Below are positions 1 through 64,000 of a DNA stretch of 64,000 nt, one piece after another. Position numbers and translations under genes: made by a program. Source of the DNA: Solirubrobacterales bacterium (GTDB lineage: Bacteria > Actinomycetota > Thermoleophilia > Solirubrobacterales > 70-9). The stretch's first letter is position 1, and every line of letters starts with the position of its first letter. The stretch lies in NCBI GenBank assembly GCA_036564135.1, contig DATCLC010000069.1, positions 1,529-65,528 on the forward strand, in the 5' to 3' direction. The notes below the pieces were generated by a model. That model was not told the origin of the DNA. It was given only the letters and a program-made list of their open reading frames with translations, and did not search any database.

Positions 1-170
1 CCGGGGCCCTCGACATCGCGGAGAACCGCGGCGCTCGAACTTTGGACACGCGGACAATCGCCCCTTATCCGGCCGGACATAGGCTTGCCGCACCCTTCAG
101 GTAGCGATCGACACAGCAGCGGCGCGCCCCCGTCGAGGGGCGCCCGCGCGCGAGGAGGCCATAACCGAAC

Positions 171-2315
<2,145 letters not shown>

Positions 2316-2366
2316 CGGGGGTCAGCCGCGCGCGGGCCCGCGCGGCGGGGGTCTCAAGGACGGGAG

Positions 2367-2406
2367 GCGCGCCGACCCGGCAGGGGGGTCGGCGCGCTTT
2401 CCTTTT
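2367..2406 (+). terminator. rho-independent terminator downstream of glnN
   Basis: 12-bp stem GCGCGCCGACCC (2367-2378) / GGGTCGGCGCGC (2386-2397) followed by TTTCCTTTT. Confidence 0.65.
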
Positions 2407-2487
2407 GCGCGGGCAGGCGACCGGGCTGGGCGAGCATCGCGGCCTACGCGCCCGGTGGGTGCGGATCGCGCCCGGAGGGAGGGGCAG

Positions 2488-2817
2488 CTACCGCTTGTCG
2501 AGCTCGCGGACGATCACCGTGCGGCCGTCCTCGAGGCGGTAGACGCGGCCGATCTCGGTGCCGCGACCCACGACCCGCTCGCCCGGGTCGAGCTCGAGCT
2601 CACGCACCTGCTCCCCCGGGTCGGCCGTGACCTGCTCGGTGCGCTCGCGCTGCTCGGGGTCGTTCTGCTTGAGGATGTCCGTCATGTTCACCGAGGCGAG
2701 CGCGGCGAGCAGGAAGGCGACCGCGAGGACGATCCCGAGGTCGAACAGGTTAACGAGGCCGTCGAGCGGGTCGCCGGCCCGGTCCTCGTTGCGCCGCGCA
2801 CGCGCCGAGACCTTCAC
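2488..2817 (-). CDS. DUF2149-type small membrane protein, ExbD/TolR-like
   Basis: 109 aa. Basic N-terminus, then one TM with an embedded Asp (GLVNLFDLGIVLAVAFLLAAL), as in ExbD/TolR. GTG start overlaps the stop of the MotA/ExbB-like gene (GTGA 2814-2817). Confidence 0.7.
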   Translation of the reverse strand: MKVSARARRNEDRAGDPLDGLVNLFDLGIVLAVAFLLAALASVNMTDILKQNDPEQRERTEQVTADPGEQVRELELDPGERVVGRGTEIGRVYRLEDGRTVIVRELDKR

Positions 2818-3500
2818 GAGCCCCTCCCGGCGACAACCTGGGCAGTGCCGCGCGTGCCGGCGCCGTTCGCGCTCGCGGCAGGAGCCGACGGCGACGTCAG
2901 GCGGGCGGCCGCGTACTCGAGGTCCGAGTAGTCCTGCCCGTAGAGGCGGTCGCGCACGAGCGAGATCCCGAAGGCGATCGCGCCGACGAGCAGCCCGGCA
3001 ACGGTCACGCTGAACGCGACCCGCAGGTTCTCGGTGAGCTGCTGGACGTCTCCCTGGGCGAGGCCCGCCAGCGCAGGCGAGAGCGGGATCAGCGTACCCA
3101 TCAGGCCGAGCGCCGGCCCCATGCGCACCAGGATGCGGGTGCGCTCCAGCCGCCGCAGCGATCCGTACTCGAACTCGGCGAGCCGCTTCGCGATGCGCGC
3201 CTCGGCGTCGGGGCGGCGGACGTCGTCGAGGATCCCCATCGCCGTGGCCCGCGCCGGGGCGCTGTGGGCGATCGAGAGCAGCGCAGCCCGAGCCGCCGTC
3301 TCGTCGCCGCGGGCGAGCGCGTCGCGCGCCGCATCGACGGCCGCCTCGAGCCGGTGCAGGCTGCGCGGCGAGCGGCGGACCAGTTCGGTCACGAACGCAC
3401 CGGCCTCGACCAGCACGAGCGCGAGCGCGAGCAGCGCCGCGGCCAGCACCGGGATGCGGAGCGCCTCCGCGACGTCAAACAGGAGTTCCTCTACGACCAT
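2814..3500 (-). CDS. MotA/TolQ/ExbB family proton-channel protein
   Basis: 228 aa with multiple TM segments and the family C-terminal signature (MGPALGLMGTLIPL ... AFSVTVAGLLVGAIAFGISLV). ATG 3500 overlaps the preceding gene by 10 nt. Confidence 0.85.
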   Translation of the reverse strand: MVVEELLFDVAEALRIPVLAAALLALALVLVEAGAFVTELVRRSPRSLHRLEAAVDAARDALARGDETAARAALLSIAHSAPARATAMGILDDVRRPDAEARIAKRLAEFEYGSLRRLERTRILVRMGPALGLMGTLIPLSPALAGLAQGDVQQLTENLRVAFSVTVAGLLVGAIAFGISLVRDRLYGQDYSDLEYAAARLTSPSAPAASANGAGTRGTAQVVAGRGS

Positions 3501-4633
3501 GGGTTGATTCGTCCTTTCGGTTGCGGAAGCTTGCCGAGCTCGCGCAGGGTTCCCACGCCGAGCAGCGCGCCCGTCACCAGCGCGCCCCAGACGGCGCCGG
3601 GCACGGAGAAGCCGTTCTCCTCCTCGTTGAGCTGGCCGGTACGCGCCGAGATCGAGGGGCTCTCGGCGACGGCCCTCTTCGCGTTCTCGGGCGCGTCGAG
3701 CAGCTCGCCTTCGACCGGCTCGGTGCCCGGGGCGGGCTCGGGTTCGGGCCTCTTGTTCGGGGCCTCGGGCGCGCCGCGGTCATCCCCCACGCTCGCCGGG
3801 CCCGCGCCCTGGCCGTTGTCGTAGGGCCCGGAGTCCGGGGCGCGCTTGTGGCGGTTACGCCCGCCGCCCTCGCGATTGGGATCCTTCTTCCCCTTCTTCG
3901 GAGGAGGGCCCACCCGGACCTCGACGACCGTACTTCCTCCGCCTGAGCCCCCTACGGCGGACCCCTTGTACACGGTAAGGGCCACGTGGTAGCTCCCGGG
4001 CTTCCTGTACCGGTGCGTGACCACCCGCCCGGTGGCACCCGAGCCGTCATCGAACTGCCACACGTACACGAGTTCCTCGCCCGCCGGGCCCGTGGCCGTC
4101 GCGCTGAAGGTCACCTTCTCCCCCGGCCTCACCCGGTCAGGGCTCGCGGCGGCCTCGACCTCGATCACGGCGCCGTAGCGAAGGAGCACGCGCAAGGGGC
4201 TCGCTGCGAACGAGTCGCCGGCGTTTCGGTCCGAGCCGTTGGCGACCGGCCGCAGGAAGCGCGTCTGATCGGCTTCCTTCCAGACGACCGGCACCCTGCC
4301 GCCGTAGCCGTCCTCGACCTGGTGGATGTCGAGCACGACCCGGGACCCGTCGGGACGCACCACCTCGACGCGCTGGTAGTTGCCGCCAAAACCCGTCTGG
4401 CGGATGACCCACTCGAGCGAGAACCCGGTGACGGTCTCGGTGCGCTCGCCGGATGCCGAGCGGATCGTGTACTCCTGGTTGACGACGTCCTCTTCGCCAC
4501 GCGGCAGATCGACCTCCACGCTCCCCCCGGTGGGCGGCTCCACGACCACATCCGCGGCGCTCGCCCCCGGCGCGAACGCGAGGGGCAGGGCGAATGCCGC
4601 GGCAGCAGCGAGTGTCCGTAGCGCGCGTTTCAT
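3491..4633 (-). CDS. secreted PKD-domain protein with Pro/Glu/Lys-rich linker and C-terminal TM anchor
   Basis: ORF-track entry 3491..5209 trimmed to ATG 4633 (ATGA overlap with the upstream stop). Signal peptide MKRALRTLAAAAAFALPLAFAPGASA. PKD-like segment VTFSATATGPAGEELVYVWQFDDGSGATGRVVTHRYRKPGSYHVALTV. Linker PPPKKGKKDP...KRPEPEPAPGTEP. C-terminal TM VPGAVWGALVTGALLGVGTL. Confidence 0.75.
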   Translation of the reverse strand: MKRALRTLAAAAAFALPLAFAPGASAADVVVEPPTGGSVEVDLPRGEEDVVNQEYTIRSASGERTETVTGFSLEWVIRQTGFGGNYQRVEVVRPDGSRVVLDIHQVEDGYGGRVPVVWKEADQTRFLRPVANGSDRNAGDSFAASPLRVLLRYGAVIEVEAAASPDRVRPGEKVTFSATATGPAGEELVYVWQFDDGSGATGRVVTHRYRKPGSYHVALTVYKGSAVGGSGGGSTVVEVRVGPPPKKGKKDPNREGGGRNRHKRAPDSGPYDNGQGAGPASVGDDRGAPEAPNKRPEPEPAPGTEPVEGELLDAPENAKRAVAESPSISARTGQLNEEENGFSVPGAVWGALVTGALLGVGTLRELGKLPQPKGRINPWS

Positions 4634-5832
4634 TCGCCCCCCTCCGGCACGGTGAAGCTCACGGTCATCCATCCGAAGCCAGCGCCGGGCGGGTAGTAGC
4701 GCGCGAGGGGCGAGGCCTCGGGGCCGTGGGCGTTGGTGAGCGGGATTCGCTCGTACGTGTAGGTGACGCCCTCGGGCCCGGCCTCCACGGTCGGCTCGAG
4801 ATCGCGCCGAGCGAAGTCCCCGGTCACCGCGAGCCGCGAGCGCTCCGGGTCCCTCCAATACTCGACGTAGTCGTGGATCAGCCGGCCGCCGCCGTCCGCG
4901 GTCACCTCGACGATCGGGTCGTAGGCCCCGACGTCGAGGTGGTGCGCGGTCATCTCGAAGCGCACCGACCCGCGCAGCCGCAGGGAAGCGGCACCCGTCA
5001 CCGGGTCGAACCAGCCCTCCGCGAACGCCGCCGGCCCGTAGATGACCGTGTAGGGCAGCGGGACGGAGGGCGGAGGATCGCTGCACGGCGTCGAGAGGTG
5101 CGGCGGCGGGTACGCCACCGGCTCCTCGAGCACGGCGCCGTCCGCCGCGCTCACGCCAGGCCCACCTGCCGAGTGCACGTAGCAGACGAACGACTCGCGG
5201 ATCCGCCAATGGAGCTGCGCCTCGCTCACGTCGACCGCGGTCTCGGGCCGCTCGAGCAACTCTGGCTCCGCCTCGGAGGGCGGGGCGAGCGGGAGCGTGC
5301 CGCGCACCCGCACGCGCCCGAGGCCCCTCGGCAGCCGCCGTACGCGCAGCCTGCGCTGCAGCTCGCGGCGAAGGTAGCCGTCCAGTCGCAGCTTCCCCGA
5401 CGTATCGACCTCGCCGGTGATCGGGTTGAACGGCGCCACCTCATCGACACCGCGCAGGCGGCCGAGCGTGTACTGGGTACCGCGCAGCCTGGCGGTCAGC
5501 AGGGCACGTCCGGCCTGGATCGTCGCCGCGAGCGACTGCAGGCGCACGCTGCGGCGGCGCCTGCCCTTGCGCGCGGTCAGCTTCAGCGCGCCCTTCAGGC
5601 GCACGCGTGCGATCGAGCTCACCTCGCCGCTGCGGATCGGCAGCGTGACTGCGCGGCCGCGGCGCCTCGCCGGCGCCACCGCACGCAGCTTCACGTTCTG
5701 CGCACCCAAGGCGCGCGCCGCGTGCTTGCCGAGGCGGAGCTTTGCCGTGTTCGGCGAGTCCGCGTGCGCGGCGGCACCTCCCAGCAGGAGGGCCGCCACG
5801 ACGGCCGCCAAGAGCCCAGCGAGCAGCCTCAC
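4630..5832 (-). CDS. HtaA-domain-like secreted protein (second copy)
   Basis: C-terminal half has an HtaA-like core (AQLHWRIRESFVCYVHSAGG). Start set to GTG 5832 (GTGA overlap with the ATPase stop), giving a signal-like RLLAGLLAAVVAALLLGGAAAHA. Alternative start at 5871. Confidence 0.65.
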   Translation of the reverse strand: MRLLAGLLAAVVAALLLGGAAAHADSPNTAKLRLGKHAARALGAQNVKLRAVAPARRRGRAVTLPIRSGEVSSIARVRLKGALKLTARKGRRRRSVRLQSLAATIQAGRALLTARLRGTQYTLGRLRGVDEVAPFNPITGEVDTSGKLRLDGYLRRELQRRLRVRRLPRGLGRVRVRGTLPLAPPSEAEPELLERPETAVDVSEAQLHWRIRESFVCYVHSAGGPGVSAADGAVLEEPVAYPPPHLSTPCSDPPPSVPLPYTVIYGPAAFAEGWFDPVTGAASLRLRGSVRFEMTAHHLDVGAYDPIVEVTADGGGRLIHDYVEYWRDPERSRLAVTGDFARRDLEPTVEAGPEGVTYTYERIPLTNAHGPEASPLARYYPPGAGFGWMTVSFTVPEGGE

Positions 5833-6656
5833 CGCAGCTCCCCCTCGAGCTCGCGGGCGGCCCCGAGCCAATCGACGCGCAGCGCCGTGTGCCCGGCCTC
5901 GTCCGCGTCGAGGCGCGCCTCGACCTTCCAGACCTCGCGCAGGCGATCGGGCGCGAGCACCTCCCGCGGCTCGCCCGAGGCGACCGTGCGGCCATCCGAC
6001 ATCACCACCACCTCGTCGGCGAGCGCCGCGGCGAGCGCGAGGTCGTGCACGACCAGCAGCACCGCCAGTCCCTCCTCGGCGAGGTTTCGCAGGAGCCGGG
6101 CGACCGAGACGGTCGCCCCGAGGTCGAGCTGCGACGTGGGCTCGTCGGCCAAGAGCAGGGGCGCTTCCTGCGCGAGCGCGATCGCGATCTGCACGCGCTG
6201 GAGCTCGCCGCCGGAGAGCGTGGTGAGCCGGCGATGCGCGAACCGCGCGGTTCCGGTCCGCTCGAGCGCCCGCTCGACGGCGTCACGGTCGCGGCGGGTG
6301 GCGCGCGCGAGCGGCCGCAGGTGCGGCGAGCGGCCGATCCTGACCGCCTCCGCGACCGTGATCCCCTCGGGCACGCGCGGGCGCTGCGGGACGAACGCCC
6401 GTAGTCGGGCGAGGCGCCTGCCCCGCGTGCGGCGGACGTCGTGGCCCATGCACCGCACCTCGCCGCGCGCCGGGCGCAGGATCCCGGCCGCGGCGCGCGC
6501 GAACGTCGACTTGCCCGCGCCGTTCGGGCCCACCAGCGCGACGAGCTGACCCCGGTCCACGCGCAGGCTCGCGCCGTGGAGGATCGGCGCGCCGCCGAGG
6601 CGGACGTACACGTCGCGCGCGTCGAGCGCGGGCTCGTGTCCGCTCGCCACCGTCAC
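5829..6656 (-). CDS. hmuV: heme/siderophore ABC transporter ATP-binding protein
   Basis: Walker A GPNGAGKST, signature LSGGELQRV, Walker B LLLADEPTSQLD. ORF-track entry 5829..7235 trimmed to GTG 6656 (GTGA overlap with the permease stop). Confidence 0.85.
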   Translation of the reverse strand: MTVASGHEPALDARDVYVRLGGAPILHGASLRVDRGQLVALVGPNGAGKSTFARAAAGILRPARGEVRCMGHDVRRTRGRRLARLRAFVPQRPRVPEGITVAEAVRIGRSPHLRPLARATRRDRDAVERALERTGTARFAHRRLTTLSGGELQRVQIAIALAQEAPLLLADEPTSQLDLGATVSVARLLRNLAEEGLAVLLVVHDLALAAALADEVVVMSDGRTVASGEPREVLAPDRLREVWKVEARLDADEAGHTALRVDWLGAARELEGELR

Positions 6657-7657
6657 GCCGTCCTCCGCAGAAGCCACAGAAACAGCGGGACGCCCAGCAC
6701 GACCATGAACGGCCCGACGGGCAGCACGGTCGGGGCCGCCACGTTGCGGGCCAGCACGTCGCCGGCCGTAAGCAGCGCGGCGCCCGCCAGCGCCGAGGCG
6801 GGGATCACGAAGCTGTGGCTCGAGGTGCCCCCGGCCATGCGGACCAGGTGCGGGACGACCAGGCCGAGGAAGCTGAGCAGCCCGACCAGGGCCGCCGCCG
6901 CGGAGGCGAGCACGGCAGCGCAGATCCCCGCGCCCAGGCGGATCAGCTGCGGACGGCTGCCCAGCGAGGCCGCGACGTCGTCGCCGAGCGCGAGACGATC
7001 GAGCGGCCTGATCAGGACCAGGGCGAGCGCGAGCCCGACGACGAAGTACGGCCAAAACGACTCGAGGTCGATCCAGGCGTTCGGCGTGAGCCCGCCCGCC
7101 ATGAAGAAGACGACCGACTGGACGCGGTCCGGGAACGCCGTCATCAGACCGGTGGTGGCCGCGCCGAACAGGGCGGCGACGGCGATGCCGGCGAGGATCA
7201 CCTGGGTCACCCCGCCGCGGTTGCGCCCGGTCCACGCGATCGCGAAGACCACGGCCGCCGCGACCAAGCCGAACACCAGCGCGCCGACCGGCAGGAGCGC
7301 CACCGAGCCCGGGAAGGCCAAAAGGATAAGCGTGGCGCCGAACCCGGCGCCCGCGGTCACGCCGATCACGTCCGGCGAGGCGAGCGGATTGGCCAGCGCC
7401 CCCTGGAGCACGGCGCCGGCCACGCCCAGGGCCGCGCCCACGGCGACCGCCTCGACCGTGGTCGGCAGCCGGATGTCCATCACGATCTTGCGCTCGGGGC
7501 CATCGGCGAGGTCGCCGAACAGCGCGTCGATCACGGTGGCCAGCGGAATATCGACGGCCCCGATCGCAAGCGAGGCGCCCACGGCCGCAAGCAGCGCGAC
7601 GAGCGCGGCCACGATGACCGCGCTCCGGCGCGCGACTGTGGTGACCGTGAGCGCCAC
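6653..7657 (-). CDS. hmuU: FecCD-family heme/siderophore ABC permease
   Basis: 334 aa, polytopic, with typical FecCD/BtuC-like sequence (GAGICAAVLASAAAALVGLLSFLGLVVPHLVRMAGG). GTG start at 7657. Confidence 0.85.
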   Translation of the reverse strand: MALTVTTVARRSAVIVAALVALLAAVGASLAIGAVDIPLATVIDALFGDLADGPERKIVMDIRLPTTVEAVAVGAALGVAGAVLQGALANPLASPDVIGVTAGAGFGATLILLAFPGSVALLPVGALVFGLVAAAVVFAIAWTGRNRGGVTQVILAGIAVAALFGAATTGLMTAFPDRVQSVVFFMAGGLTPNAWIDLESFWPYFVVGLALALVLIRPLDRLALGDDVAASLGSRPQLIRLGAGICAAVLASAAAALVGLLSFLGLVVPHLVRMAGGTSSHSFVIPASALAGAALLTAGDVLARNVAAPTVLPVGPFMVVLGVPLFLWLLRRTA

Positions 7658-7664
7658 CGTCGGC

Positions 7665-8540
7665 TCAGTTCTTCAGGAACTGCCTGCGGACCATCCGGAT
7701 CGTGGCGGCCACGTCGGTCCCGGCCTGCAGCAGCGTGTTGTGCGAGGTGACGTACACGCGACCGTTCACGCCGGCGTTCGTCTCGCCGATGTAGGGGTGG
7801 TTGCGCAGGTACTCCGCGATCTCCTCGCGTTGGTCGGCGCGCCCGTGAGGCACGGCGATGACCACGTCGGGGTTGATGGCGAGGATCTTCTCGTTGGAGA
7901 GCTGCGCGAACCCGCCGCTGATCATGAAGCCCTCTCCATCGGGCGTCAGCCCGCCGGTGAGCAGACGCGCGCCCGCGGCGGTCACCAGGTCCCCGCCCCA
8001 GCTGTTGCGCAGGAACGCGTACGGCGTCTGCCCGACGCCCAGGATCATGAGCACCTTCGGGCGCGAGCGGATCTTGCGGCGCGCCTTCTTGATCGCGCGC
8101 TGGGTCTTGCGGGCGAGCTTCTTCGCACGCTTCGCCTTGCCCACGACCTTGCCGATCGCCCGGATCTTCTTCGGGACCTGGCGGACCCGAGCCGGATCCT
8201 TCTCGACGACCTTGATGCCGAGCCCGCGGATCGCCGAGTGGCCGGCGCGCCAGGTCCGCTCCGAGAAGACGAGGTCCGGATCGAGCTTTGCCAGCTGCTC
8301 GAGGTTCGGTCCGTTCGAGGCGTGCGAGAGCGGCAGCCGGATCGCGCCGCGCAGCTTGCGGTGGTACTTCACGGCGCCCGGGGTGAGGCCGACGGCGACC
8401 GGCTTGACGCCGAGCTTCACCAGCGTGTTCGCGGCGAACGGCGTGAGCGCCACGATCCGCTTCGGCTTCGCGGCCTCGGCCGGCGCGGCGAGCGCAGCGC
8501 TGGCGGCGAGAACTGCGAGGCAGGCGAGCGCGCGCCTCAT
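7665..8540 (-). CDS. hmuT: heme/siderophore periplasmic-binding-protein-type substrate-binding protein
   Basis: 291 aa. Signal peptide MRRALACLAVLAASAALAAPAEA. Family-typical RIVALTPFAANTLVKLG and LDPDLVFS motifs. ATGA overlap with the upstream gene. Confidence 0.8.
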   Translation of the reverse strand: MRRALACLAVLAASAALAAPAEAAKPKRIVALTPFAANTLVKLGVKPVAVGLTPGAVKYHRKLRGAIRLPLSHASNGPNLEQLAKLDPDLVFSERTWRAGHSAIRGLGIKVVEKDPARVRQVPKKIRAIGKVVGKAKRAKKLARKTQRAIKKARRKIRSRPKVLMILGVGQTPYAFLRNSWGGDLVTAAGARLLTGGLTPDGEGFMISGGFAQLSNEKILAINPDVVIAVPHGRADQREEIAEYLRNHPYIGETNAGVNGRVYVTSHNTLLQAGTDVAATIRMVRRQFLKN

Positions 8541-9367
8541 CGGGTCACCTCCCCCCGGGCGCGGCGGGCGAGCTCGACCGTCGCCTCGCGCAGCCCGGCC
8601 GCGTCGTTCACGGGCTGGGCGAACGCGACGCGGGCCGGCGCCTTGCCGCGCGGCGTCTCGATCGCCAGCTCGAGGCCGTAGCGGTCGATGCCCGTGCAGC
8701 GGGCGTGCGTCGCGTCCGGGTAGCCGGCCAGCGCCCGCGCGATGTTGAGCAGGGCGTCAGCGTGGTCGTCGTTCAGGTGCGCGGCCGCCGCCTGTGCCGC
8801 CGGCCGCGTGGGATCGGGCTGCGCTGCCGCGTACTCGGCGGCGCCGGCCGAGTCCATGCGGCCGTAGCCGCCGACCCAGCGCACGCGCTCGACGCGCAGG
8901 ACCCAAAGCGAGAAATCGCCGAAGCTCTCGTACGCGGCGGCGCTGGGCACGGCCTTCAGGTGAGCGTCGCGGGCGTGCTCGGCGAATTCACCCGTGGGGC
9001 GCTCCATGCTGCCGACGAGCGTGACGCGGCCGTGCGCGAGCGGCTCCTGGTCAGTCCACGCCTCAGCGACCACCAGGCTCGCCCGCGGGTCGCGCGCGAC
9101 GTTGCGGCCGTGCTCAGCCAGCGTCGAGAGCATGAACACGGGCGATCCGTCCGGCAGGCAGCCGTAGGTGGCCAACGACGCCCACGGGTTGCCGTCCGCG
9201 CTCAGGGTCGCGAGCGCGCCCGCCGAGTGCGCGGCGACCATCGTGCGCGCGTGCTCGGCAACGGTCGGCCCGGTCGCCGGCGCCGGCGGCGTCAACGGGG
9301 GCGGCGGCTCCGGGAGGTCGAGGCCCTCCGGGATGGCGTGCGGGTTGTAGGCCTGGATCGTCGTCAT
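8537..9367 (-). CDS. HugZ-like heme-utilisation protein (PNPOx-like split barrel plus DUF2470-like C-terminus)
   Basis: ORF-track entry 8537..9811 trimmed to ATG 9367 (ATGA overlap with the htaA stop). Contains GALATLSADGNPWASLATYG...ASLVVAE and a C-terminal HLNDDHADALLNIARAL. Confidence 0.7.
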   Translation of the reverse strand: MTTIQAYNPHAIPEGLDLPEPPPPLTPPAPATGPTVAEHARTMVAAHSAGALATLSADGNPWASLATYGCLPDGSPVFMLSTLAEHGRNVARDPRASLVVAEAWTDQEPLAHGRVTLVGSMERPTGEFAEHARDAHLKAVPSAAAYESFGDFSLWVLRVERVRWVGGYGRMDSAGAAEYAAAQPDPTRPAAQAAAAHLNDDHADALLNIARALAGYPDATHARCTGIDRYGLELAIETPRGKAPARVAFAQPVNDAAGLREATVELARRARGEVTR

Positions 9368-10287
9368 CGCGCCCTCGCGCCAACCAGCGTCGTCTTCACC
9401 GTCGTGTCGACCTCGGCGCCCGGGCCCGCGCCGACCCAGAGGTCGAACTTCACGGTTCCCTTCCTGCCGGCGAGCTTCTTGGCGACGCGCTTCGTGACCT
9501 GGACGACGATCTGCGCGCGCTTGCCGTCGCCGACCCGGTCGGGGGCCTTCACCTTGGCCTTGAACTGCCGCTTGCCGACCCGGATCTTCGTCCGCTTTGG
9601 AGCGGCGACCTCGCAGGGGCCGGTCTTGCAGCGCACCTTCGCGACCGCGGCCTTCGCACGCTTGCCGAGGCGCGCCTGCCCGACGACCTTGAGGCCGGGC
9701 GTCTCGCCGAACCCGGCCACTACCGAGACCGGGTCCATCGTCGTTTCGGCCGGGTAGCGGCCGAACACCGGCACGCCGTTCTCGGCGAGCGTCGCGGGAA
9801 TCGAGCTCCACTCGATCGTGGTCGGGCCGAACTCCGGATCGACCGCCTCGACATCCAGGTTCACGAGGTCCCGGTTGTCGTCGATCGGGTCGCCCCCGCC
9901 CATCGGCACGCTCTGCGCGTCCGCGTAGAGCTTGGCGCCCGTCGGCGCGAGCACCACGCGCGGGTTCGCGACGGTGATGTTGAGCGCTCCGCCATGGGCG
10001 AAGAAGTTGACCGAGCCGGTCGCCTGGACCTCGCCGAGCCCCGTCTCGGTGTCGAGGGTGCCGCTCGCGATCGGGAAGCGGTACGTGCCGTCCTCGTTCT
10101 CAGTCGCGCCGCCCGAGAGCGTGATCTCCCCCGCGCCGCCGATGTAGGTGCGGAAGCTCTCCTTCACGCCCCAGACGGCCCAACCGCCCTTCACCTCGAC
10201 GGTCTCGGCGCTCGCTGTCACGGCGAACGCGCCCCCCAGCGCCACGCTCGCCGCCGCGAGCATCGTCGTCCTCAGAAATGCTTTCAA
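9364..10287 (-). CDS. htaA: HtaA-domain heme-binding protein
   Basis: Signal peptide plus the canonical HtaA core GGWAVWGVKESFRTYIGG...GTYRFPIASG. TTG start 10287 preceded by AAGGAGGGA. Confidence 0.8.
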   Translation of the reverse strand: MKAFLRTTMLAAASVALGGAFAVTASAETVEVKGGWAVWGVKESFRTYIGGAGEITLSGGATENEDGTYRFPIASGTLDTETGLGEVQATGSVNFFAHGGALNITVANPRVVLAPTGAKLYADAQSVPMGGGDPIDDNRDLVNLDVEAVDPEFGPTTIEWSSIPATLAENGVPVFGRYPAETTMDPVSVVAGFGETPGLKVVGQARLGKRAKAAVAKVRCKTGPCEVAAPKRTKIRVGKRQFKAKVKAPDRVGDGKRAQIVVQVTKRVAKKLAGRKGTVKFDLWVGAGPGAEVDTTVKTTLVGARAR

Positions 10288-10351
10288 AAGCTTTGTCCCT
10301 CCTTAGCCGCCCCCGGACCAGGCCCGTGGGCTACCGAGTCGCGTAGCGGAA

Positions 10352-10379
10352 TTAGGGCGCCCTAATTAGGGCACCCTAA
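10352..10379. promoter_or_regulatory. tandem 14-bp palindromes, candidate metalloregulator operator of the heme operon
   Basis: TTAGGGCGCCCTAA (perfect palindrome, 10352-10365) is immediately followed by TTAGGGCACCCTAA (10366-10379), 65-92 nt upstream of the htaA start. The TTAGG/CCTAA arms resemble the outer arms of DtxR/IdeR iron boxes. Confidence 0.5.
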
Positions 10380-10459
10380 TCACGATACATTAATTCCGAC
10401 CTCGGCGCGGTGAATTAAAGTAGCAACGAGATTCATGGCTTGTTCAAGCGGTTCTCAGG

Positions 10460-10497
10460 CCAGAAAATTGTTTGCAGCGCGAAAGCTTCCGCAAACA
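10460..10497 (-). terminator. hairpin plus U-tract on the minus strand
   Basis: On the minus strand, TGTTTGC-N15-GCAAACA (10469-10497) is followed by ATTTTCT. It lies 170 nt downstream of the kinase stop and downstream of the degenerate 17-nt element copy e. Confidence 0.4.
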
Positions 10498-10555
10498 GCC
10501 ACCGTCCCGAGGGAGGCTGGCCCCTTTTAGATAGGCCGAACGGATCCGCCCCACC

Positions 10556-10572
10556 TCCGTAGTTCGGGCGGA
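10556..10572. promoter_or_regulatory. degenerate copy (e) of the 17-nt TCCG-N3-CCA-CTACGGA element
   Basis: Minus-strand reading is TCCGCCC GAA CTACGGA. The right half is perfect and the left half retains only TCCG. Confidence 0.3.
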
Positions 10573-10668
10573 TATGCGACCCGTGCTGCGAGGGGGTGGG
10601 TGGTCGCCAGGCCGGCGTCCTCGCGGCGGTGCGCTGCCGGGTTGGCCGGCAAGCAGGATGGCGAGAGA

Positions 10669-11676
10669 TCAGTCGAAGTCGCGAATGCGACCGCCGCGAC
10701 CGTCTGAATGTCGAAGTCGCGGGCCCTGGGTGCTCAACGGCGCTCGCCGAGCACCCGCGGCTTGAGGCGCGAGGGGCGTGGGTTTCGGGAGGCGGGCCAG
10801 GACCTCCTCGAAGGTTTCGGCGAGCTCCGCAGGGCTGGGCCGAGCGGCCGGGTCGCGCTGGAGGCAGGCCATGATCGGCTCGGCGAGCGCGGCGGGCAGC
10901 CTGCCCGCGAGCGGGTCGGGATCGCGGGCTAGCTGGGGCCAGCGCACCTCGCGTTCCCCGCTCGCGTCGCCGCGGGGGAACGGGCGCTCGCCGGTCGCCG
11001 CCTCGTAGAGGGTCACGCCCAGCCCCCACACGTCTGCGGCGGGGCCAACCGGCCCTAGCTTCCGCGGCAGGCACTGCTCCGGGGCCATGTACGCGGCGGT
11101 GCCCACCGGCCGGCTGAGCTCGGCGGCCTCCTCGAGGTCCCGGGCGACGCTCAGGTCGATCAGCCGCGGCGGCGCGCCCATGATCGTGTTCGCCGCCTTG
11201 ACGTCGAGGTGCACTACGCCCTCGGCGTGCAGGTAGTGCAGGGCCGCCGCGAGCCGAACCGCGAGCGGCACGAGCTGCTCGACCGGGAGCGGCCCGAAAC
11301 GCCGGAGAAGCGTTGAGAGCCGCGGGCCCCTCAAGTACTCCAGCACCAGGTGCGGGCGCGGGCCGTCGAGCTCGGCGGAGAACCCGCGCACGATGACCGG
11401 ATGGCTGAGGGTCTCGATCAACCCCCACTCCGCCTCGAGCGCCGCGAGTGCCCACTCGTCCTCGACGAGGTGCGGGCGGATCAGCTTGGCGACCACGACC
11501 GAGCGCCGATGGTCATCCCACGCCAGGTAGGCGTCGAAGCGGTTGCCCCCACCCAGGCGCCGGAGCGCCGAGAGCCCCGGAACGATGTCGTCGCCCTCGG
11601 CGAAGTCCCAGCTCGGCGCGCGCTGGGCGCCCTTCGCGGGGCCCTGCTCCCGTCTCCTGGCGCTGTGGGACCTCAT
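10669..11676 (-). CDS. Ser/Thr protein kinase (soluble)
   Basis: 335 aa with Hanks-type motifs: VVAKLIRP, catalytic-loop HLDVKAANTIM, and AAYMAPEQ. Confidence 0.85.
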   Translation of the reverse strand: MRSHSARRREQGPAKGAQRAPSWDFAEGDDIVPGLSALRRLGGGNRFDAYLAWDDHRRSVVVAKLIRPHLVEDEWALAALEAEWGLIETLSHPVIVRGFSAELDGPRPHLVLEYLRGPRLSTLLRRFGPLPVEQLVPLAVRLAAALHYLHAEGVVHLDVKAANTIMGAPPRLIDLSVARDLEEAAELSRPVGTAAYMAPEQCLPRKLGPVGPAADVWGLGVTLYEAATGERPFPRGDASGEREVRWPQLARDPDPLAGRLPAALAEPIMACLQRDPAARPSPAELAETFEEVLARLPKPTPLAPQAAGARRAPLSTQGPRLRHSDGRGGRIRDFD

Positions 11677-11970
11677 CGCATGTTCACTCCCTGCGGTGCT
11701 CGATCATCCACCACCGTCCCTTCGCGGGTACGCCCGCGCACGTGTACGCGACCCACAACACAGCGTGATCCTCGCGGAACTTGCCGCCGCGCGACCTCGT
11801 CGCCTCCGTGCAGCGCCCACCATTCGTGCTTTCGCATTCGACCCCGCCACCGTAAGCTCCGTTGCTGACGCGATCGTGGGAGCTGAACTGGAAGCCCCTC
11901 ATCATTCGCGGGCCGTTACCGCGGCCGCGCGCGGGGGTACGCGGGGTTCAGCCGGCGCGCGGTCCCGACC

Positions 11971-12576
11971 ATGATCATCAAACCCTGGCTCTTCCCGTTC
12001 ATCATGCTGGCCGTCCTGGCGGCGGTCGTGGCCGGGTTCTGGCTCGGGGGGCCGCCGTTGGGCACGGCGCTGGGCGCGCTCGCGGCCGCGTCGATCGCGC
12101 TGTTCGCCGCCCTACAGCGACCACGTGGGCCGATCGGCCCGGCGGCCACCGGTGACTCCCGGCGCCGGGTGCTGGTCGTGGTGAGCCACGAGCTCGAGGA
12201 CCCCGCCGCGATCGAGCGCCTCCGGGAGGAGGGCGACCTCTACGGGGACAGCGACACCGAGGTCCTGCTGCTGGCCCCCGCGCAGACCAAGCTGCTCGAC
12301 CTCTGGGCCACGGACGTGCGCGCGGCGCGGGCCGAGGCCCAGCGCAAGCTCGTGCTGAGCGTCGCCGCCCTCGGCAAGGCCGAGGTCGACGCGCGCGCCG
12401 CGGTCGGCGACCACGACATCGTCCGGGCCATCGAGGACCAGCTCGGCAGCTTCGCCGCCGACGAGGTGATCCTCGTCACCGGACCGCCCGACTCCGACCA
12501 GGCGGGCGAGCGCGCCGCGGCCGAGCTCGAGGAACGGCTCACGGTTCGCTTCATGAGGATCACCGTCGCCGCCTGA
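11971..12576 (+). CDS. hypothetical membrane-anchored protein
   Basis: 201 aa. Two N-terminal hydrophobic segments, then a soluble alpha/beta-looking domain (RRVLVVVSHELEDPAAIERL...EVILVTGP). High GC3; no family recognised. Confidence 0.6.
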   Translation: MIIKPWLFPFIMLAVLAAVVAGFWLGGPPLGTALGALAAASIALFAALQRPRGPIGPAATGDSRRRVLVVVSHELEDPAAIERLREEGDLYGDSDTEVLLLAPAQTKLLDLWATDVRAARAEAQRKLVLSVAALGKAEVDARAAVGDHDIVRAIEDQLGSFAADEVILVTGPPDSDQAGERAAAELEERLTVRFMRITVAA

Positions 12577-12601
12577 GCGCGGCGCACTGGTCCGGGCGCG
12601 C

Positions 12602-13666
12602 TTACGCGGCGACCAGGTCCTCCATTTCGCGCTCGGCGGCGAGCCGCTCGAGCGCGCGCTTTTCGATCCGGTTGACGAGGCTCGGCGAGATGTTGAGTTC
12701 CCTTGCGACCTCGCGCGTCGTGGCGGGCTCGTCGCGCTCCATCCCGTAGCGCAGCTCGACGACGCGGCGCTCGCGCATCGGCAGGTGCCTGAGGGCGCGC
12801 CGCACCGCGCTTTCGCGGAGGCTCAGCTCAACCTCCTCGTCGACGCCGCGCTCAGCGCCGGGGAGGAGCTCGCCGAGCGTGGTCCCGTCGTCGTCGCCCA
12901 CGGGGCGGTCGAGGGAGGTCACGGCGCGCGCCGCATCGCGCACGCGCTCGAGGTCCTCGGGATCAATCTCGGCGGCCGCGATCAGCTCGTCGTCGGTCGG
13001 CGGCCGGCCGAACGCCGCCTCGAGTCGACGTTCCGCCTGCGAGACGCGCCGTTCCAGCTGGGCAACCGTCGTCGGCACCCGGATCGTGCGCGAGTGGTTG
13101 TCGAGCGCGCGCTGGAGCGCCTGGCGGATCCAGAAGGTGGCGTACGTCGAGAACTTGAATCCCTTGCGCCAGTCGAACTTCTCGGCGGCGCGCATCAGGC
13201 CGAGCACGCCCTCCTGGATCAGGTCGAGCAGCGGCAGGCCCTGGTTCTGGTAGCGCCGCGCGTTGGCCACGACGAGGCGGAGGTTCGAGTTGATCAGCTT
13301 CTCCTTGGCCTCGAGGTCACCGCGCTCGATGCGCTGCGCGAGCTCGACCTCCTCGGCGCGCGTGAGCAGCGGGTAGCGCCCGGCCTCGCGCATGAAGATC
13401 TGGAGAGCGTCGGTCGTGGCCTCGGCGAGCTCCTCGTGGCGGTACTCGGTGCTGCCCGCAGCCCGCCCGCAGTCGTCGCGTACACGGATGCCCCGCTCGC
13501 GCAGGGCATCGTGCAGAGCGACTACCTCCTCGGGCTCAAGCTCGCGCTCCTCGCAGGCCGCCTGGACGTCCGAGAGCTCGATACAGCCCTCGTCGTCGGC
13601 GCGCGCAATGAGCGCCTCGACATCCACCGTCGCGGTATCCACCTTGCCGTTTCCGTTGTCCGTCAA
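12602..13666 (-). CDS. RNA polymerase sigma factor, sigma-70 family (group 1/2 like)
   Basis: Region 2 LLDLIQEGVLGLMRAAEKFDWRKGFKFSTYATFWIRQALQRAL; region 4 HTH TTREVARELNISPSLVNRIEKRALERL; acidic N-terminus. Confidence 0.9.
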   Translation of the reverse strand: MTDNGNGKVDTATVDVEALIARADDEGCIELSDVQAACEERELEPEEVVALHDALRERGIRVRDDCGRAAGSTEYRHEELAEATTDALQIFMREAGRYPLLTRAEEVELAQRIERGDLEAKEKLINSNLRLVVANARRYQNQGLPLLDLIQEGVLGLMRAAEKFDWRKGFKFSTYATFWIRQALQRALDNHSRTIRVPTTVAQLERRVSQAERRLEAAFGRPPTDDELIAAAEIDPEDLERVRDAARAVTSLDRPVGDDDGTTLGELLPGAERGVDEEVELSLRESAVRRALRHLPMRERRVVELRYGMERDEPATTREVARELNISPSLVNRIEKRALERLAAEREMEDLVAA

Positions 13667-13845
13667 GCTGCCACCCTGCCAACGACCGGCGACCGCACGA
13701 TTCGCGACCCCGGGCCGATTGCTTCCGCCTCGTTTTCGAGGCTACGTAGACGTCGGTACCCCTTCCGGGGGCCTCGATAACGGCCCGGCCGGGCGTGCAA
13801 CGCGGATTCCGGGCGGCCAACGGGCGCGGGGCTCCGGCTCGCGCC

Positions 13846-14055
13846 TCAGCGCCGCTCGTTGCCGCGCTTGTAGTTGCCCGTCACGCGGGCGAGCTCGAGC
13901 TGGACCGCCTGCGGGCCGGCGTCGGCCGTACGTCGCAGGAAACGGCGAGCGCGCTCGCCGGCGAGCACGGTGACGCGCCGGCGGTCGCGGTCGATCAGCA
14001 CCTGGCCGTCCTTGGTCGCCCTGTAGGTGAACTCGCCGCCCGGCACGGCACCCAC
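13846..14055 (-). CDS. small conserved hypothetical protein
   Basis: 69 aa. The pattern FTYRATKDGQVLI...VTVLAG...ARVTGNYKRGNERR matches, from my memory, a small protein family common in actinobacteria. High GC3. Confidence 0.6.
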   Translation of the reverse strand: MGAVPGGEFTYRATKDGQVLIDRDRRRVTVLAGERARRFLRRTADAGPQAVQLELARVTGNYKRGNERR

Positions 14056-14083
14056 GGCACCGGGCGCCCGCCGCGCCCGCCGG

Positions 14084-15025
14084 CTAGGGGCCAGCCAACG
14101 CGGGCGACGGCTGGACGCGCCTCATGCCCATCGCAAGCCCGACCGCGGCGAAGGCCAGCGCCGCGCCCGCGGCTGTGGCCGTGAGCAGGGCGCCGGCGGC
14201 GGCCGCCGCGCCTGTGTCGGTGCCGAAGACGATCACGGCTGACGCCGCGCCGACGCTCGGGCCCACGGGCAGCACGCCGAGGGCGGCGATCGCGATCAAA
14301 AGCGCCGTGGCGTCGAACACCGAGGCCTCCACCCCGACGCCGTTCAGGACGAACCAGTTGCGCGCGATCTGCAGGCAAACCGCGAACACGACCAGGGCGA
14401 CCACGCGGTTGCGGCCGCTCATGCCGCGGAGCACGGCGAGGCCGCGCCAGGCGCCCTCCCGGCGGTTGCGGGCGACCGCGCGCAGCGCGGCGCCGACGGC
14501 CAGGGCGGCGGCGAGCCCCACGATCGGGAACCACGAGGGCAGCCCGAGCGGGCCGATCAGGGTGAACGACATGAGCGCGGCGAGCGCCACCTCGACCACG
14601 ACGATCGGGACCTCCGAGGTGAGCAGCACGGACGCGGGCGGGCTCGCGTGGGGATCCGCCCGGCGCAGCGCGGCGATCCTGGCCGCCAGACCGAACTGCC
14701 CGTTCAAGAGGTTGCCGAGGTAGCCGACGGACGCCGCCGGATACAGCCGCCGGCGCGCGACGGTGCCGCCGGCACTGCGCACGCACGCGCTCCACGTCTC
14801 GCTGCGCACGGCGAGCCAGACGAGCTGGAGGGCGCCCGCGGCGGCGAGGATCCAGACCGGCGCGGCGTGAAAGGCCTGGATGAACTCGCCGTAGTCACCG
14901 GCGAGCGCGACGGCCAGCGCCGCGACGACGACGAGGGCGCCCGCGATCGTCACCCCGGTGGGGTGGCGACTGGGGAATCCCTTGAGCGCCCGGAGCGCCC
15001 GGGACGCTATCACTGCCCCGGGCAC
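14084..15025 (-). CDS. polytopic membrane protein, lysylphosphatidylglycerol-synthase-TM-region/flippase-like
   Basis: 313 aa with about 8 TM segments. General resemblance to the UPF0104 family; assignment is tentative. Confidence 0.6.
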   Translation of the reverse strand: MPGAVIASRALRALKGFPSRHPTGVTIAGALVVVAALAVALAGDYGEFIQAFHAAPVWILAAAGALQLVWLAVRSETWSACVRSAGGTVARRRLYPAASVGYLGNLLNGQFGLAARIAALRRADPHASPPASVLLTSEVPIVVVEVALAALMSFTLIGPLGLPSWFPIVGLAAALAVGAALRAVARNRREGAWRGLAVLRGMSGRNRVVALVVFAVCLQIARNWFVLNGVGVEASVFDATALLIAIAALGVLPVGPSVGAASAVIVFGTDTGAAAAAGALLTATAAGAALAFAAVGLAMGMRRVQPSPALAGP

Positions 15026-15049
15026 GTCCGGGACCCGAGGTCGCTTCGC

Positions 15050-15247
15050 TTAGGCGACGCGGACGTTCGTCGCGCGCGGGCCCTTGTCGGTGCGCTCGGC
15101 GTCGAACGAGACCTTGTTGCCCTCGGCGAGTACGTCGGGGGCGGCCGCGCTCTGATGCACGAACAGGTCGCTTGACCCGTCGTCGGGTGAGATGAAGCCG
15201 AAGCCCTTCTCGCTGTTGAACCACTTAACGGTTCCGGTGCTTGCCAT
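15050..15247 (-). CDS. cold-shock protein (CspA family)
   Basis: 65 aa: [33 protein letters not shown]... RNP1 KGFGFI is present. ORF-track entry 15050..15658 trimmed to ATG 15247. Confidence 0.9.
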
Positions 15248-15428
15248 GAGATTCCTCCATGGAACTGGTGCGAACGACGCGGAGGAAGCTGGTAGGCAAC
15301 GACAGCGAGCGCTGGCACAAATTACGCCGCGCGGTCTTGCGCGGCTGCCAAGGACGGTAGCAGCCCCGGCGCGCGCTTGACGCGACCGCGACCCCCTCCC
15401 ACCCCCGCGCCGAGGCACACTGAAGCGA

Positions 15429-15965
15429 ATGGAGATCTGGACGATCGGGCACTCCACGCACTCGCTCGAGCAGTTCGTCGCGCTGCTCCGCGACGCCGGG
15501 ATCGAGGCGCTCGCCGACGTGCGGACGTTGCCGAAGTCGCGCCGCAACCCGCACTTCGCGCGGGAGTCGCTCGAGCGTGAGCTGCCGGCGCGCGGCTTTC
15601 GGTACCGGCACATCAAGCGGCTCGGCGGGTGGCGCAAGGTCCAGCCCGGCTCCCCCAACGGCGGCTGGGAGGAAGGAGCGTTTCAGGGTTACGCCGACCA
15701 CACCGCGACGGCGGAGTTCCGCGCCGGGCTCGACGAGCTCGAGGAGCTCGCGCGTCGCGCCCCGACGGCGGTGATGTGCGCGGAGGCGCTCTGGTGGCGC
15801 TGCCACCGCCGTCTGATCGCCGATCAGCTCCGCGTCCGCGGCTGGCGCGTGCTGCACATCGCACCCAACGGCGAGCAGACGGAGCACGAGCTGACCCCGT
15901 TCGCGGTGGTCGACGGCGAGCTGATCACCTACCCGCCTCGGCAGGGGCGGCTCATCGACCCGTAG
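15429..15965 (+). CDS. DUF488 domain protein
   Basis: 178 aa with a typical DUF488 N-terminus ([30 protein letters not shown]) and [11 protein letters not shown]. Confidence 0.8.
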
Positions 15966-16028
15966 GGGCCAGCCGGGCGCCCGAGCCGCGAGCGGGATGC
16001 GGCCCGGGGCGCCCGGCGGGGGCACTCC

Positions 16029-16553
16029 CTATGCCTCGACGCTGAGGATCTCGAGCGTCTTCGTTTTGCCCTTCGGTAGCGGGACGCTCACCGTCGCTCC
16101 GGGCGTTGCGCCCAGGAGCGCCTTCCCAACGGGTGAGGCGATGGAGACCGAGCCGGCGGACACCGGCTCGTGCCCTCCCACGAGGACGAGCGTCGTGACC
16201 TCGCCGGAGGAGGCGTCTTTGACTCGCACGCGCGAGCCGATCGTCACGACGTCGCCCTCGACGTCTTCGTCCACGATCCGCGCCCGGGCCAGGATCTCCT
16301 CGAGACGGGCGATCCGGGCCGTGAGGATCGCCTCCTCCTCGCGGATCTGATGGAGGTCGTCGTTCTCCGACCCGGCTCCGTACTCCCGCGCCTCCCGGAG
16401 ACGGGCGGCGACCTCCGTGTCAAGCTCGTGGCGCAGGCGCTCGAGCTCGGCGCGCATCGCGCGCTCCCCGTCGCGGGTAAGCAGGATCGCCCCCGCCGGC
16501 ACGGCGCCTCCGCGGTCGAGCGGCCGAGTGTCGGGAGTGGTGGCCATTATCAC
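16029..16553 (-). CDS. GreA/GreB-family transcription factor (Rnk-like)
   Basis: 174 aa. Coiled-coil N-terminus (MRAELERLRHELD) and a C-terminal GreA/B domain (VSIASPVGKALLGATPGATVSV). Confidence 0.8.
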   Translation of the reverse strand: MIMATTPDTRPLDRGGAVPAGAILLTRDGERAMRAELERLRHELDTEVAARLREAREYGAGSENDDLHQIREEEAILTARIARLEEILARARIVDEDVEGDVVTIGSRVRVKDASSGEVTTLVLVGGHEPVSAGSVSIASPVGKALLGATPGATVSVPLPKGKTKTLEILSVEA

Positions 16554-16803
16554 GATCTTCGTCGCGAACGGGCCGCGCGTGAATGGGTCTCAACACCCAT
16601 CTTCCGCCCGCCTCCTGCCTCCCGTCCTGCGCATCCAACGGTTCCAGCGCGACGTACGCGAGCGCCGCGAGGGCGATCAGCACGATCCCCATGCCGACCC
16701 CGGGGGGCGCGCCGAGCGCGAGCAGCGCCGCACCGACGGCCGTGAGCGCCGCCGGCAGCACATAGCGCGCGGGTTTCGAGGGATCGGACATCACAAACAC
16801 CAT
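16420..16803 (-). CDS. possible small membrane protein (conflicts with the GreA-like gene)
   Basis: The first ~55 codons have very high GC3 and two hydrophobic segments (YVLPAALTAVGAALLALG, GIVLIALAALAYVAL). GC3 then drops, and the frame runs 134 nt into the GreA-like CDS. Confidence 0.3.
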   Translation of the reverse strand: MVFVMSDPSKPARYVLPAALTAVGAALLALGAPPGVGMGIVLIALAALAYVALEPLDAQDGRQEAGGRWVLRPIHARPVRDEDRDNGHHSRHSAARPRRRRAGGGDPAYPRRGARDARRARAPAPRA

Positions 16804-16813
16804 GGCCCCCGCG

Positions 16814-16840
16814 CACCTTTAGGCCATGGGCCTAAAGGTG
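16814..16840 (-). terminator. perfect 12-bp hairpin downstream of gdhA
   Basis: CACCTTTAGGCC-ATG-GGCCTAAAGGTG, 30 nt past the gdhA stop. No clear U-tract on the minus strand. Confidence 0.5.
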
Positions 16841-16869
16841 TATTTGCGCGCCGAACGGGCGCCGCCGCC

Positions 16870-18243
<1,374 letters not shown>

Positions 18244-18448
18244 TCAGCCAGCCCTCCCTGAGCGGGGGTCACGGTCGGTCGAGGTCGGCGTCGCCGCAGA
18301 CCACGGCTGGCGCGCGTACTCGCAGCGAGCGCGGCGCTCCAGATGTCCGGCCTCGAATAGAGCACCCTGGCAACGTACGAACACCGCGCCCAGGGGCGAA
18401 TGGGTGTTGACACCCAATTGTCGACCGCCCCGCGCCGACATAATCCGG

Positions 18449-19429
18449 GTGATCCAGGTCAAGCGCCGTTCCGTAGAAGGCTCGCTGTTCCAGCGCGCGG
18501 TCCTCGCGACCGCGGTCGTGATGGTGCTCGCTTTCATCCTGCTCACCGTCACGCCGGTCGAGGTGAGCGCGCCGATCCGCCTGGCGGAGGCGGCGATCCT
18601 CGCGGTCGGGATCATCACGCTCTTCGTCCTCAACCTGCTGCTGTTGCGCCACGCGCTGACGCCGCTCACCCGAATGGCTGAGCGGATGAAGGAGATCGAC
18701 CTCCGCGCCCCCAACCAGAACCTGAGCGCGGAGATGCCTCCCTACTCCGAGCTACTCGCCTTCGGGCAGGCGTTCGACGAGATGGTCGCCCGGCTCGCCG
18801 AGGAGCGCCGCGCCGGCGCCCGGGCGGCGCTGCTCGCGCAGGAGACCGAGCGCGCCCGGATCGCGCGGTCGCTTCACGACGAGGCCGGGCAAACGCTCAC
18901 CGCGGTCGCCCTGCAGCTCGAGCGCGCGGCCGCCGAGGGGCCGCCTGAACAGCGCGAGCGCCTCGGCGCGCTCGCGTTCCAGCTCCAGGACACGCTCGAC
19001 GAGATCCGCCGGATCGTTCGCGAGCTACGCCCCGAGGCGCTGGAGGATCTCGGGCTCGTCAACGCCCTGATCGCCCTGACGCGACGCCTCGACCAGCAGA
19101 GCGAGGTGCGCTTCACGCACGACTTCGCCCCCGACCTGCCCTCCCTCTCCCCGGAGACCGAGCTCGTCCTCTACCGCGTCGCGCAGGAGGCCCTCACGAA
19201 CGTCCTCCGCCACTCCCGGGCGCGGCGGTGCATGGTCTCGCTGCGTCCCCACGATGGCGGCGTGCGGCTCGTCGTGAGCGACGACGGCGTCGGCTTCAAC
19301 CCGCATGCCGAGCTCGACACCACGGGGCTCGAGGGCATGCGCGAGCGGGCCATGCTCGCCGGCGGCGCGCTGCGCATCGAATCCGAGCCGGGCACGGGCA
19401 CTACGGTCACGCTCGAGGTGCCTCGATGA
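18449..19429 (+). CDS. sensor histidine kinase (HisKA_3 / NarX-LiaS type)
   Basis: Two TM segments plus a HAMP-like region. H-box SLHDEAGQTLTAV, N-box LYRVAQEALTNVLRHS, G1 DDGVGF. ORF-track entry 17987..19429 overlaps gdhA, so the start is set to GTG 18449 (uncertain). Confidence 0.8.
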   Translation: MIQVKRRSVEGSLFQRAVLATAVVMVLAFILLTVTPVEVSAPIRLAEAAILAVGIITLFVLNLLLLRHALTPLTRMAERMKEIDLRAPNQNLSAEMPPYSELLAFGQAFDEMVARLAEERRAGARAALLAQETERARIARSLHDEAGQTLTAVALQLERAAAEGPPEQRERLGALAFQLQDTLDEIRRIVRELRPEALEDLGLVNALIALTRRLDQQSEVRFTHDFAPDLPSLSPETELVLYRVAQEALTNVLRHSRARRCMVSLRPHDGGVRLVVSDDGVGFNPHAELDTTGLEGMRERAMLAGGALRIESEPGTGTTVTLEVPR

Positions 19430-20085
19430 CCGTCCCGCTCAAGACCAAGATCCTGCTCGCCGACGACCACCAGATGGTCCGCGGCGGCTTGAAGGTCGTG
19501 CTCGACGCCGAGCCCGACCTCGAGGTCGTGGCCGAAGCGGGCGACGGCGCGGAGGCGCTGCGCATCGGCATCGAGGAGGACATCGACCTGGCCGTGCTCG
19601 ACGTGTCGATGCCGAGGCTCACCGGCCTGCAGGTGGCGCGGGAACTCCATCGCCACCGCCCGGAGCTGCGCACCCTGATCCTCTCGATGCACGAGAACGA
19701 GCAGTACTTCTTCGAGGCGCTCAAGGCGGGCGCCTCCGGGTACGTCCTCAAGTCCGCCGCGAACCGCGACCTCATCGACGCCGTGCGTGCGGCCATGCGC
19801 GGCGAGCCGTTCATCTACCCCGCCGCGGCCTCCGCCCTGGTCCGCGACTACCTCGAGCGCGCGGCCCGCGGTGAGGAGACGCCCAGCGACCCGCTGACGC
19901 CGCGCGAGCTCGAGGTCACGAAGCTGATCGCCGAGGGCTTGACCAGTGAGGAGATCGCCGAGACCCTAGTGATCAGCCGCAAGACCGTCGAGCGACACCG
20001 GGCCAACATCCTCGAGAAACTCGGCATGCGCAACCGGGTCGAGCTCACGCGCTACGCGATTCGCCGCGGCCTGGTCGAACCCTGA
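19426..20085 (+). CDS. NarL/LuxR-family response regulator
   Basis: ATGA overlap with the kinase stop. Receiver ILLADDHQMVRGGL...DLAVLDVSMP; LuxR HTH LTPRELEVTKLIAEGLTSEEIAETLVISRKTVERHRANILEKLG. Confidence 0.9.
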   Translation: MTVPLKTKILLADDHQMVRGGLKVVLDAEPDLEVVAEAGDGAEALRIGIEEDIDLAVLDVSMPRLTGLQVARELHRHRPELRTLILSMHENEQYFFEALKAGASGYVLKSAANRDLIDAVRAAMRGEPFIYPAAASALVRDYLERAARGEETPSDPLTPRELEVTKLIAEGLTSEEIAETLVISRKTVERHRANILEKLGMRNRVELTRYAIRRGLVEP

Positions 20086-20086
20086 G

Positions 20087-20117
20087 CCCCGCAGCGGTTT
20101 AGCTGTCCGCAGCGGGG
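20087..20117 (+). terminator. hairpin after the response-regulator gene
   Basis: CCCCGCAGCGG-tttagctgt-CCGCAGCGGGG (11-bp stem with one mismatch). No T-tract. Confidence 0.35.
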
Positions 20118-20203
20118 TAGGCGCGGGGGGTCAAGGAAGAACGGTGCGGTCACACCGGTGGGCCCGGGGGACGCGCCGCACCAGTCCCACGGAGGAGACG
20201 CGC

Positions 20204-20353
20204 ATGAAGAAGTTGGCGATGCACGCAGTCTTGGACCGCGTGGCGGGCGAGCGGCCCGGAGCGCCGCGCGCCGCCGCGGTCGCCGCTTCGGTCGGCCTCG
20301 CCGCCGCCGCGGTCGTCTACAAAGCGCTGCGCCACGAATCCAGCGAGGAATAG
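20204..20353 (+). CDS. small hydrophobic-tail protein (49 aa)
   Basis: ATG 20204 is preceded by GGAGGAG at -13 to -7. MKKLAMHAVLDRVAG...AAAVAASVGLAAAAVVYKAL. Confidence 0.4.
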   Translation: MKKLAMHAVLDRVAGERPGAPRAAAVAASVGLAAAAVVYKALRHESSEE

Positions 20354-20440
20354 GCCCGCCCAAGCAGGAGGTTTTCGCCGCACCCGCGGGGGTAGAGCGA
20401 GGGCACGGGAAGGAACCCGAGACGAGAGAGGAGGGCCGGG

Positions 20441-20980
20441 ATGGCCCAAACGCAGAAGAAGTCTTCAGGCGGACGCAGCTCCTCGAGCCGCACGCGCTCG
20501 AAGAGCACGACGGCCAAGTCGAGGAACGGGAGCGCTCGCCAGAGCTCGGCGACGCGGTCGTCCCCGGACGCGAACGGGCAGAGCAGGCTCGAGTCCGTTG
20601 CCGACACCGTGACGAGCGGCGCGAAGAGCGCGGCGGAGACGGTCGGCAACGCGAGCTCCAAGGCCAAGACCGGCCTGCTCGCGGGCGGCGCTGCCGCGGT
20701 CGGGCTCGCGGCCACCGCGATCGCGACCCGCAAGGCCCGCAGCAAGCCGAAGGTGCTCGGCGTCGAGCTTCCGCGCCGCAAGGGCCACGGCATCTCCTCG
20801 TGGACGAAGGGGATCTCGCTGCCGAAGCGCGGCGGTATGCGCAAGCAGACGCAGCGCGCCGCCACCAAGGTCACCGGAGCCGCGGACGCGGCCGACCGCA
20901 TCGCGCTTCGGCTGAGCAGCGTCGCGCGCGGCGTCCGGCAGGTGAGCGAGACGGCGAACGACGCCGCCAAGAAGGCCTAA
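20441..20980 (+). CDS. basic Ser/Lys/Arg-rich single-pass membrane protein (gvp-flanking paralogue 1)
   Basis: 179 aa. Disordered basic N-terminus, Gly/Ala-rich TM LLAGGAAAVGLAATAIA, C-terminal helix. The 21-nt RBS/start block AGGAGGGCCGGGATGGCCCAA (20429-20449) is identical to 26809-26829. Confidence 0.65.
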   Translation: MAQTQKKSSGGRSSSSRTRSKSTTAKSRNGSARQSSATRSSPDANGQSRLESVADTVTSGAKSAAETVGNASSKAKTGLLAGGAAAVGLAATAIATRKARSKPKVLGVELPRRKGHGISSWTKGISLPKRGGMRKQTQRAATKVTGAADAADRIALRLSSVARGVRQVSETANDAAKKA

Positions 20981-20999
20981 GCCGAAAGGGCTTCGCCCC

Positions 21000-21458
21000 G
21001 TGGCGCAGCGCAAGCCGGTCGACGCCCAGCCCGCCGCCGAGGCGAAGCGGGCGCTCGCTCAGTGGCGCCTCGCGCTGCGCTACGCGGCGGCGGCCGCGCG
21101 ACCCGGCGCCGAAGCCGCGGCGCGAGTCGTGCGTGCCACCGGCGCTGACCTCGCGAGCCGCGCGGTCGAACGCCTGCGGGCCCTAGGCGAGGAGCGGGCT
21201 GATCAGGGCCAAGCGGCGGAGTCGCCCGACGAGGGCGCGGCGGAGGACGAGCGCGAGCCCGACGGCCCGGCGGCCGAGGAAGACGGCGCGCCGCCCGCCG
21301 ACGAGGAGCCAGGCGCTGAGGCCGACGGCACCGACGAGGAGCCCGACGCCGACGAGCGCGACGGGGGCGCCGACCCCCTGCGCGCCGGCTTCGAGCACGC
21401 CTACAGCGACGAGGTCGAGAACTACGAGCACCGAGACGCGTACGCGAACACGCGCTGA
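21000..21458 (+). CDS. hypothetical acidic protein
   Basis: 152 aa. Ala/Arg-rich helical N-terminus and a strongly acidic tail (EDEREPDGPAAEEDG...DEEPDADERDGG). High GC3. Sits directly upstream of gvpA. Confidence 0.5.
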   Translation: MAQRKPVDAQPAAEAKRALAQWRLALRYAAAAARPGAEAAARVVRATGADLASRAVERLRALGEERADQGQAAESPDEGAAEDEREPDGPAAEEDGAPPADEEPGAEADGTDEEPDADERDGGADPLRAGFEHAYSDEVENYEHRDAYANTR

Positions 21459-21494
21459 CGCGCGCTGACCCGGCAAGCCAGGAAAGGAATCCAG

Positions 21495-21941
21495 ATGGCC
21501 ACGGCTATGCAGTACGGAAGCGGGACCCGTCCCTACCGCGGCGGGAGCGGCTACGTAGCGCGCTCCTCCTCGAGCGGGCTCTATGACGTCCTCGAGCTGA
21601 TCCTCGACAAGGGGCTCGTGATCGACGTGTTCGTGCGCGTCTCGCTGATCGGAATCGAGATCCTCACCGTGGACGCGCGCATCGTGATCGCGAGCGTCGA
21701 CACCTACCTGCGTTTCGCGGAGGCGGTCAACCGCCTCGACCTGATGGCGACCGAGACCCAGGGCCTGCCCGAGATGATGGACGGCCTCACCGAGAGCGGC
21801 GCCTCCAGCAAGACCAAGGGCGCGATCACCGGCGCGCGCGAGGCGCTCTTCGGTGACGACGAGGAGGTAGAGGGCGACAAGGAGGCCCAGGGCTCGCGCA
21901 AGCGCAGCTCGAGCACGCGACGGAGCAGGTCGAGCTCCTGA
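21495..21941 (+). CDS. gvpA: gas vesicle structural protein, actinomycete GvpA type (GvpA/J family)
   Basis: Core [50 protein letters not shown], followed by a long hydrophilic C-terminal extension as in streptomycete GvpA. Confidence 0.9.
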
Positions 21942-21955
21942 GCCCGGGAGGCGCG

Positions 21956-22717
21956 GTGGCAAGCGACGGCGTTCCCCAATACGTCTACGGCGTCGTGCCG
22001 GCTGACGGGCGCGGCCGGGCGCGGGCGCCCGGGATCGGCGGCGAGGGGGTGCGCGTGATCCGGGCCGGCCGGGTGGGCGCGCTCGCGAGCCCCGTGCCCG
22101 ACGCCGACGGCGAACTCCCGGCGGGCCGCGAGGAACTGCGCGCCCACGCCCAGGTGCTCGAGGCGGCGCTCGCCGAGTTCGCGGCCGTCCTGCCGATGCG
22201 CTTCGGCATCGTGATGCCGAGCGACGCGGCGGTGCGCGACGAGTTGCTGGGGCCCCACAGCGCCCAGCTCGAGGCCCAGCTCGACGAGCTCGCGGGCAAG
22301 TTCGAGATGGGCCTGAAGGCGCTGTACGACGAGGACGCGATCCTGCGCGAGATCGTCACGGAGAACCGGGAGGCGCGCGCACTGCGCGCGGCGATCGCGG
22401 CCGCGCCGGCCGACGCCACCTACCCGCAGCGGATCCGCCTCGGCGAGCTGATCGCCGCCGGGCTCGACGAGCGGCGGCTCGTAGACGAGCGCGCGATCGC
22501 CGAACGCCTGGAGCGGTTCGCGATCGCCGTCGACCTGCGCCCGCCGATCCACGAGCGCATGGCGCTGAACGCCGCCTTCCTGCTGGACCGCGAGCGCTTG
22601 GGGCGCTTCGACGAGGAGCTCGAGCTGCTCGCCGCCGAGAGCCACCCGCGCATCGGCTTCCGGCTCACCGGCCCCCTCCCCCCGCACAGCTTCGTCGAAC
22701 TTTCGGTGGAGCGCTGA
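21956..22717 (+). CDS. gvpF: gas vesicle protein GvpF/GvpL family
   Basis: 253 aa. N-terminal YVYGVV motif and family-typical layout; ends PLPPHSFV. Confidence 0.85.
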   Translation: MASDGVPQYVYGVVPADGRGRARAPGIGGEGVRVIRAGRVGALASPVPDADGELPAGREELRAHAQVLEAALAEFAAVLPMRFGIVMPSDAAVRDELLGPHSAQLEAQLDELAGKFEMGLKALYDEDAILREIVTENREARALRAAIAAAPADATYPQRIRLGELIAAGLDERRLVDERAIAERLERFAIAVDLRPPIHERMALNAAFLLDRERLGRFDEELELLAAESHPRIGFRLTGPLPPHSFVELSVER

Positions 22718-22718
22718 G

Positions 22719-23024
22719 ATGGGTCTCTTCAAGGAGCTCGCGCTGCTCCCGCTCGCGCCGCTGCGCGGCACCGTCTGGGTGGCCGAGCAGCTCCGCGACG
22801 AGGCCGACCGCCGCCTCTACGACGAGGAGAGCATCAAGCGGGAACTGCTCCAGCTCGAGCTCGACCACGAGGCTGGGCTCGTGGGCGACGCCGAGCGCGA
22901 GCGGCTCGAGCGCGATCTGTTCGAGCGCCTCGCGGTGGCCCGCGCCCGCGCGGTGGAGGAGGCGGAGCTGGCCGCCTATCCGCCCGTTGAACCCGACCCG
23001 GAAGGGGTGAGCGAACGTGGCTGA
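22719..23024 (+). CDS. gvpG: gas vesicle protein GvpG
   Basis: 101 aa. MGLFKELALLPLAPLRGTVWVAEQLRDEA... is typical of GvpG. Confidence 0.85.
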   Translation: MGLFKELALLPLAPLRGTVWVAEQLRDEADRRLYDEESIKRELLQLELDHEAGLVGDAERERLERDLFERLAVARARAVEEAELAAYPPVEPDPEGVSERG

Positions 23025-23346
23025 GCGCAAACCGAGCTCCAAGTCGCGCAGCGGCTCCTCGTCGCGGCGCGGCGGGGGCTCCAAGAGCAACCGCGGCGCC
23101 GCCGAGATCGCGCGTCACGCGGCGCGCGAGCTGCAGGGCCTGATCGGCCGCCCGGTCGAAGCCGTCACCGGCATCGAGCGCGACGGCAAGGAATGGACCG
23201 TCACGGTGGAGGTGGTTGAACTCGAGCGGATCCCGAACACGACCGACGTGCTGGGCGTCTACGAGGTGACGCTCGACGCCGACGGCGAGCTCATCGGCAC
23301 GCAGCGCACGCACCGCTTCTATCGCTCTGAGGCGGGTGAGGTCTAG
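23017..23346 (+). CDS. gvpO: gas vesicle protein GvpO
   Basis: 109 aa. Basic N-terminus, then GRPVEAVTGIERDGKEWTVTVEVVELERIPNTTDVLGVYEV. Confidence 0.85.
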   Translation: MAERKPSSKSRSGSSSRRGGGSKSNRGAAEIARHAARELQGLIGRPVEAVTGIERDGKEWTVTVEVVELERIPNTTDVLGVYEVTLDADGELIGTQRTHRFYRSEAGEV

Positions 23347-23825
23347 TGGCCGAGCAGCGCTCCGAGTACGAGCTCTACGACCGCCGCCAGCGGCCGCCGG
23401 CGGCCGTCCAGTCCGCGGGCGGCCCAGCGAACCTCGCCGACATCCTCGAGCGGGTGCTCGACAAGGGCATCGTGATCGCGGGCGACATCCAGATCAACCT
23501 GCTCGACATCGAGCTGCTCACGATCAAGCTCCGGCTGCTGGTCGCCTCGGTCGAGCGGGCGCAGGAGATGGGGATCAACTGGTGGGAGTCGGACCCCTCC
23601 CTGTCGCGCGACGCGCGGCGGCTCGAGCGGGAGAACGAGGACCTGCGCGAGCGCCTCGAGCGGCTCGAGCGGATCGCTGGACTGCCCGAGCCCGCCCCCG
23701 GCGAGGAGATCGTCTTCGAGGAACATCGCGAGGAGGAGGTCCGAGCCGGTGGCGAGCGGGAAGTCACCGAGTCGCACCATCGCGAGGTTCGCGAGCGCGA
23801 CGAGCGGAACGAGAAGGGGCGATGA
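23346..23825 (+). CDS. gvpJ: gas vesicle protein GvpJ (GvpA/J family)
   Basis: Core NLADILERVLDKGIVIAGDIQINLLDIELLTIKLRLLVASVERAQEMG. GTG start shares its first base with the gvpO stop. Confidence 0.9.
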   Translation: MAEQRSEYELYDRRQRPPAAVQSAGGPANLADILERVLDKGIVIAGDIQINLLDIELLTIKLRLLVASVERAQEMGINWWESDPSLSRDARRLERENEDLRERLERLERIAGLPEPAPGEEIVFEEHREEEVRAGGEREVTESHHREVRERDERNEKGR

Positions 23826-24871
23826 GCACGGAGCGCGAGGAGCTCGAGCGCCTGCGCACGGCGCTCTCCGCGTTCGGTATGGAGCGCGCCGACGAGCTCC
23901 TCGCGTCTGCGCGCGACGAGGCTCTAGAGCGGGCGCGCTTGATCCTCGTCACCGAGATGACGAGGGCCCTGCTCGACGGCGCCGGCGCGCGGCTGGGGTC
24001 GGGCCAACGGGCGCGCGACGGCCGGCGCCGCTCCCCCTCCCCCGCGCCCTCACCCCCGCCGGCCGACGCGTCCGATACCGCGCTCTACGTGTACGGCGTC
24101 GGGTCCAGCGAAGCCGAGGAGCTCGACGGCGCTGTCCGCGAGGGGCTCGGGGTCGCGAGCGCGCCGCCGTTCACGCTGCGCGAGGGCGAGCTGGCGGCGA
24201 TCGCCAGCACGGTCCCGCTCGCCGAATTCGACGAGGGCCGGCTGCGCGAGAACCTGAACGACGTCGAATGGCTCGAGCGCGTGGCGCGCGCCCACGAGGA
24301 AGTGCTCGAGCGGGCGCTGCGGGCGGCGACCGTCGTGCCCCTGCGGTTGTGCACGATGTACCGCGACGCGCAGCACGTGCGCGCGATGCTGGCGCGCGAG
24401 GAGCCGGTCTTCCGCGAGGCGCTCGCCCGCCTGCGCGGCAAGACGGAATGGGGCGTAAAGATGATCGCCGAGCCCGGCGCGCTTGAGCGCGCGCTGAACG
24501 GGGCCGAGCACGAGCGCCTGGAGGACGTGCCGACCGGGGTCGCGTACCTGCGGGAGCGCGGCAGACAGGCTCGCGCCCGCGAGGATCTCGACGAGCTCGC
24601 GGCGCGCTTGGCGGCAGACGTCCACGACGAGCTCGCCGCCCGCGCTGAGGAGGCGCTGCTCAACCCCCTCCAGAACCCCGAGGTGAGCGGCCATGAGGGC
24701 GACATGCTGTTGAACGGCGCCTACCTCGTCGCCGACGCGGAGCTCCCGGCGTTCCGCCAGCAGTGCGAGCGGCTCACAGGAGCGTTCGCGCCGCGCGGGG
24801 TGGTGGTCGAGCTGACCGGCCCCTGGCCCCCGTACAACTTCGTGCGCAGCACCCTGGAGACGTCGGCGTGA
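23822..24871 (+). CDS. gvpL: gas vesicle protein GvpL/GvpF family (long form)
   Basis: ORF-track entry 23336..24871 trimmed to ATG 23822 (ATGA overlap). ALYVYGV motif; ends GPWPPYNFV. Confidence 0.85.
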   Translation: MSTEREELERLRTALSAFGMERADELLASARDEALERARLILVTEMTRALLDGAGARLGSGQRARDGRRRSPSPAPSPPPADASDTALYVYGVGSSEAEELDGAVREGLGVASAPPFTLREGELAAIASTVPLAEFDEGRLRENLNDVEWLERVARAHEEVLERALRAATVVPLRLCTMYRDAQHVRAMLAREEPVFREALARLRGKTEWGVKMIAEPGALERALNGAEHERLEDVPTGVAYLRERGRQARAREDLDELAARLAADVHDELAARAEEALLNPLQNPEVSGHEGDMLLNGAYLVADAELPAFRQQCERLTGAFAPRGVVVELTGPWPPYNFVRSTLETSA

Positions 24872-25212
24872 CCGCGGAGCGGGACGCGATCGACCGCAGC
24901 CGAAGGGCGGCCGCCGCTCGCCGCGAGCGCACGCGCGCCGCTTACGACGCTCGCCGGGCCGCCGACCGCCGGCGGCACGACGCGAGCGTCAGGCGCGCGC
25001 GGCTCGCGCGCGAGGTTTCTCTCGTCGACCTCGTAGATCGCCTCCTCGACGGCGGCGTGGTCATCCACGGCGACATCACGATCGCCGTCGCGGACGTCGA
25101 CCTGCTCTACGTGGGCCTGCGGGCGCTGGTCTCCTCGGTCGAGAACATGGAGCGCGAGCTCGGCGCTGGGCTCTCCGCCAAGGGCCCGGCGCTCGCGGCG
25201 ACGCCGAGGTAG
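24868..25212 (+). CDS. gvpS: small GvpA/J/M/S-family gas vesicle protein
   Basis: GTGA overlap with the gvpL stop. Core SLVDLVDRLLDGGVVIHGDITIAVADVDLLYVGLRALVSSVE. Confidence 0.8.
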   Translation: MTAERDAIDRSRRAAAARRERTRAAYDARRAADRRRHDASVRRARLAREVSLVDLVDRLLDGGVVIHGDITIAVADVDLLYVGLRALVSSVENMERELGAGLSAKGPALAATPR

Positions 25213-25214
25213 CC

Positions 25215-25883
25215 GTGCTCTACGTGTACGCGATCACCGATCCAGGCGCCTCCACCGAGGCGCCGGGCATCGGCGGCGCCCGGGTGACCGCCGTGCGCGA
25301 GGGGGATCTCCAGGCGCTCGTCAGCGCGCACGAACGGCTCGAGCCGGCGACCGGGGTCGATCGGCTGTGGGAGCACGAGGCCGTCGTCGAGGGCGCCGGG
25401 GCAGGCGGCGCGGGGGTGCTGCCGCTGCGCCTGGACAGCGCGCTCGCGGGCGAGGACGAGGTGCGGGCGCTGCTGCGCGAGCGCGCGGATGAGTTCGGGA
25501 CCGTCCTGCGCCGGGTGCGGGGCGCGGCCGAACTGAGCGTGCGCGTGGGCCTCGCCGTCGCCGAGGAACCGGCGCCGGTCGCGCCCGGGACCGGCGGAGC
25601 GGGCACCGCGTACATGCTCGGGCGCCTCGAGCGGGCGCGGCGAGCCGAGGATCTGGTCCGCGCGGTGCACGAGCCGCTCGCCGAGCTCGCGCGCGAGCAC
25701 GCGCGCCTGGGGCCGACGCTCTCCGACCGGCGCGGCCAGTTCCGGCTCGCCTATTTGGTCGAGCGCGGCGCGGTGGAACCCTTCAGGGCCCGCGTGGAGG
25801 AGCTCGCGGAGTCGCAGCCGGAGCTGCAGCTGACCTGCACGGGGCCGTGGCCGCCCTACAGCTTCGTGGGGAGTGCCGCGTGA
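25215..25883 (+). CDS. third GvpF/GvpL-family protein
   Basis: 222 aa. LYVYAI N-terminus; ends GPWPPYSFV, like the other two family members. Confidence 0.8.
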   Translation: MLYVYAITDPGASTEAPGIGGARVTAVREGDLQALVSAHERLEPATGVDRLWEHEAVVEGAGAGGAGVLPLRLDSALAGEDEVRALLRERADEFGTVLRRVRGAAELSVRVGLAVAEEPAPVAPGTGGAGTAYMLGRLERARRAEDLVRAVHEPLAELAREHARLGPTLSDRRGQFRLAYLVERGAVEPFRARVEELAESQPELQLTCTGPWPPYSFVGSAA

Positions 25884-26236
25884 GCCCTGCCGCCGAGCGC
25901 GACCGCCTGCTCGCGGGCCACGGCGACCTCGACCTCTTCGGGCGCGAGCTCGCGCGCCTGGACTCCGCGCTGCGCGGCCGCTTGAACGCCGACCGCGAAA
26001 GCCTCGAGAAGGGCCTCGCGCAGCTCGTGCTCACCCTCGTCGAGGTCATCCGCCAGCTGCTTGAGCGCCAGGCTCTGCGGCGCGTCGAGGGCGGCTCACT
26101 CTCGGCGGCCGAGGTGGAGCGGCTGGGCGAGACATTCCTGCTGCTCGCCGAGCGCATGGACGAGCTCAAGGAGGCATTCGGCCTGGAGGACGAGGACCTG
26201 AATCTGGACCTGGGGCCCCTGGGGAAGCTGCTGTGA
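25880..26236 (+). CDS. gvpK: gas vesicle protein GvpK
   Basis: GTGA overlap with the upstream stop. Core LEKGLAQLVLTLVEVIRQLLERQALRRVEGGSLSAAEVERLGETF. Confidence 0.85.
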   Translation: MSPAAERDRLLAGHGDLDLFGRELARLDSALRGRLNADRESLEKGLAQLVLTLVEVIRQLLERQALRRVEGGSLSAAEVERLGETFLLLAERMDELKEAFGLEDEDLNLDLGPLGKLL

Positions 26237-26261
26237 GGAAAGCCACGGAAGGAGGACGCGT

Positions 26262-26495
26262 ATGAACGGCGAGGAGTTGCGGGCGCAGTACTTCGACGTC
26301 CTGCTCGACCGGATCACCGAGACGCGCTACCCGAGCAAGGAGCTGCTCGACCGCGCCGAGAACCTCGCGTACACGCGCGAGCAGGCGGAGCGGCTCGTGA
26401 CGTACCTGATCGCGACCGTGCAGGGCGTGCGCTACCCGAGCCACCAGCTCATGGACCGCGTCGAGCGGATCCTCTTCGGGATACCCGGGCGCTAG
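26262..26495 (+). CDS. 77-aa protein with internal duplication (gvp-associated, unknown function)
   Basis: GGAAGGAGGA SD upstream of the ATG. Two ~33-aa repeats, each ending in RYPS-x2-L-[LM]-DR-[AV]-E (RYPSKELLDRAE / RYPSHQLMDRVE). Confidence 0.6.
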   Translation: MNGEELRAQYFDVLLDRITETRYPSKELLDRAENLAYTREQAERLVTYLIATVQGVRYPSHQLMDRVERILFGIPGR

Positions 26496-26820
26496 CCCGG
26501 GCAGCGTGGGCTCGCTCGCGCGCGGCGCGATGCGCAGCGCGCCCGCGGCGCTTGGCGCGCCGCACCTGCCGCGCGACCCGTGAGCGGGCGCGGCGCAGGC
26601 GTCGCTTCGCGCGCCGGTCCCGGTCCGCGCTCTGGCGCCGCACCCTTCGCCGCAGCTCGGCGGAGTGCTCGGCGAGCTCGGCGTTGCGCCGCGCGGCGCG
26701 CATTCGGTGAGCTTGTGGAGACGCCATGGCTGCGGGGGCGTTTTCACCCCGGTTGCAGGTCGTTTACCCGGAATTTCGCGCGGGTAGCCGGAGCGCACCG
26801 CGAACCGAAGGAGGGCCGGG

Positions 26821-27360
26821 ATGGCCCAAGCCAAGACCAGCAAGTCATCGTCAAGGAAGACGGGCGGCGCGAAGCGCACGCAGGCCAAGTCGCGCAGCGG
26901 CGCGAAGTCGGCGTCGGCCAAGTCGCGCGGCGCGAAAGCGGCGTCGAAGAGCTCGAACGGCAAGCGCGCGACGTCCGCGAAGCCGCGCAAGCCCGCGACG
27001 CCGAAGGCACCGGCGCCCGAGGAGCTCGGGGGCGCCGCGGCGCTCGCCGCGGCGCGTCAGGCCGCGGCGGAGGGCACGAAGGCGGCCGGTAAGGCCGTCG
27101 CCGCAGCCGCGAAGCGCGCCCGGACGCCACTCGCGATCGCGGGCGGCGCTGTCGCCGGCGTTGCCGGCGGGCTCGCGCTGCGGCGCCGCGGGAACCACTC
27201 GAAGCTGAGCGCCCGGCTGCCCAAGGAGCTGCCGCTGCCGCTGCGCGACGGCAAGCTCGACCCTGACGCGATCGCGAGGTTCGGCACGCGCGTCGAGGGG
27301 TTCGGGCGCCAGCTCACCGCGGTCTCGCACGCCCTGCGCGCCCAGCAGCGCAAGCGCTAG
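26821..27360 (+). CDS. basic Ser/Lys/Ala-rich single-pass membrane protein (gvp-flanking paralogue 2)
   Basis: 179 aa, the same length and architecture as 20441..20980: basic disordered N-terminus, TM LAIAGGAVAGVAGGLAL, C-terminal helix. Identical 21-nt RBS/start block at 26809-26829. Confidence 0.65.
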   Translation: MAQAKTSKSSSRKTGGAKRTQAKSRSGAKSASAKSRGAKAASKSSNGKRATSAKPRKPATPKAPAPEELGGAAALAAARQAAAEGTKAAGKAVAAAAKRARTPLAIAGGAVAGVAGGLALRRRGNHSKLSARLPKELPLPLRDGKLDPDAIARFGTRVEGFGRQLTAVSHALRAQQRKR

Positions 27361-27384
27361 CCCTCCCCCGGCCCACCGTCTCTA

Positions 27385-27476
27385 TCCGGCGTGCGTGGTG
27401 CGGGGCGCCGTGGGGCTGGCGCTTGGTGGCCGCTCTCCGGCGTGGCGTGGTGCGCGGCGCCGTGGCGCCTGGCGCC
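27385..27476. repeat. tandem direct repeat A (2 copies, period 51)
   Basis: TCCGGCGTGCGTGGTGCGGGGCGCCGTGGGGCTGGCGC at 27385 versus TCCGGCGTGGCGTGGTGCGCGGCGCCGTGGCGCCTGGCGC at 27436. Confidence 0.7.
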
Positions 27477-27515
27477 GGTGACCTAACGATCGCCCCCGCC
27501 CCCGACTGCAACGTT

Positions 27516-27610
27516 TCGACGGTTGATCCAACACAAAGTCGCCCTCGCGCCGGGCGCGGGCGCGACTTCGACTATCGACGGTTGATCCCACGAAACGCCG
27601 ATGTCGCGCG
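27516..27610. repeat. tandem direct repeat B (2 copies, period 59) with a hairpin between
   Basis: Exact 14-mer TCGACGGTTGATCC at 27516 and 27575. Hairpin AAGTCGC...GCGACTT at 27536-27568. Confidence 0.7.
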
Positions 27611-27748
27611 CCCGGGAGCCGCAGGCGGCCCAAAGGCCCGCACCAAACGCACGCGCCGTACGCCGCAACGCGCACGAGAGCCGCCAGCGACCCGAACCCC
27701 CAGCAACCTCCCTCCCCCTTTGTCGACCACGGCGCGCGATCCCGGCCG

Positions 27749-27852
27749 GTGATCGAGTTTCCTAGTCCAGGAGACCAGAAAAGTCGAGCGCCGGCGGTTG
27801 GTGGGGATCGTGATCGAGGTTTCTAGTCAGGAGGCCTAGAAAAGTCGATCAC
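27749..27852. repeat. tandem direct repeat C (2 copies, period 61), each a long imperfect palindrome
   Basis: GTGATCGAGTTTCCTAGTCCAGGAGACCAGAAAAGTCGA at 27749. GTGATCGAGGTTTCTAGTCAGGAGGCCTAGAAAAGTCGATCAC at 27810, with arms GTGATCGA/TCGATCAC and TTTCTAG/CTAGAAA. Confidence 0.7.
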
Positions 27853-27870
27853 GGGCCTGGGGGCCGACCG

Positions 27871-28326
27871 TCAGTGCGACTCCCAGGCCTCCGGGCGTTT
27901 GATCAGCTGCTCGATCTCCGGGGAGAGCCGACCCGCGACGACGTCGGCCAGCGTCACCGACTCCAGTACCGCGCGCATGTTCATGCGCAGCGCCACGAAG
28001 ACCTCCCGCAGGGGCGCGGCCACGCCCTCGTAATCGAGCGCCTCGGGACGGACGTCGCGCACGCTCGCGAGCGGCCCCTCGATCGCGCGGATCACGTCGG
28101 CGATCGTGATCTCCTCCGCTGGGCGCGCGAGCGAGTAGCCGCCCTCCGATCCGCGGTGGCTGGCCACGATCCCCGCGTTGCGAAGCTCGCCGAGGATCGC
28201 CTCCAAAAACTTCACGGGGATCCGCTGCGCGGCCGCGATCTCGTCACGCTTGATCGGCGGCTGCTCCGCAGCCGCGATCTCCAGCACCCCCCGAAGGGCG
28301 TAGTCCGCCTTCGCAGAAACGCGCAT
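27871..28326 (-). CDS. Rrf2-family transcriptional regulator (no cysteines)
   Basis: 151 aa. MRVSAKADYALRGVLEIA... winged-helix N-terminus typical of Rrf2. The sequence contains no Cys at all. Confidence 0.85.
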   Translation of the reverse strand: MRVSAKADYALRGVLEIAAAEQPPIKRDEIAAAQRIPVKFLEAILGELRNAGIVASHRGSEGGYSLARPAEEITIADVIRAIEGPLASVRDVRPEALDYEGVAAPLREVFVALRMNMRAVLESVTLADVVAGRLSPEIEQLIKRPEAWESH

Positions 28327-28424
28327 CCTGCGCGGTTTCTATCTCACCGCGCGGCCACGCGCAGCCCCGGCGAGGAGCTGCGCGGTGACCCTTCGTGAGA
28401 GGCTGGGCGCCGGGCGCCCGTAGG

Positions 28425-29975
28425 TCAGCTCGCGAGCGCGCGCGGGGGCGTCGTGGTGGAGCGGCCGAGCTCCCCGGCGAGCATCGCCGCGAGCTCGGCG
28501 GCCTGCTGGCGGATCTCCGGGATCGCCGTGGTCTCCCACAGGCGCCCCTTGCGCAACGGGCCGATCGCGAACAGGTGCGAGGAGACACGCCCGTCGGCGC
28601 CCACCAGGGCGCCCAGCGGGTCGTGGTCCAAGCCGAGCCCGATCGGCCCCGGGCGCGCCAGGCCGCGCGCGAACAAATCGTCCAGCAGCGGCTCGCCGGC
28701 CGCGCGCAAATCGAGCGTCGGCCCCGTGCAGTTGACGACGCGGTCGAAGCGCCGCGTCTCGGGCTCCGCCGCGTCCGCCGGCAGGAGCTCGACCTCGATC
28801 CCGTCGTCGCGCACGCGCAACGCGACGCACCCCGCCGCCTCGATCTCGAGCCGGCCGTCGCCACGCAGCCGGTCGAGCAGAGCCGCGACCTCGGGTGCCA
28901 TCCGGTGGCGGTGGACGTCCCACCGCCGCGCGTACCGCTCGACGAAGCGGCGCCGGTCGGCCTCGGAGAGGCGCGTCCACAGCTCGTTCGTGACCGGCCG
29001 CAGCGAGTCGATGACGGCGCGCCAGTCACCACCCTTGCGCACCTCGGCCTCCGCCTCGGCCTCCACGCGCCGGACGATGTCGTAGAGCTTCGGGCGCAGC
29101 GGGATCGGCCTGAACGTTCGTGCCGGCCGCAGCGGCTGGGTGCTGTGGCGGCGCGGGAGCAGCCCGCTGCGCGAGACGGCCACCATCCGCGCGTCCGGAC
29201 ACCTCTCCCCGAGTGCGAGCGCGACGTCGACCATCGTGAGCCCGGTGCCGATCAGCAGGATCGAGCGGTCGCCGGCGGCGCGCTTCCCGACCCCCTCGTC
29301 CCAGGGGTCCGGCTCGTAGCGGTCGCTCGCCAGGACCTGGTCATCGGCGCCCGGGGGCGCGGCAGGGGCGAGGTTCCCGATGGCGAGCACGGCCCGGTCG
29401 GCGGTGACCTCGCCACCCGACGCGAGCTCGATTACGACCGGGCGCGCGCCCGCCTCGCTGCGCCCCGCCACGCTGATCCCGACCGCGGCGTCCCGCACGA
29501 CCTCGAGCGAACATCGCCGCTCGGCGCTGCGCCGGGCCTCGGCCAGCACATCGGCGAGGTACTCGCCGAACAGGCCGCGCGGCGCAAACTCGCGCCCCGC
29601 CAGGGCGATCCCGCGCGCGGCGGCCCAGCGCACGAAATGGCGCTGGTCGTCGGGCCAGACGCCCATCTCCGCCGCGGGGACATTCAGGCGATGCTCCGGG
29701 TGCGTGGTGGAGTAGGCCACGCCGCGGGCGAGCTCGTGGCGGCGCTCGATGACCACGATGCGCATCCCGGCCGCGTGGCGGCGTCGTAGGAGGTTCGCGG
29801 CGACCAGCGCGCCGCTCGCGCCGCCGCCGATGATCGCGACGGTCGGCGTCCGCCGATCGACCGGGTCCCCTGCCCGCGCCGGACGCGCGCCCAGCGGAGC
29901 CGGGCTCGCGTCCTGCGCGCCTGTCTGTCCGCGGGCGGCCTCAGCCGCCCGCGGACAGTCACCGCCCCCGTTCAC
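28425..29975 (-). CDS. FAD/NAD(P)-binding oxidoreductase-like protein
   Basis: 516 aa. Dinucleotide fold VAIIGGGASGALVAANLL and a second ILLIGTGLTMVD. GTGA overlap with the SBP stop. Confidence 0.75.
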   Translation of the reverse strand: MNGGGDCPRAAEAARGQTGAQDASPAPLGARPARAGDPVDRRTPTVAIIGGGASGALVAANLLRRRHAAGMRIVVIERRHELARGVAYSTTHPEHRLNVPAAEMGVWPDDQRHFVRWAAARGIALAGREFAPRGLFGEYLADVLAEARRSAERRCSLEVVRDAAVGISVAGRSEAGARPVVIELASGGEVTADRAVLAIGNLAPAAPPGADDQVLASDRYEPDPWDEGVGKRAAGDRSILLIGTGLTMVDVALALGERCPDARMVAVSRSGLLPRRHSTQPLRPARTFRPIPLRPKLYDIVRRVEAEAEAEVRKGGDWRAVIDSLRPVTNELWTRLSEADRRRFVERYARRWDVHRHRMAPEVAALLDRLRGDGRLEIEAAGCVALRVRDDGIEVELLPADAAEPETRRFDRVVNCTGPTLDLRAAGEPLLDDLFARGLARPGPIGLGLDHDPLGALVGADGRVSSHLFAIGPLRKGRLWETTAIPEIRQQAAELAAMLAGELGRSTTTPPRALAS

Positions 29976-31120
29976 CCGCCGCGGCGGGGCTGCGCCTCGA
30001 TGGCGGGCTGGTCGCCGCCGCCGGAGGCATCGCGCACCTCCTGGGCGATCGACCCGTACACCGCCCCCTCGGGCAGCTCCGCCGACGAGATCGCGTCGAT
30101 CTGATGGAGGAAGGTCGCCGAGTTCGCGATCAGCTCCTCGGCCTCAGGCGTGATCGCGAACGGCAGCTGGAGCCGGATGCCGTCCCGGTCGCCGCCGAGG
30201 GCCGCCGGCCACCTCCCGAAAAGGGCGTCGAAGAGGTCCGCCTCGGTGAACCCCTCGGTCTGCTCGAAGGCGGCCGAGACGATCGCGTCGGCGTTCGCGG
30301 GGTCGGCCAGGTAGGCCTGCGCCTCAAGCTCCGCCTCGAGCCACGCCCGCGCGATATCCGGGCGCTCGTCGATGAGCTCCTTCGACATGAGCAGGAACGC
30401 GGCGTCCGGCTCGCCCGGGAGCACGCCGCTGGCGACCCGGCGCGCGAGTCCCTCGTTCACGAGGCGCGCCGCCGTCGGCTCCCAGATGACCGCGGCGTCG
30501 ATGCGGCCGCTCTCGAAGTTCGACGTGATGACGTCGATGCTCTGGTTCAGGTACTTGGCCGGCTCGATGCCGAGCTTCTCGAACGTCCCCTGCGCGATCC
30601 GGTCTGCGCAGCTTCCGTGCGGCGTGGCGACGGTCTTGCCGTCGAGCCACTCGAGCGCCTCCTCCTGCGAGTCGAACTCGGGAGCGTCGTTGCGCACGAG
30701 GAAGACGCCGCACTGCTCGCCGGAGGACATGCCGAGCACGGCGACGATCCGCAGGTCGCGGGTCTCGCGCTTGCTGGCCGCGACGATCGCGGGCATGTCG
30801 CCGACGTAGCCGATCTGCTGCTTGCCGGCGAGCATCTGGCTGGTGATGATCGAGCCCTGCAGGCCGACCTGGAAGTTGACCTCGGACCCCTCGGGGAGGT
30901 GCTCGCGCCAGAACTCCTGGTCACGCATGACGAGCCCGGACCAGGCCTCCGTGTAGTAGGGCTGGTAGCCAACGGTGAGCGTCACCGGCTCGCCGTCGGA
31001 CCCCAGGTCAGCCGAGGCCGTGTCGTCCTCGAAGGGCCCGCAGCCGACCATGAAGGCGAGCGCCGCGAGGCCGGCGCCGAGCACCGCCGCGGCGGAAGTT
31101 CGTCTGCGCTTTGCACTCAT
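29972..31120 (-). CDS. ABC transporter substrate-binding lipoprotein, NMT1/THI5-SsuA-like (NitT/TauT family)
   Basis: 382 aa. Lipobox LAALAFMVGCG. General family resemblance. Confidence 0.75.
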   Translation of the reverse strand: MSAKRRRTSAAAVLGAGLAALAFMVGCGPFEDDTASADLGSDGEPVTLTVGYQPYYTEAWSGLVMRDQEFWREHLPEGSEVNFQVGLQGSIITSQMLAGKQQIGYVGDMPAIVAASKRETRDLRIVAVLGMSSGEQCGVFLVRNDAPEFDSQEEALEWLDGKTVATPHGSCADRIAQGTFEKLGIEPAKYLNQSIDVITSNFESGRIDAAVIWEPTAARLVNEGLARRVASGVLPGEPDAAFLLMSKELIDERPDIARAWLEAELEAQAYLADPANADAIVSAAFEQTEGFTEADLFDALFGRWPAALGGDRDGIRLQLPFAITPEAEELIANSATFLHQIDAISSAELPEGAVYGSIAQEVRDASGGGDQPAIEAQPRRGG

Positions 31121-31123
31121 TTA

Positions 31124-31984
31124 CTACTGACTCCTTGTTGTCGTGGTTAGGGGCGCGGCCCCGTTGCCGCGCGAGACGTCGTCGGCCGGCGCCGCCGCCT
31201 GGGCGGCGAACGACCGCATCACCTCGTCGGTGAGCAGCTCGATCACGTGCCGCTTGAGCTCCTGGCAGCGCTCGTCGGTGAGCACCGCCTCGTGCGTGCG
31301 CGGGCGCGGTAGATCGACCTCGAGCTGCTCGCGCACGCGCGTCGGGCGGTTGGACATGACGAGCACGCGATCGGCGAGCAGGAGCGCCTCGTCGATGTCG
31401 GTGGTCACGAGCAGCGTCGTCTGCCGGCGCTCGCCGAGGAGCTCGGCCGTGTACTCCTGCATGAGCTCGCGCGTCATCGCGTCGAGCCCGCGGAACGGCT
31501 CGTCCAAGATCAGGAGGGCCGGGTCGTTGAGCAGCGCCCGGGCGAGCTCCGCGCGCCGCTGCATCCCGCCCGAGAGCTGGCTCGGGTAGCGGTCCGCGAA
31601 GGCCCTGAGCCCGACCCGTTCGAGCAGCTTTTGTGCGCGCTCGCGCCTCCTTTTGTCTCGGCGGCGCGCACCCGGTGCGAAGACGACGTTCTCGAGCGTC
31701 GTCAGCCACGGCATCAGCGCCGTCTCCTGGAAGAGGATCTGGCGCTCGGGCGAGGGCCCCGAGACCTCCCGGCCGTCGAGCCGCACGCGCCCCGAACTCG
31801 CGCGCTCGAACCCGGCGAGCACCGCGCCGATCGTGCTCTTGCCGCAGCCCGAGGGCCCGATCATCGCGGTCACGGCGCCCGCCGGCAGCACGAACGAGCA
31901 GTCGCGGACCACGAGCTTCTCGGATGGCCCTTCGCCGAGCCGGACCGACACGCGCTCCACGCGGGTCTCGCCGCGCGCGGTCAC
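31124..31984 (-). CDS. ABC transporter ATP-binding protein (copy 1)
   Basis: ORF-track entry 31124..32728 trimmed to GTG 31984 (GTGA overlap). GPSGCGKST, LSGGMQRRAELARAL, LLILDEPFRGLD. Confidence 0.85.
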   Translation of the reverse strand: MTARGETRVERVSVRLGEGPSEKLVVRDCSFVLPAGAVTAMIGPSGCGKSTIGAVLAGFERASSGRVRLDGREVSGPSPERQILFQETALMPWLTTLENVVFAPGARRRDKRRRERAQKLLERVGLRAFADRYPSQLSGGMQRRAELARALLNDPALLILDEPFRGLDAMTRELMQEYTAELLGERRQTTLLVTTDIDEALLLADRVLVMSNRPTRVREQLEVDLPRPRTHEAVLTDERCQELKRHVIELLTDEVMRSFAAQAAAPADDVSRGNGAAPLTTTTRSQ

Positions 31985-32784
31985 GCCGCCCGCCTCCAGG
32001 GCATCAGGCGGGCACCCAGCGCCCGCACCATCGTGCTCGACAAGTACCCCGCGACCCCGAGGCTGATCATCCCCACGACGATCCGCGGGAGATCGCCGCC
32101 CTGGTAGGAGTTCCAGACGAGAAAGCCGAGGCCGCCGTCGCCGCTCGTGTTGCCGCCGCCGGAGATCAGCTCCGCGGCCACGACCACCTCCCAGGTGATC
32201 CCCATGCCGACCGCGGCCCCCGTGACCATCGCGGGCAGCGTCGACGGCAGGAGCACCCTCGCGAACGTACCCACCCGGCCGAGGCCCAGCGTGCGCGAGA
32301 TCAGCACCAGGCGGCGGTCGATCTGGGCGGCGCCGTCGACGATGTTGAGGACGATCGGGAAGAAGGCGCCGAGGAAGGTGACGAAGGTGATCGAGAGCTC
32401 CTGCGTCGGCCAGAAGATGATCGCCAGCGGCACCCAGGCGAGCGGCGGGATCGGCCGCAGCGTCTCGAAGATCGGGAAGAAGAGCCCCCGGAAGGTGCGG
32501 ATGGTGACGATCAGCAGCGCGAGCGGGACGCCGATCGCGATCGCGAACGCAAACCCCCACAGCACGCGCTGCAGGCTGAGCGCCCAGCTGTTCCAGTAGC
32601 CGGCCTCGCCGATCAACTCCGCGAGGTCGCCCACGACCGCGTGCGGCGGCGGGACCTTGTCGAGGAACGGGACCGCGACCCCAATCCACTCGCCGAGCTG
32701 GGAGCCGACCTCCCAGAACGCGAGCCACGCGAGGACCCCGAGGATCCCGCGGCGCACGATCGTGCGGCGCGCCTTCGCGTTCAT
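31981..32784 (-). CDS. ABC transporter permease (copy 1)
   Basis: Trimmed to ATG 32784 (ATGA overlap). Polytopic, BPD-transporter type. Confidence 0.8.
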   Translation of the reverse strand: MNAKARRTIVRRGILGVLAWLAFWEVGSQLGEWIGVAVPFLDKVPPPHAVVGDLAELIGEAGYWNSWALSLQRVLWGFAFAIAIGVPLALLIVTIRTFRGLFFPIFETLRPIPPLAWVPLAIIFWPTQELSITFVTFLGAFFPIVLNIVDGAAQIDRRLVLISRTLGLGRVGTFARVLLPSTLPAMVTGAAVGMGITWEVVVAAELISGGGNTSGDGGLGFLVWNSYQGGDLPRIVVGMISLGVAGYLSSTMVRALGARLMPWRRAA

Positions 32785-33638
32785 GCGAGCTCCCTCTCCC
32801 CCGCCTCGAACGCGCGGCGGGCCTCGTCGCGCACGAGCTCCGACACCTGACCGACCAGCTCGCGAAAGCACGGCGACGTGAGCACGCCGACCTCGCGCGG
32901 GCGCGGGATGTCGACGTCGATGGTGGCCTGGACGCGGCCGGGGCGCGTGCTCATCACCGAGACGCGCGACCCGAGGAAGACGGCCTCCTCGATGTCGTGG
33001 GTGATGAAGAAGACCGTCACCCGCGAGCGGTCATACAGCTCGAGCAGCCCCTGCTGCATGACCGACTTGGTGATCGAGTCCATGCCGCGGAAGGGCTCGT
33101 CCAAAAGCAAAACGCGCGGCTCGTTGACCAGCGCGCGCACGATCTCGACCCGGCGCGCGACGCCGCTCGAGAGCTCGCCCGGGTACAGGTCCTCGTAGCC
33201 GACGAGGCCCGCGGCGGCGAGCTGGTCGCGGGCACGCTCGCGCGCCTCGTCGCGCGTCATCCGCCCCTGCACGACCGGGCCGTAGGTGACGTTGTCGAGG
33301 ACCGTCATCCAGGGGAACAACGTCGAGTGCTGGAAGACGACCACCCGGTCACCCCCCGGCCGCGCCTGCGGGACGCCGGGGCCACAGAGCAGTTCGCCGT
33401 CGAGGCGGATCTCGCCCTCGGTGATCGGGTGGAAGCCGGCGATCGCGCCCAGCAACGTCGTCTTGCCGCACCCGGACGGCCCGACGATCACGCGGAACTC
33501 ACCCGGCGCGATCTCGAACGAGCAGCGCTCGAGCGCGACGACCCTGCCCTTGCCCTCGCCGTAGGACTTGCCGACCTCGCGGATGCTGATCGCCCCCGCG
33601 TTGACGCCCGGCGGGGCCTGCGCGACGACCGCGCTCAT
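32781..33638 (-). CDS. ABC transporter ATP-binding protein (copy 2)
   Basis: GPSGCGKTT, LSSGVARRVEIVRAL, VLLLDEPFRGMD. ATGA overlap with the upstream permease. Confidence 0.85.
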   Translation of the reverse strand: MSAVVAQAPPGVNAGAISIREVGKSYGEGKGRVVALERCSFEIAPGEFRVIVGPSGCGKTTLLGAIAGFHPITEGEIRLDGELLCGPGVPQARPGGDRVVVFQHSTLFPWMTVLDNVTYGPVVQGRMTRDEARERARDQLAAAGLVGYEDLYPGELSSGVARRVEIVRALVNEPRVLLLDEPFRGMDSITKSVMQQGLLELYDRSRVTVFFITHDIEEAVFLGSRVSVMSTRPGRVQATIDVDIPRPREVGVLTSPCFRELVGQVSELVRDEARRAFEAGERELA

Positions 33639-34570
33639 CGGCCGCCCCCTCGGGTCCGGTAGGCCATCAGCCGGTTGCCGACCGCCCGGACCGCCGCGCT
33701 CGAGAGGAAGCCGACGATGCCGAGGGTGATCATCGCGATCACGATCGTCGGGTAGCGCGTCGTCGTGTACGAGCTGTTGATCAGGTAGCCGAGCCCGTGC
33801 TGGCCCGCGATCATCTCGCCGGCGACCAGCGAGAACCAGGAGACGCCGACGGCCACCTGCAGGCCGGTGAAGATGTACGGCAGCGCGCCCGGGACGATGA
33901 CCGTGCGGAAGACCCGCCAGGGCGGCGCGCCTAGGCAGCGCGCCGCCCGCACCAGGTTCTCGTCGATCGATTGGACCCCGAGCAGTGCGTTCAGGGTCGT
34001 GGCGAAGAAAGCCGCGAGAAAGGTCAGGAAGACGACCGGCGCCTCATCGGTCTGGAACATCAGGATCGCGAGCGGCACCCAGGCGAGGATCGGGATCGGG
34101 CGCAGGAGCTCGAGGACCGGGAACGAGTAGTGGCGGAAGCGCGCCGACGCCCCCATCGCGAGACCGAGCGGGACACCGAGCGCGAGCGCGAAGCAGAACG
34201 CGATCGCGACCCGCCGCAGGCTCATCCAGATGTCCGTGTAGTAGGAGGAGGTGAAGATCGACGTGCCGTAGGCGGGGTCACGGCTCGTCCACTCGCGGAT
34301 GACCTCCGTCGGCCCCGGCAGCGCTCGGAAGCGCGGCAGCTCGAAGACGTCGACGGCCAGGTACCAGAAGCCGAGGACGAGCGCGAAGCCGAGCACCATC
34401 AGCGGCGCCTGTGGGCTCAGGATCCACCGGCGCAGGCGCCAGCGCAGCTCGCGGCCGCGCGTCCACTCGGTCTCCGCGACGTCGCGCGCGGGCGCGCTCC
34501 GCCCGGCGGGCGCGATGTCGCGCAGCCCGTGGCCGGGGGCGACGGTCGCCTCGCTGGGAGGCGCCGTCAT
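33635..34570 (-). CDS. ABC transporter permease (copy 2)
   Basis: 311 aa, polytopic BPD-transporter type. First gene of the minus-strand operon. Confidence 0.8.
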   Translation of the reverse strand: MTAPPSEATVAPGHGLRDIAPAGRSAPARDVAETEWTRGRELRWRLRRWILSPQAPLMVLGFALVLGFWYLAVDVFELPRFRALPGPTEVIREWTSRDPAYGTSIFTSSYYTDIWMSLRRVAIAFCFALALGVPLGLAMGASARFRHYSFPVLELLRPIPILAWVPLAILMFQTDEAPVVFLTFLAAFFATTLNALLGVQSIDENLVRAARCLGAPPWRVFRTVIVPGALPYIFTGLQVAVGVSWFSLVAGEMIAGQHGLGYLINSSYTTTRYPTIVIAMITLGIVGFLSSAAVRAVGNRLMAYRTRGGGR

Positions 34571-34796
34571 CGCGGCGCCTCCCAGGAGGCGATCGGGAGG
34601 AGGAGGTGCCCCGCTGGGGCTCTGCTGGTGCTGGGAGAAGTCATCTGTTCGTTCCTGGGAAGAGGCGATTCGGGTTGCTGTCCCGACCCCGCTGCCCCCC
34701 GCTCCGGAGGCGCCCGGGTCGTGAGCGGCGTGAACCCTACCAAATCGATAGGCTTGCTAGGAAAGCAGCTCACGAAACACGACGAAACGAGGAGCG

Positions 34797-35930
34797 ATGG
34801 CAACCGCACCAGCTGAAGCGACCGCACAGGGCAACGGCGCGGCCCCTCCGGCCCGCGAGTTGATCGACACGGACGTCCACGAGCGCGCCCTGCTCGAGGA
34901 CCTCCTCCCCTACCTCGAGCCCCAATGGCAGCGCTACATCACCCACTACGGCTGGGTTCCCGACCGGGCGCTGCCCTACAGCCAGCCGACCGCCGGTGGG
35001 CTGGACCGCGCCGACGCGAAGCCCGGCGACGGGCGCCCCGGCGGGTCCGACCTGGGACTGCTGCAGCGCCAACTACTCGATGAGTTCGGCGTCACGCACG
35101 CGATCCTCACCGGCTGGCTCAACGCCTCTTCGATGCAGGAGGGCTGGGTCGAGTTCAAGACGGCGCTGATGAGCGCCTACAACGACTGGCTCGTCGAGCA
35201 CTGGCTCGAGCGCGACGAGCGCCTGTACGGCTCGGTGCAGGTCAACTCGTGGGACGCGGAGGCCGCGGCGCGCGAGATCGAGCGCCTCGCCGAGCACCCG
35301 CGGATCGTCCAGGTGATGCTCTACAGCGGGTATGAGGCGTTCGGCGCCCCGCGCTACCACCCGATCTTCGAGGCGGCCGAGCGCCACGGCCTGGTGGTGG
35401 GGATCCACCACAGCGAGAACTCCCCCACCGCGCTCGGGCGGCACCGCTACTTCGCCGAGTGGCACACGCTCGTGCCGCAGGTCTTCATGTCGCAGACGGT
35501 GAGTCTGATCTTCAACGGCGTCTTCGACCGCTACCCCGACCTGCGCGTGATCATGATCGAGGGCGGCTTCTCCTACGTGCCGCACCTCATGTGGCACGCC
35601 GACCAGCAGTACAAGGAGCTGCGCCACGAGGTCCCGTGGGTGAAGCGCCTGCCGAGCCGGATCATCCGCGAGCAGGTCCGCTTCGCGACCCAGCCGATCG
35701 AGGAGTTCACCGCCGCACAGCTCGAGACGCTGATCGGCCAGATGGAGTCCGACGAACTCGTCTGCTTCTCAAGCGACTACCCGCACTGGGATTTCGACTC
35801 GCCGGAGGAGTCGCTGCCCGCGGGCCTCAACCAGGACCTGGCGCGCAAGATCTTCTCCGAGAACGCGCGCGCGATCTACCGGCGGCTCCCGGCGCCCGAG
35901 GCGGCGCGCGTCGAGGGGGTGGCCGCGTGA
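34797..35930 (+). CDS. amidohydrolase-2 family protein (ACMSD-like metal-dependent hydrolase/decarboxylase)
   Basis: 377 aa. IDTDVHE near the N-terminus and CFSSDYPHWDFDSPEE near the C-terminus, typical of the family. Confidence 0.8.
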   Translation: MATAPAEATAQGNGAAPPARELIDTDVHERALLEDLLPYLEPQWQRYITHYGWVPDRALPYSQPTAGGLDRADAKPGDGRPGGSDLGLLQRQLLDEFGVTHAILTGWLNASSMQEGWVEFKTALMSAYNDWLVEHWLERDERLYGSVQVNSWDAEAAAREIERLAEHPRIVQVMLYSGYEAFGAPRYHPIFEAAERHGLVVGIHHSENSPTALGRHRYFAEWHTLVPQVFMSQTVSLIFNGVFDRYPDLRVIMIEGGFSYVPHLMWHADQQYKELRHEVPWVKRLPSRIIREQVRFATQPIEEFTAAQLETLIGQMESDELVCFSSDYPHWDFDSPEESLPAGLNQDLARKIFSENARAIYRRLPAPEAARVEGVAA

Positions 35931-36349
35931 CCGCTGGGAATGGGGGCGGCGCCGGGCCCACCGTGGACGTGGGCCCGGCTGCCGAGCTTGAACCCGGGCA
36001 GATGGTCCCCGCGCAACTGGGCGACCTGCCGGTGGTGGTGATCCGCGACGGCGAGGGCGAGCTGCACGCCTACGTCGATCGCTGCCTGCACCAGGGCGCG
36101 CGGCTCTCGGACGGCCGGATGGTGCCGTGCGTCGACGGCGCGGTGGTCGGCGACTACCGCGAGGTCGAGGGCCCCGCGCTCAAGTGCCCCTGGCACGGCT
36201 ACGAGTACGACGTCAAGACCGGCTGCGTCTCGTTCGACCCACGCCGCCGGCTGCGCAAGGTCGCCGTCGCCGAGACCGACGGCCGCATCGTGATCGCGCG
36301 CCGCAAGGAAGACCTCCCCGCGGCCGCGCCGACCGGCGCCGCGGGCTAG
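35927..36349 (+). CDS. Rieske [2Fe-2S] domain protein
   Basis: GTGA overlap with the amidohydrolase stop. Cluster ligand motifs CLHQG and CPWHGYEY. ORF-track entry 35459..36349 trimmed. Confidence 0.8.
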   Translation: MTAGNGGGAGPTVDVGPAAELEPGQMVPAQLGDLPVVVIRDGEGELHAYVDRCLHQGARLSDGRMVPCVDGAVVGDYREVEGPALKCPWHGYEYDVKTGCVSFDPRRRLRKVAVAETDGRIVIARRKEDLPAAAPTGAAG

Positions 36350-36365
36350 GGGGTCCGCGCACCAC

Positions 36366-36405
36366 AGGGGCGCCGGCGCCGGGGCGGGTTTGCGCCGGCG
36401 CCCCT
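36366..36405 (+). terminator. perfect 14-bp GC hairpin after the Rieske gene
   Basis: AGGGGCGCCGGCGC ... GCGCCGGCGCCCCT. No T-tract. Confidence 0.5.
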
Positions 36406-36480
36406 CCGCGGACGCACGTCGTTAACCTCGGCTGCACCACCTCTGCTGGAGGGGTCCGCCCTCCCCACCAACGGCGGATC

Positions 36481-36497
36481 CGCTCCCACTACGGATG
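36481..36497. promoter_or_regulatory. 17-nt element copy a
   Basis: TCCGCTC CCA CTACGGA. A TACAAT -10-like hexamer lies at 36519-36524, and the mini-ORF ATG is at 36554. Confidence 0.55.
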
Positions 36498-36553
36498 GCG
36501 GAACGCCGTCCGCGAATACAATCGGTCGTGTTCGCAGAAGGGAGGTGTCAGCG

Positions 36554-36667
36554 ATGTCAGCTGTAGTTGCCAGCACCGATCAGACGCAGGTGCAGACGAG
36601 CGACTGGTACGCGCATCCTGGCGTCGAGGGCTCAGCGAGCAGGTCGCCGCAGGAGGGCGGCCGGTGA
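36554..36667 (+). CDS. 37-aa mini-ORF preceding the Zn-ribbon gene
   Basis: AAGGGAGGTG SD 7 nt upstream. MSAVVASTDQTQVQTSDWYAHPGVEGSASRSPQEGGR. GC3 is higher in this frame than in the alternative long frame. Its TGA overlaps the GTG of the next ORF (GTGA 36664-36667). Confidence 0.4.
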   Translation: MSAVVASTDQTQVQTSDWYAHPGVEGSASRSPQEGGR

Positions 36668-36888
36668 TCTCGCGGGTCTATTGCCCGCACTGCGCGAGGG
36701 CGACGGTCGCGGTGCGCGGAGTCCCCATCGCGGACCAATGCCCGCGGTGCCGGACGCCGCTCTTCGGATCCGAGCCCTCCCCGCCGCTGGATCTCCACAA
36801 GATCGAGACCCGGGTCCGCGAGCGGCTCTACCCGACGAGGCGCGGCCCGCGCACTGGGACCCGTTCGCGCTCCTTGGCGCGGCGCTGA
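36664..36888 (+). CDS. Zn-ribbon mini-protein (paralogue 1)
   Basis: 74 aa. AGGAGGG SD upstream. CPHC-x17-CPRC: VISRVYCPHCARATVAVRGVPIADQCPRCRTPLF. Basic tail. Confidence 0.4.
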   Translation: MISRVYCPHCARATVAVRGVPIADQCPRCRTPLFGSEPSPPLDLHKIETRVRERLYPTRRGPRTGTRSRSLARR

Positions 36889-36899
36889 GCGCGACCGCC

Positions 36900-36916
36900 T
36901 CCGTGGCGACTACGCA
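36900..36916. promoter_or_regulatory. 17-nt element copy g
   Basis: Plus strand reads TCCGTGG CGA CTACGCA. TAGCGT lies 45 nt downstream, and the ADH ATG lies 83 nt downstream. Confidence 0.5.
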
Positions 36917-36999
36917 GGCGGCTGCGCGGGCAGCCCGGTGGTGAGCCCGCGCTCGGCCACCTAGCGTCGAGGCGGGAAAAACAAGCCAAGGAGGCAGCG

Positions 37000-38052
37000 A
37001 TGCCGGAGACGATGAAGGCGTTCCGATTGATCGAGTGGGAACGCCCCCCTGAGCTCGTCGAGGTGCCGGTTCCCGATCCCGGCCCGGGGGAGGTAGTGCT
37101 CAAGGTCGGCGGCGCGGGTGCCTGCCACTCCGATCTGCACATCATGGAGTGGCCCGAGGGCCAGATGCCTTGGAAGACGCCCTTCACCCTCGGCCACGAG
37201 AACGCAGGCTGGGTCGCCAAGGTCGGCGCCGGGGTCGAGGGGTTCGCGGAAGGTGACGCCGTGATCGTGTACGGGCCGTGGGGCTGCGGCCAGTGCCGCG
37301 CCTGCCGGCTCTCCGAGGAGAACTACTGCGAGCGGCAGGATGAGATCGGGAGTCTCGGCGGCGGGCTCGGACTCGACGGCGGCATGGCCGAGTACATGCT
37401 TGTGCCCTCCCCCCGCCTGCTCGTCCCGCTAGGCGACCTCGACCCACGCGACGCCGCGCCGCTCACCGACGCGGCGCTCACTCCGTACCACGCGATCAAG
37501 CGATCGCTGCACCTGCTCGTGCCGGGCTCGACGGCCGTCGTGATCGGCGTCGGGGGGCTCGGTCATTTGGCCGTGCAGATCCTGAAGGCGCTTTCCGGTG
37601 CGCGCATCGTGGCGGTGGACCTGGCAGCTGACAAGCGCGAGCTCGCGCGCGAGGCCGGCGCGGACGAAGCGTTCGAACCCGGCGACGAGGCGATCGAGGC
37701 CGTCCGCGAGCTCACCGGCGGCCGAGGGGCCGAGCTGGTGCTCGACATGGTCGGTGCCGGCCAGACGATCGCGCTCGCGCAGCAGGTCGCCCGGGTGAAG
37801 GGCGACCTCACGCTGGTCGGGCTCGGCGGGGGGTCGCTCGAGTACGGCTGGTTCACCATGCCGTACGAGTGCGAGGTGGCCTCCACGTACTGGGGCAGCG
37901 GGATCGAGCTGATGGAGGTCCTCGACCTCGCGCGCTCCGGGGCGATCCGCGTGGAGCAGGAGCGCGCCTCCCTCGACGACGCCGCGGAAACCTACGAGCG
38001 CCTGAGCCGCGGCGAGATCCGCGGGCGCGCGGTGGTCTGCCCGAACGGCTGA
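37000..38052 (+). CDS. zinc-dependent NAD(P) alcohol dehydrogenase
   Basis: GACHSDLH, GHENAGWV, structural-Zn motif GCGQCRACRLSEENYC, Rossmann VIGVGGLGHLAVQ. Confidence 0.9.
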   Translation: MPETMKAFRLIEWERPPELVEVPVPDPGPGEVVLKVGGAGACHSDLHIMEWPEGQMPWKTPFTLGHENAGWVAKVGAGVEGFAEGDAVIVYGPWGCGQCRACRLSEENYCERQDEIGSLGGGLGLDGGMAEYMLVPSPRLLVPLGDLDPRDAAPLTDAALTPYHAIKRSLHLLVPGSTAVVIGVGGLGHLAVQILKALSGARIVAVDLAADKRELAREAGADEAFEPGDEAIEAVRELTGGRGAELVLDMVGAGQTIALAQQVARVKGDLTLVGLGGGSLEYGWFTMPYECEVASTYWGSGIELMEVLDLARSGAIRVEQERASLDDAAETYERLSRGEIRGRAVVCPNG

Positions 38053-38101
38053 GACCCCGGGAGGCGGCGCACTTCATCCCCGCCCACACACACCCGCCGA
38101 G

Positions 38102-38138
38102 CGTGCGATTCCGTTGCGATGGGCAACGTTCTCGCACG
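38102..38138. terminator. nested hairpin in the convergent spacer between the ADH and PpsA-like genes
   Basis: CGTGCGA-TTCC-GTTGC-GATGG-GCAAC-GTTC-TCGCACG. Confidence 0.35.
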
Positions 38139-38220
38139 GCCGGTGGGGGTGAGCTGGCGCTCGGTAAAAGACACCGCGCCACGGCGAGGCCCGGCGCATC
38201 TGCGCGGGGCGCGCCGGGCT

Positions 38221-40536
38221 TCAGCTCGCCCGCGAGGCCTCGAGCAGCCGCCTGCGCTCGGCGGCGGCGACCAGCCGCCTGGCGCGGTCGACGGCGTCCA
38301 GGTTCACGGAGATCGCGTCGATGCCGGCGTCCACCAGGATGTCCGCGTACTCCGGGTAGACCGAGGGCGCCTGCCCGCAGATCGACGTGCGCAAGCCGAG
38401 CGCCCGCGCCTTGGGGATCAGCTGGCGCAGGTACGCGACGACCGCGGGATCGCGCTCGTCGAAGACCTCGGCGACGAGCTCGGAGTCGCGGTCGGCCCCG
38501 AGGAGGAGCTGGGTCAGGTCATTGGACCCGATCGAGATCCCGGCGATCCCGAGCTCCGCGTAGCGCTCCAGGTTGAAGAGCACCGTCGGGACCTCGGCCA
38601 TCACCCACAGCTCGAAGCCGCGGCGCCGCCCGAGCCCGACGTCGTCGATCATGCGCTTGCACGCCTCGATCTCCTCGGCGACGCGGACGAAGGGCAGCAT
38701 CACGTGCAGGTTGCGGTGGCCGCGCCGCCAGACCTGATCCAGGGCCCGCAGCTCGAGCTCGAACAGATCGGGCTCATGCCGGTAGCGAAGCGCCCCGCGG
38801 TAGCCGATCATCGGGTTCGCCTCGACCGGCTCGAAGCGCTCGCCGCCCTCAAGGTTGCGGAACTCGTTGGAGCGGAAGTCGATCGTCCGGTAGGTGACCG
38901 GCCTGGGCGCGAGGGCCTCCGCAAACGCGGTGAGCGCGTCCGCGAGCCGGTCCACGACCTCGTCGGCCCTCCCCTCCTCGAGCAGCAGGCGGGGGTGCCT
39001 GCCCTCCAGGACCTCCACGATCATGAGCTCGGCGCGCAAGAGCCCCACGCCGTCGACGTCCAGGTCGGCCACGCGCTCGAGCTGGGAGGGCTCCGAGAGG
39101 TTCGCGAGCAGGCGCGTGCCCGTGACCGGTGCCGCGCGCTCGGTGACCGCGGGCGGCGGCGCGACCGCCGGCTCCGCCGACAGCGCCCCGCGCGCCACAA
39201 GTCCCGCGCCGGCATCGACCGTGACCAGCTCGCCGTCCTGGATCGCCGCGGTGGCGTCGTGCGTGCCGACCAAGCACGGAATGCCGAGCTCGCGCGACAC
39301 GATCGCCGCATGGCAAGTCATGCCGCCGGAGTCGGTCACGATCGCCGCGGCGCGGCGCATGAGCGGCACCCAGTCGGGCGCGGTCATCCGGGCGACGAGG
39401 ACCTCCCCGTCTCCCAGGCGCGCGCCTTCGTCAAGGCTCTCGATGAGGCGCGCCACGCCGCTCGCGCGCCCGGGTGCGGCGCCGAGGCCGCGCGCGAGCA
39501 CCTCGAGCTCGCCCTCGCCCTCGGGGGCGGGCGGCTCCGCCTCCCCCGCGAGCGTCGTGACGGGCCGTGACTGCAGCATCCAGACCTTGCCGGCGGCGTC
39601 GATCGCCCACTCGGTGTCCTGCGGGGCGCCGTAGTGCGCTTCCAGGGCGCGCCCGAAGCGCGCGAGCTCTATCGCTTGCGCGTCGCTGATGGCCGCCTCC
39701 CTAGAGGCCTCCCCGGCGAGCGACACGGTTCGCGTGCCTCCGCCCGGCAGGGGCTCGACCGCCACCTCCTTCTCGCGGATCTCGCGGGCGAGGATCTCGA
39801 GGTCGGCCTTGCGGACGACGAACCGGTCCGGCGAGACCGAGCCCGAGACCACGGCCTCCCCGAGTCCTCGCGAGCCCTCGATCACGAGCTCACCCCGGTC
39901 CCCCGTCGCCGGGTTCACGGTGAACATCACCCCGGAGGCCATCGCATCGACCTGCGCCTGGACGACGACCGCGATGTCCATCAGGACCGGGTCGAAGCCG
40001 CGCTTCGCGCGGTAGTAGATCGAGCGCGCGCCGAACAGCGACGCCCAGCAGTCCCGGACGGCCGCCAGGACGCCGTCGGGGCCGCGCACGTTGAGGAAGG
40101 TCTCGTTCATACCCGCGAAGGAGGCCGACGCCGTGTCCTCGGCCGTGGCCGACGAGCGGACCGCGACCGGCAGCTCGGCCGCCTCGTCGAGCGCCCGGTA
40201 CCGGGCCTCGATCGCGTCCGCGATGCCCGGCGGGATCTCGGCGCCCTCCACGAGCTCGCGCGCAGCCTTGGCGGCCGATCGCAGGGCCTCCGTGTCGTCC
40301 ACGTCGAGCCCGCCCAGCACCGCGGCGAGCTGCTCGCGGATGCCGGACTCGTCGCGGAACGTCGCGTACGCGGGCGCCCCGACGACGAACCCCGGGGGAA
40401 CGGGCATGCCGGCGCGGATCATCTCGCCGAGGTTCGCTCCCTTGCCGCCCGCGTAGGCCACGTCGCCGGCACCCAGCTCGCCCAGCTCGCGGACCGCGGG
40501 CGAGGATGCAGCGGTTCGCTCGCCTCGCGAGCTCAC
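38221..40536 (-). CDS. ppsA: phosphoenolpyruvate synthase / pyruvate,water dikinase-like enzyme
   Basis: GGKGANLGEM, phospho-His motif GGMTCHAAIVSRELGIPCLVG, and ISIGSNDLTQLLLG. ORF-track entry 38221..40782 trimmed to GTG 40536 (GTGA overlap with the upstream membrane ORF). Confidence 0.85.
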   Translation of the reverse strand: MSSRGERTAASSPAVRELGELGAGDVAYAGGKGANLGEMIRAGMPVPPGFVVGAPAYATFRDESGIREQLAAVLGGLDVDDTEALRSAAKAARELVEGAEIPPGIADAIEARYRALDEAAELPVAVRSSATAEDTASASFAGMNETFLNVRGPDGVLAAVRDCWASLFGARSIYYRAKRGFDPVLMDIAVVVQAQVDAMASGVMFTVNPATGDRGELVIEGSRGLGEAVVSGSVSPDRFVVRKADLEILAREIREKEVAVEPLPGGGTRTVSLAGEASREAAISDAQAIELARFGRALEAHYGAPQDTEWAIDAAGKVWMLQSRPVTTLAGEAEPPAPEGEGELEVLARGLGAAPGRASGVARLIESLDEGARLGDGEVLVARMTAPDWVPLMRRAAAIVTDSGGMTCHAAIVSRELGIPCLVGTHDATAAIQDGELVTVDAGAGLVARGALSAEPAVAPPPAVTERAAPVTGTRLLANLSEPSQLERVADLDVDGVGLLRAELMIVEVLEGRHPRLLLEEGRADEVVDRLADALTAFAEALAPRPVTYRTIDFRSNEFRNLEGGERFEPVEANPMIGYRGALRYRHEPDLFELELRALDQVWRRGHRNLHVMLPFVRVAEEIEACKRMIDDVGLGRRRGFELWVMAEVPTVLFNLERYAELGIAGISIGSNDLTQLLLGADRDSELVAEVFDERDPAVVAYLRQLIPKARALGLRTSICGQAPSVYPEYADILVDAGIDAISVNLDAVDRARRLVAAAERRRLLEASRAS

Positions 40537-40862
40537 CCTCGATGCTGCCCGTCTGGCCGCCTGTGCACGGCGGCGCGGATCCCGAAACCGACCGTGGCGA
40601 TCGCCAGTGCGGCGACGATGGTCGCGAGGGTCACGAGGGCCGGGCTCACCAGGATCGCCGCCGCTGCGAGGAGCAGCACCGCCAGCGCCGCGAAGAGAAG
40701 AGCGAGCTCGATAGCGCGCACCAGCATCCGGTGCCGGCGCTCGAGCGAGCCGAGCTCGGGGACCGACGCCCGTTGCGGCCAAGCAGCCATCGAGGTCGAT
40801 CGTAGGTCGCGAAAACCGCCCGTTTGCAGCACTTCTCTCACCACGCCCCGGTCAGCCCTCAC
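40533..40862 (-). CDS. small two-TM membrane protein
   Basis: LVRAIELALLFAALAVLLLAAAAILV and ALVTLATIVAALAIATVGFGI. The start is uncertain (ATG 40862, 40790 or 40727). Confidence 0.5.
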   Translation of the reverse strand: MRADRGVVREVLQTGGFRDLRSTSMAAWPQRASVPELGSLERRHRMLVRAIELALLFAALAVLLLAAAAILVSPALVTLATIVAALAIATVGFGIRAAVHRRPDGQHRG

Positions 40863-41709
40863 CCCAGCCGCGCGGAATCACCAGGACCGGGCACGGGGCG
40901 GTCCGCGCGACAGCGGCCGAGACGCTCCCAAGAAGCGCGCGGCGGATCGGTCCGTACCCGCGCGAGCCCAGCACCAGAAGGTCGAGCTCCACGCCCCGTG
41001 CGGCAAGCGCCGCGGCCGGATCACCCTCAAGCAGCGCGGTGCTCACCTCGAACTCGCAGTCGATCTCCTCGGCGGCCCGAGCGAGCGCCTCCTCGAGCCG
41101 CTCGCGCATCGCCACCTCAACGTCCGCGGCGGTCCCCGCCCAAACCGGGGGTACGGACGGGATCGGCGGCACGACGCCGATCAGCTCCAGCTCCGCGTCC
41201 AGGGCCTTGGCGAAGTGCCTTGCGGACGCGAGCGCCGTCCGGCTTTCCGGCGAGCCGTCGTAGCCCACGCCCACCAGTCCCAGCCCGGGGCGCTCGGGCG
41301 CGTAACCGCGCGGGACGACGACCACCGGGCACGGCGCGCCGTTCAGCAGACGGTCGGCGACGCTACCGGGGTAGACGCGGCCCAGCCGCCCGCGGTGGGT
41401 CGACCCCACCACGATCAGATCCGCTTCCTCATGCTCCGCGCGATCGTTGAGTGCCCGCGCGGGCGAGCCGTCGCTGACGGGCCGGCGCTCGAAGGGCGTT
41501 TCGCCGAGAACTTGCGCCGCGCGCTCGAAGATCTCGTCGAAGTGCTCCTCCAGGGCGCGCTCGTAGGCGTCGACCGCGATCGGCAGGGGCGCGTAGTCGA
41601 GCGCCGCCACCACGTGGAGCTGGGCGCCCTCGATCGCCGCGAGCTCACGGGCGAAGCGCAGGGCGTCGTCGCCGTTCTCCCGCCCGTCGTATCCGACCAG
41701 GATCCTCAT
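40852..41709 (-). CDS. tandem universal stress protein (two UspA domains)
   Basis: 285 aa. Two repeats, each ending in the ATP-binding-type motif (GSTHRGRLGRVYPGSVADRLL...PVVVVP and GSRGYGPIRRALLGSVSAAVA...PVLVIP). Confidence 0.9.
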   Translation of the reverse strand: MRILVGYDGRENGDDALRFARELAAIEGAQLHVVAALDYAPLPIAVDAYERALEEHFDEIFERAAQVLGETPFERRPVSDGSPARALNDRAEHEEADLIVVGSTHRGRLGRVYPGSVADRLLNGAPCPVVVVPRGYAPERPGLGLVGVGYDGSPESRTALASARHFAKALDAELELIGVVPPIPSVPPVWAGTAADVEVAMRERLEEALARAAEEIDCEFEVSTALLEGDPAAALAARGVELDLLVLGSRGYGPIRRALLGSVSAAVARTAPCPVLVIPRGWGEG

Positions 41710-41924
41710 CTCAGGCTCCCGGGCCTCGACCTGCGCCGCGGCTCACCCGCGGGCGCGGGCCGTGGCGCGGCCTCCCGGCGGCGCCACGCGATCTCGACGG
41801 CGGCGCGCTCCACGACTCGCGCCTGGGCGAGCGGGCGACCGCAGTTCGCGCAATGGTCGAGGTCGGCCCAGCCGGTGATCGCGAACGTGTCCTCCCCGCA
41901 GTGGGGGCAACGGACGAGAGGCAT
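41706..41924 (-). CDS. Zn-ribbon mini-protein (paralogue 2)
   Basis: 72 aa. MPLVRCPHCGEDTFAITGWADLDHCANCGRPL. GAGGG SD upstream. ATGA overlap with the USP start. ORF-track entry 41706..42149 trimmed to ATG 41924. Confidence 0.5.
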   Translation of the reverse strand: MPLVRCPHCGEDTFAITGWADLDHCANCGRPLAQARVVERAAVEIAWRRREAAPRPAPAGEPRRRSRPGSLR

Positions 41925-41932
41925 GGCAACCC

Positions 41933-42118
41933 TCAGAGCCGTCCACGGCCGGCCGGGCCGCCCCGACCGTCCTTGGGAACTCCCAAGCTCACAGGCCCCG
42001 GATCTTCTGCCGCGCATTCGCCGTGCCCGTGCGACGGGATCGCGAACCCGAGCGCGATCAGCACGGCGGCGAGCCCGACTGCGATCTGTGCCATCGAAAG
42101 GAACTCCATGACCGCCAT
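41933..42118 (-). CDS. possible 61-aa single-TM protein
   Basis: MAVMEFLSMAQIAVGLAAVLIALGFAIPSHGHGEC... Its stop lies 8 nt before the Zn-ribbon ATG. Weak SD. Confidence 0.3.
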   Translation of the reverse strand: MAVMEFLSMAQIAVGLAAVLIALGFAIPSHGHGECAAEDPGPVSLGVPKDGRGGPAGRGRL

Positions 42119-42172
42119 CGAGCCTCGCAGCCGGGCGGGCTTTCTCCATCCGTGCGGGATCCGCGACTCGCC

Positions 42173-42189
42173 TCCGTGGTGGCTACGGG
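42173..42189. promoter_or_regulatory. 17-nt element copy f
   Basis: Plus strand reads TCCGTGG TGG CTACGGG. TACCTT lies 46 nt downstream, and the CBS ATG lies 87 nt downstream. Confidence 0.5.
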
Positions 42190-42276
42190 GTCGGATAGGG
42201 CATCACCGCCCGATGTAGGCGGCGCCCCTCCCCCGTACCTTCGCGGTGAAACCCCCAAGACCAAGGAGCGTCGCCG

Positions 42277-42708
42277 ATGACGGACACAAGCCTCAAGAGC
42301 CGCGGGAGCTACCGCACCCCGTCCTACGAACACGCGACCGTTGGCGACGCCATGCGCCTCGGCGTTATCTCGTGCCCCGCGGAGACGCCGCTACGGCAGG
42401 TGGCGCGCATGATGGCGACCGAGCACATCCACTGCGTGGTCGTCATGCAGGATCGCGGCTGGGGAGTGGTCACCGACAGCGACCTGATCCGCGCCGCGGA
42501 GGGCGACCTGGACACGACCACCGCGGGCGAGGTGGCCGGCAGCGCCATCCCGAGGCTCACCCCCGGCGACCCTCTCGACCGAGCCGCGCGGCTCATGGTC
42601 GAGCACGAGGTGTCGCATGTGCTCGTGGTCGACGGGACCACCGGGCACGCCACCGGGGTGCTCTCGACGCTCGATGTGGCTGGCGTGCTGGCGTGGGGTG
42701 AGGCTTGA
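42277..42708 (+). CDS. CBS-domain pair protein
   Basis: 143 aa with two CBS-like repeats (ATVGDAMRLGVISCPAETPLRQVARMMATEHIHCVVV ... LDRAARLMVEHEVSHVLVV). Confidence 0.85.
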   Translation: MTDTSLKSRGSYRTPSYEHATVGDAMRLGVISCPAETPLRQVARMMATEHIHCVVVMQDRGWGVVTDSDLIRAAEGDLDTTTAGEVAGSAIPRLTPGDPLDRAARLMVEHEVSHVLVVDGTTGHATGVLSTLDVAGVLAWGEA

Positions 42709-42866
42709 GATTGGTCGCCGGTCGCCGGTCGCCAGTCACCGGTTGCTTGGGAGGAAGCGTCCGGCTGCAGCACAGCCGTTTCAAACTTCGACAGCCCACC
42801 ACGGACGGCGAGGCCCGAGGCGCCCAGCCGGCGATCTGCGACTGGGAGCGGCGACCCCTACGCGCA

Positions 42867-42883
42867 TCCGTAGCCACTACGGA
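42867..42883. promoter_or_regulatory. 17-nt element copy b (perfect palindrome) plus extra half-site
   Basis: TCCGTAG CCA CTACGGA. An additional CTACGGA lies at 42890-42896. TAACTT lies 46 nt downstream. The RR ATG is at 42985. Confidence 0.6.
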
Positions 42884-42984
42884 TCCCCGCTACGGAGCGA
42901 GGCACGAAACGAACCGTGACCGCCGCAACTAACTTCAAGCGTTATGGTGCGTGCGCTGCAGGCGGAGAGGAGCTAGGGGCAGCG

Positions 42985-43629
42985 ATGGCTGCTGACGGCG
43001 AGTCGACGATCACGGTCATCCTGGCCGACGACCACGCGATCGTCCGCGACGGAATCCGGATGATCCTCGAGTCCGAGCCGGATATCGAGGTGGTCGCCGA
43101 GGTTGGCGACGCCGAAGGCGCGCGCCGGCGCACCTCGGGCCTCAAGCCCGATGTCCTCGTCCTCGACCTCAACATGCCCGACGGCTCGAGCCTGCCGATG
43201 ATCCCGGCGATCCTCGAGGGCTCCCCCAACACGGCGATCATCGCGCTCACGATGCAGGAGGACCCGTCGTTCGCCCGCGAGGCGTTCCGCCTCGGCGCGA
43301 AGGGCTACGTAGTGAAGCGATCCGCGGGCAAGGAGCTGATCCAGGCGATCCGCGAGGTACTGAACGGCGGCAGCTACATCAACCCGCAGCTCGGCGCCAA
43401 GGTGGCCGCCGAGCCCGAGGGTCCGCCGGGCGGCCTCACCCAGCGCGAGGCCGAGGTCTTGGCATTGATCGCTCAGGGCTACACCAACCCCGAGATCGCC
43501 GAGCAGCTGGTGCTGAGCGTGCGCACGGTCGAGACGCATCGCTCGGCGATCCACCGCAAGGTCGGGACCACCAACCGGGCGGCGCTGGTGCGGTTCGCCC
43601 GCGAGCACGGGCTCGTCGACGACCTCTAG
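42985..43629 (+). CDS. NarL/LuxR-family response regulator (DevR/DosR-like architecture)
   Basis: ATG 42985 is preceded by GGAGAGGAG. Receiver ILADDHAIVRDGI...DVLVLDLNMPDGS; HTH LTQREAEVLALIAQGYTNPEIAEQLVLSVRTVETHRSAIHRKVG. Confidence 0.9.
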   Translation: MAADGESTITVILADDHAIVRDGIRMILESEPDIEVVAEVGDAEGARRRTSGLKPDVLVLDLNMPDGSSLPMIPAILEGSPNTAIIALTMQEDPSFAREAFRLGAKGYVVKRSAGKELIQAIREVLNGGSYINPQLGAKVAAEPEGPPGGLTQREAEVLALIAQGYTNPEIAEQLVLSVRTVETHRSAIHRKVGTTNRAALVRFAREHGLVDDL

Positions 43630-43630
43630 G

Positions 43631-45920
<2,290 letters not shown>

Positions 45921-45955
45921 CGTTGACCTCGTGCGACGGGCTCGGCTCGTGACCG

Positions 45956-46156
45956 TTAGTCCAGGACGAAGGTCACCTTCAGGTCGACGCGGAAGCCGGA
46001 GATCTGGCCGTCCTCGACGAGGACCTTCTGCTCCTTGACCCAGGCGCCCTGGATCCCGCGTACCGTCTCCGACGCCTTGGCGATGCCCTGCTTGATCGCG
46101 TCCTCGAAGCTCTCCTCCGAGGTCGCCGTGATCTCAATGACCTTTGCGACCGCCAT
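45956..46156 (-). CDS. dodecin (flavin-binding)
   Basis: 66 aa. MAVAKVIEITATSEESFEDAIKQGIAKASETVRGIQGAWVKEQKVLVEDGQISGFRVDLKVTFVLD. AAGGAGGA SD upstream. ORF-track entry trimmed to ATG 46156. Confidence 0.85.
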   Translation of the reverse strand: MAVAKVIEITATSEESFEDAIKQGIAKASETVRGIQGAWVKEQKVLVEDGQISGFRVDLKVTFVLD

Positions 46157-46239
46157 CGCGATCCTCCTTCGTAGGGATTTGATGCCGATGCTCACCAACG
46201 ACCGCGACGACGACATCGGTACGGGCGGCCGGTCCTGAG

Positions 46240-46256
46240 TCCGGGCTCACTACGGA
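46240..46256. promoter_or_regulatory. 17-nt element copy c
   Basis: TCCGGGC TCA CTACGGA, 83 nt upstream of the dodecin ATG (minus strand). Confidence 0.5.
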
Positions 46257-46430
46257 CCCCCGGCTGCTCGGGCCGGTCAGCGCCGAGGCTTCGGTGTGCG
46301 GATGATCGAGCCGAGTACCCGCCTGGGGCGGTCGCAACCGGGCGCGTGCGTCGGAGCGATGGGTAGATCCCAGGGTCGTCAGCGAAGACCACGTTCGCTT
46401 GGCCGCGGTCCGGTCGGTAGCCGTCGGGCC

Positions 46431-46447
46431 TCCGTAGTGGCGACGGA
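46431..46447. promoter_or_regulatory. 17-nt element copy d
   Basis: Plus strand reads TCCGTAG TGG CGACGGA. TACGGT lies 45 nt downstream, and the hsp20 ATG lies 87 nt downstream. Confidence 0.55.
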
Positions 46448-46534
46448 TGGAATCCCCGAGTCGCGGCGGATGGAGCGGCGCGATGGCGGGCGTACGGTCG
46501 GAGTGCAGAGAAAGCGATCAGAGGAGGTGCCGAG

Positions 46535-46993
46535 ATGGCAGCGACCCTCACGCCCGCAAGCCCCTTCGCTGAGCTTGGGGAGCTGCGCGAGCGGATCGAC
46601 CGCGCGTTCGGGGACCTGTTCCAGGATCTCACCGACGGTGGGCGCCGCACGTGGCGGCTCTCGGTCGATGTCGTGGAGGAGGACGACCGGTACGTGGTGC
46701 TGGCCGACGCGCCGGGCATGGGCCCCGATGACGTGACGATCGAGGTGAAGGACAACGTCCTCACCGTCTCCGGCGAGCACAGCGAGAGCGAGGAGGAGAA
46801 GAAGCGCAACTACGTCCGCCGCGAGCGGCGGTGGGGCGCCTTCTCGCGCTCGATGACGCTGCCGCCGGGCGTCGACGCCGACGACGTCAAGGCGACGTTC
46901 GAAGACGGCGTGCTCGAGATCTCGATCCCCAAGCCCAAGGTCGAGGAGCCCGAGACGAAGCGGATCGAGATCAGCCGGAAGTCGGGGAGCTGA
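46535..46993 (+). CDS. Hsp20/alpha-crystallin family small heat-shock protein
   Basis: 152 aa. Alpha-crystallin domain VDVVEEDDRYVVLADAPGMGPDDVTIEVKDNVLTVSGEH ... GVLEISIPKP. GAGGAGG SD upstream. Confidence 0.9.
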   Translation: MAATLTPASPFAELGELRERIDRAFGDLFQDLTDGGRRTWRLSVDVVEEDDRYVVLADAPGMGPDDVTIEVKDNVLTVSGEHSESEEEKKRNYVRRERRWGAFSRSMTLPPGVDADDVKATFEDGVLEISIPKPKVEEPETKRIEISRKSGS

Positions 46994-47026
46994 CCTCTCC
47001 TCCTCCCGTCCCGCGCCGGCACAAGC

Positions 47027-47065
47027 GAGGCGGATTTGTCCCCAGATACGGGACAAATCCGCCTC
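47027..47065 (+). terminator. perfect 16-bp hairpin after hsp20
   Basis: GAGGCGGATTTGTCCC-cagatac-GGGACAAATCCGCCTC followed by TTCCCTCCC. Confidence 0.6.
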
Positions 47066-47115
47066 TTCCCTCCCGTCAACGCGCGAGGGCCCCTCGCGGA
47101 GCCCTCGCTTTGAAG

Positions 47116-47189
47116 TCGGGGCGACTGGATTTGAACCAGCGACCTTTCGGCCCCCAGCCGAATGCGCTACCAGACTGCGCCACGCCCCG
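47116..47189 (-). tRNA. tRNA-Pro (GGG)
   Basis: Minus-strand cloverleaf: CGGGGCG TG GCGC AGTCTGGTA GCGC A TTCGG CTGGGGG CCGAA AGGTC GCTGG TTCAAAT CCAGT CGCCCCG A. No encoded CCA. Confidence 0.9.
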
Positions 47190-47265
47190 AATTCAGTTGT
47201 CCGGGCCCCGCTTCGGGCGGTGCCCGTTGACACTCATGATGCCGTATTTCGGCCCTTTCGTGTCA

Positions 47266-47338
47266 AGCGGGCGACGGGGCTCGAACCCGCTACTTTCAGC
47301 TTGGAAGGCTGACGTGCAACCAGTTACACCTCGCCCGC
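47266..47338 (-). tRNA. tRNA-Gly (TCC)
   Basis: Minus strand reads GCGGGCG...TCAGC CTTCCAA GCTGA...GCGGG TTCGAGC CCCGT CGCCCGC T. Anticodon loop CTTCCAA. Confidence 0.9.
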
Positions 47339-47375
47339 TGAACGGCCCCGATTATAGGTTCGGCGGAGGTTGAAC

Positions 47376-47942
47376 TCAGCCCCGGCGCCAGGCCAGGAGC
47401 ACCGTGTAGGTCGCGTAGCGCGAATCGGGCTTGCCCCGCCGGGCGGCGCCCTTGCCCACCCCGATGCCGACGTGCGTGAAGCGGCGGCCGAGGATGTTCT
47501 TGCGCACGCCGTTGCGCGGGTTGAGCCAGGTCTCCATCATGGCGAGCGGGGTAGTGCTGAACCCGATCGCCTCGGCGTACCCGTAGCGCTGCCCTGGGCG
47601 CAGGTAGCCGGAGGCCTCGAGTCGCTGGTCGAGCGGGGCCTCGCCGCGACAGCGATGGCGCAGGCAGTTCTTGCGCAGCATGACCTTGGTGTGCCGCCGC
47701 GCGATGCGCGTCAGGTCGGGGTGCGCCTTGACCTTGCCGGAGTTGCGCTTCGTGCGTACCTCGCGCAGCAGGCAGCGCATCGCGCGCTTGAGCTGGGCGG
47801 GGGTCGCCTGGGCGGGGGTCGCCTTCGCCTTCGGGCAGTCGGTCTCGAGTGCCGCCGCCGGCGCGGGGCTCAACGCGAGCAGCGCGACGGTGAGCAGCGC
47901 ACAGGCGATTGCGGCAAGCGGAATGTGCGGGCGCGCGAGCAT
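47376..47942 (-). CDS. secreted CAP/SCP-like domain protein (paralogue 1)
   Basis: ORF-track entry 47376..48146 runs through tRNA genes, so it is trimmed to ATG 47942. Signal peptide present. Cys-rich N-terminal region, and HTKVMLRKNCLRHRCRGEAPLDQRLEASGYL...THVGIGV typical of bacterial CAP domains. Confidence 0.7.
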   Translation of the reverse strand: MLARPHIPLAAIACALLTVALLALSPAPAAALETDCPKAKATPAQATPAQLKRAMRCLLREVRTKRNSGKVKAHPDLTRIARRHTKVMLRKNCLRHRCRGEAPLDQRLEASGYLRPGQRYGYAEAIGFSTTPLAMMETWLNPRNGVRKNILGRRFTHVGIGVGKGAARRGKPDSRYATYTVLLAWRRG

Positions 47943-47994
47943 CTCTCTAAGGACCAACAGCGCCGACCCCCGCTTTGTTGCGGCCGGCGTCAAG

Positions 47995-48067
47995 CGGGGC
48001 AGCCAGGACTCGAACCTGGAATCGCCGGTTTTGGAGACCGGTGCCTTACCAATTTGGCCACTGCCCC
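47995..48067 (-). tRNA. tRNA-Trp (CCA)
   Basis: Minus strand reads GGGGCAG TG GCC AAATTGGTAA GGC A CCGGT CTCCAAA ACCGG CGATT CCAGG TTCGAGT CCTGG CTGCCCC G. Confidence 0.85.
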
Positions 48068-48099
48068 CGGTTGTTGGGCCCATCAGGGTACCGAGCCTA

Positions 48100-48183
48100 T
48101 GCGGGCGGAGGGACTTGAACCCCCACGCTCTTACGAGCACCGGCACCTAAAGCCGGCGTGTCTACCAATTCCACCACGCCCGC
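48100..48183 (-). tRNA. tRNA-Leu (TAG)
   Basis: Minus strand reads GCGGGCG...CCGGC TTTAGGT GCCGG, then a long variable arm, then GGGGG TTCAAGT CCCTC CGCCCGC A. Confidence 0.88.
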
Positions 48184-48227
48184 GCGTCCACGATCATAGG
48201 CCCAGCGGGCGATCCGGTTGCGCCCAT

Positions 48228-48779
48228 ATGTCGCGTCCGGTGGGCCGCGGATTTACACTGCGCTCGATGGAGGCGACGCACGTCCGCCCGGGGTACGAGG
48301 TCTGGCGCCCGAACCGCGAGAGCGCCCGCAACAAGTCGACGAAGGCGCTCGTCGCGCTCGTGCTGTTGATCTCAGCGGCGCTGATCGTGATCATCGTGTT
48401 CGGCGGCTGGGAACGGCTGCAGGACACGACGATGGCGATCATCGCGCTCGCCTGGGCAGGCGTGTATGTGCTGTTCGCCTATCTGGTCTCGCGCTGGAAC
48501 CGGGGCGTGCTGCCCGTGGCCGCGTCGCTTGCCGTGATCCTCGCGATCTTTGCCGGGGTCGCGACTCCCGCCTGGTTCGACCGCGCCAAGGACGGGCTGA
48601 GCTCTCCCGCGCTCCCAGAGGAGATGCTCGGGCTGCTCACGCTCCTGCTCATCCCCGTGCAGCTGCTGCTGATCGTGGTCGCGATGGTCGCGTTCAACCA
48701 GCAGTGGCACATCGAGGAGGAGCGCCCGATCAGGGGCGCTCCGCTCGCGGGCGAGGACGCCGCGCCCAGCAGGGCCTAG
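48228..48779 (+). CDS. hypothetical polytopic membrane protein
   Basis: Only the C-terminal part of ORF-track entry 47370..48779 is plausible; the rest overlaps tRNAs and the CAP gene. Four hydrophobic segments. Start is ATG 48228 or ATG 48267. Confidence 0.6.
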   Translation: MSRPVGRGFTLRSMEATHVRPGYEVWRPNRESARNKSTKALVALVLLISAALIVIIVFGGWERLQDTTMAIIALAWAGVYVLFAYLVSRWNRGVLPVAASLAVILAIFAGVATPAWFDRAKDGLSSPALPEEMLGLLTLLLIPVQLLLIVVAMVAFNQQWHIEEERPIRGAPLAGEDAAPSRA

Positions 48780-48806
48780 GCGCAGCGCCTGCAGCCGGCG
48801 CCTGCC

Positions 48807-49352
48807 TTAGCCGCTCTTCTTGCCGACGACGACGGTGTAGAACGCCCTGCCGTTGCGCACGGAGACCCCCACGCCCAAGTGGCGGTAGGTGCTGTTCCGA
48901 AGCGTCGCCCGGTGGGAGGAGCTGCGCATCCATTGGCGCACGATGTCCCGCGGCGTCGCCCGCGAGCGGTTATGGGCGATGACCTCGCCGAGCGCGAAGC
49001 TGCGCGCCCCCCGCAGGTACCCGGTGCGCCGCACGCGCCCCTCGAGCGACGGCTCGCCGGGGCACTGGTGTGAGAAGCAGTTGTGCTTGCGCATGTAGCG
49101 GGTGTGCGCCTGCGCGGCCTGCTGCAGGTTCTTGTTGGGGCGCAGGTTCTTGGCGCTGCGGTTCTTGTTGACGAGGCACTGGATCGCGGCCCGCGCCTTC
49201 TTCTTGGTGAGCTTCTTGGAGGCGGTGTTGGCGCCCTTGCAGCTACGCGCCTGCGCGCTCTCCGGCGCTACCGCGGCGGGCAGGGCGGCGATCAGGACCG
49301 CGGCAACGACGAGTGTCAGCGTTTGTCTCAGCGAAATCATCATCAACCCCAT
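48807..49352 (-). CDS. secreted CAP/SCP-like domain protein (paralogue 2)
   Basis: 181 aa. Signal peptide, and HTRYMRKHNCFSHQCPGEPSLEGRVRRTGYL...RHLGVGV. Collinear with 47376..47942. Confidence 0.7.
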   Translation of the reverse strand: MGLMMISLRQTLTLVVAAVLIAALPAAVAPESAQARSCKGANTASKKLTKKKARAAIQCLVNKNRSAKNLRPNKNLQQAAQAHTRYMRKHNCFSHQCPGEPSLEGRVRRTGYLRGARSFALGEVIAHNRSRATPRDIVRQWMRSSSHRATLRNSTYRHLGVGVSVRNGRAFYTVVVGKKSG

Positions 49353-49391
49353 ATCTGCTCGTCCCAGTCCCCCTCTAACACGCCCGCGCGT

Positions 49392-50081
49392 TCAAAAGAG
49401 CGTCGCGTGGCTGTCGCGCGGGGCAATCAGCTCGGGCCCATCTTTGCGCACATCGTTGACAAAGTCGTTTACCTCGCGCATGACGAGGGCGTCCTCGGGG
49501 GCCGGGCGCAGGACCTCGAGCAGGGCCTCGATGTCGTTCGTGTCGGAGATCCAGAGCTCCTCCGCCTCGGGATCGAGGACGACCGGCATCCGGTCGTGGA
49601 TCGGGCGCATGAGCTCGTTGGGCGCGCAGGTGATGAGCGCGCAGCTCGCGATGGGCTCTGAGTCGCGGGGCTCGTAGCGCGCCCAGATGCCGGCGAAGGC
49701 GAAGAGGTCGCCGTCGGGGCGGCTGAACCAGATCGGCACCTTGCCGCGCTCGTCGCGGCGCCACTCGTAGAACCCGTCAGCGGGGATCAGGCAGCGGCGC
49801 TCGCGGAACGACTCGGCGAAGGCGGGCTGGCGCTCGAGCGACTCGGCGCGCGCGTTGATGAGCGGCGGACCCTTCTTCTCGAGCGCCCACTTGCCGGGGA
49901 TCAGGCCCCAGCGCAGGGTGCCGAGCTCGCGCCGCTGGGCACGCTCGCGGACGGCGAGCACCGGGTCCGTGGGCGCGATGTTGAAGCGCGGCCGCTCGTC
50001 GATCTCGGTCTCGTCGGGGAGCTCGAAGCGCAGCTTGATCCGGTTGGGATCGGGGTTGGCGAGCGTGTAGCGGCCGCACAT
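49392..50081 (-). CDS. SOS-response-associated peptidase (SRAP/YedK family)
   Basis: Trimmed to ATG 50081, which gives the invariant MCGRY N-terminus (catalytic Cys2). Family-typical remainder (FNIAPT, WGLIP). Confidence 0.85.
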   Translation of the reverse strand: MCGRYTLANPDPNRIKLRFELPDETEIDERPRFNIAPTDPVLAVRERAQRRELGTLRWGLIPGKWALEKKGPPLINARAESLERQPAFAESFRERRCLIPADGFYEWRRDERGKVPIWFSRPDGDLFAFAGIWARYEPRDSEPIASCALITCAPNELMRPIHDRMPVVLDPEAEELWISDTNDIEALLEVLRPAPEDALVMREVNDFVNDVRKDGPELIAPRDSHATLF

Positions 50082-50183
50082 GGCTCTGCCGAGGTTAGTT
50101 GCTGAGGCGTTGCGATTTCGGCGCGAGTCGCGCGGATCCCGTGACACGACGACTGCCAGAGTCGGCAGAATGAAAGTCTCCAC

Positions 50184-50267
50184 GCGGCGGTGGAGGAATG
50201 GGCAGACTCGCGGCTCTCAAAAAGCCGTGTCCGCAAGGACGTGTGGGTTCGAATCCCACCCGCCGCA
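50184..50267 (+). tRNA. tRNA-Leu (CAA)
   Basis: GCGGCGG TG GAGG AATGGGCAGA CTCG CGGCT CTCAAAA AGCCG TGTCCGCAAGGACGT GTGGG TTCGAAT CCCAC CCGCCGC A. Confidence 0.88.
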
Positions 50268-50273
50268 TCGCCG

Positions 50274-51053
50274 ATGACCCGCCTGGCCGGCGAGGTCGAC
50301 GCGGTTTTCTACCTGGCGGAGCTGGGCCTCAACCGTTGCCAGATCTCCCGCGCCACCGGCATCCCCCGCAGCACGGTCGGCCACTGGCTCGCGGGCAAGG
50401 TACCGGGCGTCGGTGACCCCCGCTACCCACCGGGCGAACCCTGTCGCGGCGGCTGTTCGCGGCCGCTGGATCTGAGTGAGGTCGCGTTCCGCCCGTACGC
50501 GTACCTCTTGGGCATCTATCTCGGCGATGGCTCGCTGGCACGACATCCGCGTGGCGTCTTCCGGTTGAGCATCTTCCTCGACCGGGCGTATCCCGGAATC
50601 GTTCGCGCCAGCGCGCAGGCAGCTCAGGCTGTCATCCCCGAGAGCCGCGTGCGCGTCGTCTCGCATGCCGACGCGCACATGGACGAGGTGGTCTCCTACT
50701 CCAAGCACTGGCCCTGCCTGCTCCCCCAGCACGGCGCCGGGACGAAGCACACGCGCAGGATCAAGCTCGCGGACTGGCAGCGCGAGATCCTCGACCGGCG
50801 CCCGTGGTCGTTCCTGCGCGGGCTGATCCACTCTGACGGCTCGCGGTTCATGAACCCGGCGGTCCACCCGCACCGCACCTACTGGTATCCGCGCTACCAG
50901 TTCTCGAACCGCTCGGCGGACATCCGCGCGCTGTTCTGCGAGTACTGCGAGAAGGTCGGCGTCGAGTGGCGCCAGGCGAACCGCTGGAACATCTCGGTCG
51001 CGCGGCGCGCCTCGGTCGAGCTCATGGACCGCCACATCGGCCCCAAGCGCTGA
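50274..51053 (+). CDS. free-standing HTH plus LAGLIDADG-like (two-motif) protein
   Basis: ATG lies 6 nt after the tRNA-Leu end. HTH-like RCQISRATGIPRSTVGHWL. Two dodecapeptide-like motifs, YLLGIYLGDGS and FLRGLIHSDGS. The ORF-track entry starts inside the tRNA and was trimmed. Confidence 0.65.
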   Translation: MTRLAGEVDAVFYLAELGLNRCQISRATGIPRSTVGHWLAGKVPGVGDPRYPPGEPCRGGCSRPLDLSEVAFRPYAYLLGIYLGDGSLARHPRGVFRLSIFLDRAYPGIVRASAQAAQAVIPESRVRVVSHADAHMDEVVSYSKHWPCLLPQHGAGTKHTRRIKLADWQREILDRRPWSFLRGLIHSDGSRFMNPAVHPHRTYWYPRYQFSNRSADIRALFCEYCEKVGVEWRQANRWNISVARRASVELMDRHIGPKR

Positions 51054-51093
51054 CCGCGCTGGCCTTCGCGGGCGCGAGGGGATAATCCCGCCC

Positions 51094-52362
51094 GTGAGCG
51101 AGGAGAGCCCAAACGCTGAGCGCATGGTCGCCGACGTCGAGGCGCTCTGCGGGTTCGAGGGACGCAGGCCGGGCACGGACGCCGAGCGCCGCGCCGCAAA
51201 CCACCTCGCCCGCCGGCTGCGGGAGCTCGGCTGGAGAGCCGACGTCGAGGCGACCTACGTCCACCCCCAGGCCGCGCTCATTTGGGCCGCGCACTGCGCG
51301 CTCGGGTTCGCGGCGAGCGTCATCGCCCTCCCCCTCCCCCCGGTCGGCTTCGCGCTCGCCTTGGTCGCCGCCGCCTCGCTCTATCTCGACCTCAACACGC
51401 GCCTGTACCTGCTGCGCACGCTGTTCTTCCGCCGCGGCTCGCAGAACGTCGTCGCGCGCGGCCGCTCGCGCGAGGCGCCCGCGCGCCTGCTGATCGTCGC
51501 CCACTACGACGTCGCCCGCACCGGCCAGCTCTTCTTCGGCCGCTCGCTGGAACGGGCCACGCGGGCGACCCGGCTCTTCGGCTTCGACCCGCCGCGCATC
51601 CCGTTCTGGTCGCTCGCCCTGCTCGTCCCCATTCTCGGCGCCCGCGTGGCGGGCCTCGACTCCGCCGCAATCGGCGCGATCCAGGTCCTCCCCACCCTGG
51701 CGCTGCTGGTCGCCGGCTTCGCCCTGCTCGACATCGAGTACTCCCCCGCCTCGCCCGGGGCCAACGACAACGCCTCGGGCGTGGCGGTGGCGCTCGCCCT
51801 CGCGAGCGAGCTGCGCGCGAACCCACCCGCGAACCTCGATCCGTGGGTCGTCCTCACCGGCGGCGGCGAATCTCCGATGGAGGGCATGCGCGCCTTCCTG
51901 CGCGCGCACCGAGACGAGCTCGACCGCCGGCGCACGTTTGTGATCGCCCTCGACGCCGTCGGCCGCGGCGAGCTGCGCTACGTCGCCTCCGAGGGCCTCG
52001 CGGTCGCCTACCCCGCCGACGCGCGCCTGCTCGAGCTCGCCCAGGCGGTGGCGGAGACGGGCGACGTCCCCGCTGCCCCGGAGCGCTCCGGCTTCGCGGG
52101 GGAGGCGCTCGCCGCACGCGTCCGCGGCCTGCGCGCGCTCGAGCTCACCGCCGCCGAGCCCGGCGACGCGCTGCCCTCCCACTACCACCTGCCCACCGAC
52201 ACACCCGAGCACATCGACCCCGACGCGCTCACGCGAGCGCGGGACTTCGCGCTCGCCCTGGTGCGCGCACTCGACCGCGACGTTGGCCGCGAGCTCGACC
52301 CCGAGCGGCCGGGCGCACAGCGTCCCAACCGCGTCGGCGCGGCTGATAGAACCCGGCCATGA
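51094..52362 (+). CDS. membrane-associated M28-family peptidase-like protein
   Basis: 422 aa. N-terminal RRPGTDAERRAANHLARRL, several TM segments, and GANDNASGVAVAL, typical of M28 metallopeptidases. Confidence 0.7.
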   Translation: MSEESPNAERMVADVEALCGFEGRRPGTDAERRAANHLARRLRELGWRADVEATYVHPQAALIWAAHCALGFAASVIALPLPPVGFALALVAAASLYLDLNTRLYLLRTLFFRRGSQNVVARGRSREAPARLLIVAHYDVARTGQLFFGRSLERATRATRLFGFDPPRIPFWSLALLVPILGARVAGLDSAAIGAIQVLPTLALLVAGFALLDIEYSPASPGANDNASGVAVALALASELRANPPANLDPWVVLTGGGESPMEGMRAFLRAHRDELDRRRTFVIALDAVGRGELRYVASEGLAVAYPADARLLELAQAVAETGDVPAAPERSGFAGEALAARVRGLRALELTAAEPGDALPSHYHLPTDTPEHIDPDALTRARDFALALVRALDRDVGRELDPERPGAQRPNRVGAADRTRP

Positions 52363-54359
52363 GCGGGACGCAGACGAAATCGGGCGAGCTGCTGTGGACC
52401 CCGAGCCCCGAGGCGGTCGCCAGCTCCAACCTGACCGCGTACGCCGACTGGCTGCGCGACGAGCGCGGCCTCGACTTCGGCGGGGACTACCACGAGCTCT
52501 GGCGCTGGTCGGTCACGGAGCTCGAGGGCTTCTGGCGGTCGATCTGGGACTACTTCCGAGTACGCGCCGACGGCGACCCGTCCACGGTGCTCGTCGAGCG
52601 CAAGATGCCGGGCGCCCAGTGGTTCCCGGACACGCGGCTGAACTACGCCGAGCACATCCTGCGCGAGCGCGACGACGCGCAGGTCGCGGTGCGCTACCGC
52701 GCGGAGGGCGGCGAGCTCGGCGAGCTCACCTGGGGCGATCTGCGCAAGCGCGTCGCCGCCTTCGCCCAGGGCCTGCGCGAGCTGGGCGTCGAGCGCGGCG
52801 ACCGGGTCGTCGCCTACCTGCCCAACTCCCCGGCCGCGCTCATCGCCTTCCTCGCGAGCGCCTCGATCGGCGCGATCTGGTCGAGCTGCTCCCCGGACTT
52901 CGGCGTGCGCTCGGTCGTCGACCGCTTCGCGCAGATCGAGCCAAAGGTGCTGATCGCCGTCGACGGCTACCGCTACGGCGGGCGGGAGTTCGACCGGATG
53001 GAGATCGTCGCGGCGCTCGAGGGCGATCTGCCCACGCTCGAGCACACGGTCCTGGCTCCCTATCTCGACCCGAACGCCGATCCGGGGCGCCTCGCGCACG
53101 GCGTCGGCTGGCGGGAGATCGAGGAGCGGGGCTCAGGCGCCGCGCTTGAGTTCGAGCGCGTGCCGTTCGACCACCCGCTCTGGGTGCTCTACTCCTCGGG
53201 CACTACGGGCCTGCCCAAAGCGATCGTCCAGGGCCACGGCGGCATCCTGCTCGAGCACCTCAAGAAGCTCAACCTGCACGTCGACGCCAAGCCCGGCGAC
53301 CGCATCTTCTGGTTCACCACAACCGGCTGGATGATGTGGAACTTCCTGGTCGGCGCGCTGCTCACCGACGCCTCGATCATCCTCTACGACGGCAACCCGG
53401 GCTACCCCGACATGAACGCCCTCTGGGACCTCGCCGAGGAGACCGGGATGACCTGCTTCGGGACCTCCGCGAGCTACATCTCCGCCTGCATGAAGGCGGG
53501 CGTCGAGCCCTCCCAGGGCCGCGAGCTCGCCAACCTGCGCGCCGTGGGCTCGACGGGCTCCCCGCTGGCGCCCGAGGGCTTCGAGTGGGTCTACGAGCAC
53601 GTCGGGCGCGACACCTGGCTGTTCTCGACTTCCGGCGGGACCGACGTCTGCACGGCGTTCGTCGGCGGCGTCCCCACCCTGCCCGTCTACCGCGGCGAGC
53701 TGCAGGCCCGAGCCCTGGGCGCCAAGGTCGAGGCCTTCGATGAGGACGGCAACCCCCTCATCGGCGAGGTCGGCGAGCTCGTCCTCACCGAGCCGATGCC
53801 CTCGATGCCGCTCTTCTTCTGGGGCGACGAGGACGGTTCGCGCTACCGGGCGAGCTATTTCGAGATGTACCCGGGAGTCTGGCGCCACGGCGACTGGATC
53901 GAGATCACCGAGCGCGGCACGGCGATCATCTACGGGCGCTCCGACTCGACCATCAACCGGTCCGGCATCCGCATGGGGACCGCGGAGATCTACCGCGCCG
54001 TACTCGCCGTCGATGAGGTCACGGACGCGCTCGTCGTGGATATCCCGAAGCCGGGCACCGAGGGCTGGATGCCGCTCTTCGTCGTCCTGCGCGAGGGCGC
54101 CGAGCTGACCGACGAGCTCAAGCGCGAGATCGCCCAGCGCATCCGCTCCGACTGCTCGCCGCGCCACGTGCCCGACGAGATCTACCGGATCAAGGAGGTG
54201 CCGCGCACGCTCTCGGGCAAGGTGCTCGAGATCCCCGTGAAGCGCATCCTCACCGGCACCCCGCCGGAGCGCGCCGCGAGCCGCGACTCGCTCTCCAACC
54301 CCGGCGCGCTCGACTTCTTCGTCGAGCTCGCGGAGCGCCTGCAGCGCGGCGAGGCCTAG
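52359..54359 (+). CDS. acetoacetate-CoA ligase (acetoacetyl-CoA synthetase)
   Basis: 666 aa. AMP-binding motif YSSGTTGLPKAIV. The N-terminal LWTPS...L..Y..WL pattern and overall length are typical of acetoacetyl-CoA synthetases. ATGA overlap with the upstream gene. Confidence 0.85.
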   Translation: MSGTQTKSGELLWTPSPEAVASSNLTAYADWLRDERGLDFGGDYHELWRWSVTELEGFWRSIWDYFRVRADGDPSTVLVERKMPGAQWFPDTRLNYAEHILRERDDAQVAVRYRAEGGELGELTWGDLRKRVAAFAQGLRELGVERGDRVVAYLPNSPAALIAFLASASIGAIWSSCSPDFGVRSVVDRFAQIEPKVLIAVDGYRYGGREFDRMEIVAALEGDLPTLEHTVLAPYLDPNADPGRLAHGVGWREIEERGSGAALEFERVPFDHPLWVLYSSGTTGLPKAIVQGHGGILLEHLKKLNLHVDAKPGDRIFWFTTTGWMMWNFLVGALLTDASIILYDGNPGYPDMNALWDLAEETGMTCFGTSASYISACMKAGVEPSQGRELANLRAVGSTGSPLAPEGFEWVYEHVGRDTWLFSTSGGTDVCTAFVGGVPTLPVYRGELQARALGAKVEAFDEDGNPLIGEVGELVLTEPMPSMPLFFWGDEDGSRYRASYFEMYPGVWRHGDWIEITERGTAIIYGRSDSTINRSGIRMGTAEIYRAVLAVDEVTDALVVDIPKPGTEGWMPLFVVLREGAELTDELKREIAQRIRSDCSPRHVPDEIYRIKEVPRTLSGKVLEIPVKRILTGTPPERAASRDSLSNPGALDFFVELAERLQRGEA

Positions 54360-55600
54360 CGCAGCCCGAGGCGCTCCGCGCGCTCCCGGGCGCGCGCCAC
54401 GATCTCGTCGGCGCCCTCGACGCGACCGTCCCGCATCAGCACGCGCCCGGCGACGACGGTCGTATCGACGACCGAGCCCGAGGCCGCGTAGATGAGCCCC
54501 GCGTCGAGCGCGCCCAGCGCGAGCTCGGGCGCGTCCGTGCGCACGAGCAGGAAATCGGCAGGCGCACCCACCTCGAGCGAGGCGCGGCGCAAAAGCGGGG
54601 AGCGCTCGCCCGCGGCGAGCGCCAGGGCCTCGGCGGCGGTGACCGCGGCCGCATCGCCCGCCTCGTTCTTCTGCAGGAGCGCGAACGTCTTGGCGTCGCT
54701 CAGCAGGTCAAGGGAGTTATTGGAGCCGGCGCCGTCGGTGCCCAGCCCGACGTGCACCCCCCGCTCGCGCGCCGCCACGTATGGGAAGACGCGGCCGACC
54801 GCGAGCTTGAGGTTCGCCACTGGGTTGGTGACCACGGTCGCGCCGCGCTCCGCGATCAGTTCGAGCTCGCCCTCGTCGAGCCAAACGCCGTGCGCGAGGA
54901 TCGTCTGCGGACCGAGCAGCCCGCAGCGGTCGAGCAGCTCCGTCGGCCGCACGGCGTGCTCGGCGAGGCAGCGCTCCACCTCTCCGCGCGTCTCGGAGAG
55001 GTGGATCTGCACGGGCACGCCGCGCTCCCGCGCTCGCTCCGCGACCCACTCCAGCGACTCGGGCGAGACCGTGTAGATCGCGTGCGGGGCGAACCCCGCC
55101 CGCACGCGCCCCGACGCCGACTCCCCCATCTCGTCCAGCGCCGCGTCCGCGCGCGAGCGCGACGCCGCGGCGTCGGAGCCGTCGATGAGCGGAGCCGCGC
55201 AGACCGCGCGCAGGCCGGCGTCCTCCACCGCGCGCGCCGCCGCGGCCGGGTGCCAATACATGTCCCAGAACTCGACCGTGCCCGTGCGGACCATCTCGAG
55301 GCACGCGAGCCGCGTCCCCCAGTACACGTCCTCGGGCTCGAGCTTCGCCTCCACAGGCCAGATGTGCTTCTCGAGCCACTCCATGAGCGGCAGGTCATCG
55401 GCGTACCCGCGAAAGAGCGTCATCGCGGCGTGGGTGTGGCCGTTGACGAGCCCGGGCACGAGCGCCATCCCGCGCGCGTCGAGCACCTCGTCGCCGGCCG
55501 CGGGCCCGACCTCGGGCCCAAGCTCGACGATGGCCCCGCCCTCGGCGCGCAGGCCGACCTCGCGGCCGTCGAGGAGGGCGTTGGTGACGGCGAGAGCCAT
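54356..55600 (-). CDS. mtaD: amidohydrolase, 5-methylthioadenosine/S-adenosylhomocysteine deaminase-like
   Basis: 414 aa. Metal ligands LVNGHTHAAMTLFRG. Family resemblance throughout. Confidence 0.75.
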   Translation of the reverse strand: MALAVTNALLDGREVGLRAEGGAIVELGPEVGPAAGDEVLDARGMALVPGLVNGHTHAAMTLFRGYADDLPLMEWLEKHIWPVEAKLEPEDVYWGTRLACLEMVRTGTVEFWDMYWHPAAAARAVEDAGLRAVCAAPLIDGSDAAASRSRADAALDEMGESASGRVRAGFAPHAIYTVSPESLEWVAERARERGVPVQIHLSETRGEVERCLAEHAVRPTELLDRCGLLGPQTILAHGVWLDEGELELIAERGATVVTNPVANLKLAVGRVFPYVAARERGVHVGLGTDGAGSNNSLDLLSDAKTFALLQKNEAGDAAAVTAAEALALAAGERSPLLRRASLEVGAPADFLLVRTDAPELALGALDAGLIYAASGSVVDTTVVAGRVLMRDGRVEGADEIVARARERAERLGLR

Positions 55601-55725
55601 GGGGTGAGCAGCCTACGCGCTCGGGCGGCACCAACCCAACTCACGCGCCGAGATCGCGCACTTGTGCCGCTCACACCGGCACAACAGCACTAGCTCGACT
55701 CCGCGAGACGCAGACCCGCCGAGCC

Positions 55726-56364
55726 CTACACCAGCCCGGGCACCGCCAACGCCAAAGCCTGCTCCAGCGCCGCACGGTGCTCCCGCTGGCCCGCCTCCAC
55801 CTCCTCGAGCGTGAGCTCGGTCTCGGCGACCCCGTTCGCGTAGTTGTCCACCATGCAGATCGCCGCGTAGGCGAGGCCGAGCTCGCCGGCGATCACGCAC
55901 TCCGACGCCACCGTCATCCCGATCACCTCGGCGTGCGCCGCGGCGAAGCGCACCTCCGCGCGCGTCTCGAGCCGCGGCCCGGCGACCTGCCAGTAGACCC
56001 CGCCGTCGCGCACCTCCGCGTGCGCGCGCAGCGCCGCGATCACGCGCGCCCGCCAGTCGGGGTCGAAGCCCGGCACGCGGTGCGCCTCGCGCCCGCTCAG
56101 CGTGGTGAGCGGCCCCACGTCAAGCGCGATGAAGTCGTCCGGGCAGACCAGCGTCCCCGGCACAAGCTCCGGCCGCAGCGAGCCGACGGAGGCCACGCCA
56201 AGCACGCGGTCGCACCCCGCGTCGGCCAGCCGGCGCAGGTTGGCGCCGTGGTCGATCAGGTGCGGGAGCTGGTAGCCGCGCTCACCGTGGCGGTCGATCG
56301 CGACGACGCCGGGGACGTCGAGGCCCGCCGCCCCACTGCCCAGGATCAGGCCGACCTTCCCCAA
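55726..56364 (-). CDS. MTAP-family purine nucleoside phosphorylase
   Basis: VGLILGSG...VASVGSLRPELVPGTLVCPDDFI. Start tentatively TTG 56364, just after the upstream stop. The ORF-track start 56430 would overlap the upstream gene by 59 nt. Confidence 0.75.
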   Translation of the reverse strand: MGKVGLILGSGAAGLDVPGVVAIDRHGERGYQLPHLIDHGANLRRLADAGCDRVLGVASVGSLRPELVPGTLVCPDDFIALDVGPLTTLSGREAHRVPGFDPDWRARVIAALRAHAEVRDGGVYWQVAGPRLETRAEVRFAAAHAEVIGMTVASECVIAGELGLAYAAICMVDNYANGVAETELTLEEVEAGQREHRAALEQALALAVPGLV

Positions 56365-56371
56365 CGCCCCG

Positions 56372-57910
56372 CTAGACCGGCGTGATCGGGTTGCGCCGCT
56401 CCGAGAACTCGCGCCGGCGTCCCTCCGCATGCGAGAAGCGGTGGATCAGCTCGTCGCGCAGCGTGTCCGGCTCGACCACCGCGTCGACGACGAGTTCCGA
56501 GGCGAGCCGCAGGATGTCGATGTCGGCCGCGTACTCCGCGCGCTTCTGCCGCACGAACGCCTCGCGCTCCTCGGGATCCTCGATCGCCTGGATCTGGTTG
56601 GCGAACACCGCGTTCACAGCCGCCTCGGGACCCATGACCGCGATCGAGGCGGTCGGCAGCGCCAACGTGCAATCCGGCTCGAACGCGGGCCCCGCCATCG
56701 CGTAGAGGCCCGCGCCGTACGCCTTGCGCACGATCACCGAGATCTTCGGCACGGTGGCCTCGGAGACCGCCGAGATCATCTTCGCCCCGTGCCGGATGAT
56801 CCCCTGGCGTTCGACCTCGGTGCCGATCATGAAGCCGGGCACGTCGGCGAGGAAGAGCAGCGGCACGTTGAACGCGTTGCAGGTGTTGATGAACCGCGCC
56901 GCCTTGTCAGCGGAGTCGACGAACAGCACACCGCCCTTGAACTTGGGCTGGTTGGCGACGACGCCGATCGTGCGCCCGTCGAGGCGCGCGTAGCCGACGA
57001 CGACCTCCTTCGCCCAGCGCCCGTGCACCTCGAGGAACGAGTCGGCGTCGACGAGCGCCGCGATCAGCTCCTTGATGTCGAAGGGCGTCTTCTCGTTCTC
57101 AGGGACGATCTGCGAGACCGTCCGCTCACTCGCCGGCGCCGCGGGCGGCGCGCCGGGCGCCGGCTCGCGCCAGTTCTGGGGCATGTACGAGAGATAGCGG
57201 CGCGCGAGGTCGATCGCCTCCTCGTCGGAGTCGACCAGGAAATGCCCGCACCCCGACACCCCGGTGTGCATCTTGGCCCCGCCCATCTCCTCGAGCGTGA
57301 CCCGCTCGCCGATCACCATCTCCGCCATGCGCGGCGAGCCGAGGTACATCGACGCGTTCCCGTCGCGCATGATCACGACGTCGCAGAACGCCGGGATGTA
57401 GGCGCCACCAGCCGCCGAGGGGCCGAACAGCATGCAGACCTGCGGCACCCGGCCGGACAGCTTGACCTCGTTGTAGAAGATGCGGCCCGCGCCGCGGCGC
57501 CCGGGAAACATCCGCACCTGGTCGGTGATGCGCGCGCCAGCGGAGTCGACGAGGTAAAGGATCGGGACCTCGAGCTCGAGCGCGCGCTCCTGGATCCGCA
57601 GGATCTTCTCGACCGTCTTCGGGCCCCAGGACCCGGCCTTCACCGTCGGGTCGTTGGCCATGAGCGCGACCGGCCGGCCGCCCACCGTGCCGATCCCGGT
57701 CACCACCCCGTCGGCACCGAGCCCCTCCTGCTCCCAGTTGGCGAGCAGGCCCTCCTCCGCGAAGGAGTCGGGATCGACGAGGCGCGCCACGCGCTCGCGC
57801 ACGGGCAGCTTGCCCTGCGCTGCGGTTTTCTCGCGATGGCGCTCCGGGCCGCCGGCGAGCGCCGCCGCGAGCGCCTCCTGCAGGCGCTCGCCGTGCTTGA
57901 TCTCGCTCAT
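56372..57910 (-). CDS. acyl-CoA carboxylase carboxyltransferase (beta) subunit
   Basis: Trimmed to ATG 57910 (MSEIKHGERL). GKLPVRERVARLVDPDSFAEEG, GGAYIPAFCDVVIM. Two crotonase-like halves. Confidence 0.88.
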   Translation of the reverse strand: MSEIKHGERLQEALAAALAGGPERHREKTAAQGKLPVRERVARLVDPDSFAEEGLLANWEQEGLGADGVVTGIGTVGGRPVALMANDPTVKAGSWGPKTVEKILRIQERALELEVPILYLVDSAGARITDQVRMFPGRRGAGRIFYNEVKLSGRVPQVCMLFGPSAAGGAYIPAFCDVVIMRDGNASMYLGSPRMAEMVIGERVTLEEMGGAKMHTGVSGCGHFLVDSDEEAIDLARRYLSYMPQNWREPAPGAPPAAPASERTVSQIVPENEKTPFDIKELIAALVDADSFLEVHGRWAKEVVVGYARLDGRTIGVVANQPKFKGGVLFVDSADKAARFINTCNAFNVPLLFLADVPGFMIGTEVERQGIIRHGAKMISAVSEATVPKISVIVRKAYGAGLYAMAGPAFEPDCTLALPTASIAVMGPEAAVNAVFANQIQAIEDPEEREAFVRQKRAEYAADIDILRLASELVVDAVVEPDTLRDELIHRFSHAEGRRREFSERRNPITPV

Positions 57911-58012
57911 CGAGCGCCAGTCTAAGCGTCCGCGGCGACCCACCCCGCCGCTGGTCCGCCCCCGGGGACTAGGCTGCGCGCAGGCGAACGCGACCACTGG
58001 GAGGACGGAGAG

Positions 58013-59380
58013 GTGAACGACAGGGTGCGGGTCGACGTGGCCGTCGTCGGCGCCGGGCTCTCCGGGCTCGCCGCGGCCTGGGAGCTGCGCCAGCTCGGTC
58101 ACTCGGCGATCGTGCTCGAGGCACGCGACCGGGTCGGCGGCCGGTTGCTGAATCACGAGCTCGGAAACGGCGCGGTCGTGGAGGTCGGCGGGCAGTGGGT
58201 CGGCCCCACGCAACAGGCCGCGCTCGGGCTCGCCGCCGAGCTCGGCCTAAAGACCTACCCGACGCACACAAAGGGAGCAAGCGTGATCGAGTACCGCGGC
58301 CGCGTGCGTCGCTATAGCGGAGAGATCCCCCGCATCAACCCGGTCGTGCTGATCGAGATCGAGCGCGCCCGGCGCAAGCTCGACCGGATGGCCGCGCAGG
58401 TGCCGCTCGCCGCGCCCTGGGAGGCGCGCCAGGCCCAGCGCTGGGACCGGGTCACGTTCGCTCAGTGGTTGCGCCGCAACGCGTTCACGGGCGGCTCCCG
58501 CATGCTCCTGCGCCTCGCGATCCGCAGCGTCTTCGGCACGGAGCCCGAGGACGTCTCCCTGCTGCACGTCCTCTTCTACATCCACTCCGCGGGTGGCTTC
58601 AACATGCTCGTCAACACCGAGGGCGCCGCCCAGGACTCCCGGATCGTGGGCGGCTCCCAGCTTCTTGCGATCAAGTCCGCCGAGCGCCTGGGCGACGCCG
58701 TGCGCTTGAGCGCACCGGTGCGCCGCATCGCGGACACCGGCGACGGCCTCGAACTCAGCACCGACGCCGTCACGGTGGAAGCGGAGCGCGCGATCGTCGC
58801 CGTCTCCCCCACGCTCGCCGCGCGCATCGAGTACGACCCGCCCCTGCCCGGCCATCGCGACCAGATGACCCAGCGCATGCCGCAGGGAACGATCATCAAG
58901 TGCATGGCCGTCTACGAGGAGCCCTTCTGGCGCGCGGAGGGGCTCAGTGGGATCGGCCTGAGCGACGGCGGCTCGATCAACGCGATCTTCGACAACACGC
59001 CTCACGGCGGCTCGCCGGGCGTGCTGCTCGGCTTCCTGGACGGCCGCGCCGCGCGGATCTGGGGGCAGCGCACGGTCGAGGAGCGCCGCGCCGAGGTGAC
59101 GGGCGTGTTCGCGCGCCTGTTCGGCGAGCGCGCCGCGAAGCCCATCGACTACGTGGAGCGCGCCTGGGCGGAGGAGCCGTGGTCGCGCGGCTGCTACTCG
59201 GGGGCCTTCGGGCCCTCGGGCTGGACGGACTACGGCCCCACCCTGCGCGCTCCCGTCGGGCGCATCCACTGGGCGGGCACCGAGACCGCGACCGTCTGGA
59301 ACGGCTACATGGACGGCGCGATCACGGCCGGGCGCCGCGCCGCCGCCGAAGCGGCGGCCGCGCTCGCGGCGAGCGCCTAG
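58013..59380 (+). CDS. flavin-containing amine oxidase
   Basis: 455 aa. FAD fold VAVVGAGLSGLAAAWEL...EARDRVGGR. GTG start. Confidence 0.85.
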   Translation: MNDRVRVDVAVVGAGLSGLAAAWELRQLGHSAIVLEARDRVGGRLLNHELGNGAVVEVGGQWVGPTQQAALGLAAELGLKTYPTHTKGASVIEYRGRVRRYSGEIPRINPVVLIEIERARRKLDRMAAQVPLAAPWEARQAQRWDRVTFAQWLRRNAFTGGSRMLLRLAIRSVFGTEPEDVSLLHVLFYIHSAGGFNMLVNTEGAAQDSRIVGGSQLLAIKSAERLGDAVRLSAPVRRIADTGDGLELSTDAVTVEAERAIVAVSPTLAARIEYDPPLPGHRDQMTQRMPQGTIIKCMAVYEEPFWRAEGLSGIGLSDGGSINAIFDNTPHGGSPGVLLGFLDGRAARIWGQRTVEERRAEVTGVFARLFGERAAKPIDYVERAWAEEPWSRGCYSGAFGPSGWTDYGPTLRAPVGRIHWAGTETATVWNGYMDGAITAGRRAAAEAAAALAASA

Positions 59381-60174
59381 CCGCTCCCGTCCGGCGCCGT
59401 GCGGTGCACGGCGGTGTCGACGTCCTCGACCGCGTAGAGCCGCGTCGGCTCCGAGCTGGGGTCCGGCCCCTCCTCGCCGAGGTCTTGGGCGCCCTCCTCG
59501 GGCTCCTCCTCGCCCTCGACGACGTCCGGCTCGGGCTCGCCGACCTCCGCGAACGTGCGCGTCGCCTGCGGGTCGGCGGGCTCCTCGGCGACGTCGTCGG
59601 CCGCGAGCGCGGGCGCGGGTTGCGCCGGGGCCTCCTCCTCGCCGGGCGCGGCCGTTGACCGCAGCGCGTCCGCGGCCGTCATGAGCTCGTCCGCCAGGCG
59701 GGCGATCTCCTCGGCGATCTCGTCGCGCCGCTGCGTCAGCTCCTCCAGGCGGGCGGCGAGCTTGCGACGGCGCGCGATCGCCTCGTCGACGATGCGCTCG
59801 GCCCGGCTTTCGGCCTCGCTCACGATCTCCTCGGCCTTGCGGGACGCCTCGAGCCGGGTCGCGCGCGCCTCCTCCTCGGCCTCGCGGCGAACCTTCTCGG
59901 AGTACTCGCGCGCCTCCTCGCGCAGCTTCTCCGCAGCCTCCTCGGCGGCCGTCAGGATGCCGGCGGTGCGCTCGCCGACGCGCTCGAGCTCGCGCCGCAC
60001 GTCCGGCTCCCGGTCGGCGACCGCGCCGGGCGAGGACTGCTCGAGGTAGTCAGCGACGTAGTCGAGCAGCTCGTGGACCGCGTTGCGGTCGTAACCCCGG
60101 ATCGCCTGCGGGAACCGGGCCCTGCGCAGCTCCTGGGCGTCGATCTTCTTCGGACGGTCCTTGTGGTTCGCCAT
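59377..60174 (-). CDS. DivIVA-domain protein
   Basis: N-terminal FPQAIRGYDRNAVHELLDYV, a coiled-coil centre and an acidic tail. Confidence 0.8.
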   Translation of the reverse strand: MANHKDRPKKIDAQELRRARFPQAIRGYDRNAVHELLDYVADYLEQSSPGAVADREPDVRRELERVGERTAGILTAAEEAAEKLREEAREYSEKVRREAEEEARATRLEASRKAEEIVSEAESRAERIVDEAIARRRKLAARLEELTQRRDEIAEEIARLADELMTAADALRSTAAPGEEEAPAQPAPALAADDVAEEPADPQATRTFAEVGEPEPDVVEGEEEPEEGAQDLGEEGPDPSSEPTRLYAVEDVDTAVHRTAPDGSG

Positions 60175-60240
60175 GCGTCTCGCTCCGATCTGTCGCTCCT
60201 CGCGGTAGCTACCCGTTCGCCGTCCGCGGTGACCATCCCC

Positions 60241-61179
60241 CTACGTGGGTGGCCGGCTGGTTGCAGCCGCCCAGCGCACCGGGCCCGCGGTGAGCACGTG
60301 CGCTCCCAGCGGGCGGCCCAGCATCTCCTGCACGCGGCGCGAGGCCTCGAGCAGGCGCTCCAGGTCGATCCCGGTGGCGATCCCCATCTCCTCGAGCATG
60401 GAGACCAGATCCTCGCTGGCGATGTTGCCCGTGGAGCCGGGCGGGACGGGGCAGCCGCCGAGCTCACCGAAAGCCGACTCGAAGGAGTCGACGCCCTGCT
60501 CGAGCGCCGCGAGCACGTTCGCGAGCCCCTGCCCGCGGGTGTTGTGGAAGTGCGCGGTGAGCTCCACGCCCTCGAGGCGCTCGCGCGCGACCGCGAAGAA
60601 CTCGCCCACCTGGCGCGGGTTCGCCATCCCGGTGGTGTCGCCGAAGGCGATCTCCTCGCAACCCGCCTCGGCGAGCCGCTCGGCGATCTCCATCACCCGC
60701 TCGACCGGCACCTCGCCCTCGTACGGGCAGCCGAAGCTCGTCGAGATCACGCCCTCGCAGCGCAGCCCCTCTGCCCGGGCGCGCCCGATGACACGCTCCA
60801 GGCCCGCGAGCGACTCGGCGATCGAGCGGTTGACGTTGCGCTGGTTGTGCGTCTCGGAGGCCGACAGGAACAGGTTCACCTCGTCGAAGCGCTCGCGGCG
60901 CGCCAGCGCCCGGTCGAGGCCACGCTCGTTCGGGATCAGCACCGAGTACGAGACCCCCGGGCGCTTCTCGTAGGCGTCGAGCAGCTCCTCGGCGTCCGCG
61001 AGCTGCGGGATCACGTCGGGGCGCACGAACGAGGTCAACTCGATGCGCCGAAAGCCGGCGTCCGCCAGCATCCCAACGAGCCGCGCCTTCTCGGCCGTGG
61101 GGATCGTCTCCGGCTCGTTCTGGAAGCCGTCGCGCGGTCCGACCTCACGCAGGCGGACGGCTGACGGGTAGGAAGCCAT
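60241..61179 (-). CDS. hydroxymethylglutaryl-CoA lyase
   Basis: Trimmed to ATG 61179. REVGPRDGFQNE, IAFGDTTGMANP, HFHNTRG. Confidence 0.88.
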   Translation of the reverse strand: MASYPSAVRLREVGPRDGFQNEPETIPTAEKARLVGMLADAGFRRIELTSFVRPDVIPQLADAEELLDAYEKRPGVSYSVLIPNERGLDRALARRERFDEVNLFLSASETHNQRNVNRSIAESLAGLERVIGRARAEGLRCEGVISTSFGCPYEGEVPVERVMEIAERLAEAGCEEIAFGDTTGMANPRQVGEFFAVARERLEGVELTAHFHNTRGQGLANVLAALEQGVDSFESAFGELGGCPVPPGSTGNIASEDLVSMLEEMGIATGIDLERLLEASRRVQEMLGRPLGAHVLTAGPVRWAAATSRPPT

Positions 61180-61222
61180 CACCGCAGAGAATAAGACGCC
61201 GCGCCCCATAGACTGCTCGTCC

Positions 61223-61912
61223 GTGAAGAACGGCGCGATCCCGATCATCGGCGGCACCGGGGCCCTCGGCTGGGGCCTCGGCCTGCGCTGGGCGCTCGCC
61301 GGACGCCCCGTGGTGATCGGCTCGCGCGATGCGGGCCGCGCGCAGGAGGCCGCCCGACGGATCAGCGAGCAGGCGCCCGACGCCGAGGTTGAGGGGCTCA
61401 CCAACGAGGAGGCCGCCAAGCAGGGGCCGATCGTCGTGCTCGCCGTGCCCTTCCGCGCCCAGTCGGAGAACCTGAACAACCTGCGGCCGGTACTCCAGCC
61501 CGGGCAGATCCTCGTCGACTGCACCGTGCCGTTGGCCGCGGCGGTGAGCGGGAAGGCGACCCGCACGCTCGGCGTCTGGCAGGGCTCGGCCGCCCAGCAG
61601 GCGCAGGAGATGGTCCCCGAGGGCGTGACCGTCGTGGCCGCCTTCCACACGGTCGGCGCACCGGATCTGGCGAACCGGGAGAAGGAGCTCGACGAGGACG
61701 TCCTGATCTGCGGCGACCGCAAGGCGGACAAGGCGCGCGTGGCCGAGCTCGTCGAGGCGATTCCCGGGCTGCGCGCGGTCAACGCGGGGCCGCTCGAGAT
61801 CGCGCGGATCGTCGAGCAGCTCACCCCGCTGCTGATCTCGATCAACGTCCGCTACAAGACGCACGCGGGGATCCGCATCACCGGCCTGCCGGACACCGAC
61901 CACTGGAGCTAG
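61223..61912 (+). CDS. fno: NADPH-dependent F420 reductase
   Basis: 229 aa. IPIIGGTGALGWGLGLRWALAG Rossmann N-terminus typical of NpdG/Fno. GTG start. Confidence 0.8.
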   Translation: MKNGAIPIIGGTGALGWGLGLRWALAGRPVVIGSRDAGRAQEAARRISEQAPDAEVEGLTNEEAAKQGPIVVLAVPFRAQSENLNNLRPVLQPGQILVDCTVPLAAAVSGKATRTLGVWQGSAAQQAQEMVPEGVTVVAAFHTVGAPDLANREKELDEDVLICGDRKADKARVAELVEAIPGLRAVNAGPLEIARIVEQLTPLLISINVRYKTHAGIRITGLPDTDHWS

Positions 61913-61917
61913 GCCAA

Positions 61918-62838
61918 GTGCGCGTCGTCGTCCTCGCCGGGGGCACGGGCGGCGCCAAGCTGGCCGCCGGGCTGCAGGACCTGATCGGTTCGGACCTCAC
62001 CGTGATCGCCAACACGGGCGACGACACGGAGATGCACGGCCTGCGCGTCTGCCCGGACCCCGACCTCGTCACCTACTGGCTGGCCGGGCAGATCGATGAG
62101 GAGCGCGGCTGGGGCATTCGCGACGACGGCTTCGTGGTCCACGAGCGGCTCGAGCTGCTCGGCGCGCCGGGGTGGTTCCGACTGTCCGACCGCGACCTCG
62201 CCACCTGCCTCTACCGCACCCACTTCCTCGCCGAGGGCGGCACGCTGACCGCGGCGCAGGCGCAGATCGCCCGCGCGCTCGGGGTGTCCGCGACGGTCCT
62301 CCCAGCCTGCGAGGAGCCGATCCGCACCAAGATCCACACCCCCGCAGGCGTGCGCGGGCTGCAGGAGTTCCTGATCGTCGACGGCGCCTCCGCCCCGATC
62401 GAGGGCGTCACCGTCGACGGCCTGCCCGAGGCCCGGCCGACGCCGGAGGTGCGCGCGGCGCTCGCCGAAGCGGACGCGGTGGTCATCGGGCCGTCGAACC
62501 CCGTGATCTCGATCGGCCCGATCCTCGCGATCCCCGGGATGCGGGAGGCGATCGCTGGCGCCTCGGCGCCGGTCCTCGCGGTCAGCCCGTTCGTCGCCGG
62601 CCGCGCGGTGAAGGGACCGACCGAGGCCTTCATGGCAGCCGTCGGGCGGCCGGTGACCGCGGCCGGCGTGGCCTCGCTGTATGCCGGGCTGCTTGACGGG
62701 ATGGTGGTTGACTCGGGCGATCCCGACCCGCCGCCCGCCGACCTGCGGACCCTGAGCTGCCCCACCCTGATGGATGGCGCCGACGGGCGGCGCGCGCTCG
62801 CCGAACGCGTCCTCGAGTTCGCCGAGGAGCTGCGATGA
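61918..62838 (+). CDS. cofD: 2-phospho-L-lactate transferase
   Basis: VVVLAGGTGGAKLAAGL, IANTGDD, IGPSNPVISIGPIL. Confidence 0.9.
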   Translation: MRVVVLAGGTGGAKLAAGLQDLIGSDLTVIANTGDDTEMHGLRVCPDPDLVTYWLAGQIDEERGWGIRDDGFVVHERLELLGAPGWFRLSDRDLATCLYRTHFLAEGGTLTAAQAQIARALGVSATVLPACEEPIRTKIHTPAGVRGLQEFLIVDGASAPIEGVTVDGLPEARPTPEVRAALAEADAVVIGPSNPVISIGPILAIPGMREAIAGASAPVLAVSPFVAGRAVKGPTEAFMAAVGRPVTAAGVASLYAGLLDGMVVDSGDPDPPPADLRTLSCPTLMDGADGRRALAERVLEFAEELR

Positions 62839-63497
62839 GGGCGACGGCGATCCTGCCTGTGAAGAGCTTCCCGCGCGCCAAGACGAGGCTCGCGGACACG
62901 ATCGGCAAGCCGCAGCGCGCCGCGCTGCTGAAGGCGATGCTGAGCGACGTGCTCGCGGCCCTCGACCGCGCCCGGGAGGTGGAGCGCGTGATCGTCGTCA
63001 CCGCGGAGGGGCGGGCCGAACGCGTCGCGATGGAGCAGGCGAAACGCCTCACCACCCCCATCGAGGTGCTGCGCGAGGGCGAGGACCATGGGCACTCCGA
63101 GGCAGCGGTGCTCGGCATCATGCGCGCCAAGGCGCTGGGCGCGCAGGCGGCCGCGCTCGTGCCCGGGGACTGCCCCCTCCTGGACGCGGCCGAGCTCGAC
63201 GACGCGCTCGCCGGGCTCGAGCCCGGCCACGTGGGCGTGGTGCCCGACCGGCACGGCACCGGCACGAACGCGCTGCTGCTCGCCCCCGCTGACGCGATCC
63301 GCCCGGCGTTCGGCGAGGGCAGCTGCGCCCGCCATCTCGACCGCGCAGAGCGGGCGGGCATGCGCGCGAGCCGCAGGGAGCTCGCCTCGCTGGCGCTCGA
63401 CCTCGACACCCCCGATGACCTCGCGGCGCTGCGCGAGCGCCTCGAGGCCGAACCGCGGCTGGCGCCGACGACCGCGCGCGCCCTGAACGAGCTGTGA
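62835..63497 (+). CDS. cofC: 2-phospho-L-lactate (or PEP) guanylyltransferase
   Basis: ILPVKSFPRAKTRL, GTGTNALL. ATGA overlap with cofD. Confidence 0.85.
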   Translation: MRATAILPVKSFPRAKTRLADTIGKPQRAALLKAMLSDVLAALDRAREVERVIVVTAEGRAERVAMEQAKRLTTPIEVLREGEDHGHSEAAVLGIMRAKALGAQAAALVPGDCPLLDAAELDDALAGLEPGHVGVVPDRHGTGTNALLLAPADAIRPAFGEGSCARHLDRAERAGMRASRRELASLALDLDTPDDLAALRERLEAEPRLAPTTARALNEL

Positions 63498-64000
63498 TCG
63501 CCGTCCGCCCGGTCCAGGGCCTCCCCGAGATCGCCCCGGGCGCGCCGCTCGGCGAGCTGCTCGCGGAGGCCGCGCGGCCGCGCGACGACGAGGTGCTGGT
63601 CGTCTCCCAGAAGATCGTCTCGAAGGCGGAGGGGCGGCTGCGCCGGCTCACCGACGTCGAGCCCTCGGCGCGCGCCCGCGAGCTCGCGGAGAGGCTCGGG
63701 AAGGATCCGCGCCTCGTGGAGCTCATCCTCTCCGAGAGCCGGTCCGTGATCCGCGCGGAGCGCACCGTGCTCATCGTCGAAACCAAGAGCGGCCTGATCT
63801 GCGCCAACGCCGGGATCGACTCGTCGAACGTGCCCGGCGAGGACACCGTGGCGCTGCTTCCCGCCGACCCCGACGCGTCCGCCCGCTGGCTGCGCGAGGA
63901 GATCCGCGCGGCCTGCGGCCGGCGCCCCGCGGTCGTCATCGCCGACAGCTTCGGGCGCCCCTGGCGCGTGGGCCAGACCGACGTGGCGATAGGCTGCGCC
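63494..64000 (+). CDS. cofE: F420-0:gamma-glutamyl ligase (5' part, truncated by the window end)
   Basis: Not in the ORF track because no stop is reached. My own translation from GTG 63494 (GTGA overlap) gives VIAVRPVQGLPEI...VVSQKIVSKAEGR...CANAGIDSSN...DSFGRPWRVGQTDVAIG. Confidence 0.85.
   Translation, partial: MIAVRPVQGLPEIAPGAPLGELLAEAARPRDDEVLVVSQKIVSKAEGRLRRLTDVEPSARARELAERLGKDPRLVELILSESRSVIRAERTVLIVETKSGLICANAGIDSSNVPGEDTVALLPADPDASARWLREEIRAACGRRPAVVIADSFGRPWRVGQTDVAIGCA

Follow-up and report, generated by a model that had tools for sequence, protein, structure and literature searches.

A palindromic box at fixed distances from -10 hexamers points to a DosR-type regulon with a different DNA word in an uncultured Thermoleophilia actinobacterium

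Introduction

The closest described counterpart of the system presented here is the DevR/DosR-DevS/DosT system of Mycobacterium tuberculosis. In this organism, DevR promoters always contain at least two tandem boxes and never one (PMC3177182). The Dev box is an 18-20 bp palindrome of the GGGACT..AGTCCC type, in which G5 and C7 of each half are essential (in part from PMC3177182). At the tgs1 promoter, Dev boxes are located at -42.5 and -63.5, and cooperative binding of DevR proceeds from the conserved box towards the weak one (PMC3177182). Regulons of this type are further characterized by a phosphorylated regulator and by induction through hypoxia, NO or CO. Outside mycobacteria, OsdR of Streptomyces coelicolor is a DevR-like regulator of stress/dormancy-type genes, as is the regulator proposed here, and the OsdR regulon is reported to overlap the DevR regulon (PMC5069765). 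A literature search returned no description of the box reported below, nor of any DosR-type system in Thermoleophilia.

The DNA analyzed here, hereafter the window, is a 64-kb stretch (64,000 nucleotides) from an uncultured Thermoleophilia/Solirubrobacterales-like actinobacterium, in which a sequence-only reading had pointed out an element at a fixed distance from both -10-like hexamers and start codons. As in M. tuberculosis, the locus encodes a NarL-family response regulator (RR) and a haem-type GAF-A kinase with tandem GAF and HisKA_3 domains, the RR gene is seemingly autoregulated and boxes are common to divergent promoters. The predicted targets likewise include Hsp20/alpha-crystallin, USP proteins and a CBS protein, which we liken to hspX, Rv2623-type USPs and Rv2626c. 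From its sequence, the system is most likely a DosR-type regulon that takes in about seven promoters of stress genes and differs in its box and in a spacing of 24 bp, the element most probably being bound by the neighbouring DosR/DevR-like hypoxia regulator.

Results

The element and its distance to the -10 hexamer

The consensus of the element was TCCGTAG-N3-CTACGGA, a 17-bp palindrome frequently found in the longer form CATCCGTAG-N3-CTACGGATG. With up to three mismatches, the window contained nine matches against 2.1 expected, a number reached in none of 100 shuffles, and six of the nine were located inside one 10-kb island (copies a, g, f, b, c and d). The matches at 6664, 10556 and 58521, with three mismatches each, correspond to the chance level (~2 expected), and promoter geometry was absent at all three. 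An Rfam scan of positions 36000-47200 returned tRNA only, the element matching no known RNA motif.

TANNNT hexamers begin at 36962 (copy g), 42236 (f), 42930 (b) and 46493 (d), at 45, 46, 46 and 45 nt, respectively, past the edge of the element, exactly as the sequence-only reading had placed them. Copies c and f (leftward) displayed the same 46-nt layout with a -10 of GAnnnT type instead of TANNNT, and at copy a TACAAT begins at 36517, after a gap of 21 nt. TANNNT is scarce in the window (21 on the plus strand and 32 on the minus strand, 53 in total), and its occurrence at two given offsets on 4 of 12 element sides has a probability of ~2e-10, which rises to ~2e-6 when intergenic enrichment is assumed to be 10-fold. 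Over 59 pooled sites with up to three mismatches, the gap to TANNNT was 45 nt in 12, 46 nt in 11, 22 nt in nine and 21 nt in four, each remaining value occurring three times at most. Both spacings (45-46 and 21-22 nt) were found again in relatives and in independent high-GC metagenome contigs, where 23 of 33 gaps fell at 20-22 or 45-47 nt (6 of 31 slots, P ~5e-10); in low-GC metagenome contigs the distribution was flat. The element spacing is real and far above chance. The view of copy a as a second geometry was borne out as well, since the same arrangement occurs at L081 2933 and 6786, L082 1111, L086 13493R and in 12 metagenome contigs.

The distances to start codons in the window were also correctly given beforehand: 83 nt for ADH (ATG 37000), 87 nt for CBS (ATG 42277), 87 nt for hsp20 (ATG 46535) and 83 nt for dodecin (ATG 46156, minus strand). 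In relatives, the element-to-(-10) distance is kept, yet many target genes are leaderless, their start codon lying 5-9 nt past the hexamer (USP in L183 and L186, RR in L184, DUF1918 in L107, chorismate synthase in L131 and ligase in L094 and L127). Judging from these start codons close behind the hexamer, TANNNT is the true -10. By the same comparison, the start-codon distance is not what is conserved and the constant 83/87 nt reads as an incidental by-product. The suggestion that the less-conserved half of the element faces the gene was not upheld as a rule: in copies g and f each half contains one mismatch, and at L084 7728 and L086 13493 the better half is proximal.

A degenerate proximal box

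Between the element and the -10, the sole conserved alignment columns were -26 to -21, which read C-S-G-A-T-G. In the 45-46 nt class this C(C/G)GATG motif lies 20 nt beyond the element and 20 nt ahead of the -10, a position that coincides with the end of the palindrome in the 21-22 nt class (CGGA end plus TG). Of 27 promoters, 13 carried CSGATG without mismatch, where the background is 9e-4 per position (P ~1e-32), and the columns located 5' of it were weakly palindrome-like, with T/C at -39, G at -36 and A at -34. Because the motif is located at the palindrome end of the 21-22 nt class, the strong distal box most likely helps to load a degenerate proximal box. The proximal box of the 46-nt class would thus occupy the site of the copy-a palindrome, making a box at ~-42/-43 the common denominator of all promoters. 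From predicted starts and contig ends, the distal and proximal boxes are predicted to be centred at ~-66/-67 and ~-42/-43, i.e., 23-24 bp apart. A 24-bp centre spacing represents 2.3 helical turns, so that the two boxes are not on one helix face.

The sequence-only reading had proposed an activator-type site centred roughly 55-60 nt upstream of the transcription start. The phasing does look functional, is conserved across genomes and speaks for a site of activator type; the centre of the site moves to ~-66/-67 when the hexamer is placed at -12 to -7, and the site does not appear to act alone, a degenerate second box ending in C(C/G)GATG occupying the position of the copy-a palindrome. A simpler class I design, in which this single activator site contacts polymerase through the alpha C-terminal domain without any second box, copy a being a separate repressive or class II site, is unlikely. 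It would account for the distal palindrome being the only strong motif at a fixed 45-46 nt from the -10, and for the RR promoters of copy b and of L081, which are devoid of CSGATG or of any clear proximal motif. It would leave unexplained the C(C/G)GATG conserved in the promoters counted above and matching the class-22 palindrome end, as well as the full tandem palindromes found in L132 (at 24 bp from one another, each with an outward -10 after 22 nt) and in L135 (25 bp apart). Moreover, class I sites of CRP-type activators usually lie on the -61.5 and -71.5 faces, which a centre at ~-66/-67 does not match.

C(C/G)GATG could also serve a dedicated alternative sigma factor as its -35; the palindrome would then be an upstream enhancer-like site in the 46-nt class and, in the 22-nt class, would overlap this -35 and repress by competing with sigma. 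The hexamer would fall at ~-38 to -33, its TG aligning with that of TTGACA at a 17-bp spacer, and T and G do fall outside the 17-bp core palindrome. This explanation is nevertheless quite improbable: the -10 is a standard housekeeping-type TANNNT, the weak palindrome-like signal reaches 5' of CSGATG, the copy-a transcript co-occurs with other targets in the same metatranscriptomes, and the CA/TG flank is also present beside distal boxes (CATCCGTAG...CTACGGATG), where no sigma contact is expected. Counting against the preferred reading of a proximal box, however, the T and G that follow CGGA may instead be part of a -35 hexamer (nTGnnn at a 17-bp spacer) and not of the regulator box.

Promoters of the island and their RNA boundaries

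RNA evidence was taken from assembled metatranscriptome contigs, which are unstranded and of low depth, with a resolution of ~10-30 nt. At this resolution, contig ends are compatible with most predicted starts, and elements a, g, f and d were never covered.

Copy a (36479-36495, plus strand, TCCGCTCCCACTACGGA) is followed by TG to 36497, forming CGGATG at 36492-36497, and holds the promoter-proximal (class II) position. Its -10, TACAAT (36517-36522), predicts a start at ~36529, ahead of two plus-strand ORFs of 37 aa (36554-36667) and 73 aa (36667-36888, Zn-ribbon-like). Four metatranscriptomes yielded contigs whose first base lies at 36538, 36540, 36542 and 36554, 9-25 nt downstream of the predicted start, without upstream cover. 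Of the two roles envisaged for copy a, class II is consistent with this layout; repression is unlikely, given the transcript in the same metatranscriptomes and the lack of a -35 of its own. Copy g (36900-36916, plus strand, TCCGTGGCGACTACGCA) is the distal box of the ADH promoter, in which the proximal box is reduced to CCGGTG (36935-36940), one mismatch from CCGATG and shifted by 1 nt. With TAGCGT at 36962-36967, the start is predicted at ~36974, upstream of the ADH gene (37000-38052). Positions 36846-37000 were free of RNA contigs, and one run, beginning at 37013, weakly supports this start.

Copy f (42173-42189, TCCGTGGTGGCTACGGG), which has no strand, constitutes one distal box common to two divergent promoters. 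Rightward, a degenerate box at ~42197-42213 ending in CCGATG (42210-42215) precedes TACCTT (42236-42241), with a predicted start at ~42248 for the CBS gene (42277-42708). RNA contigs begin at 42272, 42281, 42304 and 42352, and cover was zero over 42111-42258 in four runs. The leftward promoter (42121-42152, minus strand) consists of CGGATG (42152-42147), N20 and GAGGCT (42126-42121), predicting a start at ~42114. It would serve a minus-strand operon comprising a small TM ORF (ATG 42109), a 72-aa ORF, a tandem USP gene (41709-40852), a membrane ORF and PEP synthase (to 38221). This layout is kept in L001 and L081, and RNA contigs end at 42104 and 42096.

Copy b (42867-42883, plus strand) is a perfect palindrome, TCCGTAGCCACTACGGA, located 5' of the RR gene (42985-43629). 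The proximal box, at 42891-42907 (TACGGAGCGAGGCACGA), is weak, with 7 of 14 core positions, and the promoter block ACGAAACGA is conserved in L001. TAACTT (42930-42935) predicts a start at ~42942, and a TANNNT at a gap of 46 nt is kept in L001, L081 and L084. This start is the least well supported because RNA contigs begin late, only at 42971 and 42976 (~30 nt past it), and because one read-through contig (42705-42980) crosses the element. An alternative -10, TATGGT at 42943, would be in slightly better agreement with the contig ends but was rejected as unconserved (CATGGT in L001, GATGGT in L081 and L084), the gap-46 hexamer being conserved.

Copy c (46240-46256, minus strand, read as TCCGTAGTGAGCCCGGA) is the distal box of the dodecin promoter (46188-46219, minus strand), composed of CCGATG (46219-46214), N20 and GAGCAT (46193-46188; gap 46), with a predicted start at ~46181. 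Dodecin (46156-45956) and DUF2267 (45920-45483), both on the minus strand, would share this transcript. CCGATG and GAGCAT are kept in L081 with diverged spacers, and the L081 ortholog of copy c also serves a rightward NadA gene at a gap of 22 nt. Among the RNA contigs, that of X22 stops at 46167; those of X23 and X25 reach 46294 and 46295, 40 nt past copy c, which reflects either a second upstream promoter or a wrong P1 assignment. The -10 of this promoter and the leftward promoter of copy f were not given in the sequence-only reading, which had correctly listed the hexamers of g, f, d and b.

Copy d (46431-46447, plus strand, TCCGTAGTGGCGACGGA) is the distal box of the hsp20 promoter. The degenerate box at 46454-46470 (CCCCGAGTCGCGGCGGA), the end of which is marked by CGGATG (46467-46472), is followed by TACGGT (46493-46498), and the start is predicted at ~46505 for the hsp20 gene (46535-46993). 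Orthologous boxes occur at L001 4917 and L081 7939, both at a gap of 46 nt. RNA contigs of four runs have their first base at 46512, 46517, 46519 and 46520, 7-15 nt downstream of the predicted start, and one of a fifth run, X26, at 46530; cover of the upstream region 46296-46511 was zero in four runs. Along the right flank of the island, RNA contigs were sparser and mostly partial, giving weak support.

The regulator, its kinase and their relatives

The RR (42985-43629) belongs to the NarL family (Pfam Response_reg, 1.4e-21, and GerE, 4.8e-19), its best match among solved structures being DevR (3c3w, 1.2e-31). The kinase encoded at 43631-45358 on the minus strand has a GAF-GAF-HisKA_3-HATPase organization of the DevS/DosT type (Pfam GAF, HisKA_3 and HATPase_c). 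Its GAF-A domain matches DosT (2vzw, 1.5e-50) and DevS (2w3d, 4.5e-49), being ~60% identical to DosT/DevS, and conserves the HHP and LYLT motifs, which hold the proximal His149 and the distal Tyr171 of DevS. It probably senses O2, NO, CO or the redox state. A palindrome of the present type suits a GerE-type HTH dimer, the scanned ORFs of the island yielded no second regulator gene, and the RR gene appears to be autoregulated via copy b.

Building on the observed architecture, conservation, statistics and gene families, with which the RNA boundaries are compatible, we infer the RR as binder, cooperative binding and activation as its effect. The RR would be partnered with the DevS/DosT-like haem-GAF kinase, and the most likely role of phosphorylated RR dimers is to activate promoters in which a -10 (TANNNT or GAnnnT) is present and a usable -35 is missing. 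The activating position would be an occupied box centred at ~-42/-43, abutting the -35. In the class 22 design (copy a), a good palindrome sits right there, 21-22 nt from the -10. In the class 46 design (g, f-right, f-left, b, c and d), this place would be taken by a degenerate box with the conserved proximal end C(C/G)GATG, and a strong palindrome 23-24 bp farther upstream (~-66/-67) would most likely be the cooperative anchor loading the weak site. The window regulon would then comprise Hsp20, the CBS protein, the tandem USP with PEP synthase, ADH, dodecin with DUF2267, the two small ORFs and the RR itself. Taken as a whole, this model, with the element as the box of the RR, two promoter designs, a strong box loading a weak one and activation, is likely to be right.

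Another transcription factor encoded elsewhere could bind the palindrome, the two-component neighbour being coincidental or co-regulated. Indeed, 64 kb of the genome are in view and the RR is proposed as binder on sequence grounds. Besides, the L088-L090 regulators, 70-76% identical and with the same recognition helix, have only diverged box variants nearby. More generally, near regulator relatives at 35-76% identity (L002-L080; L088-L090) the exact palindrome was absent and variants only were found (among them TCAGTAG in L005 and L014, and ACCACTGATG in L090), so that distant regulators are of little use for footprinting. Nonetheless, the perfect palindrome lies 5' of the RR gene in five genomes (L001, L081-L083 and L184, the last representing a second regulator subfamily), the six-box island is centred on the two-component system and the targets match a DosR-type regulon (Hsp20, USP, CBS), which makes a foreign binder very improbable.

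At the hsp20, dodecin, f-left and RR promoters of L001 and L081, spacers have diverged around a preserved element, CSGATG and -10, apart from the CSGATG-less RR promoters of copy b and L081. That duplicated promoter cassettes or a mobile repeat left the constant spacing behind as a relic, as the identical layout of several promoters within one 10-kb island might suggest, can practically be dismissed because the spacers are unrelated, those between motifs being dissimilar from one promoter to another and divergent even between orthologous promoters, and the same spacing is found ahead of unrelated genes on unrelated contigs.

Comparison with known systems

The preferred model, a box read by the RR in two promoter designs, is close to Dev-box promoters in its palindromic boxes, its strong and weak tandem arrangement and its proximal site at ~-42.5, the positions here being predicted. 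It differs in the word, TCCGTAG-N3-CTACGGA not being of the GGGACT..AGTCCC type. This is mirrored in the recognition helix, VRTVETHRS against EKTVKNYVS in DevR, in which the DosR base-contacting K179, K182 and N183 are replaced by R, E and T. OsdR recognises a DevR-like box, from which the box here also differs. In M. tuberculosis the centre-to-centre spacing is 21 bp and same-face phasing was shown to matter, whereas the 23-24 bp here put the boxes out of helical phase, and class 22 promoters seem to be single-box, unlike any DevR promoter. As in class II activation by FNR/CRP (box ~-41.5 over the -35), a dimeric box abuts the -35 position without a -35 consensus; the protein family is different, and most promoters here would have an obligatory upstream helper box. 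NarL 7-2-7 sites are inverted heptamers comparable to the present box, with a different half-site sequence and a spacer of 2 bp instead of 3 bp.

A bolder reading, to which we attach a small but real chance, is that in Thermoleophilia a DevS/DosT-type haem kinase acquired a new partner, a regulator with fully rewritten DNA specificity, the two dimers of which would stand 24 bp apart and ~100 degrees out of phase. If so, the complex would be unlike the in-phase DevR tetramer, for instance through DNA wrapping or a twisting dimer-dimer interface, and the conserved TG after the box would be a joint regulator and sigma contact replacing the -35.

The two-design model is of a kind that specialists expect and opens no long-standing question. 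It offers a testable regulon model (box, promoter designs, sensor and targets) for widespread uncultured soil/compost actinobacteria, and would imply that DosR-style strong-loads-weak logic beside the -35 is older and broader than mycobacteria, despite a changed DNA word. Since TA-containing hexamers are very rare in the genome, box, spacing and TANNNT together form a highly specific predictor, which could be used to annotate hypoxia/stress genes in metagenomes. In relatives and metagenome contigs, the genes downstream of boxes were assigned by Pfam to USP (twice), RR and DUF1918.

Phasing of the palindromic element in the stress-gene island

The window, with a G+C content of 72%, carries a stress-gene island at 36.4-47.0 kb. 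The island comprises two small ORFs (36554-36667 and 36667-36888) downstream of copy a of a repeated element, a zinc alcohol dehydrogenase (ADH, 37000-38052), a leftward operon running from 42109 down to 38221 (small membrane ORF, 72-aa ORF, tandem USP, membrane ORF and PEP synthase), a CBS-pair protein (42277-42708), a NarL/LuxR-type response regulator (42985-43629), a GAF-GAF-HisKA_3 kinase (43631-45358, - strand), DUF2267 and dodecin genes (- strand), located between the kinase and Hsp20, and Hsp20 itself (46535-46993). A tRNA gene (47116-47189, - strand; Rfam, 64.5 bits) lies just 3' of hsp20, at the right-hand island edge. The element that recurs here is a 7-3-7 palindrome, TCCGTAG-N3-CTACGGA. 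With up to three mismatches, nine matches were found in the window against 2.1 expected, a number that none of 100 shuffles reached, and six of the nine fall inside the island, where the copies start at 36479 (a), 36900 (g), 42173 (f), 42867 (b, perfect), 46240 (c) and 46431 (d). Since CA and TG flanks also go with many distal boxes, the full consensus is approximately CATCCGTAG-N3-CTACGGATG.

A sequence-only reading had put the ADH, CBS, hsp20 and dodecin start codons 83, 87, 87 and 83 nt from the element, with TANNNT hexamers 45, 46, 46 and 45 nt past the edges of g, f, b and d, and TACAAT 21 nt past copy a; all of its coordinates and distances proved correct on recheck. TANNNT is rare in the 64-kb window (+ strand 21, - strand 32, 53 in total), and the probability of four chance matches when 12 element sides are examined at two chosen offsets is ~2e-10, or ~2e-6 if a 10-fold intergenic enrichment of TANNNT is allowed. 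The phasing of the element is confirmed and strongly non-random. TA-containing hexamers are, besides, strongly depleted in the window and many of the 53 TANNNT are intergenic; being scarce and often intergenic, TANNNT is by itself usable as a -10 predictor in this genome.

In related contigs, the start codon lies 5-9 nt past TANNNT at many downstream genes, including tandem USP (L183, L186), a NarL-type regulator (L184), DUF1918 (L107), chorismate synthase (L131) and ATP-dependent DNA ligase (L094, L127). Such a leaderless arrangement is common in actinobacteria. These starts bear out the proposal that TANNNT is the true -10 element, and indicate that the conserved quantity is the distance from element to -10. 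The constant 83/87 nt to start codons is incidental, reflecting similar leaders of 25-30 nt, and for copy b this distance is 101 nt. With the hexamer set at -12..-7, the predicted element centre is ~-66/-67 for gaps of 45-46 nt (class 46) and ~-42/-43 for gaps of 21-22 nt (class 22). The earlier estimate of -55 to -60 was thus too near the start, and the interpretation given with it is partly right. TACGAT (40804-40799, - strand), 8 nt 5' of the start codon (ATG, 40790) of the small membrane ORF preceding PEP synthase, resembles an internal leaderless promoter and has neither box nor CSGATG, the C(C/G)GATG motif of the proximal box.

Conservation of the two spacings

The relatives of the regulator point to Thermoleophilia/Solirubrobacterales, and one of them, in MAG L001, is 96% identical. 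Contigs L081-L087, whose regulators are 80-89% identical, carry the same element at the same two spacings. This is illustrated by the regulator and hsp20 promoters of L081 (46 nt), a common box in L084 (gaps of 46 and 45 nt on its two sides), the USP promoter of that contig (45 nt), hsp20 in L086 (46 nt; 22 nt in the opposite direction), and sites at L081 2933, L081 6786 and L082 1111 (21-22 nt). Metagenomes were then scanned for perfect palindromes with a TANNNT following at any distance from 18 to 48 nt. The 28 contigs of at least 62% G+C gave 33 gaps in range, 10 at 20-22 nt and 13 at 45-47 nt (binomial P 5e-10), whereas 93 low-GC palindrome sites, taken as chance background, showed a flat distribution. 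Over the 59 pooled sites, gaps of 45, 46, 22 and 21 nt occurred 12, 11, 9 and 4 times, and each remaining gap at most three times. In L089/L090 (~9500-9640), regulators ~71% identical are located behind an apolipoprotein-like gene, whose promoter has diverged box variants (TCCGTGGGGAACACGTA; ACCACTGATG-N20-GACACT) at class-22 spacing, so that the box sequence appears to change under a constant geometry.

A probable degenerate proximal box and two proposed promoter designs

When 27 class-46 promoters were aligned on the -10, with columns numbered from the first base of the hexamer, the sole conserved columns between element and -10 were -26..-21, reading C-(C/G)-G-A-T-G, exact in 13 of 27 (background 9e-4 per position; P ~1e-32). 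5' of this motif, there is a weak likeness to the palindrome (T/C at -39, G at -36, A at -34). Columns -26..-21 are taken up in class 22 by the palindrome's CGGA end and a following TG. Moreover, two complete palindromes lie 24 bp apart in L132, where either one is 22 nt from an outward-facing -10, and L135 has a palindrome pair spaced by 25 bp. The shared columns and these tandem palindromes point to class-46 promoters being tandem: in its predicted form, such a promoter combines a strong distal box with a weak proximal one, located where class 22 has its box. A lone class I site, in line with the activator-type site of the sequence-only reading, would account for the phased element and leave the proximal columns aside; we consider it unlikely. 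Slightly less likely is a reading of CSGATG as an alternative sigma factor's -35, which its fixed place before the -10 would suit, the palindrome end occupying these columns in class 22. A different, unlinked binder of the palindrome is improbable; the perfect palindrome stands 5' of the regulator gene in the window, L001, L081-L083 and L184, the L184 regulator being a member of a second regulator subfamily.

Searching the window for CSGATG-N20-nAnnnT yielded two predicted promoters beyond the sequence-only reading, both on the - strand with gaps of 46 nt: dodecin (CCGATG 46219-46214, GAGCAT 46193-46188; copy c) and the leftward promoter of copy f (CGGATG 42152-42147, GAGGCT 42126-42121), which heads the USP/PEP-synthase operon. 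Both are kept in relatives with diverged spacers, and a relic of duplicated promoter cassettes is scarcely credible. On the best model, this would be a response-regulator regulon with two promoter designs, both built around a box at ~-42/-43, which most promoters would back with a second, strong box located 24 bp further upstream; that the regulator binds, does so cooperatively and activates is what we infer. In L081, a NadA (quinolinate synthase) gene lies between dodecin and hsp20, and has the copy c ortholog (L081 6786-6802) as its class-22 box, 22 nt from TACCTT. NadA is missing from this locus in the window genome (copy c, 46240-46256), indicating that copy c has lost its rightward promoter.

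RNA contig ends

Near-identical transcripts were found in five metatranscriptomes (manure, phyllosphere), as assembled contigs lacking strand information, whose ends resolve to ~10-30 nt and are not a start-site map. For hsp20 (predicted start ~46505), contigs ended at 46512, 46517, 46519, 46520 and 46530, with zero cover at 46296-46511 in four runs; for copy a (~36529), at 36538, 36540, 36542 and 36554, with no cover upstream; for CBS (~42248), at 42272, 42281, 42304 and 42352, with zero cover at 42111-42258; for the leftward operon of copy f (~42114), at 42104 and 42096; and for ADH (~36974), at 37013 in a single run. The fit was poorer for the regulator (predicted 42942; contig starts 42971 and 42976), where one contig reads through from CBS (42705-42980), and for dodecin (predicted 46181), where one run ends at 46167 and two reach 46294 and 46295. 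At this ~10-30 nt resolution, the ends are compatible with the promoter model and do not refute the phasing proposed by the sequence-only reading. The dodecin contigs of two metatranscriptomes extend 40 nt past copy c, which suggests a start further upstream or read-through. Near their ends, at 46297-46305, is a box-like GTGCGGATG.

Regulator, kinase and comparison with DevR

Of the solved structures, that of M. tuberculosis DevR comes nearest to the regulator (1.2e-31). The regulator's DNA-contacting positions read VRTVETHRS against EKTVKNYVS in DevR, which fits a different DNA word. The first GAF of the kinase matches the haem GAF-A of DosT and DevS (~1e-50) and keeps the HHP and LYLT motifs, which hold the proximal histidine and distal tyrosine. 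From the DevR-like regulator, the DosT/DevS-like GAF-A and the changed contact residues, the two-component system resembles a gas or redox sensor of the DevRS/DosRST type whose DNA specificity has been rewritten.

The DevR promoters of M. tuberculosis all have 2-4 tandem Dev boxes, and DevR occupies the conserved box first, then its weak neighbours cooperatively (PMC3177182). The tgs1-Rv3131 boxes lie at -42.5 and -63.5 with 3 bp between them, and inserting half a turn abolishes weak-site binding and most activity (PMC3177182). The window system would share a strong and a weak box, a predicted proximal box at ~-42.5, boxes common to divergent promoters, apparent autoregulation, and Hsp20, USP and CBS as putative targets. 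Unlike DevR, it has its own box sequence, a box spacing of 23-24 bp, hence out of helical phase, and apparently single-box class-22 promoters. Because the defining Dev box sequence is absent, it is, judging from sequence, a DosR-type regulon with its own box and not a DosR regulon in the strict sense. Among the papers searched, none dealt with this box or with a system of this kind in Thermoleophilia. The two-design regulon model would offer a clean, testable annotation of a kind of system already known.

Upstream of the regulator, a 10-codon ORF, MVRALQAERS* (42944-42976, + strand), starts leaderless 8 nt past the regulator -10 TAACTT and stops 8 nt short of its ATG; its initial ATGGTG is kept in L001, L081 and L084, and it may control regulator translation. 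The kinase has its own -10, TACCGT (45402-45397, - strand), with no palindrome box upstream; directly downstream, across the predicted start, is TTGTCCCACTTGCGACAA (45380-45397), an imperfect inverted repeat that might serve as an operator or form a 5' hairpin. Part of the stretch 16001-36000 occurs mostly in human sequencing runs, so a segment in it must closely match DNA frequent in such runs, for example a contaminant or a highly conserved gene. Elsewhere, a low-GC patch at 10340-10560 with repeated palindromes CCCTAATTAGGG (~10350-10390), several TANNNT hexamers and a box-like CCTCCGTAGTTCGGGCGGA (10553-10572) has the look of foreign DNA or of an operator cluster of its own, with no relation to the island.
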